Shown here one piece after another: positions 1 to 64,000 of a stretch of 64,000 nt of DNA (position 1 is its first letter; each line of letters starts with the position of its first letter). A model generated the notes under the pieces. That model was not told where the DNA came from. It saw only the letters and a list, made by a program, of their open reading frames with translations, and did not search any database. A program made the translations under genes and the position numbers. The stretch is taken from positions 62,001 through 126,000 of the IMG/VR virus record IMGVR_UViG_3300028654_000001; one strand, written 5' to 3'.

Positions 1-1
1 C

Positions 2-2110
2 CTCATCTGGCAATACCGAGACTTCGTTGCTAACGCCTCTCTTACTGACACAGGCACAACAGGATCCCAACCTGATCACAAGCTCACACTGAGTGTACTC
101 GGAATTGATAGGAAGTTTGCCCCTTATGTGGAAGGTAAACTCGAGCTAGGAGCACGGGAACCAATCGGGACAGCGTATGTTCACCCATATTTCTGGGTTG
201 CATGTCACCAAGACGCAACTCTGATAGCGATCAATCCGGTAACTATGAAAATTGAGAAGACAGTCAATATTGACTATCTTCCAACGCGTATCCAGGTTGG
301 TGATGACGGGTTGTTATACATCATAGCAAGTGACACACCATCTGAAGTTGCTAGTAATGTTATTGATGTAGTAAATCCGGCGACTGGTGTAATTGTGCAT
401 CGATTCATTGGGTATCGAGCAATTGATGTATTCGTGCATGGGGGGTACATGTACCTATCCACCGATGTGAGCAGCAATCTAGCTAAGCTCAACTCTACTA
501 CCGGAGCGTTAGTAGCTACTGTTGATATTGGTGAGGGGGCGGGTCAATTTGCTTACGCGCCTGGAGGTCCGCTGTACATATCTACTCATACGGGTTGGGA
601 AACACAATCATCCGTTCGGATTTATGATCTCGCGACTGATACCGTAACTCATGTGATCCCCAATGTTGGACTGACCACTTACGGCATTGCCATTTGGAAC
701 ACTACCCTACTCACTGGTAATTATGGTGACGCTGGTGGGAAAGATGTGACCTTTATTGATCTAACTACAAACACCATCAAGAAGGCAGTAGCTATAGGGA
801 TTGGAGCCAATGTATTCGGGATTACTCCGAATAACCTTGCATTTGTTGGTTGCGCTGACTCATCTGAGGTGGTGGTTCTAGATTGCGTGGAAGAGAGAGC
901 AGTAGCTCGTTTTGCAGTAGGAACTTACATGATTGGTGGCGTGGCTTATGGTGGGGGTTACATTCTTGCCGTTGCTGATGGGAACTACCCTCCACCAGCA
1001 GGAGCCTATGCTGGTGGTAGAGCGACTGCGATCAAAGTAGCTTCCCGAGAGGATGTTACCATCACTTGGTCTGATCCAACCTACTGGGGGGCGGCTGATG
1101 CTGCTCCAACTACTAGCAATGGTGTGAAAGCTCTCCCCAAGTCAACACTAGGTGATCTACCTTCAGATCTTGTCTTCAATGCAACTGCTCAACACATGGT
1201 TGTAGCCTACCCTCAACGCGAGGGTTTAGTTGTACTATCCCAACCAGTAACAAGAACCTCAGTTGATGTGACCAATGCCAATGGAGTAGTTGAGTCCTAC
1301 GAGGTTTGTGACACTGGAGTTGTCACAGCTTCATTCGGGATTCAACATGTGTTCACGTACATCAGGGACTACGCAGATCTACAAGGCCTACTAGTTGATA
1401 TCGACCCTACAGCATTTAATAGACTGACTGTTGCTGCATCTGGGGGTGTTGCAGGAAGAGTGCAAGGTATCTTGGCAAGGCCAGGCACACTCTCTGGAGC
1501 TGTGTCCTACTCCTATGGTCCTATACTAAAAACCGGAGGTCTTGGAGGGCTACCTTACTTTGAATGCGGGCTTAGTGCAAACCCATTCAACGCTATGAAT
1601 ATCGGCACTTCCTGGGGGGATAACCCGATCTCGACCATAACAGCAGGGTGGGCTATCTTCGTCGGACAGATGAATACCGATCCTCCAACAGCTGGTAATG
1701 GTGCCTTGATGAAAATCGGTGGCGCTCAGGGTAATTGTTCATTCGTTCCGATTAGTACTGAATACGGTGGGCCAGGTATCTTTGATGGTTTTGGCACCAC
1801 AGTCTTTAAGAATACTGGGTATCTTACAGCTGGTGCTTCTGCACAACCGTTTGAGTATCAGGTTATGAGCAAGACAAATTCATGGCAATCACGATACAAC
1901 GACACTGTTACCCATGCTGCATTCACCCCAAACGTAGTGGACTTTGCGAGTACACCCCCGACAATCTTAGGGGATAACGCCAACATCTCTGCGTTTTTCT
2001 GTGGTAAGTTCTCCCGTTTCGCTCTATTCGACCACTACCCCAATGCTGACGAGATTCGTGCAATCAGCATCTTGAACAAGCACAAGTACGGGATCTCTTT
2101 AGTCTTGTAA
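2..2110 (+). CDS. Virion-associated protein: YncE/YVTN-like beta-propeller plus C-terminal lectin-like domain; 5' end outside window
   Basis: Frame is open from base 2 (LIWQYRDF...) into the 128..2110 ORF; repeated propeller blades (IDLTTNTIKKAVAIG, VDIGEGA, FAVGTY); C-terminus ends in LNKHKYGI. Confidence 0.6.
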   Translation, partial: LIWQYRDFVANASLTDTGTTGSQPDHKLTLSVLGIDRKFAPYVEGKLELGAREPIGTAYVHPYFWVACHQDATLIAINPVTMKIEKTVNIDYLPTRIQVGDDGLLYIIASDTPSEVASNVIDVVNPATGVIVHRFIGYRAIDVFVHGGYMYLSTDVSSNLAKLNSTTGALVATVDIGEGAGQFAYAPGGPLYISTHTGWETQSSVRIYDLATDTVTHVIPNVGLTTYGIAIWNTTLLTGNYGDAGGKDVTFIDLTTNTIKKAVAIGIGANVFGITPNNLAFVGCADSSEVVVLDCVEERAVARFAVGTYMIGGVAYGGGYILAVADGNYPPPAGAYAGGRATAIKVASREDVTITWSDPTYWGAADAAPTTSNGVKALPKSTLGDLPSDLVFNATAQHMVVAYPQREGLVVLSQPVTRTSVDVTNANGVVESYEVCDTGVVTASFGIQHVFTYIRDYADLQGLLVDIDPTAFNRLTVAASGGVAGRVQGILARPGTLSGAVSYSYGPILKTGGLGGLPYFECGLSANPFNAMNIGTSWGDNPISTITAGWAIFVGQMNTDPPTAGNGALMKIGGAQGNCSFVPISTEYGGPGIFDGFGTTVFKNTGYLTAGASAQPFEYQVMSKTNSWQSRYNDTVTHAAFTPNVVDFASTPPTILGDNANISAFFCGKFSRFALFDHYPNADEIRAISILNKHKYGISLVL

Positions 2111-2111
2111 G

Positions 2112-2318
2112 CTAGGGTTGATCTTTGAGGAGTCTCTCAAACCGAGTTGAGTACACGACCCTGAGGTATCGCTGACAGTTAAGTACAGTGTCGATTAGAT
2201 TAGCTTCCTCAAGATCTTTGTGCCCACAGATCCCATTCCACCTGGAACTAAGCTCCCGACTCGGTATCTTCTCTCGAGATATAAAGTACTGGCACGAAAG
2301 GCAAATGAGCTCAGCCAT
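2112..2318 (-). CDS. Small Cys-rich protein with C-terminal TRFERLL tag
   Basis: CLSC...C...C, ends YSTRFERLLKDQP. Confidence 0.75.
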   Translation of the reverse strand: MAELICLSCQYFISREKIPSRELSSRWNGICGHKDLEEANLIDTVLNCQRYLRVVYSTRFERLLKDQP

Positions 2319-2565
2319 TGTCCTTCAAGATCCTCTCAAATCGAGTGGGCCTCCCCGTCCAGCACGGAAGGTGCCGAGCATTACCTTCCGGATCATCCCA
2401 GATGTTGAAGTTGTCCTCGCAGTAACCATTGGCTGCCTGGAAGTCAGTTGGGAAGTGCACACACTCCTTGCACGGGGGACTCACCACTGAGGAGTGGTTC
2501 CCTCGTATGTGCGAAGGCAAGAGCTTGTCATGCGACATCAGGTAAGCGCTTCTAGATTGCTCCAA
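2311..2565 (-). CDS. Small Cys-rich protein with PTRFERIL tag (start may be downstream)
   Basis: CKEC...C...C, ends GRPTRFERILKDNG. Confidence 0.7.
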   Translation of the reverse strand: MEQSRSAYLMSHDKLLPSHIRGNHSSVVSPPCKECVHFPTDFQAANGYCEDNFNIWDDPEGNARHLPCWTGRPTRFERILKDNG

Positions 2566-2770
2566 CGATCCCCCTCAAGATCCGCTCAAACCTAGTAGGT
2601 GGGCTGTAGCGTGGGCACGTCGTCTTATGGGTGACATACTTATGATTACCATCCTCCTGTCGACAGTCTCCAAGCTGATCTCCTCTATCAGGGCGTAGGA
2701 ACAGCAAGTTTCTATGGGTGAACTTGGTGCACCCATTACAAAGACTAGGTTCGTTCGGGTCTTCATCCAT
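2552..2770 (-). CDS. Small Cys-rich protein with PTRFERIL tag
   Basis: CNGC...C...C, ends SPPTRFERILRGIVGAI; start taken at MDEDP. Confidence 0.75.
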   Translation of the reverse strand: MDEDPNEPSLCNGCTKFTHRNLLFLRPDRGDQLGDCRQEDGNHKYVTHKTTCPRYSPPTRFERILRGIVGAI

Positions 2771-2954
2771 CTTGAAGGATCCTTTCAAACCGAGTAGGCC
2801 TATACAGTGGGAGGTGTCTCTTGCATTCTGTTAGGAAGTCACCCTTGTAAGTCTGATCACTGAACCTAGCACCACAGGGAAAATGCCCATCTGGAACCTT
2901 CTTGGTTAGATAAGTACAATCGGAACAGGGGTTGCGATCTCGATTCGGAGGCAT
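2763..2954 (-). CDS. Small Cys-rich protein with PTRFERIL tag
   Basis: In-frame ATG at 2954 (MPPNRDRNPCSDC), ends YRPTRFERILQDG. Confidence 0.7.
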   Translation of the reverse strand: MPPNRDRNPCSDCTYLTKKVPDGHFPCGARFSDQTYKGDFLTECKRHLPLYRPTRFERILQDG

Positions 2955-2973
2955 CTTTCTCTGGCGTGGGAAC

Positions 2974-3231
2974 TCACGCATCTGCTGGCCGGATGTCCCC
3001 GGTGATAACGAGGTCAACTTCGAAGCCCTCGAACTCAGTCGGTATCTTGGGGCTCCTTGGCTTGTGGTGGAGCAGGATGTGAATGGTTGGGTGGGTCCGA
3101 GCCCCGTTGACCCCAACCCCCACGCCCGTTAGAGCGAAGCCTTGATCCTTGAGCTTCTGATGCAGCTTCTTACCCGCTCTCTTGCAATCAAGGAAAGCTG
3201 GGGAGTCCTCGGTAAGTATTGGCTTAGTCAT
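2974..3231 (-). CDS. Hypothetical protein
   Basis: 85-aa ORF; GGTATA motif 12 nt upstream of the ATG. Confidence 0.6.
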   Translation of the reverse strand: MTKPILTEDSPAFLDCKRAGKKLHQKLKDQGFALTGVGVGVNGARTHPTIHILLHHKPRSPKIPTEFEGFEVDLVITGDIRPADA

Positions 3232-3273
3232 CTAGGCGCACTATATACCACAGATGGTGTATACTTGGGAAGT

Positions 3274-3633
3274 ATGGCCGACAATGACATCGAATCCTTC
3301 TGGGATGGGCTACGACCGCCTCCACTGCCCCCTGAGGAGCAGAGACAGAAAGCCATTGAAACAGGGCTGTGTCGAGCTCGGGAGGAAGCGTTAAACCATC
3401 CTCACTGGGCCGTCTCCTGGAGGAACCCGGGTGAACCAGGGTCGGGGCCGCTCACTGACCTTGTCCGAGCTTTCACCGAGCTGGGGCTATCCGTCGACAC
3501 CCATTTCGAGTTCGATAGATCCGTTCTGTCCCTCGTCATTGGAGACCAGACCATCCACCTAGAAACAACCGATGGACAGACCCGTGTCAGAGTATTCGAT
3601 CTACTGCCAGACACACAAATTGTGATTGCCTGA
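3274..3633 (+). CDS. DIESxW-family protein
   Basis: ATG 3274 gives MADNDIESFWDGLRPP, matching the ORFs at 16618 and 20913; GGTGTA 12 nt upstream. Confidence 0.75.
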   Translation: MADNDIESFWDGLRPPPLPPEEQRQKAIETGLCRAREEALNHPHWAVSWRNPGEPGSGPLTDLVRAFTELGLSVDTHFEFDRSVLSLVIGDQTIHLETTDGQTRVRVFDLLPDTQIVIA

Positions 3634-3685
3634 TAAGCTTCAAGATGTCCCGCGGAGGTTGCCGAGTATCTGGCGTCTTAGAAAC

Positions 3686-4666
3686 CTAGTGTGGAATCTT
3701 TGAACACAGGCGAGCAGAGAACTGTTGGCCCGTCTCTTTGGCGAAGATTGCTTTGAGCTTTGCCACTTCTGCCCAGGCGAGCTGAATCCTCTCCCTGGTT
3801 GCATCTAAGTTGTATCTGTCAGTCCTGCCAGATGGGGTACTCCGGAGCCTCACCAGTTCTTGTTGTGACAACTTGATATCTTCGAGATCACCGCAAATAT
3901 TGGGGACGCTGTCGGTCACCGCCTCTGCACGAGCCCGATCGTGCATACACTTACGGCTGGCCCTGCAGGTGCTCTCTTTGGCCGCTAAGACCTTTATTTG
4001 TGCTTCAATGTCTTCGACATCCTTGGTGGCCCTTGTGAGATACTCTGGGTCACAAGATGAATCTTTGAGAACTTGTCGAACCTTGGCATCAGCCTCTACC
4101 CATCGTGTATCACTCAACTTTTCCGAGTTGAGGAAGTACTCCTCATTGAACATCCTCAACCACGAGAGATTGTATTCAACCGTTCGGACCTCTAAATAGA
4201 CCTTTCCGCGATCGGTCTTGATGACCAATTCTCTGTTCTCTTTAAGCAAGTCTACCAGCTCTTGTAGCAGAGGGCTTTTTAGCTCCTCTGCCATTTGAGG
4301 ATGATCCTTAGCGCCCTTCTTTAGATCATTCACCATACTCGATAAGATCTTTCCAAGCTCATCCACCTTTTTCTGTTGTGCTGTGAGATCACTACAGGTG
4401 GCCACCCGAAGAGACTTTGGTTTTAATCCGAACTCCTCCTTCCAGTGTTGTAAGAGTGCTTGCAACTTGTCCTGGTGACTGCGAGATGTATCGACCTGTT
4501 GCTGCATTTCGTCGTCCGTTGGAGGTTTGCTTGTCGGCTGCCTTGTGGTTGAACTTGAACCCGATGCAGTTTGCTGCACCTCTGAGGCCAGACTAGGTAG
4601 AGCCCGTGAGATCCAGGCCAGTAGAATGACCAACAGGATCAGAGTTTTTTGGAGTCTGAAGAACAT
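3686..4666 (-). CDS. Exported or membrane-anchored coiled-coil protein
   Basis: N-terminal hydrophobic signal (TLILLVILLAWISRA), helical body. Confidence 0.65.
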   Translation of the reverse strand: MFFRLQKTLILLVILLAWISRALPSLASEVQQTASGSSSTTRQPTSKPPTDDEMQQQVDTSRSHQDKLQALLQHWKEEFGLKPKSLRVATCSDLTAQQKKVDELGKILSSMVNDLKKGAKDHPQMAEELKSPLLQELVDLLKENRELVIKTDRGKVYLEVRTVEYNLSWLRMFNEEYFLNSEKLSDTRWVEADAKVRQVLKDSSCDPEYLTRATKDVEDIEAQIKVLAAKESTCRASRKCMHDRARAEAVTDSVPNICGDLEDIKLSQQELVRLRSTPSGRTDRYNLDATRERIQLAWAEVAKLKAIFAKETGQQFSARLCSKIPH

Positions 4667-4734
4667 GGCATTACCCCTTATTGAAGACTACGGATTTACT
4701 AGCTGAATTCTATTGAGTCCCTTGAATCCAGGAG

Positions 4735-4980
4735 CTAGACTCTTCTGCCTGTCTCGATTACCCTGACCATTTCCGAGGGTACCCCGATCGACTTCAACCA
4801 CTCAAGAGCGTAGCCCTTTCGAGTCTCTACTCTGAACGCAGGTCCGTAATCATCGTTAGGACTCTCGGCCTGAAGCTCAGGAAATGGAGTAGACCCTTCA
4901 AACTTGATCTCTACCAAGTCGGTTCCGCTTCCAGTAATTACCACTACAGAAGTAATCGAAACGTTGAGTTTAGTTGCCAT
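4735..4980 (-). CDS. Hypothetical protein (MATKLNV...)
   Basis: ATG 4 nt after a class-1 promoter hexamer. Confidence 0.7.
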   Translation of the reverse strand: MATKLNVSITSVVVITGSGTDLVEIKFEGSTPFPELQAESPNDDYGPAFRVETRKGYALEWLKSIGVPSEMVRVIETGRRV

Positions 4981-5013
4981 ACCAATACTACGTTCGAGGG
5001 GGCAGGATCTCAC
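4981..5013 (-). promoter_or_regulatory. Class-1 promoter GTGAGA-N17-TAGTAT
   Basis: One of about 20 copies of the motif. Confidence 0.7.
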
Positions 5014-5041
5014 CAAATTAGTGATAACTGCCCCACCCTTG

Positions 5042-5359
5042 TCACTCGACCTCACTCAGGAGTTCGCTCAGGTCCTGAAGATCAAACCAGATCTCACTCA
5101 GACCATTACTATGACCACGATCCCAAGCCTTCTCCCACAGAAGATCTGCCTTGGGGTGCTTGTACTTCTGATTCCCCTTCGAATCAACCTTCAGTAGTTT
5201 CAATTCTACCAGGGCATCAACCTTGAACTGCCCCTCGAGCCTAGCAATGTCGGCTCGGTATGCAGTATTTACTGCCAAGTCCTGCTTCCTATTCTTGAAT
5301 GGCAGGGTGGTCTTGTAATAACCCTCTTGAAGCTTTTCTGATACTCTCTTGTTTTCCAT
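5042..5359 (-). CDS. Phage hypothetical protein (HPKADLLWEKAWDRGHS)
   Basis: 105-aa ORF directly after a class-1 promoter. Confidence 0.75.
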   Translation of the reverse strand: MENKRVSEKLQEGYYKTTLPFKNRKQDLAVNTAYRADIARLEGQFKVDALVELKLLKVDSKGNQKYKHPKADLLWEKAWDRGHSNGLSEIWFDLQDLSELLSEVE

Positions 5360-5393
5360 GTCAAGTATTACGCTTGAGGGGGCAGGATCTCAC
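5360..5393 (-). promoter_or_regulatory. Class-1 promoter GTGAGA-N17-TAATAC
   Basis: Near-identical to 4981-5013. Confidence 0.7.
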
Positions 5394-5807
5394 CAAACTT
5401 GAAGGTTTTAGAGGTTCCGGAGGAGGTAGGCACTTGTAACAGGTCGGAATGACATAACACCGACGCCGTAACTCCACGACCCGTCCACATTGAACACAGA
5501 GGATTCTTGGATCAACCGGTGGTAGTTCCAGTACCTTCATTGGTCGAAGTCCTACTCTCAGACCGACATGGACAGGGACGCGTATGACCCCTAACATCAA
5601 AGTCACACCCAGAGCCCCCACACATCGGGCAGTCCCCACGACAAGAGCATGGCTCAACAAGTATGATCCCGTCCCCCCTCGTTGAGTGGGTCAGCACTGA
5701 ATCGCAATTAGAACACTTCAAGGTAACCATCAAGTAACACCCTCACGTTCAAATCAAATCTAGCCCAAGTGTCCCCTCGAGATCCAGAAGTTTCAGCCAG
5801 TACTTAC

Positions 5808-6821
5808 TTACCAGATTGGGAAAACCAGCATATTCCAAGGGTTGGCGAACGAGGTACTCGTTATTGGGGTTCCGGCTGTCCAAAGTCCAGTAACTATCGA
5901 GTAGCTGAGTGGTGTCACTGTATTATTATAGAAATCTGATGCTAGTGCGGTGTTACCAATCCCGTCATTGGCTATGGTAACCGATACAATAGCGTTGAAA
6001 CCAGTTATGGTTTGACCCGGGCTAAAAGTATTGGTGGCCGGGTCAAAGTTTACGGTACGGATGACTCCAGGCTCTCCCTCACCACCTCCACCAATTGCAG
6101 ATAGACCATCCGGACGCCAACATACACTCCGCAAAGTAACTGGTATTGAAACATGGTCCCAAGTAGTTCCATTCCAGATCAGACCATCCGATGGTAACCC
6201 TTGGTAACAACTACCAACAATGGCAGCATTACCAGAAGTAGAGATCCCGCTACAAAAGAACTTCTCAGTACTCCCACTAAGTGGAATGCCACTGCCGACA
6301 GACCAGATCCCTGTGCCAGGATCCCTGGCTAGTGGGTAGACATAAGGATCCCACTTAGGAACAGCTATCGCCCTAGATCCATCCCGAGTCATGCTCACTG
6401 AGTTGAAGTGTGCATCCGAAATACTAACTATAGGCTGAGCTTCCCAAAGACCTGACTCTGTGTTGAATTCATAAGGGGTAACCCCACCTGCGTAATCCCC
6501 TCCCGATAGTGCGTGCAACCCGTCATTGGACATTGCTACGGCATCACAATTTCCTCCACCCTGTGGAACGAGAGTCCCCGGTACCCAAGTAGTTCCGTTA
6601 TAGTCTAGTGGAACAACACCACCACCAGAGTAGTTGGCGTATAATACACGAGACCCTTGAATATTGGAGGCGAGCGAGGATAGGTTGTTAGTGGTTGGTC
6701 CTGCCGTGATAGCTCCAGCCACTACCCAACCACCAGTTCCTGAACCAATCAAGTGAGTTACTTGATTGGAACCGTAGTTTTCAACCAATGCATGGAGTGA
6801 GTACAAGAACTTACGGGGCAT
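5808..6821 (-). CDS. Beta-propeller virion/tail protein
   Basis: Repeated blades (VAMSNDG, VSMTRDG, CWRPDG) and W-x-x-G-x-x-I motifs; Gly/Thr/Ser rich. Confidence 0.6.
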   Translation of the reverse strand: MPRKFLYSLHALVENYGSNQVTHLIGSGTGGWVVAGAITAGPTTNNLSSLASNIQGSRVLYANYSGGGVVPLDYNGTTWVPGTLVPQGGGNCDAVAMSNDGLHALSGGDYAGGVTPYEFNTESGLWEAQPIVSISDAHFNSVSMTRDGSRAIAVPKWDPYVYPLARDPGTGIWSVGSGIPLSGSTEKFFCSGISTSGNAAIVGSCYQGLPSDGLIWNGTTWDHVSIPVTLRSVCWRPDGLSAIGGGGEGEPGVIRTVNFDPATNTFSPGQTITGFNAIVSVTIANDGIGNTALASDFYNNTVTPLSYSIVTGLWTAGTPITSTSFANPWNMLVFPIW

Positions 6822-6910
6822 AAAACCTAACTAGGCGAGCTATAAGCAAGTTATCCAACCTCACTTCCGATAGGTCTTGAGCTTCTAACCAGGGAACTCT
6901 ATTCTCCTAG

Positions 6911-9355
6911 TTAAACTGCAGCTGATACCTTGATCATAGCCCCGTTCGACCCAATACGAACAACAGTGGTCTTTCCTTGATCAAGCACAACCCCAGATCC
7001 AATGAACGGGTACTCGGTGAACTTGACTTGGAATGCCCCTGTTGTGTTGTTGTAGACTGCCCACTCAGCTCCAACCCAGGACGGACAATTGAGAAGTAGG
7101 TCACTATCTAGCACTCCTGTGACCTCTATTGATCTGCAGGTCATTTGAGAAGCTAATAACCCAAACGGACCCCCATGCCACGAAACGGTGGCCACCCCGC
7201 CTTGCTGCATAAAGATGATCTTTCCGGCCCCTGGCAGGAATGCCCCACCACTACAACCTGAGAAGTCACAGTTAGGTCCAACGATGATCGTTCCAGCATT
7301 TACCCACAACCCGTAAGCCCCACTGAATACAACGTTGTCGATGTAGAGAATACCTGCAGCATTATCAAGCTTGACGCAAATATCCCCAAGCCCCATCGCT
7401 ATACTGCCACCTGATAACTTGGTGACTCCTGTGCTACCGATTACGATACCAAGCCCATACGCCCCATTTGGCCTTAACAAGTCAAATCCAGTGATCACGT
7501 TAGGCCCTACTCCATTGAACACCCCAAATGAGTAAGCGTCATCCACCTCAGAGGTGTGCATCTTCCAACCATACACCTCGATTTCCCCAGCACATACAAT
7601 GCCATTCTTACAATCGTTGGTGTTTAGGCTGTAGCATTTAGTCCCCGTGACGTTAGCCCCAACATATACCCCTACTGGGGCTTTAACAAAGCTGCACGCA
7701 GTTAGTGTAGTGTCTGCTGTAATGTCTCCTGGGAAGTAGTCAATCAATGCACCATTCTGAAGTGCACCAATTGACGAGAAGTTGGAGATCTTGCTTCGAA
7801 TAGCACCAACTACCCACAAGCTAAATGCAGACCCGATATCCCCGCCACCTTCAATCGAGCAATCAATACTGCCAAAAGTCACCCCTGTAGAGAAGTCACC
7901 CGTAATCACATGTGCATAACCACAGCCGACTGTCCAATTGTTGATTGATCGGCAATTGTAACTATCCGTGAATCCACATCCCTGCTCAGTAAACCCAGTG
8001 AATCGACAATCGCGAATAACACATCGCTCAGTAGCCTGAGCATACATTCCAAAATATGCCAAACCACCAACATTATCATTGCGAGCTACGACGTTGACTA
8101 TCTCGGAGTCACGAGTACCGATATCTAGAGCACAAACTGTATGAACGGTTAGGTGTGGATCTGTTGCTCGATAGTGATAGTTGACATTCCTTAGTGAATA
8201 CCGGCGCCCCGCTGTAACCTCAAACTCCTGCCCGGCAGCCCCATACAGGTTACCCCCACGCATGTCGATATCAATGTCGTGCGGGGTATTGACATACAGG
8301 TCAATACTTGCCCCAATCGGTAACGGCCACACTACAGGACGATCGACTGCTATTGATAGGTTGGTTGCTGCTCCTGCAACTAGTCCAAGCAACGTGTTAG
8401 CAGTGCCAGATCCAACAACAATCGAAGTTACAGCTGATAGTGCTAGGTGATGGTTTGCTGCATCGTCAGTACAAAGGTTGAGAGCTGGCCATTTAGCGAG
8501 AATTGCCGCCAGAAAAGCCTTCTTCGTCGCAACATTTGTGGCCTTACTCAAGACCAGAGTTTGAGGCCCAGCACCATCAACATTCAGAATCAAGGTTAAC
8601 CCATCGAGAGTCGAGCTACCCCCATAGAGTGTTCCCGCTGAGATATCCGTCGTCCCTACGACAGCTTGACCTATGGAAATGACATCGTACATGCCACCAT
8701 TGTCTACAACACGTACAAACAACACCTCCCCCACAACTGGGGTTTGTACTAGAGGTACTGGTATGATAACGTTGCACACACTTTGTGTGACCGCTGTCCA
8801 CCCAAGTGGAGTTACATTGTCTGCGAGCGAGTAAAGGGCGTAATTCCCTACTTGATTAAACTTAATCTGTGTACCAGGGGCACAAGTGAGTCGAGTGTTA
8901 GACGGAATTGTACGACCACTAGAGCCTGCATCGAGAAGTTGGATCTCAGTAGTACCAGATAGTTGAAGCCCCTTTTGAGCATTAGTAGCTGCTACCAACG
9001 CATCCCTAAAGGCTAGCATATCATTGGATATACCGTCTATTGCGGTATAAGTGTTCCGTGAGATCTCGGTCTCAATCTCAGTTCGCATTTCATCGAGACT
9101 GCCACCGGTGAGAACTGCCACCACGACAGTTCCAGCTGCATGAGATGTTGCTGTAGTTCCTTCAACCCCTCTGGTAACCGTCCAAGTTGTGCCAGCAACT
9201 CCAGTGATCAGTATGAGCTCTTGGCCAACTCGAACTCGGAACTCTGGTTGGTTTGGAAAATGAGCTGCACTATCGACCGTGATCATCAAGTCCCCAAACC
9301 CCACCGGTGAAGACAAAGCTGTACTGGCCTGATTGACGAAGCGCTCGGTTGTCAC
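6911..9355 (-). CDS. Tailspike / tail-fibre-like protein with right-handed beta-helix
   Basis: Structural N-terminal module (TWTVTRGVEGTTATSHAAG), tailspike neck motif (DDxxAF-like NDMLAFRDA), pectate-lyase-like repeats. Confidence 0.7.
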   Translation of the reverse strand: MTTERFVNQASTALSSPVGFGDLMITVDSAAHFPNQPEFRVRVGQELILITGVAGTTWTVTRGVEGTTATSHAAGTVVVAVLTGGSLDEMRTEIETEISRNTYTAIDGISNDMLAFRDALVAATNAQKGLQLSGTTEIQLLDAGSSGRTIPSNTRLTCAPGTQIKFNQVGNYALYSLADNVTPLGWTAVTQSVCNVIIPVPLVQTPVVGEVLFVRVVDNGGMYDVISIGQAVVGTTDISAGTLYGGSSTLDGLTLILNVDGAGPQTLVLSKATNVATKKAFLAAILAKWPALNLCTDDAANHHLALSAVTSIVVGSGTANTLLGLVAGAATNLSIAVDRPVVWPLPIGASIDLYVNTPHDIDIDMRGGNLYGAAGQEFEVTAGRRYSLRNVNYHYRATDPHLTVHTVCALDIGTRDSEIVNVVARNDNVGGLAYFGMYAQATERCVIRDCRFTGFTEQGCGFTDSYNCRSINNWTVGCGYAHVITGDFSTGVTFGSIDCSIEGGGDIGSAFSLWVVGAIRSKISNFSSIGALQNGALIDYFPGDITADTTLTACSFVKAPVGVYVGANVTGTKCYSLNTNDCKNGIVCAGEIEVYGWKMHTSEVDDAYSFGVFNGVGPNVITGFDLLRPNGAYGLGIVIGSTGVTKLSGGSIAMGLGDICVKLDNAAGILYIDNVVFSGAYGLWVNAGTIIVGPNCDFSGCSGGAFLPGAGKIIFMQQGGVATVSWHGGPFGLLASQMTCRSIEVTGVLDSDLLLNCPSWVGAEWAVYNNTTGAFQVKFTEYPFIGSGVVLDQGKTTVVRIGSNGAMIKVSAAV

Positions 9356-9536
9356 ATCTGGGTAGACCTATAGAAGCTCTATTGACTGGTTTGGTCCCAA
9401 AATCTTTGCCGCTGTACCCAAACCCAGAACGCAGGTACTTTTCCGATCCGAACCGTCATTCAGATAAACAGGTCTCATCAAACGATGGATTCTTCGGGAT
9501 TAGTGGTCTCAATTGTACTCCATTGAGAGAAAGTTG

Positions 9537-9565
9537 GTGAGATCTGGGTCAGTCGAACGTAGTAT
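9537..9565 (+). promoter_or_regulatory. Class-1 promoter GTGAGA-N17-TAGTAT
   Basis: Motif match upstream of 9579. Confidence 0.6.
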
Positions 9566-9578
9566 AGTCAGGTAACCT

Positions 9579-9836
9579 ATGCCTGAAACGAAAAAGCCGC
9601 TCCCACACCAACGAGCTACCCTGGAAGCCATCGACCAGCTGATCAAGATCAACCTGTACCCAGACGATGAGAACTTCTCGAATTGTGAGGAGTCCATCGA
9701 TACCCTGTTCGGAGGACCCGAAGACTCTGGAATGATCATCGACATCCTCACCCTAGCGAGGATTGCCATCCTCCACCTTCGAGGTAATAGCTTCCTGGTC
9801 CACAAGGAGAAACCTACCACTGAACCTATTCAATGA
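9579..9836 (+). CDS. Hypothetical protein
   Basis: ATGA overlap with 9833. Confidence 0.6.
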   Translation: MPETKKPLPHQRATLEAIDQLIKINLYPDDENFSNCEESIDTLFGGPEDSGMIIDILTLARIAILHLRGNSFLVHKEKPTTEPIQ

Positions 9837-10849
9837 CTAGCATCCAGTTGTACCAAGGGCTACGGATAGGCTCTGTTGAACTAGTTGCTGAGGTAGAACC
9901 CCGAGACTCCGTCGATGGATCCAAGCACTTCCGGCAATGGGAGGTGCTCTGTGATTGTGGAGGCAGGGCATACCGAACAGTAACTAGATTAGTTTATGCC
10001 CTACAAAATGACCAGGATACCTGTTGTGAGCGGTGCCTGCAGGAACTCCGCCATGGACTCTACCTTGATAAGGAAGTTCAAAAACGGAAGTCTCGCACCG
10101 CGTTCTTTTCCAAGTGGATCAAGAAAACCGGTAGCCTGTACTCCCCTCACTTCTACAAGAGTGAACTCGAGGAAAACCTCTCAGATACTATCCAAGTTGA
10201 TACTTTCTCTCTAGGCTATCAAAACTACAACACAGACTTCGACTGGGTCAACCCTGACTACCCTCAACAAGATCAATGGCTTACTCCACTCAAGAGCACT
10301 GCCGGTTGGATCTGCTACCACTGCGAAAAACCCTTCACGAACGGTTGTGGGTGCCTCCGATGCCTCATCCGCCTATGTGACTCTTGTAAGAATTCGGGCG
10401 CTCATTGCTGCCCCAGGAACTGGATAGATACCTGGAAGGGTGAGGTGAAGGACGAAGGCCTTCTCGCCCGCCGAATCCAACTACTGAACCTGAACCCACT
10501 CAAACTCACCACCCGTAAAGACATCGAAGAAGCCAAGAGGTTCTATCGGGAAAGCTACATCCAATGGAAGCATGAGCAACAGCAGATCCTAGCCAAAGAA
10601 CACCAGGACTACACCAGACGAGTTAGGAAAGAAGTGTTAGAGAGAAGAAGGGCTGACGAACTGAGAGTAGCCCAGCTGAGAGCAAATGTTAAGGCCCTAG
10701 CGGATGCTAAGAAAGCAGTCAAAAGACGTGATAGGGATGAACTCCTCAAGAGGATTGCTAAGGATAGAGCCAAAAAAAGGGCTGAGGATAAACTGAAGGG
10801 TATGCCAAAACCCAAGTATAGAAACCCCTATCTGAAGTATGACCCGTGA
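9833..10849 (+). CDS. Zn-finger protein with N-terminal W-x-x-x-CDCG module (as in phage HNH/AP2 proteins) and basic coiled-coil tail
   Basis: GLRIGSVELV...WEVLCDCGG; several CxxC pairs. Confidence 0.55.
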   Translation: MTSIQLYQGLRIGSVELVAEVEPRDSVDGSKHFRQWEVLCDCGGRAYRTVTRLVYALQNDQDTCCERCLQELRHGLYLDKEVQKRKSRTAFFSKWIKKTGSLYSPHFYKSELEENLSDTIQVDTFSLGYQNYNTDFDWVNPDYPQQDQWLTPLKSTAGWICYHCEKPFTNGCGCLRCLIRLCDSCKNSGAHCCPRNWIDTWKGEVKDEGLLARRIQLLNLNPLKLTTRKDIEEAKRFYRESYIQWKHEQQQILAKEHQDYTRRVRKEVLERRRADELRVAQLRANVKALADAKKAVKRRDRDELLKRIAKDRAKKRAEDKLKGMPKPKYRNPYLKYDP

Positions 10850-10888
10850 CCCGGTTACACCAAGCACCAACCCAACAGTGATTCTTGA

Positions 10889-11278
10889 CTACGAGAAGAA
10901 CTCTACAAGTTCAGTACCAGTCGCATAACAGGCACAGCCAAGGTAAAGTAGAATGATCCCTATCCAAATTAGTAGGATTGTACGACCAGGGCGTAGGATA
11001 ACGTGCTTGTAGAAGAGCATGGCTCCTTTGGTTATTGCTGCGAGGATACCAAAGAAGAGGAGGGTTGCTAAAAACAGAACCGGAATCAGAGGGATAAGGT
11101 AGATCGCGAAACAAATCGTGAACCAACAAGCATCGGTGGTATCCATCCTAAACAAAGGAAGCCTCTGGATATACGGGATGAGGCTCACGAACCCAAAGAG
11201 GGCACCGACAAGACCTACAAGGAGTAGGATTCCGGCGATTTTTGAGAGCTGTTCTTCCCTAAGGCCAAAAGAGGGCAT
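10889..11278 (-). CDS. Membrane protein
   Basis: Three to four hydrophobic segments. Confidence 0.65.
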   Translation of the reverse strand: MPSFGLREEQLSKIAGILLLVGLVGALFGFVSLIPYIQRLPLFRMDTTDACWFTICFAIYLIPLIPVLFLATLLFFGILAAITKGAMLFYKHVILRPGRTILLIWIGIILLYLGCACYATGTELVEFFS

Positions 11279-11286
11279 GGTAGTTG

Positions 11287-11335
11287 AACAACTTTACCCA
11301 AGTGTCAGCCAGAAATCCAGTGGTTTCAGCTATCA
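11287..11335. repeat. 49-bp direct repeat, copy 1 (copy 2 at 12422-12470)
   Basis: 44/49 identical; both copies lie 8 nt upstream of a minus-strand ATG. Confidence 0.85.
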
Positions 11336-11409
11336 ACTTAGGAGCCTGCTTCTTTGGATCAATCCACATTACCGCCGCAGGTGCCTCGACCCTCATCGTA
11401 ACCATCTTG

Positions 11410-11443
11410 GTGAGATCGGAACTCCTCAAACGTAATACTGAGC
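11410..11443 (+). promoter_or_regulatory. Class-1 promoter GTGAGA-N17-TAATAC-TGAGC-ATG
   Basis: Consensus copy. Confidence 0.75.
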
Positions 11444-11689
11444 ATGACCCAAGACATTACAACCCAGCAGTTCGAAGAACAGTTCGGTATAGCCCCGGAG
11501 CAGGATGACCTCGAAAGAGCCAACTGCCCTGAAGCGGGCCTTCCAGGTCACAAGCAGTGTGGTGTATGCAAGGAACACAAGAAACCGAGGTTCCTCTGCG
11601 GATGCTACATCTCTGTAGTGAAGCCCTACGAAAGCCAAAGGGCCGCCATAGGGACGGCTAACCAGATGACCAAGAAAACTGAGGGGTAG
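11444..11689 (+). CDS. Cys-containing phage hypothetical protein
   Basis: DDLERANC...GHKQCGVC; leaderless start. Confidence 0.75.
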   Translation: MTQDITTQQFEEQFGIAPEQDDLERANCPEAGLPGHKQCGVCKEHKKPRFLCGCYISVVKPYESQRAAIGTANQMTKKTEG

Positions 11690-11806
11690 ACACGCTGGTG
11701 TCCACCCAAAAGAACTGACCACTGCTAAAGCTCTCGAACGAAAGGGCCTCATCGTCCTACATGTGATCTCAACCGCCAGCAAGGACTATTACGAAGCTGA
11801 GCTAAT

Positions 11807-12007
11807 CTAATCCTCCTTCGATAGGATCCTCTCGAATCGAGTCGGCCTCTCAAAAAAGTGCTCTGAGCACCCATCCATCTCGTGTAACTTCCAGCAAGTC
11901 TCATTGACCTGAGACAATGCCGTTCGCTTGCCATCCAACACAGGAATGAAAACCGACTCCCGAGTCCTGTACCGGTAGCAGTTGGAACAGGAACGAGATT
12001 CAGTCAC
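11807..12007 (-). CDS. Small Cys-rich protein with PTRFERIL tag
   Basis: CSNC...C...C, ends ERPTRFERILSKED. Confidence 0.75.
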   Translation of the reverse strand: MTESRSCSNCYRYRTRESVFIPVLDGKRTALSQVNETCWKLHEMDGCSEHFFERPTRFERILSKED

Positions 12008-12413
12008 CCTCCAAAGCCTTCCCCAGCTTCTCCCACGCTTCCATAGCCGTAGCCGGAACCTCCTTCAGCCTGTTCTCCATCCGAATGAAGTCATTGAAGA
12101 GCCGGAACGCCTCCTGTGCTGCCTCAGTTACCTCATAAAAGTCAAGCTGAAACACCAGCTTCGAATCATTGAGCTGCCTCAGAAAGTCATCAACCTCTGC
12201 CCACTTCTCCTCTGAAAGCTCCTTGGAAAATGGAAAGCAAACCATCTGATCGTCAGGGTTCCCTTCCATATTACCGCTGAATGTCACCTTGCATCGATCA
12301 GCTATCCGATCACAGATAACCTTTAACTGATCCATAGGCGGATGCTCCGCATCTACCCCCTCAACAATGAATCGGTCCGCCTCTATGCTGAGAAGAATCC
12401 TCTTCTTTGGCAT
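12000..12413 (-). CDS. Hypothetical protein
   Basis: 137-aa ORF coupled to 11807..12007. Confidence 0.7.
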   Translation of the reverse strand: MPKKRILLSIEADRFIVEGVDAEHPPMDQLKVICDRIADRCKVTFSGNMEGNPDDQMVCFPFSKELSEEKWAEVDDFLRQLNDSKLVFQLDFYEVTEAAQEAFRLFNDFIRMENRLKEVPATAMEAWEKLGKALEGD

Positions 12414-12421
12414 GATTACTC

Positions 12422-12470
12422 AACAACCTTACCTAAGTGTCAGCCAGAAGTCCAGTTGTTTTAGCTATCA
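12422..12470. repeat. 49-bp direct repeat, copy 2
   Basis: See 11287-11335. Confidence 0.85.
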
Positions 12471-12704
12471 GATGCCTCTAGATCAATAGACCTAACTTAG
12501 AAGTTTTTGTTGAGATTCATGGGTCAGGAGCGTATTACATGGGACTCAGTTGATCCGATCCCCAAGGTGTAAGCTGAAGGTTAGAACTACCTATTGCCCA
12601 CCGACGCTGAATAAACCTGCCAGAATACGAGTACTTCGGGGAGAGGTACAAGGGTATCCTACGTAACCAAAGACGGGGAAGAAATACTTGTTCGAGATTA
12701 GCTG

Positions 12705-13010
12705 ATGACCGAGTATGACTTTGACCAGGATGAACTGATGTTTCCGATTAGTTGGCCGGAGTGCCCTAAGCTACAGAACATGCTTCCATCTAGAGCCAAG
12801 CAGGTTCTCATCGAGCACTTCATCCACGTAATGGAATCAGTACCTCTTGGTTTCAGTGGTACTACCCAGTTCACATTCCCCGACGCAATGCTAACCGTAG
12901 ATCAGCTCCACGATGAGTGGGTCCGAAAGATAGCCCCGACCTGCTATGACGAGGCTCTGAAGTTGTTTAGGGCCAAGAAATTCAGTGAGATCAAGGCCCC
13001 TCATCCGTAA
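12705..13010 (+). CDS. Hypothetical protein
   Basis: 101-aa ORF. Confidence 0.6.
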   Translation: MTEYDFDQDELMFPISWPECPKLQNMLPSRAKQVLIEHFIHVMESVPLGFSGTTQFTFPDAMLTVDQLHDEWVRKIAPTCYDEALKLFRAKKFSEIKAPHP

Positions 13011-13018
13011 TACTGAGC
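12985..13018 (+). promoter_or_regulatory. Class-1 promoter
   Basis: GTGAGA-N17-TAATAC-TGAGC-ATG. Confidence 0.75.
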
Positions 13019-13288
13019 ATGGCAACCAACAGCGAAATTCATGAGTTCCTAGTCAACCTAGACACTGACAAGGAATTCCAATCAGTTGGGATAGAAAGCG
13101 TCGAGATCCTCAATGATGGGTGGCTTGTCACGCGCTCTGATGGTTTTTGGTTACATGTCACCAACGATATTGAAAAAGTTGCTCCTATTCCAGGTGAAAC
13201 CATGATTTGCTATGGGGCTGGGATCAAGAGCCCCGTCCGAGGGATAGTAATTAGTGGACGAGTGTATCGATACGAAGCCCCTTGGTAG
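13019..13288 (+). CDS. Hypothetical protein
   Basis: Leaderless start after promoter. Confidence 0.7.
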   Translation: MATNSEIHEFLVNLDTDKEFQSVGIESVEILNDGWLVTRSDGFWLHVTNDIEKVAPIPGETMICYGAGIKSPVRGIVISGRVYRYEAPW

Positions 13289-13339
13289 ACTGGTGAGATT
13301 AAACAAGCCTTCCAGGTTAGGGCTGGATCTCTTGAGTTG

Positions 13340-13594
13340 TCATCGGGACTCCACAATCCCAGATTGCCTCAAGTGATCTACCTGCTCTCGCCAAGCACGA
13401 AGACCATCTTCAATCTGTTCAGCTAGTCGGAGACCCGTTTCGTTGGGCATCAAATGAAACTCAACTCTACTATTCTCGTCATCGGTAGTGTCCTCACCAA
13501 GTATGGAAAGGATGGCATGACCCGAGGCTTTCATCTCAAGGAATACTGAATTCCCGTTGTGGTCGGTCACATCTTCTAATAGATCAGATGGCAT
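13340..13594 (-). CDS. Hypothetical protein
   Basis: GGTGTA 10 nt upstream of the ATG. Confidence 0.65.
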   Translation of the reverse strand: MPSDLLEDVTDHNGNSVFLEMKASGHAILSILGEDTTDDENSRVEFHLMPNETGLRLAEQIEDGLRAWREQVDHLRQSGIVESR

Positions 13595-13689
13595 TCTGGT
13601 TACCTACACCTTTAGAACCTCTTCCACATTCTCAACTACAAGCCGGTCTGAATTAGCACTAAGGATCAGCTTCTCGTTTGGCATTCAAA

Positions 13690-13923
13690 TCACTGGGTCC
13701 CGCTCAAAGCCTTCCAACCGATCACATCCCAGTTGAAGTCAATTTCCGAGTTGTCGTCTGCAGTCCTCCAAAAACAATCACTCTCATCCACATGAACTAG
13801 AACCGCCTCGACGAGCTTTCCTGTGGTGGCCCCTTTGAGAAGAGCTCTCACAGGAACACCAACCTCAGGACTTTGCTTCTTTGGATCAATCCACATTTGC
13901 TTGGACCTACGAGGGCTTATCAA
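13690..13923 (-). CDS. DUF551-like phage protein
   Basis: MWIDPKKQSPEVG...VIGWKAL pattern. Confidence 0.5.
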   Translation of the reverse strand: MISPRRSKQMWIDPKKQSPEVGVPVRALLKGATTGKLVEAVLVHVDESDCFWRTADDNSEIDFNWDVIGWKALSGTQ

Positions 13924-14263
13924 GAACTACTTTTCTTGACCCCTCATAAGCCTCTACCCTGGCCTCAAGTCGGGCCGCCAAAGCCGCTATGGTGGATTCA
14001 CACTCGAGCTTCAAAGACAACGTAGCCGCTACCTGAAGTACTTCCAGATTCCCCTCCACCCACTGACGAAGCTCAAGAGCGGCTAACTCCTGATGACTCG
14101 GGTCATGATCCTGATCCTTATCCAAAGGTGTCGTAATAATACGGGTCAACCCGTCCTCCAAGGTGAAACCACCCTTGACCTCGAAGAATGCCATGTACTT
14201 GAATGTGGGGGTCTCCCCAGAAATGGTCACTAGATTCTTGGAAATTAAAACTTGGTGCATCAC
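13907..14263 (-). CDS. Hypothetical protein
   Basis: Overlapping minus-strand operon 14496>13690. Confidence 0.6.
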   Translation of the reverse strand: MMHQVLISKNLVTISGETPTFKYMAFFEVKGGFTLEDGLTRIITTPLDKDQDHDPSHQELAALELRQWVEGNLEVLQVAATLSLKLECESTIAALAARLEARVEAYEGSRKVVLDKPS

Positions 14264-14496
14264 TCCTCAAGTCTATCCTTGGCTCGTACCCCATCCCAGG
14301 CTGTCTTCAATAGATCCGAGATGTCATACCGATGCATCCCATAAAAACCCTTCTCACTTAGCTGAGGGTGATTCTCACCCCCTACCCCAGCAAGTCGAAG
14401 GAATCGATGACAATCGTGAGAACTGAATAAAGCAAGCTCAGTATCACAATGAAGCTCAACGTAGCCAAGGAAGTCCCGATCTGAATCTTCAGCCAT
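14260..14496 (-). CDS. Hypothetical protein
   Basis: 78-aa ORF, ATGA overlap. Confidence 0.6.
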   Translation of the reverse strand: MAEDSDRDFLGYVELHCDTELALFSSHDCHRFLRLAGVGGENHPQLSEKGFYGMHRYDISDLLKTAWDGVRAKDRLEE

Positions 14497-15012
14497 CGCA
14501 GCCTGAGGCTACCCCAAAGAACTGAAAATTACAAGAGTCACCGGACATTTAGGACCTTTCCCAAAACTAGGGGTTGGTGGGGTCAGGTCCTCGAACCTCC
14601 CACACCAAACCCAGGGAAGGGTCCACCGGGTGGCTAGCTAATCAAAAAGTATTTTGGTGAGATCCGAGCCCCTCATCCGTAATACTGAGGGTGCTGCTCA
14701 AAAGCATATAACCCATGATGGGAGATAAGGGTCGGGGTACTCACCATGATAAAGCCACTGCCAATCAACCGTAGCCTCAGAGAAGTTGTATGGGAGACAC
14801 GGGACACCGTAACCATAGGACTCGGATCGAAGACTGCTGGTATTACAGTGAGGGATAGAAACCTTCGTACAGTACAGTGCCTGCTCACGGTTCAGTTGAT
14901 TGACTACCTGTTGGAGCAGCTATTAGTAGCACGGGCTCACTTGGTCACGAATAATACTCAAACCGGTCCGGCCATTCCAACTTTGGTCTCATTGACCGCC
15001 GTAAAGTAAACG

Positions 15013-15822
15013 ATGTCACCGAGTACGCTACCTTGCCCTCCACTCGAATCGTCTACTCAATCAAGTCCTTCATGGCCTATAGGGTTACACCAGGAGTATT
15101 CCTCCTCTCCCAGTGGCCGTAGTAGCCACCCAGTGGCCAACTTCTCCAAACCCGCCAGCCTCCGCTCCCAAGGCTTCAGCCTAAGACAAGTCTCAAAACT
15201 CACCAGCCTCCACCGGGAAACTCAACTTCCCCACGCCCGTCATAAAGGAAACTCCGGCAAAGCCGGACGGCTTTGCCTCAGACCCAAAGCCAAAATCCAA
15301 GAACTCTTCCAAGATAACTTACCACTCGTCACCTTCGAAGCCGCCAGAGCCCTCAAAAAAGTTCACCACGTCTATGACCTCAAAACCCTCATCCACTTTG
15401 GGTCAATCGGCCTCTGGGACGCCTGCAGGCGCTTCACCGGCGATGAACCCTCATTTCAATCCTATGCCCGTGTCCGCGTCCGGGGGCAAATCTGGGACGA
15501 GATCCGAACCGAATCTCATATCCCCCGCCGAATGATCCGGCCAGATAAAAAACCAACCTTCAACAACATCGACTCCGTTGTCCTCGAATCCCACAACCCA
15601 ACCCCAGAACACCTCCTCCATCTCAAAAACATCCTCCTACAAGTAGACTCTATCCCCTTCACCGACCGAGAACGCCAAGTCATTGACGCCCTCGCCTCCG
15701 GTCAATCACTAGGTGACCTCGCCCTCGCTTGGGGTACCTCCCAACCCTTCGTCAGCCAAATCAAAACTAGAGCCCTCCTCAAGATTGCTGACCTCGCCCA
15801 CAAGGCTGACCTGGATCCATAA
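15013..15822 (+). CDS. RNA polymerase sigma factor, FliA/WhiG-like region 2 plus region 4; start uncertain
   Basis: LIHFGSIGLWDACRRF...FQSYARVRVRGQIWDEIR (region 2); TDRERQVI...SLGDLALAWGTSQPFVSQIKTRALLKI (region 4 HTH). Confidence 0.85.
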   Translation: MSPSTLPCPPLESSTQSSPSWPIGLHQEYSSSPSGRSSHPVANFSKPASLRSQGFSLRQVSKLTSLHRETQLPHARHKGNSGKAGRLCLRPKAKIQELFQDNLPLVTFEAARALKKVHHVYDLKTLIHFGSIGLWDACRRFTGDEPSFQSYARVRVRGQIWDEIRTESHIPRRMIRPDKKPTFNNIDSVVLESHNPTPEHLLHLKNILLQVDSIPFTDRERQVIDALASGQSLGDLALAWGTSQPFVSQIKTRALLKIADLAHKADLDP

Positions 15823-15830
15823 GTCGTGGA

Positions 15831-16043
15831 TCAATCCTCTTCCTGGAGAATTCTCTCGAATCGCGTCGGGTATAGAGGCCTTGGATAGGGCAGGTATCTT
15901 AAACAACTCCTGATCTCTACGAACTCTAGGGGGCTGATTCTTTCCTCGCACCTTCGTTGCTTGAACTGACGCCCGTTGCCGGTGTCGACTAGCTCAAGCA
16001 CCCAGTGCTGGCAGTTGTCACAAGGGCAGGGAGGGTTTGGCAT
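15831..16043 (-). CDS. Small Cys-rich protein with PTRFERIL tag
   Basis: In-frame ATG 16043 (MPNPPCPCDNC), ends LYPTRFERILQEED. Confidence 0.75.
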   Translation of the reverse strand: MPNPPCPCDNCQHWVLELVDTGNGRQFKQRRCEERISPLEFVEIRSCLRYLPYPRPLYPTRFERILQEED

Positions 16044-16221
16044 CCTCATCCTCTTGAGGGAGTGGCTCTTGCCGGGGACCTCCGACGACTTGTTTAAACT
16101 CGAGAATGTAGGGACACTCTCGTATGATGAGAGTGTCAGTCCTCGGAGGAACAAGTCCCAAACTGCAAAGCTCTTCCTTCCACCGTTGACATCGATTACA
16201 AGGTCTCGGATCCTTTGGCAT
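16018..16221 (-). CDS. Small Cys-rich protein (same type, no tag)
   Basis: MPKDPRPCNRC...C...C; CTCTATGGTAG upstream, as at 20869. Confidence 0.65.
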   Translation of the reverse strand: MPKDPRPCNRCQRWKEELCSLGLVPPRTDTLIIRECPYILEFKQVVGGPRQEPLPQEDEDAKPSLPL

Positions 16222-16230
16222 CTGAGAAGG

Positions 16231-16262
16231 CTACCATAGAGAGCAGTTTCGGTGTAATGTCC
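16231..16262. promoter_or_regulatory. Conserved divergent-promoter cassette (second copy at 20876-20907)
   Basis: ctaccatagag-N9-ggtgta-n-tgtcc in both places. Confidence 0.6.
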
Positions 16263-16346
16263 TTTCATGTTGTGGACAATTATTGTATACGCCTTCGGTT
16301 GTTTAACTGGCTGGTATGTTCGTAAGATCTTGGAATAAGTGGCCTA

Positions 16347-16625
16347 ATGGTCGAAGATGAAGATGACATCGAGTCCTACTGGGAGGACATCCGGTTTTAC
16401 CCGCCGGAACCGGTGGACCCTATCATCAAGCTTCGAGCAGAGGAGCAGGCCAGGGAGGCCCTAGCCGAAGAGCTGGGTGAAGACGCCTACGACTTCCGGC
16501 ACCTTCCCTTCGAACGATTCCTCGAAGTCATGCGTTCCATTCGGGCTAGCCGGATGGAGTCAACCTTGATTCGAGACCTTCATGAGCGGCCTGGACCCCG
16601 AGACGGGATAACTAGACGTGGCTGA
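16347..16625 (+). CDS. DIESYW-family protein (short)
   Basis: MVEDEDDIESYWEDIRFYPP. Confidence 0.7.
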   Translation: MVEDEDDIESYWEDIRFYPPEPVDPIIKLRAEEQAREALAEELGEDAYDFRHLPFERFLEVMRSIRASRMESTLIRDLHERPGPRDGITRRG

Positions 16626-17160
16626 CGATGACATTGAATCCTACTGGGAAGGGATCAGACCCCCTCGAACTCCAGTTGGGGCTCGTAGAGAGTCTGGTCA
16701 CCTCACTACTTCTGGGGAGCAGTACCTGAGAAATCAACTAGCTGAAGTTGAAGAAAGGGCCTCTCTAATTAGAGACCAACTTCCGATCGAAGACCAGCAG
16801 CAAGGCTTAGTTCAAAATAGGTATGCTGATCGTCTCAGAGATCAGATAAACCAAGGACCCACCACTATACGGCAAGACCGCCTGGGGCGGCATCTGCAAT
16901 CCCATCTGGATAATCTCAGAAGACCGGGCTCCTTCGAGCATCCAACAGCCCCCGCTGTGCTACCAAGAACCCCCGAGGAGGACCTCTTCAACAATCTCAC
17001 CAATGCCCTCGCCGCTCTTGGGTTCCCTCCACAATCAATTAACCTCGAGAGTGACTTCGGTGAAGGCTTCTCCCTGACCATCACCATGTCCCCAAGCTAC
17101 GAATTCGAAACATCCTCTGACTCCGACGAGGTTTCCGTCACCTTCTCACATAGACACTAA
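16618..17160 (+). CDS. DIESYW-family protein
   Basis: MADDDIESYWEGIRPP; C-terminal LAALGFPPQSI...SLTITM. Confidence 0.8.
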   Translation: MADDDIESYWEGIRPPRTPVGARRESGHLTTSGEQYLRNQLAEVEERASLIRDQLPIEDQQQGLVQNRYADRLRDQINQGPTTIRQDRLGRHLQSHLDNLRRPGSFEHPTAPAVLPRTPEEDLFNNLTNALAALGFPPQSINLESDFGEGFSLTITMSPSYEFETSSDSDEVSVTFSHRH

Positions 17161-17169
17161 GTCAGGTTA

Positions 17170-18183
17170 TTATACTCCTAGTCCAGCTTCTCGCCACCGG
17201 AGCTTGAACTCCTGAATTAACTCAGCTCCACGCGTCCCCTCCTCAGCCCTGAATTCCTCTATCAGGTAGTGTTCCCCAGCTACATGAGTATAATCCTTTG
17301 GGTAAGCCCATCTACAACCACGACAAACATCAGGATCGTTGTTGTGGCACTTTGAACAAACATCTTCCTTATTTGTATTGTGGGAGGGGCACAGCAACAT
17401 TAGCGCCGATAACCCCTCTGCTCTGAAAACTGAGTTATCTACAATCCTCCAATGTATCCGGTGATCTCCTTGAAGGTTGTCAGTATCACCACAGAATTCG
17501 CACTTACCCCCATACATAGATATCAGAGCTTCCTTCTCTTTTCTACTAAGAGGGTACCTGCCTTCCCGAACCCTAGTAAACTTATCCGGGTCAAACTCAT
17601 ATCGAGTGGTCTGTCTACCATCAACAGTAAGGGATCTCCTTCGAAGAGGGATCCCATAATCCTCAAGTTCGTTGATCGCCCTCTCATCCCGTTCTTCCCG
17701 AACCTCTAAAGAAGTAACAAACCCCTTCTGTAGAATCAGATCACGAATGATGTTACACCTAGGATTGCGCTGTACTCTTCCAGTCTTGGGGGACCTCCTA
17801 GGGGCCAGAAGAGCATCAACAAAGGCTACGGAAGCCTCTGTCATGAGATCTTCTACTACAGTACGATTCGCCGAGGGTACCGCCGCCAAGATCCTTTCAA
17901 CTTGCTCGGATGCCTCAGGCCCGTAAATCCTCCCAATGGGCTCCACAGGAAAAGAACTCTCATCAATCTCCTCATCCCCATCAGGGAACTCAGAATCAAC
18001 TTTCGATCCCTTGCTGAAAAGATCCTTTAGGATCTCATCTTCGTCATCTGACATACTTGAGTACGCAGAAGTTGACCCCCCTTGACAACCATCACAGATA
18101 AACTTCAAGTCATCGGGTAAGCGATCCCCCTGAAGATAAGTCTTCCCACACACTTCACATGTTTTTTCAAAAGGTACAGGCAT
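17170..18183 (-). CDS. HNH endonuclease, KpnI-like restriction-enzyme family
   Basis: GIPL...DGR, CEFCG..LQGDHR, LMLLCPSHNTNK, CSKC..CRGCRWAYPKDYTHVA; N-terminal Zn ribbon. Confidence 0.7.
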   Translation of the reverse strand: MPVPFEKTCEVCGKTYLQGDRLPDDLKFICDGCQGGSTSAYSSMSDDEDEILKDLFSKGSKVDSEFPDGDEEIDESSFPVEPIGRIYGPEASEQVERILAAVPSANRTVVEDLMTEASVAFVDALLAPRRSPKTGRVQRNPRCNIIRDLILQKGFVTSLEVREERDERAINELEDYGIPLRRRSLTVDGRQTTRYEFDPDKFTRVREGRYPLSRKEKEALISMYGGKCEFCGDTDNLQGDHRIHWRIVDNSVFRAEGLSALMLLCPSHNTNKEDVCSKCHNNDPDVCRGCRWAYPKDYTHVAGEHYLIEEFRAEEGTRGAELIQEFKLRWREAGLGV

Positions 18184-18273
18184 TTAGAACTTCTCCTTAC
18201 TTCTGCTTGTGAGATTCAGATAGGTTGGGTGAAGTTGGAAGACACCAACTGATTCAAAGTAGCTCATGGGACC

Positions 18274-18313
18274 AAAAACCGCCGTTAGATGGGGCTTTTC
18301 AATCTAACGGCGG
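18274..18313 (-). terminator. Intrinsic terminator after the ParB-like gene
   Basis: 12-bp stem CCGCCGTTAGAT/ATCTAACGGCGG followed by T5 on the minus strand. Confidence 0.75.
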
Positions 18314-18332
18314 AAGTCAACAAACCCTCAGG

Positions 18333-19073
18333 TCAATTGATCCACTGGCTTGGATCGAAGTCCTTGCTCTGCCGAATCGAAGAGATGAACCTCCGAACCG
18401 AGTACACCCCCTTGGAACAAGTTTTCAACCATGCCTTGGCTTGAGCCTGACGTTTGGAGGATACCATGAGATACTCACCTATCTCCAGCAAGTCAGGACT
18501 CTCATCCTTCTTTTTAGAAGCTTGATTCGCCTTGATCAGAGTGTTTTCGAAAATCTCATGAAGGGCTTTGATCGTCTGCTGTATTGCCGGAGATGTTTTG
18601 CCTTTCCTCCCAATGTCAACAGCTCGAGTCTTGCCAAAAATAGTTACCATCCCACGAATGTGAGCCTCCAACGTCCGAGACCCTCTCCCAATCACCTTGA
18701 CATGATGATCCCTCTGACTAGCCGCGATCGTTGCCCAGGATTGAAAGTGATGCTCCGCAGTATAATGTACAGTCCCACTATTCAAAAGAGCTATCAAGTC
18801 CTCGGCCGCTAGCAAACTCTCCGCTACATAACAAAGAACTGAATCATACCCAAGAACCTCGGCTGCAGCCCGCCTCCGATGACCATCACAAATGATGTAC
18901 ATCCCAGGTTCATTAGCCCTAACTACCACCAAAGGACTAATAAGTTCACTCTCCTTAATCAACTGAGTCAGAGGCGTCTTCTCTGTAATACTCTTATGAC
19001 GCTGCTCCGGCTGAATGCTGTTAGCCAGTAACTTGCTCAACGGAATCTCGATTACCTCAGGCTTCTTTTTCAC
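18333..19073 (-). CDS. ParB/Srx N-terminal-domain protein
   Basis: IPLSKL..NSIQP, LISPLVV, YIICDGHRRRAAA. Confidence 0.8.
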   Translation of the reverse strand: MKKKPEVIEIPLSKLLANSIQPEQRHKSITEKTPLTQLIKESELISPLVVVRANEPGMYIICDGHRRRAAAEVLGYDSVLCYVAESLLAAEDLIALLNSGTVHYTAEHHFQSWATIAASQRDHHVKVIGRGSRTLEAHIRGMVTIFGKTRAVDIGRKGKTSPAIQQTIKALHEIFENTLIKANQASKKKDESPDLLEIGEYLMVSSKRQAQAKAWLKTCSKGVYSVRRFISSIRQSKDFDPSQWIN

Positions 19074-19557
19074 AGTTTACCTCGTATTGAAATGGCTTCG
19101 AAGAGCCGACCCTTTTGATTGTCTTGTTCGGTAGAAGAACGTTGTTGATGATCTGTTTCACAACCCGAACATCTGCCTCTAGGTAGCTTCCTAACTGCTC
19201 TGCTGTCCAAGCCGGGTGATCAATAAGAGTCAAACAAATAGACTCACCTGTCACAGGATCCGGAGGTACTGACCTAGGGGTCTTCACAGGTAACTTCCCA
19301 CCTGCCCCATTCGTAGGCTTCCCCAACTCAAGCCCCCTCTGAGTCCCTGCTGGCCTCCCAGGGGGCCTCTTCTGAATTGGTTCTGTAGATTCCATATCTA
19401 TGGTTCTACAAAGCGCAGTGCAAATCATAGTTACACATGCTTCGTGTCCAAGATTCCCAACCAGAATCTCCAAACACTCTTCTGAAGAATACTTGCGAAG
19501 AGGTTTCCCATCAACTGTGATATTAGGGAATGGTTTTCCTTGATGCTTGTCAATCAT
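19057..19557 (-). CDS. Putative DNA-binding protein (AT-hook-like plus winged HTH)
   Basis: KRPPGRP; WTAEQLGSYLEADVRVVKQII...KRVG..PFQY. Confidence 0.55.
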   Translation of the reverse strand: MIDKHQGKPFPNITVDGKPLRKYSSEECLEILVGNLGHEACVTMICTALCRTIDMESTEPIQKRPPGRPAGTQRGLELGKPTNGAGGKLPVKTPRSVPPDPVTGESICLTLIDHPAWTAEQLGSYLEADVRVVKQIINNVLLPNKTIKRVGSSKPFQYEVNCEKEA

Positions 19558-20460
19558 TGTTCAACCAAACCAAAGTACACCGAGACTTCCAAAGGGCCAC
19601 CCCGCAAAACCCCACTTTGGTCTCCACTGAACTTGATTCTGATTGGCAAGCTCTGAGTCGTTCTTCAGCTCAATTATCAGATCTCAAAAGTTATAGCCGC
19701 CCCAAGACAAAATTTGAAATCCGCCATGAGCCATCTAGGAGTCCCTTAAGGGGGGTGCCTAGCCCGCCCTGAGTCGGTCCAGAAAGAACCGCCACCGCCA
19801 TGAGCCATCTCTGGTCATGTCCACTCCGGTGTCTCGTCTCCGTGCCACCTGGACGCCCCTGCCAAGTTTGGTAGTTGTTACCCCGTCACCTAAATGTAGG
19901 TCGCTGACTAAATTAAGCCGGCCAACTAAACACCCCTAAACTTGCCCCGTCCTCTGCCCCTAGCCCCTGTCAGGTACAAGCCCAAGTTATTGCTTTTCCA
20001 GAAAAATTTGCCGCCGCAGGGAATTTTTTGCCCCTAGCCCCTTTTCAGGACAACTGGCAATGCCCCTACCCCGCTCCTGGGGTTTTTATGAGTCCAGAAA
20101 TACTAGGAACCATTGATTATTCTGGTAAAGTCCTACCGCGAAGCAGGTCGGGTTAAACCCGAAATACCTCACCGCCGCATAAAATGATCATGAGTACTAA
20201 ATACCCCAATTTAGGCAAGAACCGGTCAGTCGGAATGATAACCAAGCGAATTTCCATTATATTGGATCCAACACACATCTTCGTGTGTGTTTTACTTCAC
20301 ATCTCATCATCACACACCTAATACACACTAAAAGACTACACAACACACAGTTAGTACACAGATAGTGAGTAAATATGTGGGTCATGTGTGTGCACCCTAG
20401 GGTTACTGGCCAGCTACTGTGCTAGACAAGAGCCATGCCAAGTACCCTCTATAATAAATG

Positions 20461-20494
20461 GTGAGATAGTAGGGCCTCATGTGTAGTACTGAGC
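20461..20494 (+). promoter_or_regulatory. Class-1 promoter
   Basis: GTGAGA-N17-TAGTAC-TGAGC-ATG. Confidence 0.7.
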
Positions 20495-20698
20495 ATGGAA
20501 CACGTTCGATTCAGCCAAGACCAGAAACGAATCATCGTCCTGAATAACCAATATGCTCAGTGCGGGATCAACTACGACAAGGACACTCGGCGCATCGTAG
20601 AGCAAGACATACACACGAGGCCTACCCTCAAGGCCATCCCCATTGAGTACGAAGAGTACCGCCTGCAGACGGTCTCTCTAGGACCCCTCTTCACGTAG
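20495..20698 (+). CDS. Hypothetical protein, paralog of 24876..25067
   Basis: YAQCGINYDKDTRR vs YAQFGVSCDKATRR. Confidence 0.7.
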   Translation: MEHVRFSQDQKRIIVLNNQYAQCGINYDKDTRRIVEQDIHTRPTLKAIPIEYEEYRLQTVSLGPLFT

Positions 20699-20869
20699 GA
20701 TACGTTCGAACCGTGTGGGGTACAGCCGCAGAAGTGGCAGTTGTACAGGACACACATCAGTACCTAGGAGACAGGGAGGAGTAACTCCCTTTGAGCACTC
20801 CCAGTACCTCCGTACCATCAACGAGTGCTGACAGTCATCACAGGGGTAGGGCTGGTCAGGCATCGCCAA
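20678..20869 (-). CDS. Small Cys-rich protein with PTRFERIL tag
   Basis: PCDDC...C...C, ends LYPTRFERILREEGS. Confidence 0.75.
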   Translation of the reverse strand: MAMPDQPYPCDDCQHSLMVRRYWECSKGVTPPCLLGTDVCPVQLPLLRLYPTRFERILREEGS

Positions 20870-20912
20870 AGAACCCTACCATAGAGGGCCTTCTTGGTGT
20901 ACTGTCCATCCA

Positions 20913-21689
20913 ATGGCCGACGAGATCGAAGACTATTGGGAGGGGATTAGACCCCCTCGAGAGCCGGTTCCCCAGGCCTCGGACTGGCATAGGTTCTTCC
21001 CAGAGGGGCCGCCTAGTGCCGAACTCCCCTTCGGTATAACTCAGGACCTCCTAGCTAGGAACCGGGGTATCATTGAAGTAGTTCGTCAAGGACTCTACTC
21101 AGAGCTGGGTCGTGACCCTACTACAGATGAGATAATCACCGGACTAATCCCAGAGTTGGTATTTAGAGGGAGACTTCTGCAGCTGTACCCAGATCCTGGG
21201 CGGGATTTTGCACCTATTCGCCAGACACTCAGCACTCATCTGGGACGTGAGCCTAACATTCAAGAGATCCAAGACGCTTACAATAAAGAGGCCATCAGAA
21301 CCCTTAGCCAGTATAACCCCGTCCCCGAGACCCAAGAAGAGCTTGAGGCCTTACGGCCCGAGACACCCGCCGGTGAATCTCTTGGTAATAGGGTTGATCC
21401 AACCCATGCAGATATTCACCAAGCCCTTATAGATGGCTTGGGTCGAGATCCAACCATCCAAGAGATGAGTGAGGCCTACTCCTACCTAACCCGAGGGTTC
21501 AACCTCACCGAGCACCTCCTGAACCGGATCACCCATGACCTCGGGGCTCTTGGCTTCCCACCAGAGTCAATCACCATTGACCGGTCCATCGAAGGTGATG
21601 CACAGAGCCTGACCATCCACATGCCAAGGACCCAGCAAACCCAACTCACTGGACCTGGACACAGTAGCGTCACATTCCATAGATCATAG
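20913..21689 (+). CDS. DIESYW-family protein with three LGR(D/E)Pxx(D/Q)E repeats
   Basis: MADEIEDYWEGIRPP; LGRDPTTDEI, LGREPNIQEI, LGRDPTIQEM; C-terminal LGALGFPPESI. Confidence 0.8.
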   Translation: MADEIEDYWEGIRPPREPVPQASDWHRFFPEGPPSAELPFGITQDLLARNRGIIEVVRQGLYSELGRDPTTDEIITGLIPELVFRGRLLQLYPDPGRDFAPIRQTLSTHLGREPNIQEIQDAYNKEAIRTLSQYNPVPETQEELEALRPETPAGESLGNRVDPTHADIHQALIDGLGRDPTIQEMSEAYSYLTRGFNLTEHLLNRITHDLGALGFPPESITIDRSIEGDAQSLTIHMPRTQQTQLTGPGHSSVTFHRS

Positions 21690-22321
21690 AAGTAAATGTA
21701 CGCATGGTACCGGTTCCGTGCCTATATTAGCACGAACATGGTAAGTGCCTACATGTGGGCGAGAATCACTTTGGAACATATAGTCAGGAACCTGTTCCTG
21801 GAGTACATATGGAATACCCTGTAATCTGGGTGCAGGCTTTGGGAGGGCCTAAAACCAAACCCTGCAAAGCCTGCACTTTTGCAGGTACCAAGAATCATTG
21901 AGGTTGGCCAGCTGGCGGCAGGCTTTGCAGGGTTTAGGGACACGCATCAAAGCCTGCAAAGCCTGCAGGTAAGGTTCCGTACCCTTCCCCTAAATTCCCC
22001 TAGTTTCCCCTAAACTCCCTTATCTTCTGTTCCCTTACACCCATGACACCCCATGAATGGCCTCAACACCGCCCGAAGGGGCTCGTAAATGCGGACACCA
22101 GTGTCCCATTTACCCAAGCAGTGTGACATTTTACTTTGGGCCCTTGATCTTAGGAACCTCTCGGGTGTAGAGTCCAAGGCGTTACTGATCATTGAAGTGT
22201 TACTCCTGTCTAGAAGGTTTGAGCGGCCCTAGGTTTCTGGCATTACCTAGGGCCGTTCCCTTTTTGTTTTGGTGAGATCAGAACCCCTCAAACGTAGTAC
22301 TAGACGAACTGAGGGATCTTT

Positions 22322-22711
22322 ATGAAAGACGAAACAGACGTCATTAATGTGAAGGCCAAGGATATAGAAGTTGGTGCTGAGGTGTGGGTCGACATCAGCC
22401 AATACTGCGGCTGGGAGAGGGTCACCAATGTTCTTGTTACCTCTAACGGGAAGGTCAAGATTACGACTACCGACGGGGCCTACTACGACCAAGAACGGTT
22501 GTTTCGGGTCAAGAAGTACAAGCCTGCCTCTAAGGTCAAGGTCACCCTCGAAGAAGTCGTTCAGATCTCTGCCACCAATTGTACGGTTGACACTGTGCAT
22601 AAGCTCGCTGAAGTCATCTACCGAGGGGTCAGATCAGGTACGGTGACCGTTGACTCATTGGAAGCCAACCTGGGCCTCTTGCTCTTCAGCTCAACTTCCA
22701 AAGTAGCCTAG
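22322..22711 (+). CDS. Hypothetical protein
   Basis: Class-1 promoter at 22272-22300; GAGG RBS. Confidence 0.7.
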   Translation: MKDETDVINVKAKDIEVGAEVWVDISQYCGWERVTNVLVTSNGKVKITTTDGAYYDQERLFRVKKYKPASKVKVTLEEVVQISATNCTVDTVHKLAEVIYRGVRSGTVTVDSLEANLGLLLFSSTSKVA

Positions 22712-23261
22712 CCCCAACTTTGGATCGGCTCCGAGTCCTCCTTTCCTCGGAGCCATTCCCTTTTAAGAAGTGCCCATCGTACCCACTTCTTTTACTTTCG
22801 GGTCACTTCCGATACTTCCCGGGTTGCGCCGACCCAATGGAAACCAGACTTTCCTCAGCCCCCTTCGAGGCCTTGGAGTGTCCTGAACTGATCCGCTATG
22901 GATTAGCGAGCTCTTCTTCAAAGAGCCCAAAACACCCCATGACAGGTCACAAATGGTCACAGATCCCCATACTTAGAATAAAGGTTTGGATGCTCACTAT
23001 TCTAGACTAAGTAAATATAGGTGGTATGCTAATGCCCGACGGGGAGGGCATTAGTATTTGGGGACAATCCCATGTAGGTACTTCCCCTCTGACACCCCAT
23101 GACAGGCCATGGACACCTCACGGCACCAGAACAAGCTGTGGGTAACTCTATCCCAATAGAAGTTCAACACTTAGAGTTAAGGGGCGAGGGCCTCTGTGCA
23201 AAAGACCACAATCCACCAACTATTTTAGTGAGTTCTAGCTGGCTTGTATGTAATATTAGGC

Positions 23262-23570
23262 ATGGACCAGAACACAGCCAAGCAAGAAGAGCAACCTGTT
23301 AGGACAACCTTGATACCCGTCAGTGGTATCCGAACACCCCATCTCGACTTACTGTACAAATTGCTCAATGCTCACATTAAACTCAAGAAGGCTGTTCTTG
23401 ATCCCCCAGTTGTCTTAGGGGCGAGGGCCCTCGAGGAAGCAAAGTGGAGTCTTCAGAAGTTGGAGCTCTTGTTCGCGGACAGCTTCGGGAAGCGGGCCCC
23501 CACTACTATGGCCGAGATCTACCAGATGATCTCCTCAGGAGTCGACAACAGTCTTCGGAGTAGAGCCTAG
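23262..23570 (+). CDS. Hypothetical protein, paralog of 24015..24311
   Basis: KLELLFADSFGKRAP..EIYQMI vs KLELLYADHFGRMPP..KIYQMI; promoter 23228-23256. Confidence 0.75.
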   Translation: MDQNTAKQEEQPVRTTLIPVSGIRTPHLDLLYKLLNAHIKLKKAVLDPPVVLGARALEEAKWSLQKLELLFADSFGKRAPTTMAEIYQMISSGVDNSLRSRA

Positions 23571-23781
23571 GTCCAAACCTCTTTTTCTTACGCTTAAAAA
23601 CCACCTACCAAAGGATCCGATCCCATGTTCACTCGTCTACTCACTCGTATCAAGGCCTTCTTTCAAGCTCATCAAATCGCGGCTCGTAGCCGGAAGTTCA
23701 TACGGCTTGAGGCCGACGTCGAAGTTCACTCCCACCTAGGACTGTAGTTAGATCCAAGAGCCTCAAACGTAGTATTTGAGT

Positions 23782-24006
23782 ATGCTCAATCTCACTCCTG
23801 GCCAGCCCGTTGAAGTCCACTGCATGCTCCTAAGCAACGGAGCGTTCCTTGCCCCGACCAAGGTCTGGGCTTCAGGCTATGTGTTCGAGGGCTTCAACGG
23901 GGAACTGGTCGTTGTCAGACAGGTCAAGAAAGGACTTTTCAACAACTGTCTCATAAATTATGCCCTCGAAGATGTTCGTGGTGAGATCGAGGGCACTCAA
24001 ACGTAG
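23782..24006 (+). CDS. Hypothetical protein
   Basis: Class-1 promoter 23747-23775. Confidence 0.65.
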   Translation: MLNLTPGQPVEVHCMLLSNGAFLAPTKVWASGYVFEGFNGELVVVRQVKKGLFNNCLINYALEDVRGEIEGTQT

Positions 24007-24014
24007 TATTGAGT

Positions 24015-24311
24015 ATGATCATTAATTCAAGCACTAAGCTCCCTGTTGAAATACAAGCATTTGGCATGATGCTCGTTGATGCTCGGACCTCTCATACCAA
24101 CTTGCTGTACTCCCTTCTCAAGGCTCGTATTGCGGCCCTGAGAGATATATTTGATGACTCTCTGAATTGGGAGCTGGAGAAGCTGGAGCTTCTCTATGCA
24201 GACCACTTTGGACGTATGCCTCCAGAATCGTTAGTCAAGATCTACCAGATGATCACTACCGATTCCTCATCGATACCCTGGAAGAAAACCAACAATTGCG
24301 GACATAACTAA
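24015..24311 (+). CDS. Hypothetical protein, paralog of 23262..23570
   Basis: Class-1 promoter 23981-24009. Confidence 0.75.
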   Translation: MIINSSTKLPVEIQAFGMMLVDARTSHTNLLYSLLKARIAALRDIFDDSLNWELEKLELLYADHFGRMPPESLVKIYQMITTDSSSIPWKKTNNCGHN

Positions 24312-24507
24312 GTGAGACTCCCAATGAACACTGCTGAACAAGTTGAACAAACCTCCTATGAAGAGTGCTCCCTTGTCATCGTCGAGAAGGCCCCTAGGAC
24401 CTTATTCGATGCCGTCCGATCCGGTACCCTGACCCAGGACCAGTTTGAGACCTTGATGGCCTCTGCTTCTTTACGCGGTGCTTGGTCAACCCCACGATGA
24501 TTGAAGT

Positions 24508-24807
24508 GTGAGAATTATGAGCGAAACAACGTACTACTACATCAAGTATTGGGAGTCTTCTGGGATCTTGGCAATCAAGAGCGACTTTGAGCCCAGTCAT
24601 AGTGGCTCGGTCCACGTACGTGGCGACTACAAGGACAAGCCCTCCTACCTCCTATGGATCAACAAGGATGCTTTCCTGACGGTCGAGGAAGCTCGAGCCG
24701 CTATAGCCCCCAAGCTCAAGGCTGCCATCACGTCAGCTGAGAAGAAGGTTGCCAAGCTCAAGGCCATCGACCTATCCAAGTTGGAGGTAACGGTCACAGA
24801 GTCCTGA
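24508..24807 (+). CDS. Hypothetical protein, paralog of 26798..27064
   Basis: Shared KYWE.SGI...NKDAFLTVEEARA...KAID.SK. Confidence 0.75.
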   Translation: MRIMSETTYYYIKYWESSGILAIKSDFEPSHSGSVHVRGDYKDKPSYLLWINKDAFLTVEEARAAIAPKLKAAITSAEKKVAKLKAIDLSKLEVTVTES

Positions 24808-24875
24808 TTGGTGAGTACCCAAGGGTACGTGTCAAATATCGGTGAGATCCAAAGCTCTCAGATGTAGTACTGAGC

Positions 24876-25067
24876 ATGACAATCAAGATTACCCTCGAAC
24901 AACGACGAATCGAAGCTATGCGAGCATACTATGCTCAGTTTGGGGTCAGCTGCGACAAGGCCACTCGACGCTTATTTGAGTCCTTTCAAGAGGAGAGTCG
25001 TCCCACCGTCAAGCTCCTCCCTGTAGCATCCAACATGACTGTCCTTCAGATAGTGAGTCCCAAGTAA
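24876..25067 (+). CDS. Hypothetical protein
   Basis: Class-1 promoter 24842-24870. Confidence 0.7.
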   Translation: MTIKITLEQRRIEAMRAYYAQFGVSCDKATRRLFESFQEESRPTVKLLPVASNMTVLQIVSPK

Positions 25068-25080
25068 GACCTGGTAAGTC

Positions 25081-25359
25081 ATGGCAACAAAGAACCGCTA
25101 TACCTACAAGTACCCAACAACTACTTGGGACGAAATCCGAGCCGACTTGAGGACTCACAAGCGCTCCTATTGGTACTCCATCAAGAAGGCTGCTGATTGC
25201 ATCGTAAACATGATGAGGCCCGGGTATACCTCGGAACCCTACATGCAGTTGATTGAAGTGTCCCACAACGGCAGTATGCGAGTAGTAGCAGAACGAACTC
25301 AAGGCGAATGGCTCGTACCCAGCGTGGCTTCTGGCTTTACCTCTCGACGAGTTGCCTAA
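25081..25359 (+). CDS. Hypothetical protein
   Basis: 92-aa ORF in the plus-strand early-type cluster. Confidence 0.65.
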   Translation: MATKNRYTYKYPTTTWDEIRADLRTHKRSYWYSIKKAADCIVNMMRPGYTSEPYMQLIEVSHNGSMRVVAERTQGEWLVPSVASGFTSRRVA

Positions 25360-25619
25360 TGTCCTATCAAGTATCCACTGAAGACGGAACTTTCAATGAG
25401 CTGACCAAGCCCGAAGCTGACCTGTTGCACTCGGGCTTGGAATCTCTCCAAAAGGGTGAGTATACGGAACACCTCCTTTCGGTGTTCGATTCCTGGTGCA
25501 GAGCCACTGGGGCCCCTGACTCCATCCTTGTGCTGTCAACTGTCTTTCCAGTCAAGGCTCTCTTGTCCTTGGTTCGGTATTATCGGTGAGATCCAAGCCC
25601 CTCAAACGTAATACTGAGC

Positions 25620-25787
25620 ATGGCAACCAAGAACCCGATGTACTTCTACGATGCAGCCCCCTCAGGTCTAACTCGACAAGAGCGTATCGAGCTCGTGGCC
25701 CTCATGAACAAGCCCAATTGGACGAGTACTGAGAAGAGCCGTATCTCGGCCCTCAAGTCCAAGATGAACTACTACAGTGTTGGTTGA
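25620..25787 (+). CDS. 55-aa protein (MATKNPMYFY...), below ORF-track cutoff
   Basis: ATG 5 nt after class-1 promoter 25586-25614. Confidence 0.7.
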   Translation: MATKNPMYFYDAAPSGLTRQERIELVALMNKPNWTSTEKSRISALKSKMNYYSVG

Positions 25788-25790
25788 GCC

Positions 25791-26126
25791 ATGAAGAACA
25801 TAGATGCAGAACTGATTCAAGCGGGGTACACCAAGTACCCTAGTCCTGAAAAGTTTGCCCGTTGTGTCTTTCAAAAGAAGGTATGCAATCAGGGGTCGAC
25901 GGTCCTCTACTTCGTGGACATCACGGCCTACGAGATCCCCAACGACCTCAATGGTCACTACTATGGGGTTGAAGTATCACTGTACAAGCACCTAGGGAAA
26001 GACCCTGAAGCTATGCTGACCTTCCAAGTAAGCCTCAACGATAGGGTATCGCTCCAAGACGTCGAGACCGAGGTAGCCTCAATCTACGAGAAACTGGGTT
26101 GCATCCCGGACCCTCACAACAACTAG
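25791..26126 (+). CDS. Hypothetical protein
   Basis: 111-aa ORF in operon. Confidence 0.65.
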   Translation: MKNIDAELIQAGYTKYPSPEKFARCVFQKKVCNQGSTVLYFVDITAYEIPNDLNGHYYGVEVSLYKHLGKDPEAMLTFQVSLNDRVSLQDVETEVASIYEKLGCIPDPHNN

Positions 26127-26797
26127 GGGAAGTTATGAGCACCCGCCAAGAGATCAAGCGACTTCGAGGCCACAAGCTGGTCCGTCAAGATAAACACTTC
26201 GGATACTGGTGGTATGGGACCGAGGTCATCAACATAGCCCTCGTCAACGAACGCAGCGGCAATTGGAAGCTGACCATTGACTTCCTTCTCGCAGAGATCA
26301 GGATCAAGGTTGAAGGGGATACCGAGAAGATGGTCCGACGTGAGTTTGCCAGCATACTGAGCTCCTTGAAGGCCGGTATAGCGGTACTATGAACCCCCTC
26401 AACAACCTCTGTTGGCACGCCCAAAGAACCGTCCCGAGCACCATCCCCATCAAGGCTGAGTGCTCTCAAGAGATCATTGGCGAGGCTACCATCAAGGTTT
26501 GCCTTGCTTGCGGTCAGGTTGAGGGCACCGTCTCGAATGGATCCCTTCTCAACCCCTCAGGGAACCTCCCCCTGACCGTCTCTCCCGAGGGTGACATCGG
26601 TGTTGAAGCCCGGAGGGTCCTTGGACTCCCATAGTAACGAGCCCAGCACTGTCTTCACAGCCCCAGTACCCGAGAAACCCACTTCAAAACTGACTCCAGA
26701 ATTCATCATCCTGAACCTAGTAGCCGGAATGATCATTGCCTATTGGATTGTTCGTCTACTTAGCTGAGATCAAGGCCCCTCAAGTGTAATACTGAGC

Positions 26798-27064
26798 ATG
26801 GTAACATATTACTACACGAAGTACTGGGAAACCAGTGGCATCCAGATCGTAAAGTCTTCTGGTGAGCCTGGGGTACACGGCACCATTCTTGTCAAAGGGA
26901 CTGGTGGGTATGATTACTGCATCACCCTCAACAAGGATGCCTTCCTGACCGTCGAGGAAGCTCGGGCGGACGTGGTCAAAAGGCATGCAAAGGCCATCAA
27001 GGCTGCCGAGAAGAAGCTTGCCAAGATCAAGGCCATTGACCCCTCCAAGATTACAGTCAAGTGA
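26798..27064 (+). CDS. Hypothetical protein, paralog of 24508..24807
   Basis: Class-1 promoter 26764-26792. Confidence 0.75.
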   Translation: MVTYYYTKYWETSGIQIVKSSGEPGVHGTILVKGTGGYDYCITLNKDAFLTVEEARADVVKRHAKAIKAAEKKLAKIKAIDPSKITVK

Positions 27065-27726
27065 CCAATCAAGATAACAACTCCATGCCAGAAGTTCGTG
27101 AGTGGGTACGAAGTAACCTCTACTTCCGAGCCGTCTGGTCTCGAAAGAATGGCTTCTGGAAGGTCTATTCCAAAGTTAGTCCTTCCCTTACGGCCCCCTA
27201 CCAGTGCGATTGCACTGTGATCCTTAGTGAGGGTCTGGCTGCCACCTGTGACCAGATCAATGAGGGCGTCAAGAATGAGGTTAGGGATCTGCTGAAACGC
27301 CTTGATCGGCCTTCGATGGCTCTTCCTGGCTCACATCGAGACCCTGAAGGAACTGGTGTCAAAGGAAGGCAATGACCATCCCATCAGACCCAAAAGAGGA
27401 TTCAAAGCTCCTCCAACAGATCATCGCCGGGCTCGCAGAGCAGGGCCTTGAAGGGTTCGAGGGCCCTACCCCTGGAACCCTCCACCTGAAGGTCAAAGAC
27501 CTCTCAGTCAGGTTCCTTAGGCTCGAGGTGCAGGGCTACATCAGCTTCGATGAACTCAAGCACCCAGCGAAGCCTGAGTGCACCATCCTCGGAGCAGACA
27601 AGACCCGGCGCTCTCACACCAAGAAGAAGGTCCTCGAGATCGTCCGTACCCTTCGGTACCGACACCGGATCTATTCGAGTCATTGGCCATGTAGTGAGAT
27701 CAGAACCCCTCAAACGTAGTACCAGT

Positions 27727-27969
27727 ATGGCAAGAGACATCGCAGTCCCCCTCAACCACAAGGTAGCCAAAGAGCTCAAATCAAACCTTGAACTCTGGCT
27801 GGTCTTCTCAGCTAAGTTCAGCGGCTACGATTGGGAGATCGATTCCCTGCACCGGCCCGAGTGGGTCAGAGCCACCAAAGAGCACGAGGCTCAGCTCCTG
27901 GAAGAGTCCAAGGTCAAACTCGAGTCCCTCAAGAAGCTCCACGAAGACCTTCAGATCGTTCGATGCTAG
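27727..27969 (+). CDS. Hypothetical protein (MARDIAVP...)
   Basis: Class-1 promoter 27694-27722 fixes the start. Confidence 0.7.
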   Translation: MARDIAVPLNHKVAKELKSNLELWLVFSAKFSGYDWEIDSLHRPEWVRATKEHEAQLLEESKVKLESLKKLHEDLQIVRC

Positions 27970-28433
27970 TTCGTTTCAATCATCGTCCTGTCTTATTCAG
28001 CTTTCCTGGGTGACTACCCGCGAGAGGAAGGCCCTGAGCCTGTCTGGGGTGTCCAAGGTAACCAATCCGACCTGACCCTCGGATTATAATACCCTCAGAA
28101 CGTACATGCAAGCACTCAATGGACCCGTGAGGACTCCTGAGGGTTACTCTGACGGGGGCTTCCTACCAGGAGGGGTCAGTACCCGGTTCGCAATCACAGC
28201 ATCTACGGTTCGGATAGCCCTCACCGCTTGTTGGTACCGCTCACCCCTATTGACCATATTGATCTTCTTGCTCTTGATGGCCATCGCTACACGCCCATGA
28301 ACTGAACTAACACAGGCCTCACCACTCTTTGCAGGCTCACCCTCCATGGCTCTTATCGTATTGATAGCCTCAGCTGCCCTGGCATCAGCTGTCGATGGTG
28401 GAAGTGGCGCCCCTACCCTGCGTTTCATTGATT

Positions 28434-29054
28434 TCATAATACCTTGTCCCAATCCTTCTCGACACCAGGGGTCGCCTCCACAGGCTTGCTTGGGGCCGCT
28501 ACCCTGCCTCTCCCCAGTGCCCGTTCCAAGAGAAGCCTCACCACAAAGGACCGACTCACCTTTTTCCCCTGAGCCCGACTCCGCTTGCTCCGGATCTGGT
28601 CAATCTCGACCAACAGCTCGGTAGGGATACGTACCACAAGTGTCGCTTCTTTGTACTGTTTGACTTTAGGAAGCGTCTTAGGCTCAACCTCCCCGTTTAA
28701 TACCCTTTGGTACACACCCTCGACTTCTTCCGGTGCTGTATTGAACCACTCGTGCCCGCAACCCTCTTCCCGCAACCACTTCCCTTCTAACTTCAAAAGG
28801 TAGTGGATTCCTCTCTCAATAAGTTCCGGGGTATCAGTGTGAATTACAAGTCCTATGACCGGGGGTTCAGGCCAAGCTGTCCGAAGGCCTTGAGCCAGAA
28901 TTCTCTTGAGGGCGTCATTCTTCGTGTGACCTACCTTACATCTCCAGGATTCCAGTCCAGTGAGTTTAGCATTTTCCCTATGGGTCGAGTAGAACCATAC
29001 ATAGACGATCCCAGCTCCTACACCCACTTCCCGTTCATATCGAAGGTCAGACAC
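28434..29054 (-). CDS. GIY-YIG (T5orf172/MUG113-like) domain fused to a C-terminal ribbon-helix-helix
   Basis: GIVYVW...CKVGHT...KRI...IERGIH...GHEWF; TLVVRIPTELLVEID...SRSFVVRLLLERAL. Confidence 0.75.
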   Translation of the reverse strand: MSDLRYEREVGVGAGIVYVWFYSTHRENAKLTGLESWRCKVGHTKNDALKRILAQGLRTAWPEPPVIGLVIHTDTPELIERGIHYLLKLEGKWLREEGCGHEWFNTAPEEVEGVYQRVLNGEVEPKTLPKVKQYKEATLVVRIPTELLVEIDQIRSKRSRAQGKKVSRSFVVRLLLERALGRGRVAAPSKPVEATPGVEKDWDKVL

Positions 29055-29122
29055 TCTCGATTGGTATCATGTAATACACGTTTGATCAATGTAATACAAA
29101 TGGCACTCCACTTCTGGATTAG

Positions 29123-29401
29123 CTAGGTGTCCGGAAGCTCACCCCCATCATCGGGAGAAGGCACCGAGGGAGCCCTCCGGGCTGGTTCGCTAGCCTTGAC
29201 CTTGTCCCCTCCTTGTTCGTACTTGTCGGCCCCACTCTTCAAGAGTGCTCGAATGACCATTGCCCGTGTCAGTGGGAAGGGGACTGTCTTACTCATCTGG
29301 TCTCTGATTCGGTCAATCCGCTCCCCAAGTTCGAGATCCAGACGTATGTTGAATGCATATTCCATGGGCATATTGCTCACCTGTAACTCAGTGTAACTCA
29401 C
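29123..29401 (-). CDS. Ribbon-helix-helix regulator (true start probably MPMEY/MEY)
   Basis: FNIRLDLELGERID...LTRAMVIRALLKSG. Confidence 0.7.
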   Translation of the reverse strand: MSYTELQVSNMPMEYAFNIRLDLELGERIDRIRDQMSKTVPFPLTRAMVIRALLKSGADKYEQGGDKVKASEPARRAPSVPSPDDGGELPDT

Positions 29402-29413
29402 TGAGTTACACTG
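29389..29413. promoter_or_regulatory. Perfect 12-1-12 palindrome, putative RHH operator
   Basis: CAGTGTAACTCA-C-TGAGTTACACTG. Confidence 0.6.
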
Positions 29414-29759
29414 GTCAAGAACTCAGTAAATAAGTGTACGAAAACCCACGGTTCCTGCCTATAAGCATGAACATGGTACTTGCGTACATGTAGTTTTTAC
29501 TGTACTTCGTGCTTATAGTCACGAGTCCAGAGCCTGCGTACATTGTATTTAATACAAATCGACCTACCCTCGAGGGGGATTCTTCAGAGCCGGACATATA
29601 GGAGGCTTCGAGCGTACAACCCGCTTGAGACCTTCCCGGACGTCTACGATGTCCAATGGCTTTGGGGAACGAGCACCGACAGGCTTGGCCCCAAGGGCCG
29701 CGGCCACTCGTTTAGGATCAACCTTCCGCTCCATCTTGAACTTTGGCATCCCTACAATC

Positions 29760-30233
29760 TTAGACATCAGAATCAAGGATCCTTTCAAATCGAGTCGGCC
29801 TCTCTATAGGCTCCTCAGCACCCCGAACCAGGTGAGCATGTTTCAGGTCCATGACCGGCTGTGCTAATGTAGTGTGATCATCACACAGAAATGGGCCCCC
29901 TTGAGGATTCCATTTGAGGATTCTAAGTTCCCCATTGATGTAAGGTGTCAGCTCTGAACCTTCTTGAACCATCCTATCGAAGTGCCTTCTGAACGCTCGA
30001 GAGAGCTCCTCAGCAGTGAACACTTCGGGGGCGGCCATCACGAGCCGAAACAACCCGATCCCAACCCTCCAGAAGGTCTGTCCCTTCTCAGGAACATGCA
30101 TCCTCGTAGCTATCTTTGCACATACATGACAGCGAGGTGCAAAGTGCCTCAAGAAATTGTTCAGATCTTCAGACATCAGGCCCAAGAATCCTTTCAAATC
30201 GAGTCGGCCTCTCCACTGGAGGCCCCTCCTCAA
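29760..30233 (-). CDS. Zn-binding protein with PTRFERIL tag
   Basis: PRCHVCAKIATR...LCDDH; ends ERPTRFERILDSDV. Confidence 0.75.
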   Translation of the reverse strand: MRRGLQWRGRLDLKGFLGLMSEDLNNFLRHFAPRCHVCAKIATRMHVPEKGQTFWRVGIGLFRLVMAAPEVFTAEELSRAFRRHFDRMVQEGSELTPYINGELRILKWNPQGGPFLCDDHTTLAQPVMDLKHAHLVRGAEEPIERPTRFERILDSDV

Positions 30234-30588
30234 CTCGAACCAAGTTGGCTATGGGAAGGTCTTGATACCCCACACTGGCAGGACTCTGATGCTTGTCACA
30301 ATAGTACCAACCTCTAATCCTGGGCCAGTCCAATGGGTAAACTTCAACGTCGGCACTACCACTTCGAACCAAGTCATTCTCGATCAAGGTTCTCAACCAT
30401 GTGCGCCCTAGGTCACCTGCAACCTCAATCGAGGTACTCTGAAACAGAAAACAGAAGTCCTCACACCTTGCTTCAAATAAAGTATGGAACCATGTGGAGA
30501 CTGTGATTCGAGTAGCAAGCTCTCCACAGAAACAACACCGGGGCCCAAACTTACTCAGAAGGTCGACAACATCAGACATGGCTCTCAA
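30169..30588 (-). CDS. Zn-binding protein with PTRFERIL tag, tandem paralog of 29760
   Basis: PRCCFCGELATR...YCDKH; ends ERPTRFERILGPDV. Confidence 0.75.
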   Translation of the reverse strand: MRAMSDVVDLLSKFGPRCCFCGELATRITVSTWFHTLFEARCEDFCFLFQSTSIEVAGDLGRTWLRTLIENDLVRSGSADVEVYPLDWPRIRGWYYCDKHQSPASVGYQDLPIANLVRVEEGPPVERPTRFERILGPDV

Positions 30589-30791
30589 ACCTTCTCTAAT
30601 TGAGGCCTTGGTAAGGCCTTGTCAGCGGTCAGACCTTTCTCGAGGTACATCCTGACGATGGCCCCTAGAGAAATCCGATCTCTTTTGAGTTGACTCATCT
30701 GACGCCTCACCTCTTCAAGGCCTTCCCACATATCATGGTCGAGGTGAACCACTACGTTCCCACCGTCTACCTTCTTCTTACCACGTTTCAT
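30585..30791 (-). CDS. RHH-like small regulator
   Basis: VVVHLDHDMW...SLGAIVRMYLEKGL. Confidence 0.55.
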   Translation of the reverse strand: MKRGKKKVDGGNVVVHLDHDMWEGLEEVRRQMSQLKRDRISLGAIVRMYLEKGLTADKALPRPQLEKV

Positions 30792-31051
30792 GGATGAGCT
30801 TCACCAGAGTCAGCCTTCTTACCCTTGGGCACTACGGCCACGAAGTAGTATGTAGTCCCTCCACGGCATTGAATCTTGTAACCATCAGCTTTGCCATCCC
30901 CGAGGTCATGAGGGCCGGCTCCATGAGCTTCGAAAACTTCTTTCGCAACCGATGACACCCGATCTTTTTGAATGGTCAGAGCAGCCTCCACTCGAGCCAA
31001 TCGATCCTTCTCAACTCGATACTTTGTGATCAATTCTTCCTTGCTAGCCAT
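30788..31051 (-). CDS. Hypothetical protein (MASKEEL...)
   Basis: GGTGTA 10 nt upstream of ATG 31051. Confidence 0.65.
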   Translation of the reverse strand: MASKEELITKYRVEKDRLARVEAALTIQKDRVSSVAKEVFEAHGAGPHDLGDGKADGYKIQCRGGTTYYFVAVVPKGKKADSGEAHP

Positions 31052-31470
31052 ACTTACTCCATACACCGATCCGATGCCTCGTACCCCATCAGTACCGTGT
31101 GAATCAGACATTGTAGTTCACTGTTCTAATTAGAGTATTGTGACTAATAGAACCTACCAACAATCAGTTGTGTGCAAAACCAGGGCAAAAGACGCGAAGC
31201 GGGTCTAATGCAACGGTCATGCCATTAATGGTTTTCCATTTTCGTAGAATAATTCTCTTAGCCGATCATACTATTGGTTTACGAGGGTCCGGTCCTCAAC
31301 TTGGCTCTTCGGCCGTTGTTTTGATGAAGGGGAGTTAGGGGTGATTGGGCTCTTCGGCCTGGTTTAGGAGAAGGTTGATTGGGGGTTAAACTGACTCTGT
31401 GACCTGATTAGTATTAGGGGGAGGGTTCCTGTTCTTGGTACTATTCCTTCCCCTGTCCCTTGGCTCTCTG

Positions 31471-31683
31471 TCACTCGTTCTGGAGGATGCGTTGGAACCT
31501 GGTCAGGGGTTGATTCGATTCCAGATGGGGGCAAGGGTCGTAGTTGATGTTACGGCTGTTGGTGAGGCGGAGGAGGCCTTGGAGACCTACCCAGACGCGT
31601 TCACCCTTATCGCAGAGGGTGATGTTCTGGTCTTGGAGGGTGGGTTTGTTGTTCCAGTGGCACTTGTCACATTCGGTGGGCAT
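31471..31683 (-). CDS. Small Cys-rich protein with TRFQRIL tag
   Basis: MPTECDKC...CDKGER; paralogous to the N-terminus of 42372..42836. Confidence 0.75.
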   Translation of the reverse strand: MPTECDKCHWNNKPTLQDQNITLCDKGERVWVGLQGLLRLTNSRNINYDPCPHLESNQPLTRFQRILQNE

Positions 31684-31702
31684 GGTTGTGGGTCTTTAGG
31701 TT

Positions 31703-31804
31703 TCAGATGACTGGGTCCCGTTCGAATCTTGATGGGCGGTCTTGGTCTATCTCTTCCTCTAGGGGGAGTTGGTCAGGCACTGAGACAGTGTGGGGTAGGT
31801 TCAC
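31703..31804 (-). CDS. 33-aa peptide ending DRPSRFERDPVI (not in ORF track)
   Basis: Manual translation from GTG 31804; carries the RFERxxVI tag. Confidence 0.5.
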   Translation of the reverse strand: MNLPHTVSVPDQLPLEEEIDQDRPSRFERDPVI

Positions 31805-32415
31805 GAGCTAGGGGGTCACGACCTTTGACAATGAAGACTTGGTCGCTATCTTCTATTTCGAGGGTGGGCATACGGGGTCAGGTTTCAAGCAACCCAAGTT
31901 GAAGTTCTCTGGGTAGTCTTTGTAGAGTTGTTCCCATTCCTGGTGATGGCCGCAGGCAGGGGTACAGCGTTTGATGTTTTGAATTGGGTGTTTGGCACAT
32001 CGGGGGCAGGTGACATAGTTATGAAGCCAATCTGGGTTGGATTTGAAGGCCCACTTCGTGTAGGCATACCGGAGCTTTGGGAAGCGGCCAAGGGGCATCC
32101 AGACGAGGACATAGAAGGTGATGCAGCACCAAGGGAAGCCAGAGCATCGGCCGTGTCGGATGTCTAGGGAGAGCATCCTCAGCGTGTAGGGGATTGGCTT
32201 CATAGGCTTGACATCTTGTTCTTTCTTGTAGGCCCGGGGGCACAGAAGACGTAGACGACCATCATTATTACTTGGGTCTTCCAGGTGTAGTTCCCGAGGG
32301 GTAGTATTACGGTAAGCGACTCCAATAGTCCGAAGGCGAGGGTACCGATCCAGAACTTTCGATTCCTTTTGAGTTCTTGGAGTATGTGTAGGTACGGGTT
32401 CAAGTGATAGTTTTC

Positions 32416-32451
32416 GTTTCAATGAACGGGAAGATCCTATGCGCTTCCCAG
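32416..32451 (-). CRISPR. Solitary CRISPR repeat (type D), copy 1
   Basis: CTGGGAAGCGCATAGGATCTTCCCGTTCATTGAAAC: hairpin plus the array 3' end. Confidence 0.85.
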
Positions 32452-33345
32452 TGATTTAGTTAGTCAATTGAGAGTCAATGAGGTTCTTTCCACAGTTGGG
32501 GCATTTGGGGTGGGCTGTATTGGAGCAGCTCTGGCGGGTATGCACGGGGTCAGACCTTCTATCGTAGGTGGGAGAGCAGCATCCAGGAGAGCGCGAGGGC
32601 AAGGGTGAGGGTAACTGACCAGGTGAGGTAGTGGGGGCGTCTACAGTCCACCCAGAAGCCTTTGCAGGTGTACCCGAGGGACAGGTCTCCGGTTCCGACC
32701 CGGTGGGCACCACAGAGGGTCTTACCACATTGGACACAGGGGAGTGTTCCATCCGTGGAGCCGCAGACGGCACACGGTTTAGACTTCAAGGGGTGACCAT
32801 TGGTTTGGATAGGTTTAGAAACTCTTCTCGGGTGGGTTCGATCTTGATGACGGTTTCCATCGATTTCTGGAAGCCACCTCTATACTGTCGTAGTTTCATT
32901 GGGTGTCCTTTTGCTAGCAGAACTGGGAAAGGCACGGTTTGATACCGAGCTCTTTGTGAAGGCGGACGGGGACACCTGTTCCATCGCATCCGGGGCAGGT
33001 CTTGGAGCCACCATCTGGGGGTGAAGACGTATTCGTTGGTAGTCAGGTCACGGGAGAAGGAGCCCGTGGGGACAGATCCAAGGCAGTCATCGCAGAGTGG
33101 GCATTCAGGGTGTGGCATCAGGGTGAGCGATTCAGGTGCAAGCTGTTGTAGGAGCCGTCTGGGTTGACCGTCCATCGAGCTCCATGTTTACCGAGGTGAG
33201 GGCCTTCATGGCCTCTTGGTAGGTCGCACGGATCCATGTAGTGGACTTCCATGCATCTCGGGTGGTGCTGACAGCATATGAGGCAGAAGCCTGTATCATA
33301 CTCGTCTCGGCATTCCAGTTCTGGGTGGACAGGGCACTTCATGAT

Positions 33346-34143
33346 TTAGGCCAATCTGACAGCGAGAGAGGAGGATCCATCGGTGTCTTGTTGATCCCCG
33401 AACTGTTCTAGCTCTACTGATCCTTTGGGGACCTTGGGCTTATAGGTTCTGGGGGTGAGGGACTTTCGGAAGTGTCCTTCCTTTTTGTCCAGGTAGATCA
33501 GGGTATCGTCTCCTTGGGAGCAGACCAGCAGGTCATATTTGAGGGCTAGTTGGGCGATGGTTTTGGCATCGACGTCGATGGCTTGGCCGTCCATCCAACC
33601 CTCTTTGGCTAAGTCTTTGTCGATGTCGGTGGACTTTTTCCAGTTGATGATTCGGAAGACGGGTTGTTTTTTCGGTGTAGGGGCTGCCTTGATGATTTCG
33701 ACGGGTTTTTGAGGTAGTGGCACGGTATAGCTTGGGGTATCATCCATTGGGTTAACCTCATCGAGCAGGTCATCTGGTTCATCAGCGATGGCATTTGAGG
33801 AAGCGAGCCAGAGGTTGGGGTCCCAGGGGAAGTCACCGTTGAGGTGGCCGATCCATTCCTCTTTGGTGGCCATGCGCCATTGGCCCCTGAGTTCTTCCCC
33901 AGTGGAAGACTTGATTAGTTTCCCTCTCCAGATGTAGACGCCCTGGACGAGCGTACTGAGGTCTTTATCGAGGGAGGTATCGAGGGTACCGAGATCTTCT
34001 AAGTAATCTAGGGCAGGGCCAATATGGTCAAGGACGAGGCATCTTTGGTCTTGGACTACAACGAGGGCACGGTCTTTTGGGCAGGTGCCTTCTGGTTTGT
34101 AGACTCCACCTCTACTTTGTTCTACGCTTTGGATGGGAGTCAT
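33346..34143 (-). CDS. Hypothetical protein (MTPIQSVE...)
   Basis: The ORF-track start (TTG 34230) lies inside the solitary repeat; next ATG used. Confidence 0.65.
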   Translation of the reverse strand: MTPIQSVEQSRGGVYKPEGTCPKDRALVVVQDQRCLVLDHIGPALDYLEDLGTLDTSLDKDLSTLVQGVYIWRGKLIKSSTGEELRGQWRMATKEEWIGHLNGDFPWDPNLWLASSNAIADEPDDLLDEVNPMDDTPSYTVPLPQKPVEIIKAAPTPKKQPVFRIINWKKSTDIDKDLAKEGWMDGQAIDVDAKTIAQLALKYDLLVCSQGDDTLIYLDKKEGHFRKSLTPRTYKPKVPKGSVELEQFGDQQDTDGSSSLAVRLA

Positions 34144-34223
34144 AGGCTGATTCCGAGTTCCTGATGTAAGCGGACTAGGCACTTCATGATTTTCATGCCA
34201 ATTGGACAGCGAGGGCAGGGCCT

Positions 34224-34259
34224 GTTTCAATGAACGGGAAGGTCCTATGCGCTTCCCAG
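34224..34259 (-). CRISPR. Solitary CRISPR repeat (type D), copy 2
   Basis: 35/36 identical to 32416-32451. Confidence 0.85.
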
Positions 34260-34501
34260 TAATTTATCAATACTGGATAGACACTTATGAGTCAATGAGG
34301 TTATTCTCGGTGTACTTGCTTAGGTGTCCTACCGATATGCCAAGTCCTACATGGTTTTCATCAATGCTCTTCGTGAATGTTTGGGTTTAGGGCCAATTCC
34401 AGGTACAAAGGTTGAGGTAGAGGATCTCGAGTGGGACGCTTGGCCAGGGGGTGTTTGAGTGATTTTGGTGAGAACCCAAAAGATGGTATGTATCATTAGG
34501 C

Positions 34502-34768
34502 ATGGACATCCCAAACTTCGATGCAATGACTCCAGATGAGCTACGGGCCTTTTGGTCAAAGTGGCATGTGACCACCAAGAGGAATGCTGTTGAATTCACA
34601 GGTGACCGAGTGGATGCTCGTCAGATAATGGAGACTTTGGCTTGTTATGCCATCAACAAGTCTTGTGCCATGCGGCTTCGACTTGAGGGCAGGATAGCGA
34701 CCGCCTCTGGGTACGAGGCTGACTGTGAGCTTGCCTACAATCGACTTCCTGTCGACGTCCGGTGGTAG
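34502..34768 (+). CDS. Hypothetical protein, lone plus-strand gene
   Basis: Class-1 promoter 34468-34496, ATG 5 nt later. Confidence 0.7.
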   Translation: MDIPNFDAMTPDELRAFWSKWHVTTKRNAVEFTGDRVDARQIMETLACYAINKSCAMRLRLEGRIATASGYEADCELAYNRLPVDVRW

Positions 34769-35530
34769 TCAGTCTTCATCCTCGATGGAGTCAGGTTCGA
34801 AGGTAGCTGGATCGATGTCACTATCGGCCAGGGACTCGAGCTCCTCGAATAGTTCATCGCTGAGTACTTTGCGGGCGAAGCCTTTGAAGCGTTTGAGCTT
34901 AATTTCATAGGATGTGTTGTCTTGGTCGGCTTCTTGTCTACGGAGTTGACCGAGGGTGACTTGGATACCTTGGGACTCTTGTTTGAGGGCTTCAACTTGA
35001 GCTTCTAGCTTTCGATAGGCCAATGGGTCCATGTACTTATGGTACTTGATCACATCGGCTTTGGCCTTACCTAGTTTAAGTTTGGCTGAACGGAGGGCTT
35101 CATCCACCTCATGCTTGTGGAGCATCAATCGAGCCCGGTCACGTTCTAGTGGGTCATTGGCGTGTTTGAGGAGGGTAGCTTGTTGGGCCTCTTTGAGCTT
35201 CTGGTTTTGGGCCCGTTCTTGTTTCTCCTCCCTCATCTTACGACCTATTGATTGAGTCCAACGACCGGTTCCAACCTCTAGGGAGACACGGACAGTCAAG
35301 CCTGCGATACCCAGGGCTTGGGAAACGGCATCCTTTTCGAAGGGAGATCTGAGCTTTGGTAGTTGGAAATCCGATCCTTTGTGGGCATGAACGAGCATTG
35401 CTGTAGGGCGATTAGCGAACAAGACGATACGAACTGGGTTCTCTTCAGTGGGCATGTATCTGACTTTCTCTGTTAACCCGTCCCAATCTGGACGGGTTTG
35501 TTCTTTGGGGTTGTGCGTTTTATACCTCAC
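34769..35530 (-). CDS. Coiled-coil hypothetical protein
   Basis: 253-aa ORF. Confidence 0.7.
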   Translation of the reverse strand: MRYKTHNPKEQTRPDWDGLTEKVRYMPTEENPVRIVLFANRPTAMLVHAHKGSDFQLPKLRSPFEKDAVSQALGIAGLTVRVSLEVGTGRWTQSIGRKMREEKQERAQNQKLKEAQQATLLKHANDPLERDRARLMLHKHEVDEALRSAKLKLGKAKADVIKYHKYMDPLAYRKLEAQVEALKQESQGIQVTLGQLRRQEADQDNTSYEIKLKRFKGFARKVLSDELFEELESLADSDIDPATFEPDSIEDED

Positions 35531-36230
35531 TCATCCATAGTTGGTCCAATCGTTGGATCTCCTTACGGATGAGGGTGATGTTCTCATCGATGTTGGTCTT
35601 GAGATACTTGAGTTGGATTGTCCTACGTCTCTCCCACCAAGAGTCTACCTCGTCGGGGTTCTTTGGCTTCTGACCCAAAGACTTGACTTCTTCGATCAGT
35701 TCTTTGAGGGACTCTTCTTTGAAGAGTAGGGTTTCCGAAGCCGACAGGATCCGGTGGTCCACAGCTGTGGGACCTATCCTCAGACCCCACTCGTCGACGG
35801 CCCAATGGCGTTGATCCTTGTCAAGGGAGGCCTCTTGCTCCTCTGTGACCACCAGGACCGGTGTTTCGAAGGGTTCACAATCATAGTTGTAATAGGGCGT
35901 GGGCTGAGGGAATGTGACTACCACTTTGTAGTCACCATCAGTCTCGTCTGTCTTCATCTCAGTGAGACGGTCACCAACCTTAATGGCCATCCATCGAATG
36001 ACACTGTAGAGGTAGTCCCGTTCGAACCCACCCATTCCTGACTGATAGTCGAACCCGATCGAGGTTGGGCAACCAAAGACCTCATCAGTTAGGAGCCCGC
36101 TCGATCCACGCCACTTGTCGGGTTCCTTGCAGATGATCACTGGCCACCGGCGGTAGTTCTGCTCTATGAACTTGAAGAACTTGACTCTGAGCTTTTGGGA
36201 CTTGATGGGAATGGATATAGTGTAGCCCAT
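35520..36230 (-). CDS. Hypothetical protein
   Basis: 236-aa ORF in operon. Confidence 0.7.
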   Translation of the reverse strand: MGYTISIPIKSQKLRVKFFKFIEQNYRRWPVIICKEPDKWRGSSGLLTDEVFGCPTSIGFDYQSGMGGFERDYLYSVIRWMAIKVGDRLTEMKTDETDGDYKVVVTFPQPTPYYNYDCEPFETPVLVVTEEQEASLDKDQRHWAVDEWGLRIGPTAVDHRILSASETLLFKEESLKELIEEVKSLGQKPKNPDEVDSWWERRRTIQLKYLKTNIDENITLIRKEIQRLDQLWMSEV

Positions 36231-36668
36231 GATGTGATTACCGCTTCAAGAGGAGTCGAGCCAAGTCTGAGAGTGAGATACTGAGTTTTTTGGCTTCGTC
36301 TTCGAGTTCTTGTCGTTGCTGGTGTAATTCTGACTACGAGGGTGTAGTTCCGAGCTTCACCATCGGGGAGGAAGGGGCGCCCTCGATGCTTCGTTCTTGG
36401 CTTGGGTGCTGGGGTCATCGAGCTTCTTTGAGTTCTTTGATCTTGGTGACGACGTTAGTATAGCGTCGTTGTAGCTCTAACATGTCATTCCAGGCGTCTT
36501 GATTGGCTTGTTCGTTACCGAGGTCATCGAGGGATTGAAGGGCAGCGATACCTGCGTGGAGTTCGTCTCTATACTGTCTCAGGGCATGTAGGTCTTCACT
36601 GGTTGGGACTTCGAGTTTGAGGGCACGTTGACCGTCACCGAGTCTTCGAGTGGTGACTGAGGAGTACT

Positions 36669-37205
36669 TCATGTAGGTAACTTGAGGGTCTGTAAGAGTT
36701 CTCTGAGACGGTTTGCTGATAGATGACCGATATGTAGATCGAACACTGGTACAGGGTAACTGGATACTCGTCTGATGTATTTTCTGAACTCTGGGAACTC
36801 ATTACAGAGGTCAGCTTCGATCTGTATCGCTTCGGAAACACACTGTATTTTAGCGGCCTTCTGTTCGTGCATCTTTTTGGCCCCTTGATTCTGTAGCAGA
36901 ATCTCATCGTAGAGATCCTCGGTGAAGGTGGGGCTTAATTCACTCAGGAGGGATCCACGGTACAGTACTTCGTAGGGTTCCACTGTGATGGTAGAGATAT
37001 TAGCAAGGAGGGTGCCTTTGGAGGAGGAATCTTCTCCTAATGAGACAGCTACATAGTTTTCTGAGCACTCTTCGATGACCAGGAGGACTCGATAATAGTC
37101 TTCGGAGATAGCTGACTTGATGCCAGCCTCTGTGAACCTTGGTTGGAGGGCAGTTAGAATACTACGGGCTCGAGTGTCTAGTTCAGGGTTGCTGTACTTG
37201 GTCAT
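36669..37205 (-). CDS. Hypothetical protein
   Basis: 178-aa ORF. Confidence 0.65.
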   Translation of the reverse strand: MTKYSNPELDTRARSILTALQPRFTEAGIKSAISEDYYRVLLVIEECSENYVAVSLGEDSSSKGTLLANISTITVEPYEVLYRGSLLSELSPTFTEDLYDEILLQNQGAKKMHEQKAAKIQCVSEAIQIEADLCNEFPEFRKYIRRVSSYPVPVFDLHIGHLSANRLRELLQTLKLPT

Positions 37206-37212
37206 AGGTTAG

Positions 37213-37689
37213 TTAGTTCCCGAAAGCTTCTGAGACGAGCTTTTGAATCCCTTTGAGGGCTTTGGCTTGGTTCTTGTCAAGGAAGCTCAGGCTAGGGAGG
37301 TCAGGACAGGTGGCAACAAACTCCTGATCCTCATCAGACCAAGCGATCTGATAGGACAAGTGTTCTGGGTTTAGGGGTTTGGTTTCCTGATCTTCTTCCT
37401 TGATTGGGACGATAGGGGCCGGTGGGTAGTCTCGGTCACTCCCATGGGCGATCTCCCCGAAGGTGGGTCGATGGGCGATTTGTTCTCTTCGGCACCAGTC
37501 GGTCTTAGAAGGGACATCTTTGGGGTCACCACGGGAGGCACAGGTTGGGCAGCAAGCGACCTGCTGACCCCCTCTACGGCTCGGGAGAGAGGTCCACCAA
37601 GGGGTTCGGTCTCGACAGAAGCAACACTTCTCGAGATCGGTGTTCCGAGTCAGCTCGTCATCTTTTTCTTGGTGGATAGGGATTGGCAT
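37213..37689 (-). CDS. Zn-finger fused to HicB-like antitoxin domain
   Basis: CCFC...CCPTC; C-terminal YQIAWSDEDQEFVATCPDLPSLSFLD..QAKAL. Confidence 0.65.
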   Translation of the reverse strand: MPIPIHQEKDDELTRNTDLEKCCFCRDRTPWWTSLPSRRGGQQVACCPTCASRGDPKDVPSKTDWCRREQIAHRPTFGEIAHGSDRDYPPAPIVPIKEEDQETKPLNPEHLSYQIAWSDEDQEFVATCPDLPSLSFLDKNQAKALKGIQKLVSEAFGN

Positions 37690-37950
37690 GGGACCTTATC
37701 TCCGATCGGCAGTCTCTGGCAGTTGTTGCTCCTGAAGGCTTCGATCTCGTCACTCGATAGCTCAACGATATCGAGTAGTGATCCCTCATTGGGGTCTACG
37801 TGGACAAGTACACCTCCCGTGAAGGCATACTCTTCTCGTATGGGCTCACCTTTGGCCTCTACGCGGTCAAGGCAGTCACAGACGACTTCTAACGCTCTCA
37901 CGAAGACACGGGCTTCATTCTCGGTCAGTTCTAGTGTCGGCATAGAGGCC

Positions 37951-38397
37951 CTATTTTACTTCCAGAGCTGGTGACTGACCTACCTTGAGCCACTTCTTGG
38001 AGTTTGAACGGACTTTGATCTTCTTTGAGTAGGCGAGGATCCTTTTAGCAAGGCCATCGAGGTTGTGGGTGTAGTCTTTCATAGCCAGAGTGAGAGCTTT
38101 TTGAGGGTTATGAGAGCTTCCCTTACCGGTCAGATGTTCGTAGGGGTCACCCCCGTCCGGTAGATCCCCGACACTGGCATAATACTCGGCTATGTACCCA
38201 TCAAGGATGTAGGCATCGGTTGGGTACTTGGTGTTCCGTTTTAGTTTGACCCACTCGAGGTCGACGTAGATGAACAGGTCATCGTGAGGTGGATCTACAG
38301 GTTCATAGTCCTCATCCTCACTCCAAGAGAACCTAACGCCTTGGAACTTGAAGTCTGGTGGGATAAAGATTTCTTCTTCGGTCTTGGTGTTTGTCAT
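37951..38397 (-). CDS. Hypothetical protein
   Basis: 148-aa ORF. Confidence 0.65.
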   Translation of the reverse strand: MTNTKTEEEIFIPPDFKFQGVRFSWSEDEDYEPVDPPHDDLFIYVDLEWVKLKRNTKYPTDAYILDGYIAEYYASVGDLPDGGDPYEHLTGKGSSHNPQKALTLAMKDYTHNLDGLAKRILAYSKKIKVRSNSKKWLKVGQSPALEVK

Positions 38398-39153
38398 GAA
38401 CCTCAGTTTGACTTTCCAATCAGATTGGATAGTGGGTAGTCATTGGGGTACCTTACCGTAACGGGCACCTTTTCGACTCCGAAGGTGAGTTGGCCTCTCT
38501 TGTTTTTGCCCAGACGGAGCATGATACCGTTCACTGGTCTATTCGCGTACTGGGAGAGAGCAGCTTCTAACTGCTTCTCATTCGGGAGAGGATCAGTTTC
38601 ACTCAAGCCTAAGAGGCCTTTGATGGCAGCTTCTAGAGGGTTGTGCTTCTTAGTACGGTAGGTATGTTTGAACTTCATTGAGAACTCTCTTTCAAACACT
38701 ACTACGTTTGAGAGGCTAGGATCTCAACTAATTATTTGAATTCTTCTTATGTTCGGCGTCGAGGTGGGCAAGTCTCTCGAAGTCGATCTCTGAGCCTTTG
38801 AGTTCATCGAGAGAGAAGCTGATGGGCTCGCTGTTCGATTGGATGACTCTTCCGTCGTCAGTTGATTCGGTGTTACAGTCGAAGCATAGGATTCGATGGA
38901 GTTCGGCCACGGGTGGGTGTGCACAATTGTTCCTTCGGGCTTCGGCCTCAAGGCATCCTTTTGGATCGGACTCACCGAGGAGCAATTTTCTTGGCTTCAG
39001 AATGGCTGGCAAGGGAAGGCGGTTACCGTCTCGGTCGATTGCACCTGGACCATCGAGGCTATCCCCATCCCCTTCTGGTTCGATGTCTCCGGTCTCTGGG
39101 TAGCATACTTTGCATCGAGTGAGGGCTAGATCATGGCGGCAACTCATTGGGGA

Positions 39154-39936
39154 TCAATCCTTGTCTTCTTCGAACAGGTGTTCAAATCTTGTGGGTCTTG
39201 GGCCATCGTACGGTTCGACTTCTTTTTGGAGTTCGCGAGCGGTGGCTTGGTTTCGTTCTGGGGTGGGCTCTCCGGTGTCTTCGTCGGTAGCTTCATAGTT
39301 GGGGGACATAAAGCTATAGAGTTCGATGAGGTTCTCTCTGAGGGCCATCAGAGGGATGCTGAAGCGTTCACCCTCAGGGTAGCATTGGATGAGGTTTTCG
39401 ATTAATCTGGCTTGTCTTCTGGCATTTAGTAACGAGTCCTGGTTGACTATCAATCGTCGAATCTGTTGGGTTGTGGGTTCTACATACGATTGAGCTATTC
39501 GCAGTCGGCCCTCTGGTGTTAGTGCTGAGTGATTGACGAGATCCAAGACTGAGGGGATGGGCTCAGAGACTTGACTACTGAGGAACCAATCGAGGAACTT
39601 CTTCGAGGGTGACGGGTAATGCTCTTTGATGTACCTGATAGCTCCTCTGAAGTCGTGGCTCCCGGGGACGCTGAACTCATCGCAGAGGAGGTTCAAGAGC
39701 TCGTGATAGGTCGGCAGGGGCGGTTCCTGACCTGGTTCCGGTCTTGGGCTGGAGACGATATCGATGTCGATGGGCATGGGTAAATCCCTAAGTCGATTCC
39801 GTTTGAGCTCCTTCTGAAGGCCATCAATCCGGATGTTAGTTTGAATCCATCCAATCATGAAGAACACCGCGAGAACCAAGCGGTATTCCGTAACCAAGTT
39901 AGCGAGCTCTTTAGCGAGGGCTATCATATCAGTCAT
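39154..39936 (-). CDS. Four-member paralog family protein with N-terminal TM segment and PTRFEH tag
   Basis: KKFLDWF...TPEGRLRIA...PEGERFS; ends GPRPTRFEHLFEEDKD. Confidence 0.75.
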   Translation of the reverse strand: MTDMIALAKELANLVTEYRLVLAVFFMIGWIQTNIRIDGLQKELKRNRLRDLPMPIDIDIVSSPRPEPGQEPPLPTYHELLNLLCDEFSVPGSHDFRGAIRYIKEHYPSPSKKFLDWFLSSQVSEPIPSVLDLVNHSALTPEGRLRIAQSYVEPTTQQIRRLIVNQDSLLNARRQARLIENLIQCYPEGERFSIPLMALRENLIELYSFMSPNYEATDEDTGEPTPERNQATARELQKEVEPYDGPRPTRFEHLFEEDKD

Positions 39937-40440
39937 TCAATCCTCGTCGAGGATCCTTTCAAACCTAGTTTTTACCAATGGTTCTGGTAACCTACCCCTG
40001 AACTTACGGACTAAGGGTGCAACCTCGAGGTCTTGATATCTCCAATTGGGGTCTCCGCAGTAGTCACAATAGCAGGGCAGTGGGTCTTTCCAACTACTAT
40101 AGGGCTCTTTACGACTCTCAATCAAGGACTCAGTCAAGTCTCTGACTCCGGCGATAGCCTCCAGGTTGATTTCTTGAATCAGGTTGGTGAGCTCCTCTGA
40201 CTGGGATAGCTCAGCTAGCCACTCTCTACACTTATCTTGGATTTCATGTCGGACTGTTCGAGTTGAAGCTCCATCTTCCCCTACCACGCACTCTGTTTCT
40301 AGAGAGCCGAATCGGAGGGTTGTTGTCTTGTAGCCCTCTTGAGGTCGGATTTTTCTCCTGGTGGCCAAGCTGTAACACGCGACACATCTCTGGCCGTACT
40401 TTAGAAGCAACCTGATTGTAGCTCCAGAGGGCATAGTCAA
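39937..40440 (-). CDS. Zn-binding protein with TRFERIL tag (29760/30169 family)
   Basis: QRCVACYSLATR...YCDYC...YQDL; ends KTRFERILDED. Confidence 0.75.
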   Translation of the reverse strand: MTMPSGATIRLLLKYGQRCVACYSLATRRKIRPQEGYKTTTLRFGSLETECVVGEDGASTRTVRHEIQDKCREWLAELSQSEELTNLIQEINLEAIAGVRDLTESLIESRKEPYSSWKDPLPCYCDYCGDPNWRYQDLEVAPLVRKFRGRLPEPLVKTRFERILDED

Positions 40441-40808
40441 TCCTCGTTGAGAATCCTCTCAAACCTGGTGGGGTAGGGGCCGGTATAGACTCCAACTTCT
40501 TCAGGCTTGCTGCAGATCCTACAGAGGGTTTCTCGAAGGGCCGTGACAGGTTCACTGAAGCGTTCTTTTTCTGGAAAGCAGCTGATGAGGGTTTCGATGC
40601 TGAAGATGATCTGTCTGATCCCATCCAAACCTTGAGGCACATCGAGTTTAGTCTGTACCCTATTCAAGTAGGACTTGGCGATAGCGTCTCGTCCAGTTCT
40701 TGTACTCGCGTGGTACCCAAGCATGGGGTTGGTGAAGCCCTCTGGGCACTTGACTAAGTATTGGCCATTGAACCACTCTAGGAACTTCTTGGCGTGTTTT
40801 GATGGCAT
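40437..40808 (-). CDS. Four-member paralog family protein with PTRFERIL tag
   Basis: KKFLEWF...TGRDAIA...PEKERFS; ends GPYPTRFERILNED. Confidence 0.75.
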   Translation of the reverse strand: MPSKHAKKFLEWFNGQYLVKCPEGFTNPMLGYHASTRTGRDAIAKSYLNRVQTKLDVPQGLDGIRQIIFSIETLISCFPEKERFSEPVTALRETLCRICSKPEEVGVYTGPYPTRFERILNED

Positions 40809-40814
40809 GGTCTT

Positions 40815-41099
40815 TCACATGGACAGATCGATCAGATTGATGCCAAGTGCGTTGGAGATCTTCAAGAGGGTATTGAGGCTCACGTTACCGATGTACTTTG
40901 GGTTGTGGAGCCACTTCATGAGTATCTGACCGGTGCCCGAGGATTCCATGAACTTCTCTCTGGTCATCCCCTTGCGCCTCAAGGCTCGTTGGATCTTGAT
41001 CACCAGGACCTTCTTTATGACCAGTGCATTGACGACTTCGAGGTCACCGGTCTCCTTGAGAAGGGAGTCGAGGGTAGATCCGATGTGCTTGTTTGGCAT
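40815..41099 (-). CDS. XRE/HTH antitoxin-like regulator
   Basis: MPNKHIGSTLDSLLKE...IKKVL...GNVSLNTLLKISNALG. Confidence 0.7.
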   Translation of the reverse strand: MPNKHIGSTLDSLLKETGDLEVVNALVIKKVLVIKIQRALRRKGMTREKFMESSGTGQILMKWLHNPKYIGNVSLNTLLKISNALGINLIDLSM

Positions 41100-41715
41100 T
41101 AATCTCCGTTCCATACTTGAGCCAGGCTCAATCCTCCTCGGGAAGTACAGCTCCACAAGTACACATGCGGACCTTCTTAGGCCTGAGCTTCTCGACAGAC
41201 ACCGGTGGCCCCAGGGCTTCATCGCCTCCGATCACTATGTGGTTGGTGTTGAGTAGGTTGGACGCCACACCATAAGCCACATGGGTAAGGTCCTCACCGC
41301 GAGGGACCTCCACTTCGAGGATGAGCTTGGCCTTGCTTGGTAGCTTGGTGTTACCATAGGCTCCGAACAAGTTGTAAGTGACGCGGTAGCGGGCCATTAT
41401 TGGATCTCGATGGGCAGTCCGAGTTTGCTGCACTTGGTAGGGGTCATGGGTTGATCCCGAGAGCTTTGTTCCATACTCAACGTGTGCATTTAGGGCTTCT
41501 TCCTCTTGGGTTTACTAATCACTTTTGAAGTCTTGGTATGGGTCACACTTGTCTTCACGAACTTGCCCACCCGGGCTCTTGGGCGATACCTAAGGCACTC
41601 GCAGCGGGCACAGCCAGAGGTTGTGCTGTAGTGGTTGTTCAACGGGTGTCCACACTCGCATATGATCAACCCATACTTGAGGGCTTCTTCTACAGTCATT
41701 CGAATGGTGATATAC

Positions 41716-42099
41716 TTAGCCATCGGTGAGAATCCTCTCGAATCGAGTTGGTCGCGGCCCATAATAAGGGGAGGCTCTATTATACTTGGAAACTAAGTCA
41801 CAGAAAGCACTTCGTAGAGCCGTAGTAGTGTCAGTAAACCTCTCATCTTTAGGGAGTAAAGACATGAAGTCCTCACAATTATGGATAAGCCACCTAGTAT
41901 CTTCCATCTTTGATTGAATGAGTTCAACACTCCTACTCCCTACTGTACTTACTGAAGCGCAGAGGGACTTCGTTAGCTGGTCCCTACCGGCTTGAGTAGA
42001 GACTAGACCATTGATGTATTCAACTACAGACAGATCGTCACCTCTATCAAAGTAAGTTCTAAACCACTCAATGTAGTCTTCTGGGGTTACCTTTTTCAC
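41716..42099 (-). CDS. Four-member paralog family protein with PTRFERIL tag
   Basis: YIEWF...TQAGRDQL...PKDERFT; ends GPRPTRFERILTDG. Confidence 0.75.
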   Translation of the reverse strand: MKKVTPEDYIEWFRTYFDRGDDLSVVEYINGLVSTQAGRDQLTKSLCASVSTVGSRSVELIQSKMEDTRWLIHNCEDFMSLLPKDERFTDTTTALRSAFCDLVSKYNRASPYYGPRPTRFERILTDG

Positions 42100-42114
42100 T
42101 TTACTCAGATCCCT

Positions 42115-42366
42115 TCATACGGGCTTTCCAAACCTGTTGACCGTCGCCGGGTTTATCTCCACCTCAGTTACGGTGGCGTTCATGTACGCCTTATCGAAGT
42201 AGGTTTGGGCGGCCTTGATCAACTTATCTCGGGCCTCTTCAGGGGTATTACCGTAGAAGCGGTCATTATCGATTGGCCAGGGTGTTCCAATGGCGGTGGC
42301 CACGAAGGGGTCCGTAACATCAACTGTACCCTTCAAGCGTTGATAGGTCAGGATCTGGAATTTCAT
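42115..42366 (-). CDS. HicB-like small protein
   Basis: FVATA...YGNTPEEARDKL. Confidence 0.45.
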   Translation of the reverse strand: MKFQILTYQRLKGTVDVTDPFVATAIGTPWPIDNDRFYGNTPEEARDKLIKAAQTYFDKAYMNATVTEVEINPATVNRFGKPV

Positions 42367-42371
42367 GTGGG

Positions 42372-42836
42372 TTACTCGTCCTCTCGAGTGATGCGTTCGA
42401 ACCGAGTTGGGGCTTGAGTTTCTTCGATCTCAGGGGGTGGGTTCATGAAGAGCCTTCGGACTTGCTCGATGATGCTCTTGTCGAACCAACAAAGGTTCTT
42501 GGAGGTCATTGTTGAGCTGATCCAACCCATGTAGTGATGATTTTCGAAGTGCTCCCCGTAGTCGAGGAAGAGGTCAACAGTGTCACTACCGGTGTTCCAT
42601 ACGATCCTGAACCTGGAGGTGATGTCGATGTTCAACCTCACCTTCATGGTCTTTTGATCTGGTTCTAGGCGGTGGGGGCATGGATCAGTAGTGGCATCGT
42701 CCTTGATGCGGTCGATACGTAGGAGGCCTTCATGGGCTGACATCCAAATGCGTTCACCCTTATCACAGGTTGCTTGACCGCACTCCGGGATAGCTCTCCC
42801 GGTGTTCCACTGACACTTGTCGCATTCGGAGGGCAT
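42372..42836 (-). CDS. Cys-rich N-domain protein with PTRFERI tag
   Basis: MPSECDKC...; ends APTRFERITREDE. Confidence 0.75.
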   Translation of the reverse strand: MPSECDKCQWNTGRAIPECGQATCDKGERIWMSAHEGLLRIDRIKDDATTDPCPHRLEPDQKTMKVRLNIDITSRFRIVWNTGSDTVDLFLDYGEHFENHHYMGWISSTMTSKNLCWFDKSIIEQVRRLFMNPPPEIEETQAPTRFERITREDE

Positions 42837-43476
42837 GGCTCTTTAGCTTGGCATAGGCATCAGCCCATTTCGAAGAAGTTTTGGTTGGTGGACATGCTTA
42901 GGTATTCAGTTCGTAGGTTTTCCAGCAGCGAGGACAAGTGTCTTCAAGGGTGTCAATGGTATCGATAGGTTCCGTTTCAACCTCACAGTGCTTCCCGAGA
43001 AGAAGTTGAACGAGGGATTGAACTTCAATCGGGTTCAAAGGTCTGGAGCAGATAAGCGGGGTTCCGACTCGTATCTGGTTGCTCTCCTCAATGACCTCAA
43101 CCATCGAGACATACATGCCAAGGGTCGGATCCTCTGGAAAGCTGTGGTAGACACGGAAGGTTGGGTTTGATAACCCTGTCAATTCGACTTTCTCAACGGT
43201 CATTTTACCGCTCCCAGATGGTGGCTATCCCGTCAGATCCAAAGGTACAGGGCGTGATGGTTAGCCGTTGTTCCCTGATCTTGTGAAGACCTTCTAGGGA
43301 TGCTTGAAAGGACTCATCAGAGGAGTACTCCTCACGAAACTCAGGGTCAATCCTTCTGTGGAACTTCCCGAGAGCCGCCTCTTTGGAGGGGGCTCGGATG
43401 ACGAACATCCGCTCACTCGAGTTGCCATCGTATAGGATGCTGAAGTATTGATCTTGTGGTTTGAAGATGTTGGGGG

Positions 43477-43896
43477 TCATGGTTCCAACGAGCCTAGTGC
43501 AAACTTGAACTTGATTCCGAGAGGTGGTGTAATATCGAGTCTTGGGGTGCCGAGTGATCGACTTGCAATTGGTCGAGCATAACCTTCGTTGCTTCGGTAC
43601 AGGTTGAGCTGATCGAGGGTACAGAGCATAGGTGGGAAGAAGTAACCCTCGATGAGGAAGAAGTAACCACTGAGTGGTACGACGTCTTGAGGATCCAGTA
43701 ACTCGTTCATATCATCCATACTGAGTCGTCTAGGTTCTGGGACTGGGACTTTTACCAAACCAAGGTACTTGAGCTCGTGACCCTGGTAGGCGCCTCCTAT
43801 GTAGAGCTGGACAGGCGTGACCCTAGGGGGCTCCGGTGGCAGCCGATTGGGGCGAACCACCTTCCAGAAGTCATCCAGGTCGTCTAGAGGGGTCAT
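43477..43896 (-). CDS. Divergent DIESYW-like N-terminus protein
   Basis: MTPLDDLDDFWKVVRPNRLPPEPP. Confidence 0.6.
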   Translation of the reverse strand: MTPLDDLDDFWKVVRPNRLPPEPPRVTPVQLYIGGAYQGHELKYLGLVKVPVPEPRRLSMDDMNELLDPQDVVPLSGYFFLIEGYFFPPMLCTLDQLNLYRSNEGYARPIASRSLGTPRLDITPPLGIKFKFALGSLEP

Positions 43897-44421
43897 ATTC
43901 GTGGTTGATTCTCACTCAGTAGTGAAGATGAAGGCCTTCCACTCGTGGCTTATACCATCTGGTAGAGTGTCGCCTTCAAGAGCCTCCCCGAGAGTCCCGT
44001 CCTCGGTGAAGAGCAATCGGGCTATAGCCGTGAGCTGAATCTCACAAAGGGCGTCTGGGCACTCCAATGGGTATCCAATGAGGACTACTCGTTCACCATT
44101 GTCCTGAGTACCAAAGGCTCGGAAGTTGAACACACAGGTACTTGATGGATTATCAAGCTCAAATACAACCGTGGCGGTCTTGGGTGTCGGGAACGTTATG
44201 CTTTGGATCATCCGTGGGTAACCTTTCTCATGGGTAAGCTGAGAGAATTGGCTTGGAGTACCGCTTGAACAATCTCGATAGGGGCGACTCCAGTGGATAG
44301 GTAGAGAGTCCCCTCACGGATAGCTACAATACAGTCATACTCAAATGTAAAGATGAAAGCTGAGTAGAAGCCGCGGTAGTAACTCCACTCCCAACCCTCG
44401 AGCAATGGTGGTAGACCTGGG

Positions 44422-44742
44422 TTATTCCTCGCGTGTGACCCTCTCAAACCTCGTGAGGACGGGGACTTCTTCTGTATCGTTGATAACTTCACGAGCTTCG
44501 TTGATGAGGACTTGATGGAGGCTGCACCTTCTCGGTTCTGGCAAACCTTCAAGGTTCCGGATCCCGACGTAGCTTTCCGCTTGTGAGGTGCGGTCACTGA
44601 CCCAACCGAGGTTAATCCTTTGCTCGAAGTTCGGGCCGAACTCGATGACGAGGCTCGCAACTGCCCAGGAGCCTTCTTCTTGATTGATGATGATCCTGGC
44701 ATTGGTTTGGATGACCTTGGTCTTGGGTTCATGCTTGGGCAC
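44422..44742 (-). CDS. Protein with TRFERV tag
   Basis: Ends VLTRFERVTREE. Confidence 0.7.
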   Translation of the reverse strand: MPKHEPKTKVIQTNARIIINQEEGSWAVASLVIEFGPNFEQRINLGWVSDRTSQAESYVGIRNLEGLPEPRRCSLHQVLINEAREVINDTEEVPVLTRFERVTREE

Positions 44743-45353
44743 TAGTCAGCCATTACGCTAATGAGAGCACATTTTCTAGTATCTAGGGTGATACAGTACC
44801 GGTTGCTAGGGAGCTTGTAGAAGAGTCCAGCAGGATCTTTACCGCAGAGGTAGTTACCCGGCTCGTTGGGAATGGTCTCGAGGATCCCATCGGTAGGATT
44901 CCCAGTATGCACCCAGGTGATACCCCATTGCTGAGCCCTGGCGGCCAGGTGCTGGTACTCACTCTGGTAAGCGGTGACTGGGTCGAGCTTGAGCCGGCAA
45001 GCATCCAGGATGGCTTGTATCCTCTCCTGGATGCCTTCATCCTCGGCCTTGAAGGGTTGGATAGCGATGAGGGAAATCGGCTTGGTCGGGTCAACGCCCT
45101 CCGGGTTCTTGAAGAAGCTCCCTCCAACAAATGGAACAAGAAAGACCCTCTGAGTATCGGGATAGCACCTCTCTGAATGGATGGTAGTGCTATCAATGTC
45201 GTAGTACAGGATTGATCCATCTGGCCCCTTGTCTAGAATCGAGTCAGGAAAGACGTCGACTAGGAGTCCAGGCCAAACCTGTTTGAGAAACTCGTTCGGC
45301 TTGGAGTCGACGTAATCGATCACCTTGAAAACCCGTTCTAAGTTGTATTCCAC
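44742..45353 (-). CDS. Hypothetical protein (possible capsid-derived segment)
   Basis: In-frame GTG 45353 lies 10 nt after GGTGTA. Confidence 0.65.
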   Translation of the reverse strand: MEYNLERVFKVIDYVDSKPNEFLKQVWPGLLVDVFPDSILDKGPDGSILYYDIDSTTIHSERCYPDTQRVFLVPFVGGSFFKNPEGVDPTKPISLIAIQPFKAEDEGIQERIQAILDACRLKLDPVTAYQSEYQHLAARAQQWGITWVHTGNPTDGILETIPNEPGNYLCGKDPAGLFYKLPSNRYCITLDTRKCALISVMAD

Positions 45354-45401
45354 ATCAGTTCTATACACCAATCTGGACAGTTTTGGTGTAATAAAGGGGC
45401 C

Positions 45402-45788
45402 ATGGCTTTAGAAGCTGGACGATCCTTCGGGACGGTTGGTCGGCACGTTCATATCACTGATAGTTCTACTGGGATGTCCTATGCTGTTTACCTGGAAGTG
45501 GCAGAAGGGAATAGGTTGTCGTTTGTGGAACGGTTTCTCGGCTGGGTAAAGCCATTAGACGGCACTCAAAACTGTCCGTGGTATTGGACTGGGGCGTTGA
45601 AGTGGAATCGATTCAACCCGGAAGAAGTCCGGACCCTCGATCTTATAGAACCTGGGTCTGTTGGAGTCGACTTCTGGAATAAGCTGGCTCTTGACCTGGT
45701 GGACACGTATCTTACGGTAATGTCTGATCCGGAGTCCGAGTACCGAGGGCCTAGACCGAATCGATTCGAACGCGAGGAAGTGATCTGA
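45402..45788 (+). CDS. Protein with RFEREEVI tag
   Basis: Ends YRGPRPNRFEREEVI; GGTGTA 11 nt upstream. Confidence 0.75.
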   Translation: MALEAGRSFGTVGRHVHITDSSTGMSYAVYLEVAEGNRLSFVERFLGWVKPLDGTQNCPWYWTGALKWNRFNPEEVRTLDLIEPGSVGVDFWNKLALDLVDTYLTVMSDPESEYRGPRPNRFEREEVI

Positions 45789-46072
45789 TGTTGAAGTTCA
45801 TAATTGGCTCGTTCTTCTGTGTTGAGTACCGAGACCTTGAGCAGTTCATTCTCGAGGAGACTGGGCATGAGTACGAGATCATCCCCAATGAAGAGTTCAG
45901 GAACGACTCGGTTCATAGATATCGAGTCCATGCTGACCTCAAGACCCATTACTGGGAAGAGTTCAAAACCACAGGAGAGCAGAAGCCATTCAACCTAGAT
46001 GAGATCCTGCTCGGCCTCTGTGCTGATGGTAAGATCTCTGCAGGAAACTACCTCATCTGTGTTAGCTGGTGA
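45788..46072 (+). CDS. Phage hypothetical protein
   Basis: Ends GKISAGNYLICVSW. Confidence 0.7.
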   Translation: MLKFIIGSFFCVEYRDLEQFILEETGHEYEIIPNEEFRNDSVHRYRVHADLKTHYWEEFKTTGEQKPFNLDEILLGLCADGKISAGNYLICVSW

Positions 46073-46076
46073 GTCA

Positions 46077-46574
46077 ATGGAGAGTGCACCCAGACCTATC
46101 ACGTGGTGGAGGCTTGGGCCTCAAGACTTACCGATCTTCAACAAGCGACAAATGATGACGGTAACTATCCTAAGGGAGGGTGGAGAGGGTACTGTGGACG
46201 TATATCACCCCCGTCGAATTCTACTTCCCTTGGTTGACATCCTTTTTCCACCCTATGACTTCCTTCTCGAGAGGATGACAGAGTTAGTTCCTCACGACAC
46301 TACTGCCTGGAGAGAAGGGGGGTTAACTCCCCTGGCGATCCAAGGGAAGCTCTACGGTGTCCTACGACCGCACGCGACGGGTGAGTCCTACGGGATCTGT
46401 TTCTCCCCTGAGGATCTGACACCAGGTTTCCAAGATGAATTCCGGAACCCTGGACACATCTACGAGATGCCTCCCCCTGAGTGCCATCGGTATGGACTTC
46501 CTCTATGGGTGGATCCAGGCTCTCTCTACAACGGACCACGGCCAACAAGGTTCGAGCGCGAACCGGTGATCTAA
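46077..46574 (+). CDS. PRPITWW-family protein with RFEREPVI tag
   Basis: ATG 46077 (MESAPRPITWW); paralog of 46598. Confidence 0.75.
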   Translation: MESAPRPITWWRLGPQDLPIFNKRQMMTVTILREGGEGTVDVYHPRRILLPLVDILFPPYDFLLERMTELVPHDTTAWREGGLTPLAIQGKLYGVLRPHATGESYGICFSPEDLTPGFQDEFRNPGHIYEMPPPECHRYGLPLWVDPGSLYNGPRPTRFEREPVI

Positions 46575-46597
46575 AACCTCTGGTGTATCAGATCTAA

Positions 46598-47134
46598 GTG
46601 ATTCCTCCACGACCAATCACCTGGTGGGGCCTCGGCATGGGGTGCCTACCCGTACTCAATAAACCTGCAAGGACTCCATCCTTTATCATTGATGAGAATG
46701 CGGACACCATTTTTATGGTGTCCATCCCCAATCTTATCCAAGTACCAATCTTCGAGCTTCATTGTGGAGAGGAGGGCACTTCCATCGAAGAACAGATTCA
46801 GGAGCTCCTAGGAGTCTTGCTGGACGCTGCCAAGTTCGAGACTTGTACGAATGATACCGAACCAGGGGGAGCCTTCTACGGGCTCCTGAGAGCCAACTAC
46901 AGAATGCAGAATAGGGATGGTTGGATGTGGACCGTCGAATTGGGCCTGGCCTTCTCAGAGGAAGTCCTGACCCCTCACTTCGATGACCTTATGGCTTCTG
47001 GGGCCGTATTCTCGAGCCATGAGCTGAAACCTGATGAATGCCAAAGGATTGGGCTTCCAACTCTCTTGGAAGTGTCAGCATCTGAACCTGAGCTATACCG
47101 TCCGACTAGATTCGAGCGCGAAGACGTGATATGA
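46598..47134 (+). CDS. PRPITWW-family protein with RFEREDVI tag
   Basis: Shared YG.LR, FS.E.LTP.F, P.EC.R.GLP. Confidence 0.75.
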   Translation: MIPPRPITWWGLGMGCLPVLNKPARTPSFIIDENADTIFMVSIPNLIQVPIFELHCGEEGTSIEEQIQELLGVLLDAAKFETCTNDTEPGGAFYGLLRANYRMQNRDGWMWTVELGLAFSEEVLTPHFDDLMASGAVFSSHELKPDECQRIGLPTLLEVSASEPELYRPTRFEREDVI

Positions 47135-47143
47135 GAGTCAGTC

Positions 47144-47506
47144 ATGCTCGAGGTACTTGTTCAGGTCAGTGAAACTATAGATACTTACATAGTAGATGTA
47201 ATAGATGTGAGGGGGTCTACCCCAGACGATGAGCCTAATAACAATTATAACTCTGAGTTGAGAGTTGAATTGAACGAGATTATCGACGATGAGATTAGTA
47301 ACGTGGTCTCTTCTAGGGTAAGTAAGCTGGTCTCCCACTTGACTGAGAAGTATTTCATGTACTCGTGGAGGGTCATTGTGCTTAATGACGGTATCGAGGT
47401 CAATCGAATTGAGTGCAAAGTAGTAGGAGAGTCGAGCCAATCTGTCCAGGAAGAGCCAGCCCCTATTGAGCGGAGGTCTCGATTTGACCGGGATGACGTG
47501 ATTTAA
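47144..47506 (+). CDS. Protein with RFDRDDVI tag
   Basis: Ends ERRSRFDRDDVI. Confidence 0.7.
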   Translation: MLEVLVQVSETIDTYIVDVIDVRGSTPDDEPNNNYNSELRVELNEIIDDEISNVVSSRVSKLVSHLTEKYFMYSWRVIVLNDGIEVNRIECKVVGESSQSVQEEPAPIERRSRFDRDDVI

Positions 47507-47545
47507 GGTGGACGGCTTTTAGTCACCCATGGTATAGCTTGGCCG

Positions 47546-47998
47546 ATGGACTTTGAACGTAAACGTAGGCACATTTCAGACCATCTGGTAAGCATGAACC
47601 GTAGAAACCTCCTTCAGGCAGCAGGACTCGCGCTCCTATCGTTGGTACCCCTCAAGCTTCTGATGGAGGATCCAAAGGAACCTAAGTACTACCTGGGCTA
47701 CAACGAGCCTTATGATCGGTCTTTGGTTCGTATCTTTCGTCAAAGTATAGGGGATTGGCGAGCTGAATTGTTCTATGAGCACATACCTGGATCAGCTCCC
47801 TTGATGATGTCAGTGAATCTAATGGAGTATGATCCTGAAAAGATTCACCACGTCATGCAACTTAACCTTGAACGCCATAAGCTTCATGGTGTCACTAATG
47901 ACATTTTGGGTTATGACGAAGCTACGGATAGTTTGATCAATTGGACTAAACAAAGACATATCGACTCACCGCCTCAATTGCGCCGATATGTAGTGTAG
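47546..47998 (+). CDS. Protein with twin-arginine (Tat)-like signal
   Basis: MNRRNLLQAAGLALLSL. Confidence 0.55.
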   Translation: MDFERKRRHISDHLVSMNRRNLLQAAGLALLSLVPLKLLMEDPKEPKYYLGYNEPYDRSLVRIFRQSIGDWRAELFYEHIPGSAPLMMSVNLMEYDPEKIHHVMQLNLERHKLHGVTNDILGYDEATDSLINWTKQRHIDSPPQLRRYVV

Positions 47999-48004
47999 GA
48001 CTTA

Positions 48005-48688
48005 TCAGATCTTCTTCTCAAGTTCCTCAATGCGCTCATGAGTCTTTTGGATCGTATCCGGGCTCATATAGTCCAAGTTGATCTTGAGCTGAGTCCTCAA
48101 GCTTTCTAACTCGAGTCGGGCTTGGTACTTCTTCTCAGCAGCTCCACTACGGGGCTTGATGAGGTATTGGACTACGCCCCCTAATCTCCGCTTCCCCACG
48201 ATGGTCCCTGATGGAACATCAGTACCAATCGGAGTTGTCCTGAGTACAAAGGTGGCACCAGCATCATTGTCCCAACCCCGCCCCTCAATTCGAGCACCCT
48301 CTTCTTCGATATGACACCCAGGCTTCCAAGGCTTGGAGGACTCTTCCTTGGGGATCCGTTCTGGCTTCTTCGGTCTCCCATTCTTGTCAAGGTAAGTGAC
48401 CTCAACCGTTGAGTCCAAGTACCGTTGCCTCACTCGTCTCTCTAAATCACGCTTGTAGTTATCTTCCCACTCTTGGAACAATCGAGTGAGATTAACCCTA
48501 TCCTTCTGAGGTCCGAGAGCTACTGATATAAACCGAGTGAGACTTGCGGGGGGTCCTTGATAAATAGGACCATTGGAGTCATAATCACAGTCTCGAAGTG
48601 CGTCGATGAAGATGGGCCAATACTCCCCTTGGGAAGGCATGTGCTCGGCTCGCTCCACCAACTCCTTAATGATCGGATCGTTGTTCAT
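48005..48688 (-). CDS. Hypothetical protein
   Basis: 227-aa ORF. Confidence 0.7.
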   Translation of the reverse strand: MNNDPIIKELVERAEHMPSQGEYWPIFIDALRDCDYDSNGPIYQGPPASLTRFISVALGPQKDRVNLTRLFQEWEDNYKRDLERRVRQRYLDSTVEVTYLDKNGRPKKPERIPKEESSKPWKPGCHIEEEGARIEGRGWDNDAGATFVLRTTPIGTDVPSGTIVGKRRLGGVVQYLIKPRSGAAEKKYQARLELESLRTQLKINLDYMSPDTIQKTHERIEELEKKI

Positions 48689-49829
48689 ACTCTTTACCCC
48701 AGCATAAGAGGATTGTGACTACTCATCAAACTTCAGCTTGAGGACCCGCTCTCGTTGGGCGGTCTGCTCCTCTTCGGTGATGTACCGGCGCCCGTGTTCA
48801 TCCTGTCGAGGGCACACGAGCCGTCCATGTTCGATCGTGGGCCCCGGGAGCTGACCCCGGTCAATCATGTCTTGGAGAGCTCTCTCGTCTTTTGGGGACA
48901 GCTTCGGGTCGACCATACCCGGTCACTACACCGATTTACGTGGAAGCTAAGGGGACCCGTCGACGAGGAGGAACGGTAACGGCTGTCTTATCGATATAGA
49001 CCATGGCGTCATTTTGGTCGACCCCAATGAGGTACTTCCATTTAGGGAAGTCCTTGATGAGTTTGATAGCCATATCAACTGAGTAAATCTTAGCCTGCTC
49101 ACGAGGCCCCCAGTACCAATGAATGCCCTCATTGCAGAGGTACACTCCAGTGACGGTTCGGTGCATAATGAAGATGCTCATGACTTCTCCTCTGTGTGCT
49201 TGAGTTTGTAACTATCGGTCCAAGCTAATGATACCCTTTCCGGCACTACGTCACCGTCAACCACGACCGGAACAAGGGTCGTACCATTTGCTTCCAATGT
49301 CTTCTCAGCGGCTGCCACTTGCTCCTCAGTAAGACTTATCTTCTGAGAAAAGTTCTCACTAGGCACCCCACATGGATCAAAGCCGTAGATCACCTGTACA
49401 CCAATGTCACGGTCTCGTAGACTACACATTGGTGATCGAAGGTAACTCTCACCAACCAAAAGAACTGCAGGTTCAGGGTTTGGTTGCTTTGCCATTACTT
49501 TTGGATCCCCCGGCTGTACTTTTCAAGTGCATCAAAGATACTGAATCCGACCAATATGTTGCCACCCCCATCAACCATAATGACCGACTTCTTTGTGTCA
49601 GGAATGGGCTCCTCTTCCGAGGAAAGAGCGGTCACGAGACAGTACTCACTGCACTCGTCTTTGGTCCACTCCCCTAGTCGAGCGTTGTAGGTGTCCAAGA
49701 AGACCTTCTCACTCTGCACTGGGAGCATATCTGATCTCCATCCACCTTCTTGGCGATTCATCATCCAGAGCATCCCGAGGCTGTCTCGTCGAAGTACACA
49801 GTCACCTAGTAGGTTTCGCTTTGCCATGA

Positions 49830-50207
49830 TCACACCCGCCTCCAGCCATTGGCCCGCCAACCATCTTTGATTTTTTGCCACTCACCGTAGGTGGTTCGGA
49901 TCAATTTATCAGCGAGTACAAGAGTGATCTTCCCATCGTTATCGAAGTACACTGTACGAGTTTCAGCACCCTTCTGAAAGGTCTGAGACAACGTCAGCGA
50001 GTAGTGGACCCAACCTACATCCCGAATGAAGTCCCAACGGTCCAACCACTCACGAGTAGGAATGCTGAAGATCTCACCCTTGCTGTTCGACATGCGAACA
50101 TTCTGGCCGTCAAGATAACTTACGATCAGGGTGTTCTGATTAAGCTTCCACACACCAAAGGTTTGTTCAGCCGCTTTGATCTCGTCAATGGTTGCGTTAG
50201 TTGCCAT
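49830..50207 (-). CDS. Hypothetical protein
   Basis: Class-1 promoter 50213-50241, ATG 5 nt later. Confidence 0.7.
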   Translation of the reverse strand: MATNATIDEIKAAEQTFGVWKLNQNTLIVSYLDGQNVRMSNSKGEIFSIPTREWLDRWDFIRDVGWVHYSLTLSQTFQKGAETRTVYFDNDGKITLVLADKLIRTTYGEWQKIKDGWRANGWRRV

Positions 50208-50473
50208 GCCCTATATTACGCACAACCAGGGCGGCTCTCACTGACTTTTCATAATTAGTCTAGAAGGCCGAATCAAATCCTCGACTGGAACCTTAGTATT
50301 CGGATCAACTTCAATGCAGCTATAACTATCCCTGAGGATGATTGCGTGAGGCTTCGTGGTCAAACCCTGAGCAATTACGCGCCCATTGACCAAGGACAGA
50401 GCCTCATAAACCCCTGACTTTGGCCATAGGATCAACCCATTGCGGGCGGCGATGGTTACAAGATCTGAGCTAG

Positions 50474-50950
50474 TCATTGCACTATAGATTGAACTAAGGG
50501 CTCGTCAGTTTCAGTTTCGTTCGAGGGTTCCTCATCTATCTCTAGGAGCCGTTCGAACCTAGTGGGGCGAGGACCGTCATACTCTTCTGAGCTGGCCTCA
50601 ACTCCATGGCGGCTGTTGAGGAAGTCACAGAGCTCGAACAGCTGCTTTCGCATAGCCATGATGACTGGACTGAAGCGTTCCTCATCTGGGAGGAGGTTGA
50701 TGAAGTTCTCGAGCTCGATGACGAATCTTCGGATATCTCTTGAGGAAGACCAGAACCTCTTGATTTTCTCAAGCTTATTCTGTGATGCCTGCACCATAGC
50801 AAGAGCTATCTTGATCCTACCCTCCTTGGAGATGATCAACTGCTCTAGTGAGGTGAGGAGCTTTCGAGTACTCTCTGGAGGGCCGCTAGACTTATCCTTG
50901 ATGTCTCTGGTGGCGTACCATTCAAGGTATCTTTGAAAGTGAGGTTCCAC
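50474..50950 (-). CDS. Four-member paralog family protein with PTRFERLL tag
   Basis: RYLEWY...KEGRIKIA...PDEERFS; GPRPTRFERLL; AGGAG RBS. Confidence 0.75.
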   Translation of the reverse strand: MEPHFQRYLEWYATRDIKDKSSGPPESTRKLLTSLEQLIISKEGRIKIALAMVQASQNKLEKIKRFWSSSRDIRRFVIELENFINLLPDEERFSPVIMAMRKQLFELCDFLNSRHGVEASSEEYDGPRPTRFERLLEIDEEPSNETETDEPLVQSIVQ

Positions 50951-50972
50951 AGGAACTCCTTAAAGCGAGATA

Positions 50973-51160
50973 GGGCAGCCCGGAGGTCAGCAACACGTTA
51001 TTGCTGGTTCGGACTGCCCGCCGAATCGGAACCTTTCGGATCACCGACTACCTCTCCGGCTTCCTCGGACTAAGACTCACTACCTATTTTTGCCCTCCGA
51101 GGCCGCATTGAAATCCCGGCCCAGGTCGTAGATTCCCGGACAAGAAGCAATGCCAGGTGG
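50973..51160 (-). ncRNA. Structured non-coding region (ncRNA or 5' leader candidate)
   Basis: Long hairpin 50973-51019 and further stems; TTGACT-N18-TAGGGT upstream on the minus strand. Confidence 0.35.
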
Positions 51161-51287
51161 CAACCCTAGCTCTTGATACTGGATTTAGTCAAGAACTTTC
51201 AAAACCAACCCCGAATTTTTTATCTTTGGAAGGAATTAAGTGGAGACTTGGCATCCTAGAACGTAATACTCCATAAAGGAGGCATAA

Positions 51288-51656
51288 ATGCCTAAAGGTA
51301 AGACTGTAATCACCAACCCTAACAAATGTAGGTGCGGAGACCCTGCGTGTGAGGGACTTCACCAGTTCAATGAGAGTATGTTCCTAATGATTAAGGAACT
51401 ATTTCTTCGTGAGACTCAGAAGTACATGTCCGAAAAGGGGTTTGACAGCTCCTCTGACCTCGGGCATCGAGTACAGCTGGCAGCTGCAGATGCTCTTTTG
51501 AGTTTTGCTAGTAATGCCTACTACTTCAATCAGGGTCTAGCATCGAGAGCTGTTGACCAAGTACTGACTACGATAGAGAACTTGAGCGAGAGCTTGGGGG
51601 CAGTAGATGCTGCTGGACACCCAGTAGCATCTACACTTCAAGGTGGGCATAACTAA
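51288..51656 (+). CDS. Hypothetical protein
   Basis: Class-1-like promoter 51241-51269, AAGGAGG RBS. Confidence 0.75.
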   Translation: MPKGKTVITNPNKCRCGDPACEGLHQFNESMFLMIKELFLRETQKYMSEKGFDSSSDLGHRVQLAAADALLSFASNAYYFNQGLASRAVDQVLTTIENLSESLGAVDAAGHPVASTLQGGHN

Positions 51657-51693
51657 CCGGTTTACGTTCGTTTGTTTGTTTATTTGTTTCAAT

Positions 51694-53848
51694 GTTTCAA
51701 TGAACGGGGAGCCCTTCGGCTCCCCATCTGTTCTAACTTGATAAACACCAACCAACATCGCCTGGACGTGGGCGTCTGCGTTTCAATGAACGGGGAGCCC
51801 TTCGGCTCCCCTCACACCGGTACTCACCGTACCACCGGTCGCGCATGTTTCAATGAACGGGGAGCTCTTCGGCTCCTCTCACCTCGTACAGGGCGTCGAG
51901 AACGCTTAACCTTGGGTGACTTCACCAAAGGTTGGTTTCAATGAACTGGAAGCCCTTCGGCTTCCCTCACCGTACTTCATCCCCACTATCCCTGTGGTTA
52001 CTGCTTTGTTTCAATGAACGGGGAGCTCTTCGGCTCCCCTCACCTTGCTGCAGTGCGACAATTCAAATCCGACGTTTCGTTTCAATGAACGGGGAGCTCT
52101 TCGGCTCCCCTCACCGAGAAAGGCTTGTTGTTTTGTCAATCCGTTCCCAAGTTTCAATGAACGGGGAGCTCTTTGGCTCCCCTCACTCAAGATGTCTGGG
52201 ACCGTTACCAGGACGCGGAATTGTTTCAATGAACGGGGAGCCGAAGGGCTCCCCTCACTTTTCGGGGTAATGGGCTCCGGTGATGCTTTTATCGTTTCAA
52301 TGAACGGGGAGCCCTTCGGCTCCCCTCACACACCTTACCGCGGATGAGCTGCAACAGTACTTAGGTGTTTCAATGAACGGGGAGCCCTTCGGCTCCCCTC
52401 ACCTACCTGAGGCCAGGCTCGAACCCGCAAAGGAGAGTTTCAATGAACGGGGAGCCCTTCGGCTCCCCTCACCAAATAGACTTGGTTCCCCCTCCTCTTC
52501 GATGGCTGTTTCAATGAACGGGGAGCCCTTCGGCTCCCCTCACCCGGTTTTTTTCCGCCTGAGCCCGCGGATGATGATGTTTCAATGAACGGGGAGCCCT
52601 TCGGCTCCCCTCACCGACCGCTTCTTTTACGGACATTTTGATGGTTTCAATGAACGGGGAGCCGAAGGGCTCCCCTCACGATACAGACGCACTGGTTGCC
52701 AGTGTTGCTGGGACACCGTTTCAATTAACGGGGAGCCGAAGGACTCCCCTCACTTCGAGGGCAAATCGGTCCGGGCATTTAGCAAGTCGCGTTTCAATGA
52801 ACGGGGAGCTTTTTGGCTCCCCTCACTAGTGTCGCAAGGGTATGGATTGGAAGAGCCAGTTGTGTTTCAATGAACGGGGAGCTCTTCGGCTCCCCTCACG
52901 AACATGAACTATTGAACGCTCTCCTCCTTAGGCTGTTTCAATGAACGGGGAGCTCTTCGGCTTCCCTCACTCAGAACCGCCCAACTCGAACTTGATGGGG
53001 TCAACACGTTTCAATGAACGGGGAGCCCTTCGGCTTCCCTCACGAAGCAGAACGCTATTACTCGTCGGAGCCCCAGAGGTTTCAATGAACGGGGAGCCCT
53101 TCGGCTTCCCTCACGAAGCAGAACGCTATTACTCGTCGGAGCCCCAGAGGTTTCAATGAACGGGGAGCCCTTCGGCTTCCCTCACCTTCAGTAGGTCCCT
53201 TGAGGTCCTTTTCCATTCACGGAGTTTCGCGTTTCAATGAACGGGGAGCCCTTCGGCTCCCCTCACTGCGTGAGGGGACATCTAGCGGTTCCTTCTTTGG
53301 ATGTTTCAATGAACGGGGAGCTCTTCGGCTCCCCTCACAATCACGTCGAGGTCACGTCCACAGAGTACTAGATCGTTTCAATGAACGGGGAGCTCTTCGG
53401 CTCCCCTCACGACAACGGCAGTAGTCTGCTTGTCTATCCAACCGGTTGTTTCAATGAACGGAGAGCTCTTCGGCTCCCCTTCGGCTCCCCTCACTGGTAA
53501 TTAGCGCCAAGCTTGGCCTTTGGATTGGGAGTTTCAATGAACGGGAAGCCCTTCGGCTCCCCTCACCAGGGCGGATCGAACGCGAGCCAAGGTGGATCGA
53601 TTGGTTTTAATGAACGGGGAGCTCTTCGGCTCCCTTACTGAATAGGTTTGCTAAACCTCATAATTTCAATGAGCAGACCTTTTGATGATCCTACCGAAGT
53701 TCGTTTCAAGTCATTCCAAGCCGCATATGTTTCAATGTTTCAATGTTTCAATGAACGGGGAGCCGAAGAGCTCCCCTCACCTAACATGGGGGACCCGTTG
53801 GATTGTGACTTCGTTTCAATGAACGGGGAGCTCTTCGGCTCCCCTCAC
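51694..53848 (-). CRISPR. CRISPR array, repeat A (GTGAGGGGAGCCGAAGGGCTCCCCGTTCATTGAAAC), about 29 repeats
   Basis: 36-nt repeats with mostly 29-40-nt spacers; many variant repeats; degenerate distal end at 51694. Confidence 0.97.
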
Positions 53849-53893
53849 TTATCAACTCGGCTACCCCTGAGCCTGTCAGATGGGGGTTTGTTT

Positions 53894-54366
53894 GTTTCAA
53901 TGAACGTGGGGATCTTTTGATGATCCCCACCAGGCGAGTGAGCACTACCTGCGATGGTTAGCACCCGTTTCAATGAACGTGGGGATCTTTTGATGATCCC
54001 CACGCATCAATGGGCAGACTTCGCCCTTCGTGAGGGGTTTTTCAATGAACGTGGGGATCTTTTGATGATCCCCACTATGAGTCACCCGGCGTTTTCGGAA
54101 CTGCTTAGGTGTATTTCAATGAACGTGGGGATCTTTTGATGATCCCCACGCACCTGCTAAATCGAAAGCCCCACCCATTGCAACGTTTCAATGAACGTGG
54201 GGATCTTTTGATGATCCCCACCTACGATCTCCATGCTGATGACTCATGCTCGGAATGGTTTCAATGAACGTGGGGATCTTTTGATGATCTCCACACACGG
54301 ACCCGCTATATTGTAGGACGCTGGATCGATCACCAATGAACGTGGGGATCTTTTGATGATCCCCAC
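53894..54366 (-). CRISPR. CRISPR array, repeat B (GTGGGGATCATCAAAAGATCCCCACGTTCATTGAAAC), 7 repeats
   Basis: 37-nt repeats contiguous with array A on the leader side. Confidence 0.95.
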
Positions 54367-54560
54367 ACCCCTAGTTTCAATAGAGTAAAGACATCTGTTA
54401 CTTATGATTCAGTTTGCGAGAGGTTAGCTACCTGTCTAGTAGGCGGGTAGCTCTATACCGACCCCCACTTCAGTAGATCAATTTTCAAGGACCAAGTGAT
54501 ATGCGAGAGGCTAGGGAGTATCTGTTACCACCTAGCCTCTCGCATACCCGAACTAGTACA
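54367..54560 (-). promoter_or_regulatory. CRISPR leader for arrays B/A
   Basis: ATGCGAGAGG...CCTCTCGCAT inverted repeat plus TTGAAAATTGAT, shared with the array C leader. Confidence 0.75.
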
Positions 54561-54600
54561 GATCCTACCATGTGACGAGGATCTGTACCTCAATGCTGGT

Positions 54601-55128
54601 TTAGCCAGAACCAACCCCTTGATTTCCCCAAGTTATCTGATTTGGAGGGTGTACAATCATCGGAAGGTTATCTGGGTTACCATCGAACATCGACTCACCT
54701 ATTGGATACAGGGTGTCTTCCGAATAGCACAGTCCAATTTCATAATGATTACCACCAGCGCACCCGCCTCCAACACCGATTACTGCATAGACATGACCGA
54801 AGTCAATACCACTTGCTTGGATGAGTTTTTGAGCCCACCCAACCACAAGAGTTTTTTGGGCTTCATCAAAACCATCATCTAGGAAGCTTAGCTTGTCACC
54901 TTCGGGTATGACTCTAAGGTGAAACAACCGGTCTTTTCTTGAATCCACTAGTACCTGGGCCTCGTTGGTGAGCACCTCAGCTATTTCTGGAATGTTGGTT
55001 GTGTCAAGGTAGTAGACAACGGTGTCTGGTTCTCGACCAAAGTAGAATCCTTCATCGACCAGGTACTTGTCTGTTAGAAGCCAGTGTATTTGGATCTCAT
55101 TCATGACTTTTACCCTGTGTACAACCAC
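54601..55128 (-). CDS. Unknown protein, last gene of the cas operon
   Basis: Overlaps 55110..55349. Confidence 0.65.
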   Translation of the reverse strand: MVVHRVKVMNEIQIHWLLTDKYLVDEGFYFGREPDTVVYYLDTTNIPEIAEVLTNEAQVLVDSRKDRLFHLRVIPEGDKLSFLDDGFDEAQKTLVVGWAQKLIQASGIDFGHVYAVIGVGGGCAGGNHYEIGLCYSEDTLYPIGESMFDGNPDNLPMIVHPPNQITWGNQGVGSG

Positions 55129-55349
55129 CGGCTTGACTGGTCTGGGTTGCTACTGGGGGGTACCTGACCGTGGTCTAACTTCTCCTTGATCCTGCAGATG
55201 GCAATGCCAGCTGCGGCCTGTTGAGGGCGAACTCCAAGAGCTTTGGCCAACTGCTCAGTACTGAACTTTTTGTGCTTCTTGGCGAACTCCAAGACTCGGT
55301 TTGCATCCAATCGATCACTAGTTTTTGAACTCTTCTTACGCGCTGCCAT
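55110..55349 (-). CDS. Small winged-HTH protein
   Basis: FSTEQLAKALGVRPQQAAAGIA. Confidence 0.7.
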   Translation of the reverse strand: MAARKKSSKTSDRLDANRVLEFAKKHKKFSTEQLAKALGVRPQQAAAGIAICRIKEKLDHGQVPPSSNPDQSSRWLYTG

Positions 55350-55352
55350 TGA

Positions 55353-56105
55353 TTACCTATCCCATCTCGCCTTGTAGGCGGTTACCATTCCTGCTCTGAA
55401 GAACAGGCGAAGTGTTGCCATTTGTGAGAACGTCTTCCCATCACAATGGTAAAGCTGAAAGTTACTCATCAAGTCACTCACATTGGTAGCAGACCCAACC
55501 CACCCCTTGGATTTCAACTTATTGACCCAAAACTCAGCTTGTTTTTCTTTACTTCTGATCAGATCCCCACCCAACGTTGACTTTTGAACATAGGCATTCG
55601 TAATAACTGCACAGCACTTCAACGGCCCCTTGACTGTAGGTTCCACAACACCATCGACTATGCTGTCAATCTTGTCCACCCAATAATGGTGCCCGAGCTC
55701 GCCGGTGTCGTCAAAATTGAATATCCCGATTGGTCTAGTTGGTGTATTTTCACACAACTTTGAGGCCCGAGCATAACCGTCTGGTTGATACCCATACCTG
55801 AAAAGTATGTCTTTACCAACAGGGCCGCTGTACAGATCAAGATTCCTCTCGTACTCTAACCCTCTAAGTCGACAAATGACCTCTAGGTTGCAGTCAACTC
55901 CAATGAAGTCTCTGTCATCGGTCAGATACTTTCGAATCATGTTAAAAAACTGCCAACCTGAGTAACCTAGTAACTCATAGTAGGAGCAGATTAACTTACC
56001 TCCTGACCAGAGAGGCTTCAGCCTTGGATCTAGGAAAAATGTGCGGTTCATTCGCCACCAGGGGTCCTTGTCAAAAGGGCCTGATTCAGGATTACTCTTC
56101 TTCAT
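55353..56105 (-). CDS. Cas-associated protein, possible SAM-dependent methyltransferase fold
   Basis: YYELLGYSG (motif I-like), FIGVDCN (motif II-like), IFNFDDTG; ATGA-coupled to the helicase. Confidence 0.45.
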   Translation of the reverse strand: MKKSNPESGPFDKDPWWRMNRTFFLDPRLKPLWSGGKLICSYYELLGYSGWQFFNMIRKYLTDDRDFIGVDCNLEVICRLRGLEYERNLDLYSGPVGKDILFRYGYQPDGYARASKLCENTPTRPIGIFNFDDTGELGHHYWVDKIDSIVDGVVEPTVKGPLKCCAVITNAYVQKSTLGGDLIRSKEKQAEFWVNKLKSKGWVGSATNVSDLMSNFQLYHCDGKTFSQMATLRLFFRAGMVTAYKARWDR

Positions 56106-58501
56106 TGGTCGCTCGACTCCCCGCTAACTAGAGCACAGGCCTCTTCAAGAGTTAGACCTTCAGGTAGTTTTTTACCAACTAACCTGCGTAGGTACTTATA
56201 GACAGGGCACCTTCTTCCATGAGACTCCCTGAAGGCTTCTCTATTAGCAGCCACCACCTCATGGTAGTGATCAGTCCACTTATCAAGTTTCTCTCTCCAC
56301 AACTCACCGTACTTTCGTTTGATGGCCCATTGACGGAGCCCTCCAACAAGTACAGGCCCAAAAGCACCCCTCTTTAGGAACGAGTGGCAAGTGGCAAATG
56401 TATAGGTACTACTAGGAGTCAACTTATCCAGTATGTCCGGGCATCTCTCATTGAGTTCAAGAAAGTTATCATAGTATTGTTCCATGTCACTCATGGACTT
56501 TGGTATACACTTTGAGGATATACCACCAAACTTAGAACCCCAGTAAACTAAGTCAACAGATCCAAAGTTATGAAGGGAGTCCGATTGAGTCTTTATCTTG
56601 AACTCCTCACACAAGGCATCCAGTTCTTCTAGTAGGTCTGGGTTATTTGGATCCCTAGCTCGGGTCCTGCGGATGAAAGCCCCATCTAACTTGGGGGAGT
56701 CAGTACTCTCCATCAGACGTTGTATAATAGCCTCATTCAAAGCCTGATCATCAACCTCGATGTACTTTTTCCCGGCTTCCTCAACTTTAGGGATGGCAAC
56801 AAACTTCTCATACACTCTGGCCAACTTCCTGGGGTTGACATCAGCGTCATCCTCTGTTTTGACTGACTCCCACCACTTAAGGGCTTCTCCCACCAGTAAC
56901 CTGGCGTGAAGAGCCTCCTTTGGTTTCACCTGATTCTTTAGGATTGTGTCGGTAACATCGTGATTGAGCTCATTCAGTATGCCGTGCTTCTTGAACACAC
57001 TAATAATCAAGGATATGTTAGAAAGTCCCACCATGGTGGCCAGGGTACTGAGAAGACCCATCAAATATGGGCTACTCTCTTTTTGAGGCGCTGTGATGTA
57101 TACTTGTTTCGACACCCCTTGCCATTTCTCTGGGTAACCCTTGATAGTAGGTACCGCTGTTTTACTGTAGTCACGCTTTCCATTCTCATCCAACTCTATA
57201 TCTAGACGTAGTCTCATGAGACGACCAGGCAACTGTGCTGATAGTACCTCTGACTGTGGGATACCAATGGATATCCCAAGGCACCTGCAAGGGGAATCCA
57301 GCCCTTCAGTAGCTCTCTGGATGGCTAGTATGACAGGATTTTTTTGTATGTCAGAGTAAGTTACACCAGTTATCCTCTCTTTTTCAATGAGATCAGTCAA
57401 CTTATTGTTGCCGCCGAATCCTATGGCATCAACAACATCGACTCCAAACGGCTCCTTCTTGAAAGCCTCTCGTTGTGCAACCCTGAGATCCTCATTAGTG
57501 CTAGCTGGGCAAAAACAACAAGACCTAGAAACTGTAGGTACACGGCCATGCCTATCCCAAATGTCGACCACCTCTTGTGCTAAACCACCGATTTTTTCCG
57601 CCTTAGCCATCAGCATTTCCTGATCAGACTCGGAATCTGGTAGATCTCTCAAGGTGAGATTATCGCTCTGAACTAGTTCAAATTCTAGCCTTTCCGGCGC
57701 AAAACCCCTCAGCATCATTTCAGGGAGAGTTCTCTCAAGAACTAGTGTATCCTTAATGCTTACTTGGCTACCATCCCTCCAAAACCCCGAAGTATATTCA
57801 TTCCACGTTATCTCACGAGTATTTGGTGGCTTCCTGTCAGCTCTGAAGTTCGTTGCGGTAAGCCCACAGCTTGCTGTTGAACCTTGTTCAATTAGATTAG
57901 TTTCAAGATCTCCAAGATCAGTACCCTTAGTGGCTGCGTGGTGCTTCTCATCAGGAATCAGGAGAAGCCTTTTTTTGGAGCCCCTCTTAAACTCTTCCAT
58001 CAGTACTTTTTCGGCTTTTACAAACAACTGATGAGTTACCACGAGAATATTAGACTTCTTTGGAGCTGTAAGAAACCTCCCTAACACATCAAAGAGCTTA
58101 GGTGTATCATCGGAAGTAACTGCTACGACTTCAGGTGTCGTTCGCACCACCCCATTCTTACCTACCCTCTTGTACTTTTCCTGCTTGTACTTTTTCGGAT
58201 TGTCCTTTTCCGGTTTACCCCTAAATTGCTTAACAATGTTACTTTGAGGGGCTACTATCAAGATGTGTGTGAAGGGGTTGTTCTCGGAAGCTAGTATCTC
58301 GGAAGCAATAACCTTGGCTTCTAATGACTTTCCAAGACCAGTACCCCACCAAAGTACCACCCGCTCCTGACCCGCTAGGAGAGCTTGAACGGCCTTACCC
58401 ATATCCTCGTCTTGATAGTATCGTAGGGGTTTTGGAGCTTCTTCGTCACAAGGCGTCAAGGTCCTGACTTGCTTGTATTGTAATGTCTTTGGCATGGGCA
58501 C
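56102..58501 (-). CDS. SF2 DExH helicase without HD nuclease domain (not canonical Cas3)
   Basis: GTGLGKS (Walker A), IPDEKHH (Walker B), GLTAT, ATEGLDSP, QLPGRLMR; helicase core starts within about 25 aa; about 300-aa unknown C-terminus. Confidence 0.85.
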   Translation of the reverse strand: MPMPKTLQYKQVRTLTPCDEEAPKPLRYYQDEDMGKAVQALLAGQERVVLWWGTGLGKSLEAKVIASEILASENNPFTHILIVAPQSNIVKQFRGKPEKDNPKKYKQEKYKRVGKNGVVRTTPEVVAVTSDDTPKLFDVLGRFLTAPKKSNILVVTHQLFVKAEKVLMEEFKRGSKKRLLLIPDEKHHAATKGTDLGDLETNLIEQGSTASCGLTATNFRADRKPPNTREITWNEYTSGFWRDGSQVSIKDTLVLERTLPEMMLRGFAPERLEFELVQSDNLTLRDLPDSESDQEMLMAKAEKIGGLAQEVVDIWDRHGRVPTVSRSCCFCPASTNEDLRVAQREAFKKEPFGVDVVDAIGFGGNNKLTDLIEKERITGVTYSDIQKNPVILAIQRATEGLDSPCRCLGISIGIPQSEVLSAQLPGRLMRLRLDIELDENGKRDYSKTAVPTIKGYPEKWQGVSKQVYITAPQKESSPYLMGLLSTLATMVGLSNISLIISVFKKHGILNELNHDVTDTILKNQVKPKEALHARLLVGEALKWWESVKTEDDADVNPRKLARVYEKFVAIPKVEEAGKKYIEVDDQALNEAIIQRLMESTDSPKLDGAFIRRTRARDPNNPDLLEELDALCEEFKIKTQSDSLHNFGSVDLVYWGSKFGGISSKCIPKSMSDMEQYYDNFLELNERCPDILDKLTPSSTYTFATCHSFLKRGAFGPVLVGGLRQWAIKRKYGELWREKLDKWTDHYHEVVAANREAFRESHGRRCPVYKYLRRLVGKKLPEGLTLEEACALVSGESSDQ

Positions 58502-58561
58502 TCACCGAGTCAAGGGAGCAACTAAGGCCCCCTTGACTCCAAATGCTAACAGATCTGATGG

Positions 58562-59500
58562 TTAACCGTCAACTATTTCGATCTCAATCCCCTTTTCGGA
58601 AAGGCCGGAGGTGTCGATTGTGATGTCGTAGTCGTCAACCGAGCTCGGAGGGGGTAGCTCCTTGCCCGTCTGGTTCTTTCTGGTAACTTTGACTCTCCGC
58701 ATCAGGCTTGCGGCCGATTCCTTGCCGTTTGCATCAGGGTGCCGAAAGACAATCATCTTGTGGAAGTGATTGTTGGGCCTGGTTGTGGACCGGAATAGGT
58801 CATAGGACTCCCGAGCGTAGTCAAAAAAGTCAGTGAGATCACCGTAGGTGGTTCCCAAACGAGAGGCGCAGAACGGATTGACGTGGATGTTGGTTCGGAA
58901 CAACCCAAAGGATATGACTGGGATCTTACCCATGGTTCGCTCCTTGTCGATATCCTCCTCCTTGGACACGGCGCCGCGGGTGATGGACAGGTTCATGATC
59001 TCGACACGTTCAGCAGTTTCCCCGAAGCACACTTGGATGGGTCCAGTCACTTGTTCGTTGATCGGATTTGTCAGGGCTCCACCGAACCAGCAAACATCAA
59101 TGTACTTAGTCATCATTTTTACAGCGGCTTCCTTCACATCTCGAGATGACATCTTCGGGTCCGACTCTTTATCACCCTTGGCGCCTTTACCCTTGGCGCC
59201 CTTGGTGTCGGAATAGAGATCCCCACAAGCCTCCTTCATCTTGGTGGATAGGGGTAGACCACCGCGAGCGATGTAGACCTCCCTTCCATGAAGTTGTGCC
59301 GTAGCACGCACCCAGCTCTTGAAACACATGGGTGTCTTGATTCCGTTACCTGTTGACGGATCAACTCGTTGCATGTTGTCGTTATCTGGATCTCCATTGC
59401 CGTTGGATAGCTTGGAGTAGTCAATAAAGACAACATCATGCCGGCGATCAATAACTTTTTCACGGTCAAACTGTTTCATAGTATACATCCGATCTTTCAT
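58562..59500 (-). CDS. cas7: Type I-C Cas7 (Csd2)
   Basis: SNGNGDPDNDNMQRVDP, YIDVCWFG, QVTGPIQVCF, SITRGAV..E, ERTMGK. Confidence 0.93.
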   Translation of the reverse strand: MKDRMYTMKQFDREKVIDRRHDVVFIDYSKLSNGNGDPDNDNMQRVDPSTGNGIKTPMCFKSWVRATAQLHGREVYIARGGLPLSTKMKEACGDLYSDTKGAKGKGAKGDKESDPKMSSRDVKEAAVKMMTKYIDVCWFGGALTNPINEQVTGPIQVCFGETAERVEIMNLSITRGAVSKEEDIDKERTMGKIPVISFGLFRTNIHVNPFCASRLGTTYGDLTDFFDYARESYDLFRSTTRPNNHFHKMIVFRHPDANGKESAASLMRRVKVTRKNQTGKELPPPSSVDDYDITIDTSGLSEKGIEIEIVDG

Positions 59501-59596
59501 CTAATTGAATGGGGACTAACCCCAGTTCATGTAAGTTACTCTTGCTTCAATTATCGGGATACAAAGTCTGTACCCCACACATCCTAATTCAGGGGT

Positions 59597-61258
59597 TTAC
59601 TCTAGCCCTTCTTCAGCAGCCGTCGCTTTGATTTTCTCAGAGCGGTAGCGGTAGAGGCCTGCGTTCTGATGTTCATACCCTAGGACAACTAAGCCCTTTT
59701 GAAGGTTGTTTAGGTTACCTCTCGGAATGTTTATTACCTCTGAGGCAACTCTTCCAAAGTGCTCTCTGTATTCCTGAGGGGTTCGCTCACGATAGAGATC
59801 TGGGTTCATGTTTGCGAAGCAACTCTGGGGATTTGCCAAAAAGGTTCGGATTTCCTTGCACTCAGGAACTTTATTGCCTTTGTGGTAGCTGATTCGCATA
59901 TGGTGAAAAGAAGCGATGTACCGCCCCCAAGCATACGCAAGATCACCACACAAGTCTTCGGAGATGGATCCATCCATGAGTCTGATCTTGTCCTCCAACT
60001 CATCCTCGTTGTTTTCCTTCTTGAATGTAATCGACGTCGCCATTACTGTTAGTTCTTTCTGGGCAAGCCCGTGTTCTCGGTAGTAATTTATTTCAGTCCA
60101 CTTGGTGAAGTTAGCTAAGTAAAGGTCACTTGATATGCTGAATAGCTGTTGAGGGATTCGTCCTCCTGTCAGCAAAGCCCACATCGTGTCCTGAATCACT
60201 GATTCAGGGTAGATCGGTTCAAACTTCCCGTTCGAAGTTTCCCCCAGATCACACATGAGCCACCGTAGGTTGACTCGCTGTGGGTTCTGGTACCTCACCT
60301 GCTTCTGAAACAGGAGTAGGTTGTCACGTATCTTACCGACGGTAGTGATAGCCATGTTTCGGATCGAGATGCGAGACATGCTGGGGCGAATCTGAACCAT
60401 ATGAATAGGATCGTTGGTCGACTCAAGATCGGTCAGTATCTTCCAACAGCACTCAACAGCATCCTTGTCCGAGTACCCCATCCCGAGGATTCCCTGAGCC
60501 GCTTCAATGATTGGGTGACTGATTCCGGTAACTGGGATCATCACTATTGATGACTCGTTGGTGTGCACCGCATTGTTTGCAAGCGCGTAACTGAGCCCTG
60601 TCACAACAGTGATTGCTTCCCCAACCTCAATCATGAAGTTGTGCCCTTGCTTCATCCCGAGGAACTTATTGGCCCCTTCGTTAACCGAATGGAGCTTCCC
60701 GTTAGCCCTAACTAAACCAATTCCATTTACTTCGGGTTGGAGTCGAGCTTTTGACCCACCTTTAGCTCCAGACATTAGACTTGGTTCGGTCAGGCAGTCC
60801 GGGTTACCATCTTTCCCAAGGATAGTCAGTTTCTGACTTTGAAACAGCTTGTTGCAAGCTTCGTAACAGGCCGATCCAATGGATTCTAGACTACCAACTG
60901 GTGTACCCTTGAATGTCAGAACAACCCAGTTGGTGGGTTCGATCTCAGGATACTTCAGCGATCCCTCCAAGAACTTGATAGCTGCTTGATACAAGGTCCT
61001 GTGCTTTTTGAAGATCGGTAGGTGAACTTCCCAGAAGACAGACTCAGGGTCGAGTACGACCTTCTTGGAGTCATAGCCCGAACATGGATAGAGAGACGCT
61101 TCTGTGGCACGCCCCGTAATGGCCTTCTGAGGCATCACGAAGGTCTTGTGCTTGGTTGCGACTCCAGTGGTCAGCTCCAAGGTAAAAACATTCTTACGAG
61201 TCTCTGGGGTGGCATCAACTCGACTTCCTAGGGATTGGAGATCCCAATAGAGGTTCAT
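59597..61258 (-). CDS. cas8c: Divergent type I-C Cas8c (Csd1) large subunit
   Basis: KLHSVNEGA..FLG..QG.N, AYAWGR, QKGLVVLGYEHQ; lies between cas5 and cas7. Confidence 0.8.
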   Translation of the reverse strand: MNLYWDLQSLGSRVDATPETRKNVFTLELTTGVATKHKTFVMPQKAITGRATEASLYPCSGYDSKKVVLDPESVFWEVHLPIFKKHRTLYQAAIKFLEGSLKYPEIEPTNWVVLTFKGTPVGSLESIGSACYEACNKLFQSQKLTILGKDGNPDCLTEPSLMSGAKGGSKARLQPEVNGIGLVRANGKLHSVNEGANKFLGMKQGHNFMIEVGEAITVVTGLSYALANNAVHTNESSIVMIPVTGISHPIIEAAQGILGMGYSDKDAVECCWKILTDLESTNDPIHMVQIRPSMSRISIRNMAITTVGKIRDNLLLFQKQVRYQNPQRVNLRWLMCDLGETSNGKFEPIYPESVIQDTMWALLTGGRIPQQLFSISSDLYLANFTKWTEINYYREHGLAQKELTVMATSITFKKENNEDELEDKIRLMDGSISEDLCGDLAYAWGRYIASFHHMRISYHKGNKVPECKEIRTFLANPQSCFANMNPDLYRERTPQEYREHFGRVASEVINIPRGNLNNLQKGLVVLGYEHQNAGLYRYRSEKIKATAAEEGLE

Positions 61259-61905
61259 GCTGACCTCCTATTGAGCCGCTTGATTCCCATGTTTCGAACA
61301 ACGTCCCAAGAAGGATATCGAACAACCCCGTGTGACATGGTCAACGGTGCAAAGTAATACGGTGTTTCTGGATCATCCCAATCAACATCATAGAACATCA
61401 GGCCGAAGTCAGGCGAGATATCGACTGGGTTTGCAGGCTCTTCAGCGGCTTCCAAGTAACACTTGCACTCGGAGGTTCCAAAGTAGATGCGCCGTCGTTC
61501 AACACCCATCCGAAGACGATCTCGGAACATCTTGTCGAACTTTGGGATATTGTCCTCAGGGCCGGCTTTACTTGAAAGCTTGAATTGGCACTCAATAATG
61601 CAATCGTAATTCCGTAGATAAGTCGACGTTCGTTGAGTCCGGTCCTCTTCAATAATGATAGGTTTGTTTGGGGAGTTTGAGTCAAAGCTCAGTTCGTTGA
61701 GAAGCATAGGGTGGTATACTGGCTTACTTTGGAGGGATAGACTGAGGATCCTCCAATCAATTGCCTTGTGCCCGCATATCCCCCTTGGAAGGGCAACCCC
61801 CGCTGAGTGAGATGGGATCAGTGAACTGATCCTCTCTGACCTGAATGCTGGTTGGTTGAACAATGCATAGGGTCCCCATGCATGTATCCTGTATATTGGT
61901 GACAT
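61255..61905 (-). CDS. cas5: Type I-C Cas5 (Cas5c/Cas5d)
   Basis: WGPYALFNQP..RSER, IEEDRTQR, YFGTSEC, DFGLMFYDVD, MSHGVV. Confidence 0.92.
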   Translation of the reverse strand: MSPIYRIHAWGPYALFNQPAFRSERISSLIPSHSAGVALPRGICGHKAIDWRILSLSLQSKPVYHPMLLNELSFDSNSPNKPIIIEEDRTQRTSTYLRNYDCIIECQFKLSSKAGPEDNIPKFDKMFRDRLRMGVERRRIYFGTSECKCYLEAAEEPANPVDISPDFGLMFYDVDWDDPETPYYFAPLTMSHGVVRYPSWDVVRNMGIKRLNRRSA

Positions 61906-62059
61906 CTAGTTCGATTCCTCCTGGTTTGATTGACTTTCCTACTTGGGAGTGGCTAAGGTAGCCACCTTCTATGAAGTTTAGCAAGACACTTCTCAATCAG
62001 GTCGTATAATAAGTAGGATGTTGACCCACACCAGTGATTTTGGTTGAACTAGACTACCT

Positions 62060-62283
62060 TACCAGCTACATTCGAATGGATCTGCATCAGTTATGCGAGA
62101 GGTTAGGTGCCACTAAAAGTAAGGCAACCTCTCGCATACTAGCTAGGTCTTTGAAAATTGATATTAATCAATTAGCTAGCAGCTACCAATTGCACGAGTT
62201 TAACTGAGTTACCTGAAGTTCGAAACGTAGTTCTCGAGATCAATCCTGTAACTGGTTGGACTCTCTAGTTCTATAGGTGACTA
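62060..62283 (+). promoter_or_regulatory. CRISPR leader for array C
   Basis: ATGCGAGAGG...CCTCTCGCAT...TTGAAAATTGAT at 62093-62162. Confidence 0.75.
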
Positions 62284-63986
62284 CTGGGGATCCTTGATTG
62301 GATCCCCGTTCATTGAAACTCTCGATACAATGCTCCCAGAGGAAGCCTCTCGGTCAGCTGGGGATCCTTGATTGGATCCCCGTTCATTGAAACAGCTTCG
62401 CCACGATGACCGTTTGCGCCTCCCCGTCTTCTGGGGATCCTTGATTGGATCCCCGTTCATTGAAACCCGTAAAGGCGTCAACGTCATCTCGATTCCCATT
62501 CTTGCTGGGGATCCTTGATTGGATCCCCGTTCATTGAAACCTTTCAGTGCCGGTTCTCAGAGATGGGGAGAAGGACCTGGGGATCCTTGATTGGATCCCC
62601 GTTCATTGAAACGATTGTGTGCAGAACGTCGTCGAGCGCGGTGCGTCCTGGGGATCCTTGATTGGATCCCCGTTCATTGAAACACGGAAACTTGCGGAAG
62701 GTCGAATAAAGGGTGAGAACTGGGGATCCTTGATTGGATCCCCGTTCATTGAAACAATGTTGCTGTTTTCCCATCGCCACTCGCAGCGGTCTGGGGATCC
62801 TTGATTGGATCCCCGTTCATTGAAACCATCTCGTTGACCATGGTCCCACCCACTACGAGTGGCTGGGGATCCTTGATTGGATCCCCGTTCATTGAAACCA
62901 CGCTCTGAGAGGGGCATTCGTTACAGCAATGATGGCTGGGGATCCTTGATTGGATCCCCGTTCATTGAAACAAACGAGTCACGGCAATTGCACCGCGTAC
63001 TGGCCCGAGGTCTGGGGATCCTTGATTGGATCCCCGTTCATTGAAACAGGAGCTCTGCGTCTTGACGTAGGAGGCCTTCAGGCTGGGGATCCTTGATTGG
63101 ATCCCCGTTCATTGAAACCAAGTCCTCAAGTTCCTGCGATTCGCTCCGATCATTCTCTGGGGATCCTTGATTGGATCCCCGTTCATTGAAACGTCAATAA
63201 CCTAATGATTCGGTTCGCAGGCTCTGGGCCTGGGGATCCTTGATTGGATCCCCGTTCATTGAAACGAAGAGTATCATCGCTCGAAGTTTCACCTGTAGCA
63301 GGCTGGGGATCCTTGATTGGATCCCCGTTCATTGAAACGATCCACTGAAGACCCTGACTCCTCGGACTTAGGGCTGGGGATCCTTGATTGGATCCCCGTT
63401 CATTGAAACGGAGCCCTACCTAGTCTGTTCAAGAGCGAGGGAGAGCTGGGGATCCTTGATTGGATCCCCGTTCATTGAAACTGGAACCTTCTTCTGCTCT
63501 ACCGACAGACCGTTGAGCAGCTGGGGATCCTTGATTGGATCCCCGTTCATTGAAACGGCCCTCTTGGGCTGACACCCGGACCCATAAAGATCTGGGGATC
63601 CTTGATTGGATCCCCGTTCATTGAAACTTGGGTTTGATTTTGACTATCCGCTCTCCATAGCAGCTGGGGATCCTTGATTGGATCCCCGTTCATTGAAACG
63701 AGACCAAGACAAGGATTATTCCTCCTCGTCCAGTCTGGGGATCCTTGATTGGATCCCCGTTCATTGAAACACGTCCATGAGTCGCTTGGTCTGATTGGCG
63801 CAAAGTAGCTGGGGATCCTTGATTGGATCCCCGTTCATTGAAACTGGTTGAGGTGAAATCGGTTCGGGCAGCTCGTTGGCTGGGGATCCTTGATTGGATC
63901 CCCGTTCATTGAAACACTCAGCTCCCGAACTCGTTCGAGTCGCTCACGGACTGGGGATCCTTGATTGGATCCCCGTTCATTGAAAC
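62284..63986 (+). CRISPR. CRISPR array, repeat C (CTGGGGATCCTTGATTGGATCCCCGTTCATTGAAAC), 24 identical repeats, likely continues past the window
   Basis: Invariant 36-nt repeats with 34-40-nt unique spacers. Confidence 0.98.
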
Positions 63987-64000
63987 GACAGTAGCAACGC

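What the first reader, a model, noticed from the sequence alone, without database searches (positions are those of the whole stretch)
51694..64000. Phage-borne type I-C Cascade with no Cas3, coupled instead to an HD-less helicase, a methyltransferase-like protein and an HTH protein
Seen: cas5-cas8c-cas7 are followed on the same strand by a 799-aa DExH helicase, a 250-aa ORF (ATGA overlap), a 79-aa wHTH and a 175-aa ORF. About 60 repeats flank the operon on both sides, and there is no cas1/2/3/4/6 in the window. Known: type I interference needs the Cas3 HD nuclease. This helicase starts directly with its ATPase core and looks more like Res/SSL2-type helicases. From memory, Cas3-less type I variants with another helicase have been reported in huge phages, so the core may not be new; the three downstream genes are the possibly undescribed part. 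Inference: an RNA-guided, non-cutting effector (silencing, unwinding or DNA modification) used against rival mobile elements or host genes.
Basis: partly seen in the sequence, partly recalled or inferred. Interest (0 to 1): 0.9.

Follow-up and report, generated by a model that had tools for sequence, protein, structure and literature searches.

The report
Cas3-less phage Cascade with helicase–methyltransferase-like module
A 512-kb phage carries a type I-C-like CRISPR system in which the usual DNA-shredding Cas3 is replaced by a conserved set of three genes (a nuclease-less motor helicase, a methyltransferase-fold protein and a small DNA-binding-like protein). At least one guide exactly matches a smaller phage from the same sample, so the system probably attacks rival phages by a mechanism not yet known.

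Summary
On the minus strand lie cas5c, cas8c, cas7, a 799-aa DExH helicase, a 250-aa ORF (ATGA overlap), a 79-aa ORF and a 175-aa ORF. They are flanked by 35 and 24 repeats, and no Cas1/3/4/6 was found in the window.

New results:
- The helicase, the 250-aa protein and mostly the 79-aa protein follow cas5-cas8c-cas7 in 8 sampled lineages (250-aa identity down to about 22%), and also in the published CasΦ Biggiephage, where all three are labelled "hypothetical".
- The 250-aa protein models confidently as a class I SAM-methyltransferase fold with the cofactor-pocket residues conserved. It matches no Pfam family and lacks DNA-methyltransferase catalytic motifs.
- The helicase motor is closest to HsdR, XPB and RadD, not Cas3. 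It has no HD domain, and its α-helical C-terminus has no family-wide conserved acidic or histidine residues.
- One spacer matches 37/37 bases in two ~45-kb phage contigs, one from the same sample, next to a TTC PAM.

Best reading (confidence about 0.5): crRNA-guided, nuclease-independent interference against rival phages. The core was noted in 2020; the conserved accessory module is undescribed. The 175-aa gene is specific to the closest clade.

The parts
51694..54294 (-). CRISPR array 1: 35 repeats of 36-37 nt and 34 intervals. It is composite. Six repeats have a GUGGGGAUC/GAUCCCCAC stem and the rest have a GGGGAGC/GCUCCCC stem. A 105-nt non-repeat stretch at 53640-53744 splits the array, and one spacer is duplicated.
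   Evidence: stem-loop plus 11-nt single-stranded tail, z-scores -4.5 to -5
54601..55128 (-). 175-aa ORF of unknown function. It overlaps the end of the 79-aa gene by 19 nt and is found only in the closest clade.
   Evidence: 89% identical in L002; only 3 close homologues at 80-86% identity; no Pfam, PADLOC, NCBIfam or PHROG hit
55110..55349 (-). 79-aa small protein, probably a winged helix-turn-helix. It is the third conserved accessory gene.
   Evidence: homologues at 36-94% identity directly after the MTase-like gene in L002, L004, L012, L021 and L024/25, and after the array in the published Biggiephage; only sub-threshold HTH_19, PafC-HTH, FtsK-gamma and DeoR hits
55353..56105 (-). 250-aa protein with a class I SAM-methyltransferase-like fold, translationally coupled to the helicase by an ATGA overlap
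   Evidence: AF2 pLDDT 85.8, pTM 0.87. Named Foldseek hits in PDB and BFVD are almost all methyltransferases or same-fold enzymes. There are 34 clusters in 1.84 billion representatives. G47, G50 and D109 are nearly invariant, the residue at D71 is always D or E, and D132, W142, N170 and the M-x-T-x-R motif are invariant. No Pfam hit in any of 25 members.
56102..58501 (-). 799-aa SF2 DExH helicase/translocase. Motifs: I GTGLGKS, II DEKHH, III TAT, VI QLPGRLMR. It has a roughly 320-aa α-helical C-terminal domain of unknown fold and no HD domain.
58562..59500 (-). cas7 (Csd2-like)
   Evidence: Pfam Cas_Cas7 2.3e-47; PDB type I-C Cas7 chains 8G9S and 7KHA, about 2e-29
59597..61258 (-). cas8c (Csd1-like); the N-terminal ~155 residues are outside the Pfam match
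   Evidence: Pfam Cas_Csd1 1.5e-10 over residues 157-535; PADLOC Cas8c; no PDB sequence hit
61255..61905 (-). cas5c (Cas5d-like, presumed pre-crRNA endonuclease)
   Evidence: PADLOC Cas5c 2.9e-26; PDB 7KHA_A 1.1e-19; the GKH segment of D. vulgaris Cas5 aligns to PKF here
61906..62282 (.). Intergenic region between cas5 and array 2, probably holding divergent promoters and the leader
   Evidence: 85% identical over 311 nt to the same region of L002. A promoter-like site on the plus strand at 61983-62010 is not above chance.
62283..64000 (+). CRISPR array 2: 24 repeats in the window, all with a GGGGAUCC/GGAUCCCC stem. It is transcribed away from the cas operon and continues about 0.7 kb beyond the window.
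62394..62430 (+). Spacer A2_02, with a perfect protospacer in two other phage contigs next to a TTC PAM

Best explanation
This is a member of a distinct, conserved, Cas3-less derivative of type I-C CRISPR-Cas carried by large phages.

Shown:
- Cas5c, Cas8c and Cas7 are I-C-type proteins.
- The repeats form a stem-loop followed by the 11-nt I-C handle.
- The arrays are large and differ completely between related phages.
- One spacer matches a co-occurring ~47-kb phage perfectly, next to the I-C PAM TTC.
- In every lineage where enough contig was available, the Cascade genes were followed by an SF2 DExH motor with intact ATPase motifs and no recognisable nuclease. A class I methyltransferase-fold protein is translationally coupled to that motor, and a ~75-aa helix-turn-helix-like protein usually follows.

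Inferred:
- Cas5c processes the pre-crRNA, and Cascade forms an R-loop at TTC-flanked targets in rival phages.
- The Cas8c side recruits the helicase/MTase-like complex in place of Cas3.
- The motor then unwinds or translocates from the R-loop using ATP. This blocks transcription or replication of the target without shredding it, as type IV-A does with CasDinG.
- The methyltransferase-fold subunit, whose SAM-pocket residues are conserved, either modifies the exposed target nucleic acid or acts as a SAM-binding adaptor or regulator of the motor.
- The small HTH protein either adds DNA contact or regulates the operon.
- New spacers are presumably acquired with Cas1-Cas2-Cas4 supplied in trans, by the host or from elsewhere in the phage genome.
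For: - I-C identity of the Cascade genes.
- Repeat structure and handle.
- Same handle type in relatives' arrays, which hold about 20 to more than 40 repeats each.
- No shared spacers between the window and L002.
- Perfect 37/37 protospacer with a 5' TTC in L028 (same sample, 3300028654) and in L027.
- Conserved synteny in L002/3, the ENA contigs, L004/5, L007/8, L013, L014/15, L021/22 and L024/25. The published Biggiephage has the same order.
- Helicase motifs conserved family-wide.
- Helicase closest to HsdR (4.9e-11), XPB, RadD and LlaGI, with no Cas3 chain at E<=1.
- No Cas3 or HD HMM hit in Pfam, PADLOC or NCBIfam.
- No invariant D, E or H in the helicase C-terminal domain.
- Methyltransferase fold and conserved pocket residues.
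- Translational coupling of helicase and MTase-like gene: and coordinates.
Against: - No biochemical data exist.
- The helicase structure model failed (pLDDT 34.8), so an unrecognised nuclease fold in its C-terminal ~320 residues is not excluded.
- The MTase-like family matches no Pfam methyltransferase model and has no DPPY/NPPY or PCQ motif. DNA methylation is therefore speculative, and the protein could be catalytically inert.
- Only about 68 kb of the 512-kb genome was seen, so a cas3 or cas1-cas2 elsewhere is possible.
- Only one of four tested spacers found a target, so no strand bias or PAM logo is available.
- The His of the K-H pair proposed (from memory) as catalytic in Cas5d is Phe here.
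Confidence: 0.5

Rival explanations
1. The module does cut. An unrecognised nuclease degrades the target after helicase loading, making it a functional analogue of Cas3 built from unrelated parts. The nuclease could lie in the helicase's α-helical C-terminal domain, in the 175-aa protein, or in a repurposed active site of the methyltransferase-fold protein.
For: Most DNA-targeting type I systems destroy their targets, and DinG-HNH and HNH-Cascade variants show repeated re-invention of cutting (PMC10910872). The C-terminal ~320 aa of the helicase has no assignable fold. Within the window's own clade several His and Asp residues are conserved.
Against: Those His and Asp residues are not conserved across the wider family. 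The helicase length varies from 619 to 839 aa (908 aa in the Biggiephage), with the C-terminus partly dispensable. The 175-aa gene is absent from most lineages. No nuclease HMM matches any of the seven proteins.
Confidence: 0.2
2. The phage Cascade borrows a Cas3 in trans, either from a type I-C host or encoded far away in the 512-kb genome. The helicase module would then serve another purpose, such as spacer acquisition, R-loop clearing or regulation.
For: The Cascade is clearly I-C-like with a canonical TTC PAM. Adaptation genes must also come from elsewhere. Only 68 of 512 kb were inspected.
Against: The helicase sits where cas3 would be in every lineage, and no locus shows cas3 within 10 kb. 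For the circularised Biggiephages, Supplementary Table 1 of the 2020 paper lists cas5, cas7, cas8 and cas12J, and the text says a helicase stands instead of Cas3. The Cas8c N-terminal region is diverged.
Confidence: 0.15
3. The system is not an interference weapon but an RNA-guided regulator. Cascade with the helicase and HTH protein would tune expression of phage or host genes, and the solitary repeats in the same genome would be part of that circuit.
For: Two solitary repeats lie in 5'-UTR-like positions at 32416 and 34224. An HTH-like protein is encoded in the operon. No nuclease is recognisable.
Against: About 67 spacers with complete turnover between relatives and a perfect match to another phage with a correct PAM are signatures of adaptive targeting of foreign DNA. 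No spacer matches the window itself outside the arrays.
Confidence: 0.1
4. The locus is a decaying remnant of a type I-C system that lost cas3 and the adaptation genes, and the downstream genes are unrelated passengers.
For: There is no cas1/2/3/4 in the locus. One relative (L012) has a helicase lacking its first RecA domain and no Cascade genes within 8 kb.
Against: The gene order is kept over divergence down to about 22% identity. ATPase and SAM-pocket motifs are intact, the genes overlap, the arrays are large and non-overlapping between relatives, and one spacer has a perfect target.
Confidence: 0.03

Closest known systems
'Type I-C variant' of CasΦ-bearing Biggiephages (Al-Shayeb et al. 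2020, Nature 578:425, PMC7162821; phages SR-VP_PHAGE_CIR_63_141 and _139)
   Same: The gene order cas5-cas8c-cas7-helicase is the same. There is no cas1, cas2, cas3 or cas6, the carrier is a huge phage, and Cas5 active-site residues deviate. In the deposited GenBank file, the helicase (908 aa) is followed by a 231-aa protein with the family motifs (FIGVDTD ... RMANLRL). A 78-aa protein of the small-HTH family lies after the array.
   Different: The paper mentions only 'a helicase protein instead of Cas3'. All three accessory genes are annotated 'hypothetical protein' there. The window's phage is a different lineage: about 50% GC against the '63' in the published phages' names (read as %GC), a 799-aa against a 908-aa helicase, two flanking arrays, and an extra 175-aa gene. 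No CasΦ was seen in the 68 kb available.
Canonical type I-C CRISPR-Cas (Desulfovibrio vulgaris 7KHA; Neisseria lactamica 8G9S)
   Same: Cas5c, Cas8c and Cas7 are homologous. There is no Cas6. The repeat is a stem-loop followed by the ...AUUGAAAC handle, spacers are 34-37 nt, and the PAM is TTC.
   Different: There is no Cas3 (HD plus helicase) and no Cas1-Cas2-Cas4 in the locus. An unrelated SF2 motor, a methyltransferase-fold protein and a small HTH protein stand in their place. The His of the K-H pair proposed (from memory) as catalytic in Cas5d is replaced.
Type IV-A CRISPR-Cas with CasDinG
   Same: A multisubunit crRNA complex is paired with a nuclease-free helicase, carried on a mobile element and used in conflicts between elements. 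Interference is by silencing rather than cutting (PMC11519345 abstract; PMC11656645).
   Different: The backbone differs (Csf proteins against I-C Cascade). The helicase is of a different family (DinG is Rad3/XPD-like; this one is ResIII/HsdR/XPB-like). No methyltransferase-fold partner is described for type IV-A in the passages read here.
Type I and type ISP restriction-modification motors (HsdR, LlaGI) with their methyltransferases
   Same: The best sequence-profile match of the helicase core is HsdR (3H1T, 4.9e-11), and LlaGI/LlaBIII also match. A translocase is paired with a methyltransferase-fold subunit and a separate specificity module, which here is Cascade rather than HsdS.
   Different: There is no PD-(D/E)xK nuclease domain and no HsdS. 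The 250-aa protein matches no R-M methyltransferase HMM and lacks the NPPY/DPPY motif. HsdM appears only as one of many weak fold hits.
Other Cas3-less type I derivatives (CAST I-F3/I-B; HNH-Cascade I-F/I-E)
   Same: Cas3 has been lost, and the Cascade targeting module is coupled to a different effector.
   Different: No transposase or TniQ genes were detected: of the window's other ORFs of at least 150 aa, one matched a PADLOC model (a type II restriction enzyme) and seven PHROG families were matched (sigma factor, ParB-like proteins, a tail protein and one unnamed family). No HNH insertion was detected in Cas8 or Cas5.

Membership tests
Type I-C CRISPR-Cas | Cas5c, Cas8c (Csd1) and Cas7 (Csd2) effector genes | tested here: met
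   Pfam, PADLOC and NCBIfam hits. The nearest solved structures are I-C Cascades 7KHA and 8G9S. All three proteins score below NCBIfam's equivalog cut-offs, so they are divergent.
Type I-C CRISPR-Cas | No Cas6; repeat stem-loop followed by an 11-nt handle ending AUUGAAAC, processed by Cas5c | tested here: inconclusive
   The repeat structure and handle are present, and no Cas6 was found among the window ORFs. The His of the K-H pair proposed (from memory) as catalytic in Cas5d is Phe here. Processing itself was not testable.
Type I-C CRISPR-Cas | 5'-TTC PAM on the non-target strand | tested here: met
   The single protospacer found is flanked by TTC in both target contigs. This is one protospacer only.
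Type I-C CRISPR-Cas | Cas3 with HD nuclease and DEAH helicase as effector | tested here: not met
   No Cas3 or HD model matches any ORF in the locus or the window. The rest of the 512-kb genome was not seen.
Type I-C CRISPR-Cas | Cas1-Cas2-Cas4 adaptation module | tested here: not met
   Absent from window ORFs of at least 150 aa and from the array flanks. Cas2-sized ORFs were not screened.
Cas3 helicase family (for the 799-aa protein) | Match to Cas3 core, HD or C-terminal models, or to solved Cas3 structures | tested here: not met
   Only ResIII, DEAD and SNF2 (Pfam), PbeA and REase_I (PADLOC), and EcoAI-R and Dnd restriction (NCBIfam) matched. A family profile against the PDB returned HsdR, XPB, RadD and LGP2, and no Cas3 chain at E<=1.
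Published Biggiephage type I-C variant (Al-Shayeb 2020) | cas5-cas8c-cas7 followed by a non-Cas3 SF2 helicase, in a huge phage, without cas1/2/3/6 | tested here: met
   Paper text and the GenBank file of SR-VP_PHAGE_CIR_63_141, read gene by gene. Homology of the 231-aa and 78-aa proteins was judged by eye from shared motifs, not by a tool.
Class I SAM-dependent methyltransferases (for the 250-aa protein) | Seven-stranded Rossmann-like fold with a β6-β7 hairpin | tested here: met
   AF2 model with pLDDT 85.8 and canonical strand/helix order. Named Foldseek hits in PDB and BFVD are almost all methyltransferases or same-fold enzymes: E 4.5e-5 and 6.5e-6, probability up to 1.0, TM 0.3-0.54.
Class I SAM-dependent methyltransferases (for the 250-aa protein) | SAM-pocket residues: Gly-rich loop after β1, and acidic residues after β2, β3 and β4 | tested here: met
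   E44 is mostly E or D. G47, G50 and D109 are nearly invariant. D71 is always D or E. D132 is invariant in 25 sequences. Assignment of these residues to the pocket was done by position in the model and is an inference.
Class I SAM-dependent methyltransferases (for the 250-aa protein) | Sequence membership in a described methyltransferase family, or a DNA-methyltransferase catalytic motif (D/N/S-PP-Y/F, or PCQ/ENV) | tested here: not met
   No Pfam, PADLOC, NCBIfam or PHROG hit. No PDB sequence-profile hit. Motif IV reads F-N-F-D-D-T.
Class I SAM-dependent methyltransferases (for the 250-aa protein) | Methyl transfer to a defined substrate | not testable with these tools
   Needs biochemistry.
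Type IV-A CRISPR-Cas (considered as a functional analogue) | Csf1/2/3/5 backbone and CasDinG helicase | tested here: not met
   The backbone proteins match only type I-B/I-C Cas models in PADLOC, and the helicase matches no DinG model. The analogy is functional only.
Type I restriction-modification (considered for the origin of the helicase/MTase pair) | HsdR with N-terminal PD-(D/E)xK nuclease; HsdM with NPPF/Y; HsdS | tested here: not met
   The helicase starts with its ATPase core at about residue 25. Only the motor resembles HsdR. No HsdM or HsdS model matches.

The most novel reading that the evidence does not exclude
This would be a natural RNA-guided nucleic-acid-modifying CRISPR effector. 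Cascade would deliver a helicase-coupled SAM-dependent transferase that chemically marks the DNA (or the R-loop or transcript) of a rival phage along the translocation track, silencing or crippling it without any cut. That would be a phage-borne, programmable 'epigenetic' weapon and a new interference principle for class 1 systems.
Probability: 0.2. Interest if true: 0.93.

Novelty: new variant of a known kind. Interest (0 to 1): 0.72.

Why it matters
Type I interference is defined by Cas3. Here an entire phage-borne lineage has replaced Cas3 with a fixed helicase, methyltransferase-fold and HTH module, and it keeps large, rapidly turning-over arrays that hit rival phages.

If the module silences or modifies rather than shreds, it is a second, independent invention of nuclease-free class 1 interference (after type IV-A), and possibly the first natural coupling of a CRISPR targeting complex to a SAM-dependent enzyme. 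That would be relevant to programmable silencing or modification tools.

It also turns a one-line observation from 2020 into a defined family. The family has diagnostic residues (helicase K58 and D184/E185; MTase-like D71, D109, D132, N170), a PAM and a natural target. This makes the mechanism directly testable in laboratory strains.

Tried and rejected
- AF2 on the helicase with a 3-sequence alignment gave pLDDT 34.8 and was unusable. It also consumed one of the two structure jobs, so the C-terminal domain, the 79-aa protein and the 175-aa protein have no models.
- GenBank phages hold nothing similar to the operon DNA, the helicase protein or either array.
- IMG/VR holds no second copy of the helicase family reachable with the pattern search. 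P0008 found nothing there. Broad alignments were too divergent for pattern design.
- The metagenome scan added only two short fragments.
- A genome-contig scan for paired repeat cores gave three single matches in gut Clostridia, judged to be chance or unrelated, so no host was identified.
- Three of four spacers tried in IMG/VR matched only the phage itself.
- No self-targeting, and no cross-targeting between family loci, was seen. One search was swamped by repeat-against-repeat hits and yielded only the leader conservation.
- No Rfam family matches the repeats.
- Sequence-profile searches of the PDB with the MTase-like and small-protein families gave nothing significant.
- An HD domain at the helicase C-terminus was considered because of H/D-rich motifs in the close clade. 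It was rejected because none of these residues is conserved in the wider family.
- The Cell 2022 paper on virus-encoded CRISPR systems is not in the held library, so any treatment of this variant there could not be checked.

Full report
**1. The observation**

The window comes from IMG/VR contig IMGVR_UViG_3300028654_000001, which is 512,571 bp long. From the matching coordinates, the window corresponds to roughly contig positions 62,004-126,003.

On the minus strand lie seven ORFs:
- cas5c, 61255-61905
- cas8c, 59597-61258
- cas7, 58562-59500
- a 799-aa helicase, 56102-58501
- a 250-aa ORF, 55353-56105
- a 79-aa ORF, 55110-55349
- a 175-aa ORF, 54601-55128

The three Cas proteins match the type I-C families in Pfam, PADLOC and NCBIfam. 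Cas5 and Cas7 are closest to the solved I-C Cascades of D. vulgaris (7KHA) and N. lactamica (8G9S). The helicase stop and the start of the 250-aa gene overlap as ATGA.

The 12-nt repeat core GTTCATTGAAAC occurs 61 times, against 0.37 expected by chance. Of these, 35 are in array 1 (51694-54294, minus strand) and 24 are in array 2 (62283-63986, plus strand). Array 2 continues for about ten more repeats beyond the window. Two further copies are solitary.

The repeats fold into an 8-9-bp stem-loop followed by the single-stranded tail UUCAUUGAAAC, which is the I-C type of handle. Four different stem sequences occur with fully compensatory changes, while the tail stays fixed.

No Cas1, Cas3, Cas4 or Cas6 model matches the 32 other window ORFs of at least 150 aa. 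None matches the ten ORFs flanking the arrays either. PHROG hits to tail, ParB-like and sigma-factor families fit a phage.

**2. The accessory genes form a conserved module**

The helicase has only two close relatives in 5.8 billion proteins, at 64-65% identity. Their contigs show the same seven-gene order.

An exhaustive profile search with the 250-aa family found 34 clusters among 1.84 billion representatives, nearly all 210-275 aa long. I looked up the genomic context of nine of them.
- In six, the gene sits directly after cas5-cas8c-cas7-helicase, usually overlapping or within a few bases of the helicase stop. These are L004/5, L007/8, L013, L014/15, L021/22 and L024/25, with 250-aa identities of 22-34%.
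- Two contigs were too short to judge.
- One (L012) has a helicase remnant lacking its first RecA domain, and no Cascade genes within 8 kb. I read this as decay.

The carrier contigs reach 145, 297 and 437 kb.

The 79-aa protein has clear homologues (36-94% identity) in the same position in L002, L004, L012, L021 and L024/25. The 175-aa protein is confined to the window's own clade.

Arrays of about 20 to more than 40 repeats, with ...(A/G)TTGAAA(C/T) ends, accompany the relatives. The window and its 65%-identical relative L002 share no spacers, so the arrays turn over.

**3. What the parts are**

*Helicase.* Walker A (GTGLGKS), DEKHH, TAT and QLPGRLMR are present, and their equivalents are kept across the family. 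Pfam assigns ResIII, DEAD and Helicase_C.
- A family profile against all PDB sequences gives HsdR (3H1T, 4.9e-11), XPB, RadD, LGP2 and LlaGI. It gives no Cas3 chain at E<=1, and nothing for the C-terminal ~320 residues.
- No Cas3 or HD model matches in any library.
- Across the family, the C-terminal domain has no invariant Asp, Glu or His.
- Helicase length ranges from 619 to 839 aa in the fetched loci, and is 908 aa in the Biggiephage.
- The AF2 model was unusable at pLDDT 34.8, so a cryptic nuclease fold cannot be formally excluded.

*250-aa protein.* With a 25-sequence alignment, AF2 gives pLDDT 85.8 and pTM 0.87. The topology is β1-loop-αA-β2-αB-β3-αC-β4-αD-β5-αE-β6-β7.
- Foldseek against the PDB returns essentially only class I SAM methyltransferases and same-fold enzymes: EgtD, MnmM, METTL18, PmtA, YtqB, PacII, HsdM, COMT and spermidine synthase. 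The best E-value is 4.5e-5.
- Against viral models the named hits are again mostly methyltransferases. The best are unannotated or chromo-domain proteins of giant viruses, at TM 0.54.
- The positions that line the SAM pocket in this fold are conserved: E44, G47 and G50 after β1; an acidic residue at 71 after β2; D109 after β3; and invariant D132 at the end of β4. Also invariant are W142, N170 and a C-terminal M-x-T-x-R motif.
- No member matches any Pfam family, and the profile finds nothing in the PDB by sequence.
- Motif IV (FNFDDT) is not a DNA amino- or C5-methyltransferase motif.
- The fold and probable SAM binding are therefore supported. The substrate and the activity are open.

*79-aa protein.* It gets only sub-threshold helix-turn-helix hits: HTH_19, PafC-HTH, DeoR and FtsK-gamma. 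This is consistent with a small winged helix but not proven.

**4. A natural target**

Spacer A2_02 (62394-62430) matches 37 of 37 bases in two other IMG/VR phage contigs. L028 is 47 kb and comes from the same sample, 3300028654. L027 is 42 kb and comes from sample 3300028563.
- In both, the spacer-identical strand is preceded by TTC, the canonical I-C PAM.
- By my own rough estimate, 24 specified bases make a chance match in the collection very unlikely. The match then extends to all 37 bases plus the PAM.
- The protospacer lies just downstream of a RecE/exonuclease-VIII-like gene. It falls inside a plus-strand ORF, and the crRNA is complementary to the coding strand.
- Three other spacers found nothing, and GenBank phages hold no match.

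This shows I-C-type PAM-dependent spacer acquisition from a co-occurring rival phage, and therefore a role in conflict between phages.

**5. Mechanism**

The best-supported model has these steps:
1. Cas5c-processed crRNAs guide the Cascade to TTC-flanked sites in competing phages.
2. The helicase/MTase-like pair, which is translationally coupled and always co-inherited, is recruited in place of Cas3.
3. ATP-driven unwinding or translocation then blocks expression or replication without an intrinsic nuclease. This is functionally like type IV-A with CasDinG.
4. The methyltransferase-fold subunit either modifies the exposed nucleic acid or acts as a SAM-binding adaptor.

Steps 1-2 rest on homology and synteny. 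Steps 3-4 are inference. I put this model at about 0.5.

The rivals are a cryptic nuclease in the module (0.2), a Cas3 supplied in trans (0.15), a regulatory rather than defensive role (0.1), and a decaying remnant (0.03).

**6. What is known**

Al-Shayeb et al. [quoted passage not shown]

I read their GenBank file for SR-VP_PHAGE_CIR_63_141. It shows cas5, csd1 and cas7, then:
- a 908-aa "hypothetical protein" with helicase motifs;
- an overlapping 231-aa "hypothetical protein" carrying the family motifs FIGVDTD ... YDIYKS ... RMANLRL;
- an array;
- a 78-aa "hypothetical protein" of the small-HTH family.

The obligate methyltransferase-fold and HTH partners were not described there.

Full-text searches for such a helicase, or for a CRISPR-associated methyltranserase, found nothing further. 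The eight sampled clusters, six of them MTase-like, carry no functional name: only 'superfamily II DNA or RNA helicase' and 'hypothetical protein'. The Cell 2022 follow-up paper could not be read.

**7. Verdict**

This is a real, conserved and functional-looking system. The window's locus is a new member of a variant noted in 2020. Defining the variant as a fixed Cascade plus helicase plus MTase-fold plus HTH unit is new, as are its PAM and its natural target. The novelty class is "new variant of a known kind", and interest is 0.72.

Noticed in passing
window 32416-32451 and 34224-34259 (minus strand): Two solitary CRISPR-like repeats (CTGGGAAGCGCATAGGA[T/C]CTTCCC + GTTCATTGAAAC) lie 1.8 kb apart, about 17 kb from the arrays. 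Each sits in an intergenic, 5'-UTR-like position. Together they bracket a three-ORF cassette (33346-34230, 32786-33175, 32456-32773) and precede ORF 31853-32422. The stem is weaker (-9 kcal/mol, not above shuffles). They could be Cas5c processing sites in mRNAs or repeat decoys.
   Followed up: partly
window 53640-53744, within array 1: A 105-nt non-repeat stretch splits array 1. It shares a 25-nt match (24 of 25 bases) with the distal end of the homologous array in L002 (16155-16179). Together with the switch of repeat stem type at about 53890, this suggests array 1 was assembled from two or three arrays.
   Followed up: partly
window 53044-53078 and 53115-53149: Two adjacent spacers are identical, a repeat-spacer unit duplication (TRF 100% match).
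   Followed up: no
L012 8281-10981: A relative carries a 575-aa helicase remnant lacking the whole first RecA domain, still followed by intact MTase-like (243 aa) and small HTH (77 aa) genes. No Cascade genes lie within 8 kb upstream. It is either a decaying locus or a Cascade-independent use of the pair.
   Followed up: partly
window 1-51000 (one of 32 ORFs of at least 150 aa; which one was not determined): One ORF matches a PADLOC type II restriction-endonuclease model (2.2e-17). Two ORFs have sigma-70 region hits (15013-15822 and 20913-21689).
   Followed up: no
L001 1678-2211 (just beyond the window end) and L012 3396-3764: A DUF7768/DUF4406/DUF1937 protein lies near the CRISPR locus in two different carrier phages. 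An RNA-ligase gene recurs near the locus in L012 and in an ENA relative. These are hints of shared gene content among the carrier phages.
   Followed up: no
L028 1034-1954 and 2286-2322: The targeted 47-kb phage from the same sample encodes a RecE/exonuclease-VIII-like protein (PHROG 412, 7e-65). The protospacer lies in the next ORF downstream. The protospacer is identical in a 42-kb relative from another sample, although the two contigs are only about 94% identical overall.
   Followed up: partly

What the first reader, a model, noticed from the sequence alone, without database searches (positions are those of the whole stretch)
55353..56105. Possible methyltransferase-fold protein translationally coupled to the CRISPR helicase
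Seen: a hydrophobic strand plus ELLGYSG, then FIGVD about 20 aa later, then IFNFDDTG. This matches the spacing of Rossmann SAM-binding motifs I, II and IV. Inference: if real, Cascade plus helicase could deliver a methyl mark or SAM-dependent activity in an RNA-guided way. The motif match is weak and made by eye.
Basis: inference. Interest (0 to 1): 0.62.

Follow-up and report, generated by a model that had tools for sequence, protein, structure and literature searches.

The report
Methyltransferase-fold partner of phage CRISPR helicase
In a 512-kb soil phage, a 250-residue gene overlaps the end of the helicase gene that replaces Cas3 in a CRISPR system with no recognisable nuclease; it is predicted with confidence to have the fold of a SAM-dependent methyltransferase and is a conserved, so far unannotated part of that system, so this system may modify rival-phage DNA rather than cut it.

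Summary
The ORF lies on the minus strand at 55353-56105 (250 aa). It carries ELLGYSG, FIGVD and IFNFDDTG, and its ATG overlaps the helicase stop codon (ATGA).

It is a real gene: dN/dS is 0.16 against a 77% identical homologue. It belongs to a rare family of 27 cluster representatives among 1.84 billion proteins, with no NCBIfam, PHROGs or PADLOC match.

With a 28-sequence alignment AlphaFold2 gives pLDDT 86.8 and pTM 0.88. All top-50 PDB matches, by Foldseek and by VIA-align (Z 10-12), have the class I SAM-methyltransferase or spermidine-synthase fold. The canonical cofactor positions are conserved: G47 28/28, an acidic residue at the end of β2 28/28, D109 26/28, D132 28/28.

In 10 of 10 contexts examined the gene directly follows a ResIII/HsdR/XPB-like SF2 helicase. 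In 9 of 10 this pair follows Cas5c-Cas8c-Cas7c. The genome has no Cas3 HD domain and no Cas1.

A complex model supports helicase binding (ipSAE 0.80, best control 0.00). One spacer matches two 42-47 kb phages next to a TTC PAM.

The fold claim is supported. SAM binding and RNA-guided methylation remain untested. The helicase-associated I-C variant was published in 2020, and there this gene is labelled "hypothetical protein".

The parts
55353..56105 (-). ORF250: a 250-aa protein with a class I SAM-methyltransferase fold, the subject of the finding
   Evidence: ORF. Family of 27 representatives. AF2 model pLDDT 86.8 / pTM 0.88. MTase-fold matches only. dN/dS 0.16.
55956..55976 (-). Motif I-like loop E44-L-L-G47-Y-S49-G50, between β1 (41-45) and helix 50-60
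   Evidence: Column counts E44 25E+2D, G47 28/28, S49 22S+4T, G50 26/28. Secondary structure.
55893..55907 (-). Motif II-like F67-I-G-V-D71, with an acidic residue at the C-terminal end of β2
   Evidence: D71 is 23 D + 5 E = 28/28 acidic. β2 is 67-71.
55779..55781 (-). D109, the motif III-like Asp just after β3 (103-106)
   Evidence: 26 D + 1 E of 28. Aligns with the D of the DG motif of E. coli SpeE in a weak hhalign.
55701..55724 (-). Motif IV-like I128-F-N-F-D132-D-T134-G at the end of β4, with invariant D132
   Evidence: D132 28/28, T134 19/28. Aligns with D-C-T-D-P-I-G of E. coli SpeE (pairwise E 0.014, not significant).
55407..55421 (-). β7 signature M229-A-T231-L-R233 (family consensus RMATLRL), the most conserved stretch of the family; role unknown
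   Evidence: M229, T231 and R233 are 28/28.
56102..58501 (-). 799-aa SF2 helicase/translocase (ResIII type) that stands where Cas3 would be; it has about 350 C-terminal residues of unknown fold
   Evidence: Weak NCBIfam matches to EcoAI-type HsdR and the Dnd restriction enzyme, plus PHROG DNA helicase and PADLOC PbeA. Profile against PDB: XPBII 1.6e-9, HsdR 3e-9, LlaGI 3e-7, LlaBIII 7e-7, no Cas3. Walker A GTGLGKS, DEKHH, TAT and QxxGRxxR are kept.
56777..56875 (-). Helicase residues 543-575, the predicted contact with ORF250 residues 68-113
   Evidence: complex prediction ipSAE 0.80/0.80/0.81, best of 3 controls 0.00. This interface is less conserved than average.
58562..59500 (-). cas7c (Csd2)
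   Evidence: TIGR02589 2e-39; PADLOC Cas7b/c 1e-50.
59597..61258 (-). cas8c (Csd1)-like large subunit, divergent
   Evidence: TIGR01863 1.6e-7; PADLOC Cas8c 3e-10. Homologues carry Pfam Cas_Csd1.
61255..61905 (-). cas5c (Cas5d)
   Evidence: TIGR01876 8e-17; PADLOC Cas5c 3e-26.
61906..62283 (.). Intergenic region between cas5 and array 1; inferred leader and divergent promoter region
   Evidence: Inference from the repeat orientation. Not tested.
62284..64000 (+). CRISPR array 1: 28 identical 36-nt repeats that run past the window end to position 64269. Read on the + strand each repeat is a hairpin followed by GTTCATTGAAAC.
   Evidence: Spacer 26 (about 62393-62429) matches two phage contigs 37/37 next to a TTC PAM.
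51694..54366 (-). CRISPR array 2: about 36 repeats with three different hairpin sequences and the same GTTCATTGAAAC handle when read on the - strand. It lies directly downstream of the cas operon.
55110..55349 (-). ORF79: a small conserved protein with an HTH-like stretch (FSTEQLAKALGVRPQQAAAGIAI) and a conserved NPDQSSRW tail. It follows ORF250 in most loci.
   Evidence: Alignment A5: homologous in 5 of 6 loci. Also present in the published Biggiephage. dN/dS 0.12. The HTH assignment is by eye only.
54601..55128 (-). ORF175: unknown, and its membership of the module is doubtful
   Evidence: No family match. Not similar to the gene at the same place in L005. Uninformative atlas hits.

Best explanation
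ORF250 is a class I (Rossmann-like) SAM-methyltransferase-fold enzyme that forms a complex with the SF2 helicase encoded just upstream. Together the two proteins take the place of Cas3 as the effector module of a phage-borne type I-C-derived CRISPR system that has no adaptation genes and no recognisable nuclease. The proposed sequence of events is as follows. Cas5c processes crRNAs from the two flanking arrays. Cas5c-Cas8c-Cas7c Cascade finds TTC-flanked protospacers in the DNA of rival phages and opens an R-loop. Instead of Cas3, the ResIII/HsdR/XPB-like ATPase is recruited, carrying ORF250 on a helix of its C-terminal region. ORF250 then uses SAM (or a close analogue) to modify nucleic acid at or near the target, most likely at an amino group, given the invariant Asp at the end of β4. 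What is shown: the gene is real and under purifying selection; the fold; conservation of the cofactor-pocket positions; strict gene linkage; absence of Cas3 HD and Cas1 from the complete genome; a protospacer in other phages with the I-C PAM. What is modelled only: the helicase-ORF250 contact. What is inferred: SAM binding (my estimate about 0.6), catalytic activity (about 0.45), and that the substrate is the Cascade-bound target DNA (about 0.25-0.3).
For: Gene: an intact ORF; dN/dS 0.16 against the 77% identical homologue in L002; identical sequence apart from one synonymous SNP in contigs of four other rhizosphere metagenome runs. Family: 27 representatives at E<=1e-3, all 207-276 aa apart from one 132-aa fragment. 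Fold: pLDDT 86.8 and pTM 0.88 with strand/helix order β1-αA-β2-αB-β3-αC-β4-αD-β5-αE-β6-β7. Foldseek against PDB: the top 50 are all class I MTase fold (49 SAM methyltransferases and one spermidine synthase), best 5wcj at E 3e-5. VIA-align against 48,161 chains: the top 50 all have the class I MTase or spermidine-synthase fold, Z 10.0-11.9, 157-193 residues aligned, rmsd 3.2-5.2; the second look agrees. One family member matches NF005379 'class I SAM-dependent methyltransferase' at E 0.0011. Cofactor positions: G47 28/28, G50 26/28, D/E71 28/28, D109 26/28, D132 28/28, N170 28/28. Positions that are at least 90% conserved lie at the C-terminal ends of β1, β3, β4 and β5 and on β6/β7, not on the predicted helicase interface (mean conservation 0.32 against 0.40 overall); that is the pattern of an enzyme rather than a pure adaptor. 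Linkage: a helicase homologue lies immediately upstream in 10/10 contexts and Cas5d-Csd1-Cas7 in 9/10, down to family members at E 4.5e-4. Complex: ipSAE 0.80, best of 3 controls 0.00; that mark was reached by 58 of 80 solved complexes and 2 of 110 mismatched pairs; the runs agree in at least 61% of their contacts and the partner pLDDT is at least 83 (own alignments and a riding SAM were used, so the calibration holds only roughly). No Cas3 HD and no Cas1 in the 512,571-bp DTR genome. The helicase is nearest to XPBII, HsdR and the type ISP enzymes LlaGI/LlaBIII. Target: spacer 26 matches two phage contigs of 42 and 47 kb at 37/37, with TTC 5' of the protospacer on the crRNA-identical strand.
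Against: No methyltransferase family profile matches the query. The fold matches are middling (Foldseek TM 0.29-0.46, Z about 11-12, identity at most 16%) and show only the fold. Motif I is E-x-x-G-x-S-G, not GxGxG. In the published Biggiephage orthologue motif I reads D-L-M-G-E-Q-N, D109 is N and T231 is N, so the glycine loop is not strictly kept. There is no DPPY/NPPY, PC or K-D-K-E catalytic signature, so the substrate cannot be read from the sequence. The nearest structures are spermidine synthases, METTL13 and tRNA/rRNA methyltransferases rather than DNA methyltransferases. The modelled helicase contact (residues 68-70 and 103-108) lies next to D71 and D109, so the helicase might occlude or gate the cofactor pocket. 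The interface is poorly conserved, and the score is a model's confidence, not a measurement. SAM rode along in the complex job but was not scored. No expression data exist: no RNA run holds the locus.
Confidence: 0.45

Rival explanations
1. ORF250 is a non-catalytic adaptor or cofactor-sensing subunit. The methyltransferase fold is kept as a scaffold, possibly still binding SAM as an allosteric ligand in the way SAM is needed for restriction by classical type I R-M enzymes. It loads or licenses the helicase on the Cascade R-loop. Interference is nuclease-independent and is carried out by the translocase alone, through transcription or replication roadblocks or by displacing proteins, as proposed for type IV-A CasDinG.
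For: The complex model supports a helicase-ORF250 contact. Motif I is non-canonical and further degraded in the Biggiephage orthologue. There is no recognisable catalytic motif IV. The predicted contact borders the cofactor pocket. [quoted passage not shown]
Against: The invariant residues (G47, D132, N170, M229, T231, R233, plus D/E71 and D109) sit at active-site-type positions, while the modelled interface is less conserved than average. A pure adaptor would be expected to show the reverse. dN/dS of 0.16 indicates strong constraint on the whole protein.
Confidence: 0.27
2. ORF250 is an active transferase whose substrate is not the targeted DNA. It could methylate RNA (the crRNA or a transcript) or a protein amine (Cascade, the helicase or a host factor). 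Alternatively it could act like a spermidine-synthase-type aminopropyl or alkyl transferase on a small amine.
For: The top structural neighbours are spermidine and spermine synthases (6i1n Z 11.9, 1xj5 Z 11.6, 3c6m), METTL13 (a protein N-terminal/lysine MTase) and tRNA/rRNA enzymes (Trm1, Trm5b, RlmM, RlmJ, METTL16). hhalign against E. coli SpeE puts motifs I-IV roughly in register (motif II offset by one residue), with D132-x-T134-x-x-x-G138 on D-C-T-D-P-I-G.
Against: All those Z scores are tied within about 1.5 units across many subfamilies. The hhalign E of 0.014 for a single pair, with probability 3%, is not significant. The GGGDG loop that marks aminopropyl transferases is absent. A strict 10/10 linkage to a DNA translocase and 9/10 linkage to a DNA-targeting Cascade is hard to explain for a small-molecule enzyme.
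Confidence: 0.2
3. The motif match is chance and the protein is not a methyltransferase-fold protein at all.
For: The first AF2 model, made from 3 close sequences, was poor (pLDDT 37.9). The ESM Atlas model of the same protein is mediocre (pLDDT 0.57). No sequence profile matches.
Against: With 28 diverse sequences all five models reach pLDDT 85-87. 50 of 50 top matches in two independent structure searches of the PDB have the class I MTase fold. The Atlas's own model also lands on RNA methyltransferases and Trm1. The motif positions are conserved across the family.
Confidence: 0.04

Closest known systems
[quoted passage not shown] 2020, PMC7162821; Biggiephage SR-VP_PHAGE_CIR_63_141)
   Same: Both have Cas5c-Cas8c-Cas7c, no Cas1/Cas2, 'a helicase protein instead of Cas3', and a huge-phage host genome. 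The published GenBank file shows the same gene order. It includes a 231-aa ORF overlapping the helicase stop that carries the family signatures FIGVDTD, FLNLD, INL, YDIYKS and YRMANLRL, followed by the small HTH-like protein.
   Different: This is a different phage: 512,571 bp at 49% GC from rhizosphere, against 465,583 bp with '63' in its name from vernal-pool mud. In the paper's file the ORF250 homologue and the helicase are both labelled 'hypothetical protein', and neither the text nor the legend of Extended Data Fig. 9 mentions the gene. Here two arrays flank the operon. I did not test whether this genome has CasΦ.
Canonical type I-C CRISPR-Cas (Cascade + Cas3)
   Same: Cas5c, Cas8c and Cas7c are present. 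The repeat is a hairpin plus an 11-nt ...AUUGAAAC handle. A TTC PAM flanks the one protospacer found.
   Different: There is no Cas3 HD nuclease and no Cas1 in the whole genome. The helicase is not of the Cas3 family. There is an extra methyltransferase-fold gene and a small HTH-like gene.
Type IV-A CRISPR-Cas (Csf Cascade + CasDinG)
   Same: Both are carried by mobile elements, lack an adaptation module, and have a helicase in place of a nuclease. Interference is thought to be non-nucleolytic.
   Different: The Cascade is of I-C descent, not Csf. The helicase is ResIII/HsdR/XPB-like SF2, not DinG/XPD-like. No methyltransferase-fold partner is described for type IV-A, to my knowledge.
Type I and type ISP restriction-modification enzymes (HsdR+HsdM+HsdS; LlaGI/LlaBIII)
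   Same: An SF2 dsDNA-translocase-type ATPase is physically coupled to a methyltransferase-fold module, and a separate specificity module chooses the site. The helicase profile matches HsdR (3h1t, 3e-9), LlaGI (3e-7) and LlaBIII (7e-7). By analogy, Cascade would play the part of HsdS or the TRD.
   Different: The similarity is confined to the RecA-like domains. No PD-(D/E)xK or Mrr nuclease domain was detected. ORF250 has no NPPY/F motif and DNA N6-adenine methylases are not among its top structural neighbours. The analogy is mine and is not a demonstrated descent.
Spermidine synthase / METTL13-C subgroup of the class I fold
   Same: These are the best or tied-best structural matches over the whole length (6i1n Z 11.9 with 187 aligned; 5wcj Z 11.8). 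There is an Asp at the end of β4 followed by x-T-x-x-x-G, as in D-[SC]-T-D-P-x-G.
   Different: There is no GGGDG loop and no N-terminal β-hairpin domain. Identity is 7-11% and the profile comparison is not significant.

Membership tests
Class I SAM-dependent methyltransferase fold (superfamily) | Alternating β/α core with seven strands, the last two forming an antiparallel hairpin (β6-β7) | tested here: met
   The AF2 model (pLDDT 86.8, pTM 0.88) has β1 41-45, β2 67-71, β3 103-106, β4 126-136, β5 164-173, β6 217-220 and β7 228-237, with helices between them. 50/50 top matches in Foldseek-PDB and in VIA-align wide have this fold. This is a predicted structure, not an experimental one.
Class I SAM-dependent methyltransferase fold (superfamily) | Glycine-rich motif I loop after β1 (canonically [DE]-x-G-x-G-x-G) | tested here: inconclusive
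   The family has E44-x-x-G47-x-S49-G50 (E 25/28, G47 28/28, S/T 26/28, G50 26/28). It is similar to the canonical loop but not identical. The Biggiephage orthologue keeps only the first Gly.
Class I SAM-dependent methyltransferase fold (superfamily) | Acidic residue at the C-terminal end of β2 (ribose hydroxyl ligand) | tested here: met
   D71 is 23 D + 5 E = 28/28, at the last residue of β2.
Class I SAM-dependent methyltransferase fold (superfamily) | A recognised catalytic motif IV after β4 (DPPY/NPPY, PC, or the D of K-D-K-E) | tested here: inconclusive
   There is an invariant D132 at the end of β4 (28/28), but the context F-N-F-D-x-T matches no known signature.
Class I SAM-dependent methyltransferase fold (superfamily) | Match to a curated methyltransferase sequence model | tested here: not met
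   The query has no match in NCBIfam, PHROGs or PADLOC. The family profile has none against PDB sequences. Only 1 of 28 members reaches NF005379, at E 0.0011.
Class I SAM-dependent methyltransferase fold (superfamily) | Binds SAM and transfers a methyl group | not testable with these tools
   SAM rode along in the complex job but small molecules are not scored.
Type I-C CRISPR-Cas | Cas5c, Cas8c and Cas7c effector genes | tested here: met
   TIGR01876, TIGR01863 and TIGR02589, and PADLOC Cas5c/Cas8c/Cas7c.
Type I-C CRISPR-Cas | Cas3 (HD nuclease plus Cas3-type helicase) | tested here: not met
   There is no cas3_HD match in the complete genome at E<=0.1, while the control genomes matched. The adjacent helicase matches HsdR, XPB and type ISP enzymes, not Cas3.
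Type I-C CRISPR-Cas | Adaptation module (Cas1, Cas2, Cas4) | tested here: not met
   Cas1 is absent from the genome. Cas2 and Cas4 were not searched for.
Type I-C CRISPR-Cas | Repeat with a hairpin and an 11-nt 3' handle ending AUUGAAAC; TTC PAM | tested here: met
   The repeats of both arrays end GTTCATTGAAAC. The one protospacer found is preceded by TTC (n = 1 protospacer in two related phages).
Type IV-A CRISPR-Cas | DinG-family helicase and Csf-type Cascade | tested here: not met
   The Cascade genes are I-C. There is no DinG/XPD match among the PDB matches of the helicase profile.
Type I / ISP restriction-modification | HsdR/ResIII-type SF2 translocase | tested here: met
   Pfam ResIII on the homologues. 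PDB profile matches to HsdR at 3e-9 and to LlaGI/LlaBIII at 3e-7 and 7e-7, over the RecA-like domains only.
Type I / ISP restriction-modification | N6-adenine methyltransferase with an NPPY/F motif, and a PD-(D/E)xK or Mrr nuclease | tested here: not met
   ORF250 has no NPPY/F. No nuclease model matches the helicase or its neighbours. The fold of the helicase's C-terminal 350 aa was not determined.
Spermidine synthase (aminopropyl transferase) | GGGDG(G) loop with the Asp that selects decarboxylated SAM; D-[SC]-T-D-P after β4 | tested here: inconclusive
   The loop is absent. D132-x-T-x-x-x-G aligns with D-C-T-D-P-I-G of E. coli SpeE, but at pairwise E 0.014 and probability 3%. The structural Z of 11-12 is tied with many methyltransferases.

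The most novel reading that the evidence does not exclude
This would be a natural RNA-guided nucleic-acid modifying machine. A type I-C Cascade recruits a translocase-methyltransferase heterodimer instead of Cas3, and so writes a SAM-dependent mark on the DNA of a rival phage, at the R-loop or along the track of the helicase, rather than cutting it. In logic it would be a CRISPR-guided counterpart of type I/ISP restriction-modification enzymes, with Cascade replacing the specificity subunit.
Probability: 0.25. Interest if true: 0.92.

Novelty: new variant of a known kind. Interest (0 to 1): 0.68.

Why it matters
All characterised class 1 CRISPR effectors end in a nuclease, a transposase, or a bare helicase or roadblock. 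Here a complete 512-kb phage genome carries two arrays of about 64 repeats in total, a I-C Cascade and a spacer that matches other phages next to the correct PAM. It has no recognisable nuclease. In the nuclease's place is a strictly linked pair of a translocase and a methyltransferase-fold protein. If the fold is catalytically used, this is a natural programmable epigenetic or base-modifying system, and a compact starting point for tools that need only four small Cascade-type genes plus two effector genes. If it is not used, the pair still defines how a non-Cas3 helicase is coupled to Cascade, and it supplies a missing signature gene for classifying the 'helicase-associated I-C variant'. Either way the question becomes directly testable with six genes and one array.

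Tried and rejected
- AF2 with only the three close homologues gave pLDDT 37.9. I discarded that model in favour of the 28-sequence one.
- NCBIfam, PHROGs and PADLOC gave nothing for ORF250, ORF79 or ORF175.
- The family profile against PDB sequences gave only non-significant caspase p20 matches (E 0.13-1.3), which I rejected as chance.
- The search for homologous proteins found only 2 close relatives for the single protein and nothing new for the profile.
- hhalign of the family against E. coli RsmD gave no alignment, so I do not claim an RsmD/DPPY-type relationship.
- The genome search with TIGR00095 gave no loci from the control genomes.
- Six spacers were scanned in seven public-collection scans. 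One matched foreign DNA. The other scans found nothing or only the phage itself. Only spacer 26 of either array matches the two target phages anywhere in their genomes.
- No spacer targets the phage's own genome.
- ORF175 was considered as a possible missing nuclease. It has no family, a poor Atlas model and no conservation in L005, so it is not supported.
- The 2022 Cell paper on virus-encoded CRISPR-Cas systems is not held. I could not check whether it mentions this gene.
- No RNA runs hold the locus, so expression is untested.
Full report
OBSERVATION. The coordinates 55353-56105 delimit one ORF of 250 codons on the minus strand; the plus-strand reading is full of stops. The ATG of the ORF overlaps the TGA of the upstream 799-codon helicase gene as ATGA, and the next gene (79 codons) starts 3 nt after the ORF's stop codon. 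So both the observation and the 'translational coupling' are confirmed.

IS IT A GENE, AND IS THERE A FAMILY? The word-indexed search of 5.8 billion proteins found only two close relatives, at 77% and 73% identity. An exhaustive phmmer run over 1.84 billion cluster representatives found 27 proteins at E<=0.001; all are 207-276 aa except one 132-aa fragment. Against the 77% identical homologue in L002 the gene has dN 0.143, dS 0.908 and dN/dS 0.16, which is comparable to cas8 at 0.12 and the helicase at 0.23. Contigs from four further rhizosphere metagenome runs carry the identical sequence with a single change, a synonymous Leu CTG>CTT at 55560. None of NCBIfam, PHROGs or PADLOC has a model that matches the query, and a family profile finds nothing significant among PDB sequences.

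FOLD. A first AlphaFold2 run with three close sequences failed (pLDDT 37.9). With the 28-sequence alignment A2 all five models reach pLDDT 85-87; the best has pLDDT 86.8 and pTM 0.88. The order of elements is β1 41-45, helix 50-60, β2 67-71, helix 74-80, β3 103-106, helix 110-119, β4 126-136, helix 141-159, β5 164-173, helix 182-199, β6 217-220, β7 228-237 and a short β8. This is the class I methyltransferase topology, preceded by two N-terminal helices.

Structure searches agree:
- Foldseek against 350,542 PDB chains: the top 50 are all class I MTase fold (49 SAM-dependent methyltransferases and one spermidine synthase); the best is METTL13, 5wcj, at E 3.1e-5, with TM 0.29-0.46.
- VIA-align against 48,161 representative chains, which does not depend on Foldseek: the top 50 all have the class I methyltransferase or spermidine/spermine-synthase fold, with Z 10.0-11.9, 157-193 residues aligned and rmsd 3.2-5.2 Å.
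- The second look puts spermidine synthases (6i1n Z 11.9; 1xj5 Z 11.6), METTL13, Trm1, Trm5b, RlmM and METTL16 at the top, all tied within about 1.5 Z units.
- BFVD and the ESM Atlas give the same picture.

MOTIFS. In the family alignment these positions are among the most conserved:
- E44: 25 E + 2 D
- G47: 28/28
- S49: 22 S + 4 T
- G50: 26/28
- D71: 23 D + 5 E, so always acidic
- D109, after β3: 26 D + 1 E
- D132: 28/28
- N170, at the end of β5: 28/28
- Y219: 27/28
- M229, T231 and R233 on β7: 28/28

There are caveats. The loop is E-x-x-G-x-S-G rather than GxGxG. No DPPY/NPPY, PC or K-D-K-E signature is present. In the published Biggiephage orthologue the loop reads D-L-M-G-E-Q-N, and D109 and T231 are both Asn. 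One family member matches a curated 'class I SAM-dependent methyltransferase' model at E 0.0011. A profile-to-sequence comparison with E. coli spermidine synthase puts motifs I-IV roughly in register, with motif II offset by one residue and with D132-x-T134-x-x-x-G138 on D-C-T-D-P-I-G. Its pairwise E of 0.014 and probability of 3% are not significant, so this is a lead only. E. coli RsmD gave nothing.

CONTEXT. The window lies in a 512,571-bp virus record with direct terminal repeats, 49% GC, from rhizosphere metagenomes. On the minus strand the operon reads cas5c (61255-61905), cas8c-like (59597-61258), cas7c (58562-59500), helicase (56102-58501), ORF250, ORF79 and ORF175. It is flanked by two CRISPR arrays:
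- Array 1 has 28 identical 36-nt repeats from 62284 to beyond the window end.
- Array 2 has about 36 repeats at 51694-54366, with three different hairpin sequences.

Read in the sense in which they end GTTCATTGAAAC, which is the I-C-type 3' handle, array 1 is on the plus strand and diverges from the operon, while array 2 is on the minus strand downstream of it. The whole genome has no Cas3 HD domain and no Cas1, and no spacer targets the phage itself.

LINKAGE. I examined the genomic context of eight family representatives, spanning E-values from 1e-126 to 4.5e-4, and also read the published Biggiephage file. A homologue of the helicase lies immediately upstream in all of them, either overlapping or within 4 nt. 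Cas5d-Csd1-Cas7 precede it in all but one. I-C-style arrays follow the module in L003, L007 and L010.

The exception is L005. It carries only a 575-aa protein homologous to helicase residues 255-799 (32% identity, E 1e-72), followed by the ORF250 homologue and the small protein, with no Cascade genes and no repeats in the 11.9 kb held. ORF79 is homologous in 5 of 6 loci. ORF250 is thus a signature gene of this system and is most tightly tied to the C-terminal two-thirds of the helicase.

THE HELICASE. It keeps Walker A (GTGLGKS), DEKHH, TAT and QxxGRxxR. Its profile matches XPBII (1.6e-9), a type I HsdR subunit (3e-9), the type ISP enzymes LlaGI and LlaBIII (3e-7, 7e-7), RadD, Hef and RapA, and no Cas3. 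NCBIfam gives weak EcoAI-type HsdR and Dnd-restriction matches. It therefore looks like a dsDNA translocase of the restriction-enzyme/XPB kind.

COMPLEX MODEL. Helicase residues 255-799 were folded with ORF250, with SAM riding along. The result was ipSAE 0.80, 0.80 and 0.81 in three runs, against 0.00 for the best of three controls. That mark was reached by 58 of 80 solved complexes and 2 of 110 mismatched pairs in the tool's calibration. The runs agree in at least 61% of their contacts and the partner pLDDT is at least 83. Because my own alignments and a ligand were used, those counts hold only roughly. The contact is between helicase residues 543-575 and ORF250 residues 68-113, that is β2, the following helix, the variable insertion and β3, which form the edge of the sheet next to D71 and D109. 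The interface residues are less conserved than average on both sides (0.32 against 0.40; 0.35 against 0.46), whereas the positions that are at least 90% conserved are the pocket and active-site-type positions listed above. I read this as support for binding and as a hint that the protein is an enzyme rather than only a bridge. It is also a reason not to trust the exact interface.

TARGETS. Six spacers were scanned against public collections. One of them, array 1 spacer 26, matches 37/37 in two related IMG/VR phage contigs of 42.3 and 47.4 kb. On the strand identical to the crRNA, the protospacer is preceded by TTC, the canonical I-C PAM. This fits the inferred array orientation and implies DNA targeting of smaller, presumably competing, phages. 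The targeted ORF has no known family.

LITERATURE. Al-Shayeb et al. [quoted passage not shown] In the supplementary GenBank file of that phage the ORF250 homologue and the helicase are both 'hypothetical protein'. Full-text searches for a CRISPR- or Cascade-associated methyltransferase in phages found nothing relevant. The 2022 Cell paper on virus-encoded CRISPR systems is not held, so I cannot exclude that it mentions the gene.

MECHANISM AND RIVALS. My best reading (0.45) is an active SAM-dependent transferase that is carried by the translocase and brought to Cascade R-loops in place of Cas3. My estimates for the sub-steps are: fold about 0.9, helicase binding about 0.75, SAM binding about 0.6, and modification of the targeted DNA about 0.25-0.3.

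The main rival (0.27) is a non-catalytic or SAM-sensing adaptor in the manner of HsdM, with silencing done by the translocase. A second rival (0.2) is an enzyme acting on RNA, protein or a small amine, as the nearest structures would suggest. That the fold assignment is simply wrong seems unlikely (0.04).

The analogy to type I/ISP restriction-modification, with translocase plus methyltransferase fold plus a swappable specificity module, is my inference. It rests only on the helicase similarities and on the architecture.

VERDICT. The system is a published variant, but the identity of its second signature gene as a methyltransferase-fold helicase partner appears to be undescribed in the literature I could reach. 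The function remains open, but it is directly testable.

Noticed in passing
window 51694-54366: A second CRISPR array of about 36 repeats lies directly downstream of the cas operon. Its repeats fall into at least three hairpin variants (GGGGAGCC..GGCTCCCC, GGGGAGCT..GGCTCCCC, GGGGATC..GATCCCC). All keep the same GTTCATTGAAAC handle, so the changes preserve the stem. One spacer is duplicated (53044-53078 and 53115-53149).
   Followed up: partly
window 62284-64000 and G000:126270-126470 (beyond the window): Array 1 diverges from the cas operon when read in the sense that ends ATTGAAAC. Two degenerate repeats lie at its far end, which fits a leader on the cas5 side (61906-62283).
   Followed up: partly
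window about 62393-62429; L023:520-556; L024:2286-2322: Array 1 spacer 26 matches two related phage contigs of 42-47 kb at 37/37, with a TTC PAM. Only this one spacer of either array matches them anywhere in their genomes.
   Followed up: yes
window 55110-55349: A 79-aa protein with an HTH-like stretch and a conserved NPDQSSRW-Y-TG tail follows ORF250 in most loci. In the published Biggiephage the array separates it from ORF250. It may be a regulator or a fourth effector subunit.
   Followed up: partly
L005:8281-10981: This is a 'solo' module: a 575-aa homologue of helicase residues 255-799 that lacks the first RecA-like domain, then the ORF250 homologue, then the small protein. There are no Cascade genes or repeats in the 11.9 kb held.
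   Followed up: partly
L004:526-2642: In one contig the helicase is called as two ORFs of 215 and 474 aa, whereas the otherwise identical ORF250 homologue in L003 follows a single 721-aa helicase. This is either a frameshift or assembly error, or a genuinely split gene.
   Followed up: no
L005:4228-5163 and the ENA contig of P0003 (7634-8569): An RNA ligase gene (PF09414) lies within a few kb of the module in two unrelated contigs.
   Followed up: no
window 15013-15822, 17170-18183, 6911-9355: Other phage genes in the window include a sigma-factor-like protein (phrog_351, 4e-14), a 337-aa protein with an HNH endonuclease domain (6e-5) and an 814-aa protein with a tail-fibre-like N-terminus. 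Most of the large ORFs tested have no PHROG match, and there are no tRNA genes in the window.
   Followed up: no
ORF250 model, ESM Atlas: The Atlas's own model of ORF250 is close to a 231-aa viral cluster with no family (TM 0.65/0.69). It is also close to 'three-Cys-motif partner protein TcmP' (PF22560, TM 0.60) and to a 538-aa Pseudomonadota cluster (TM 0.65 by query). These are possible distant relatives outside CRISPR loci.
   Followed up: no
window 54601-58501: The same phage sequence occurs in contigs of at least five rhizosphere metagenome runs from different studies, at low depth. There is only one difference in 3.9 kb, a synonymous change at 55560.
   Followed up: yes
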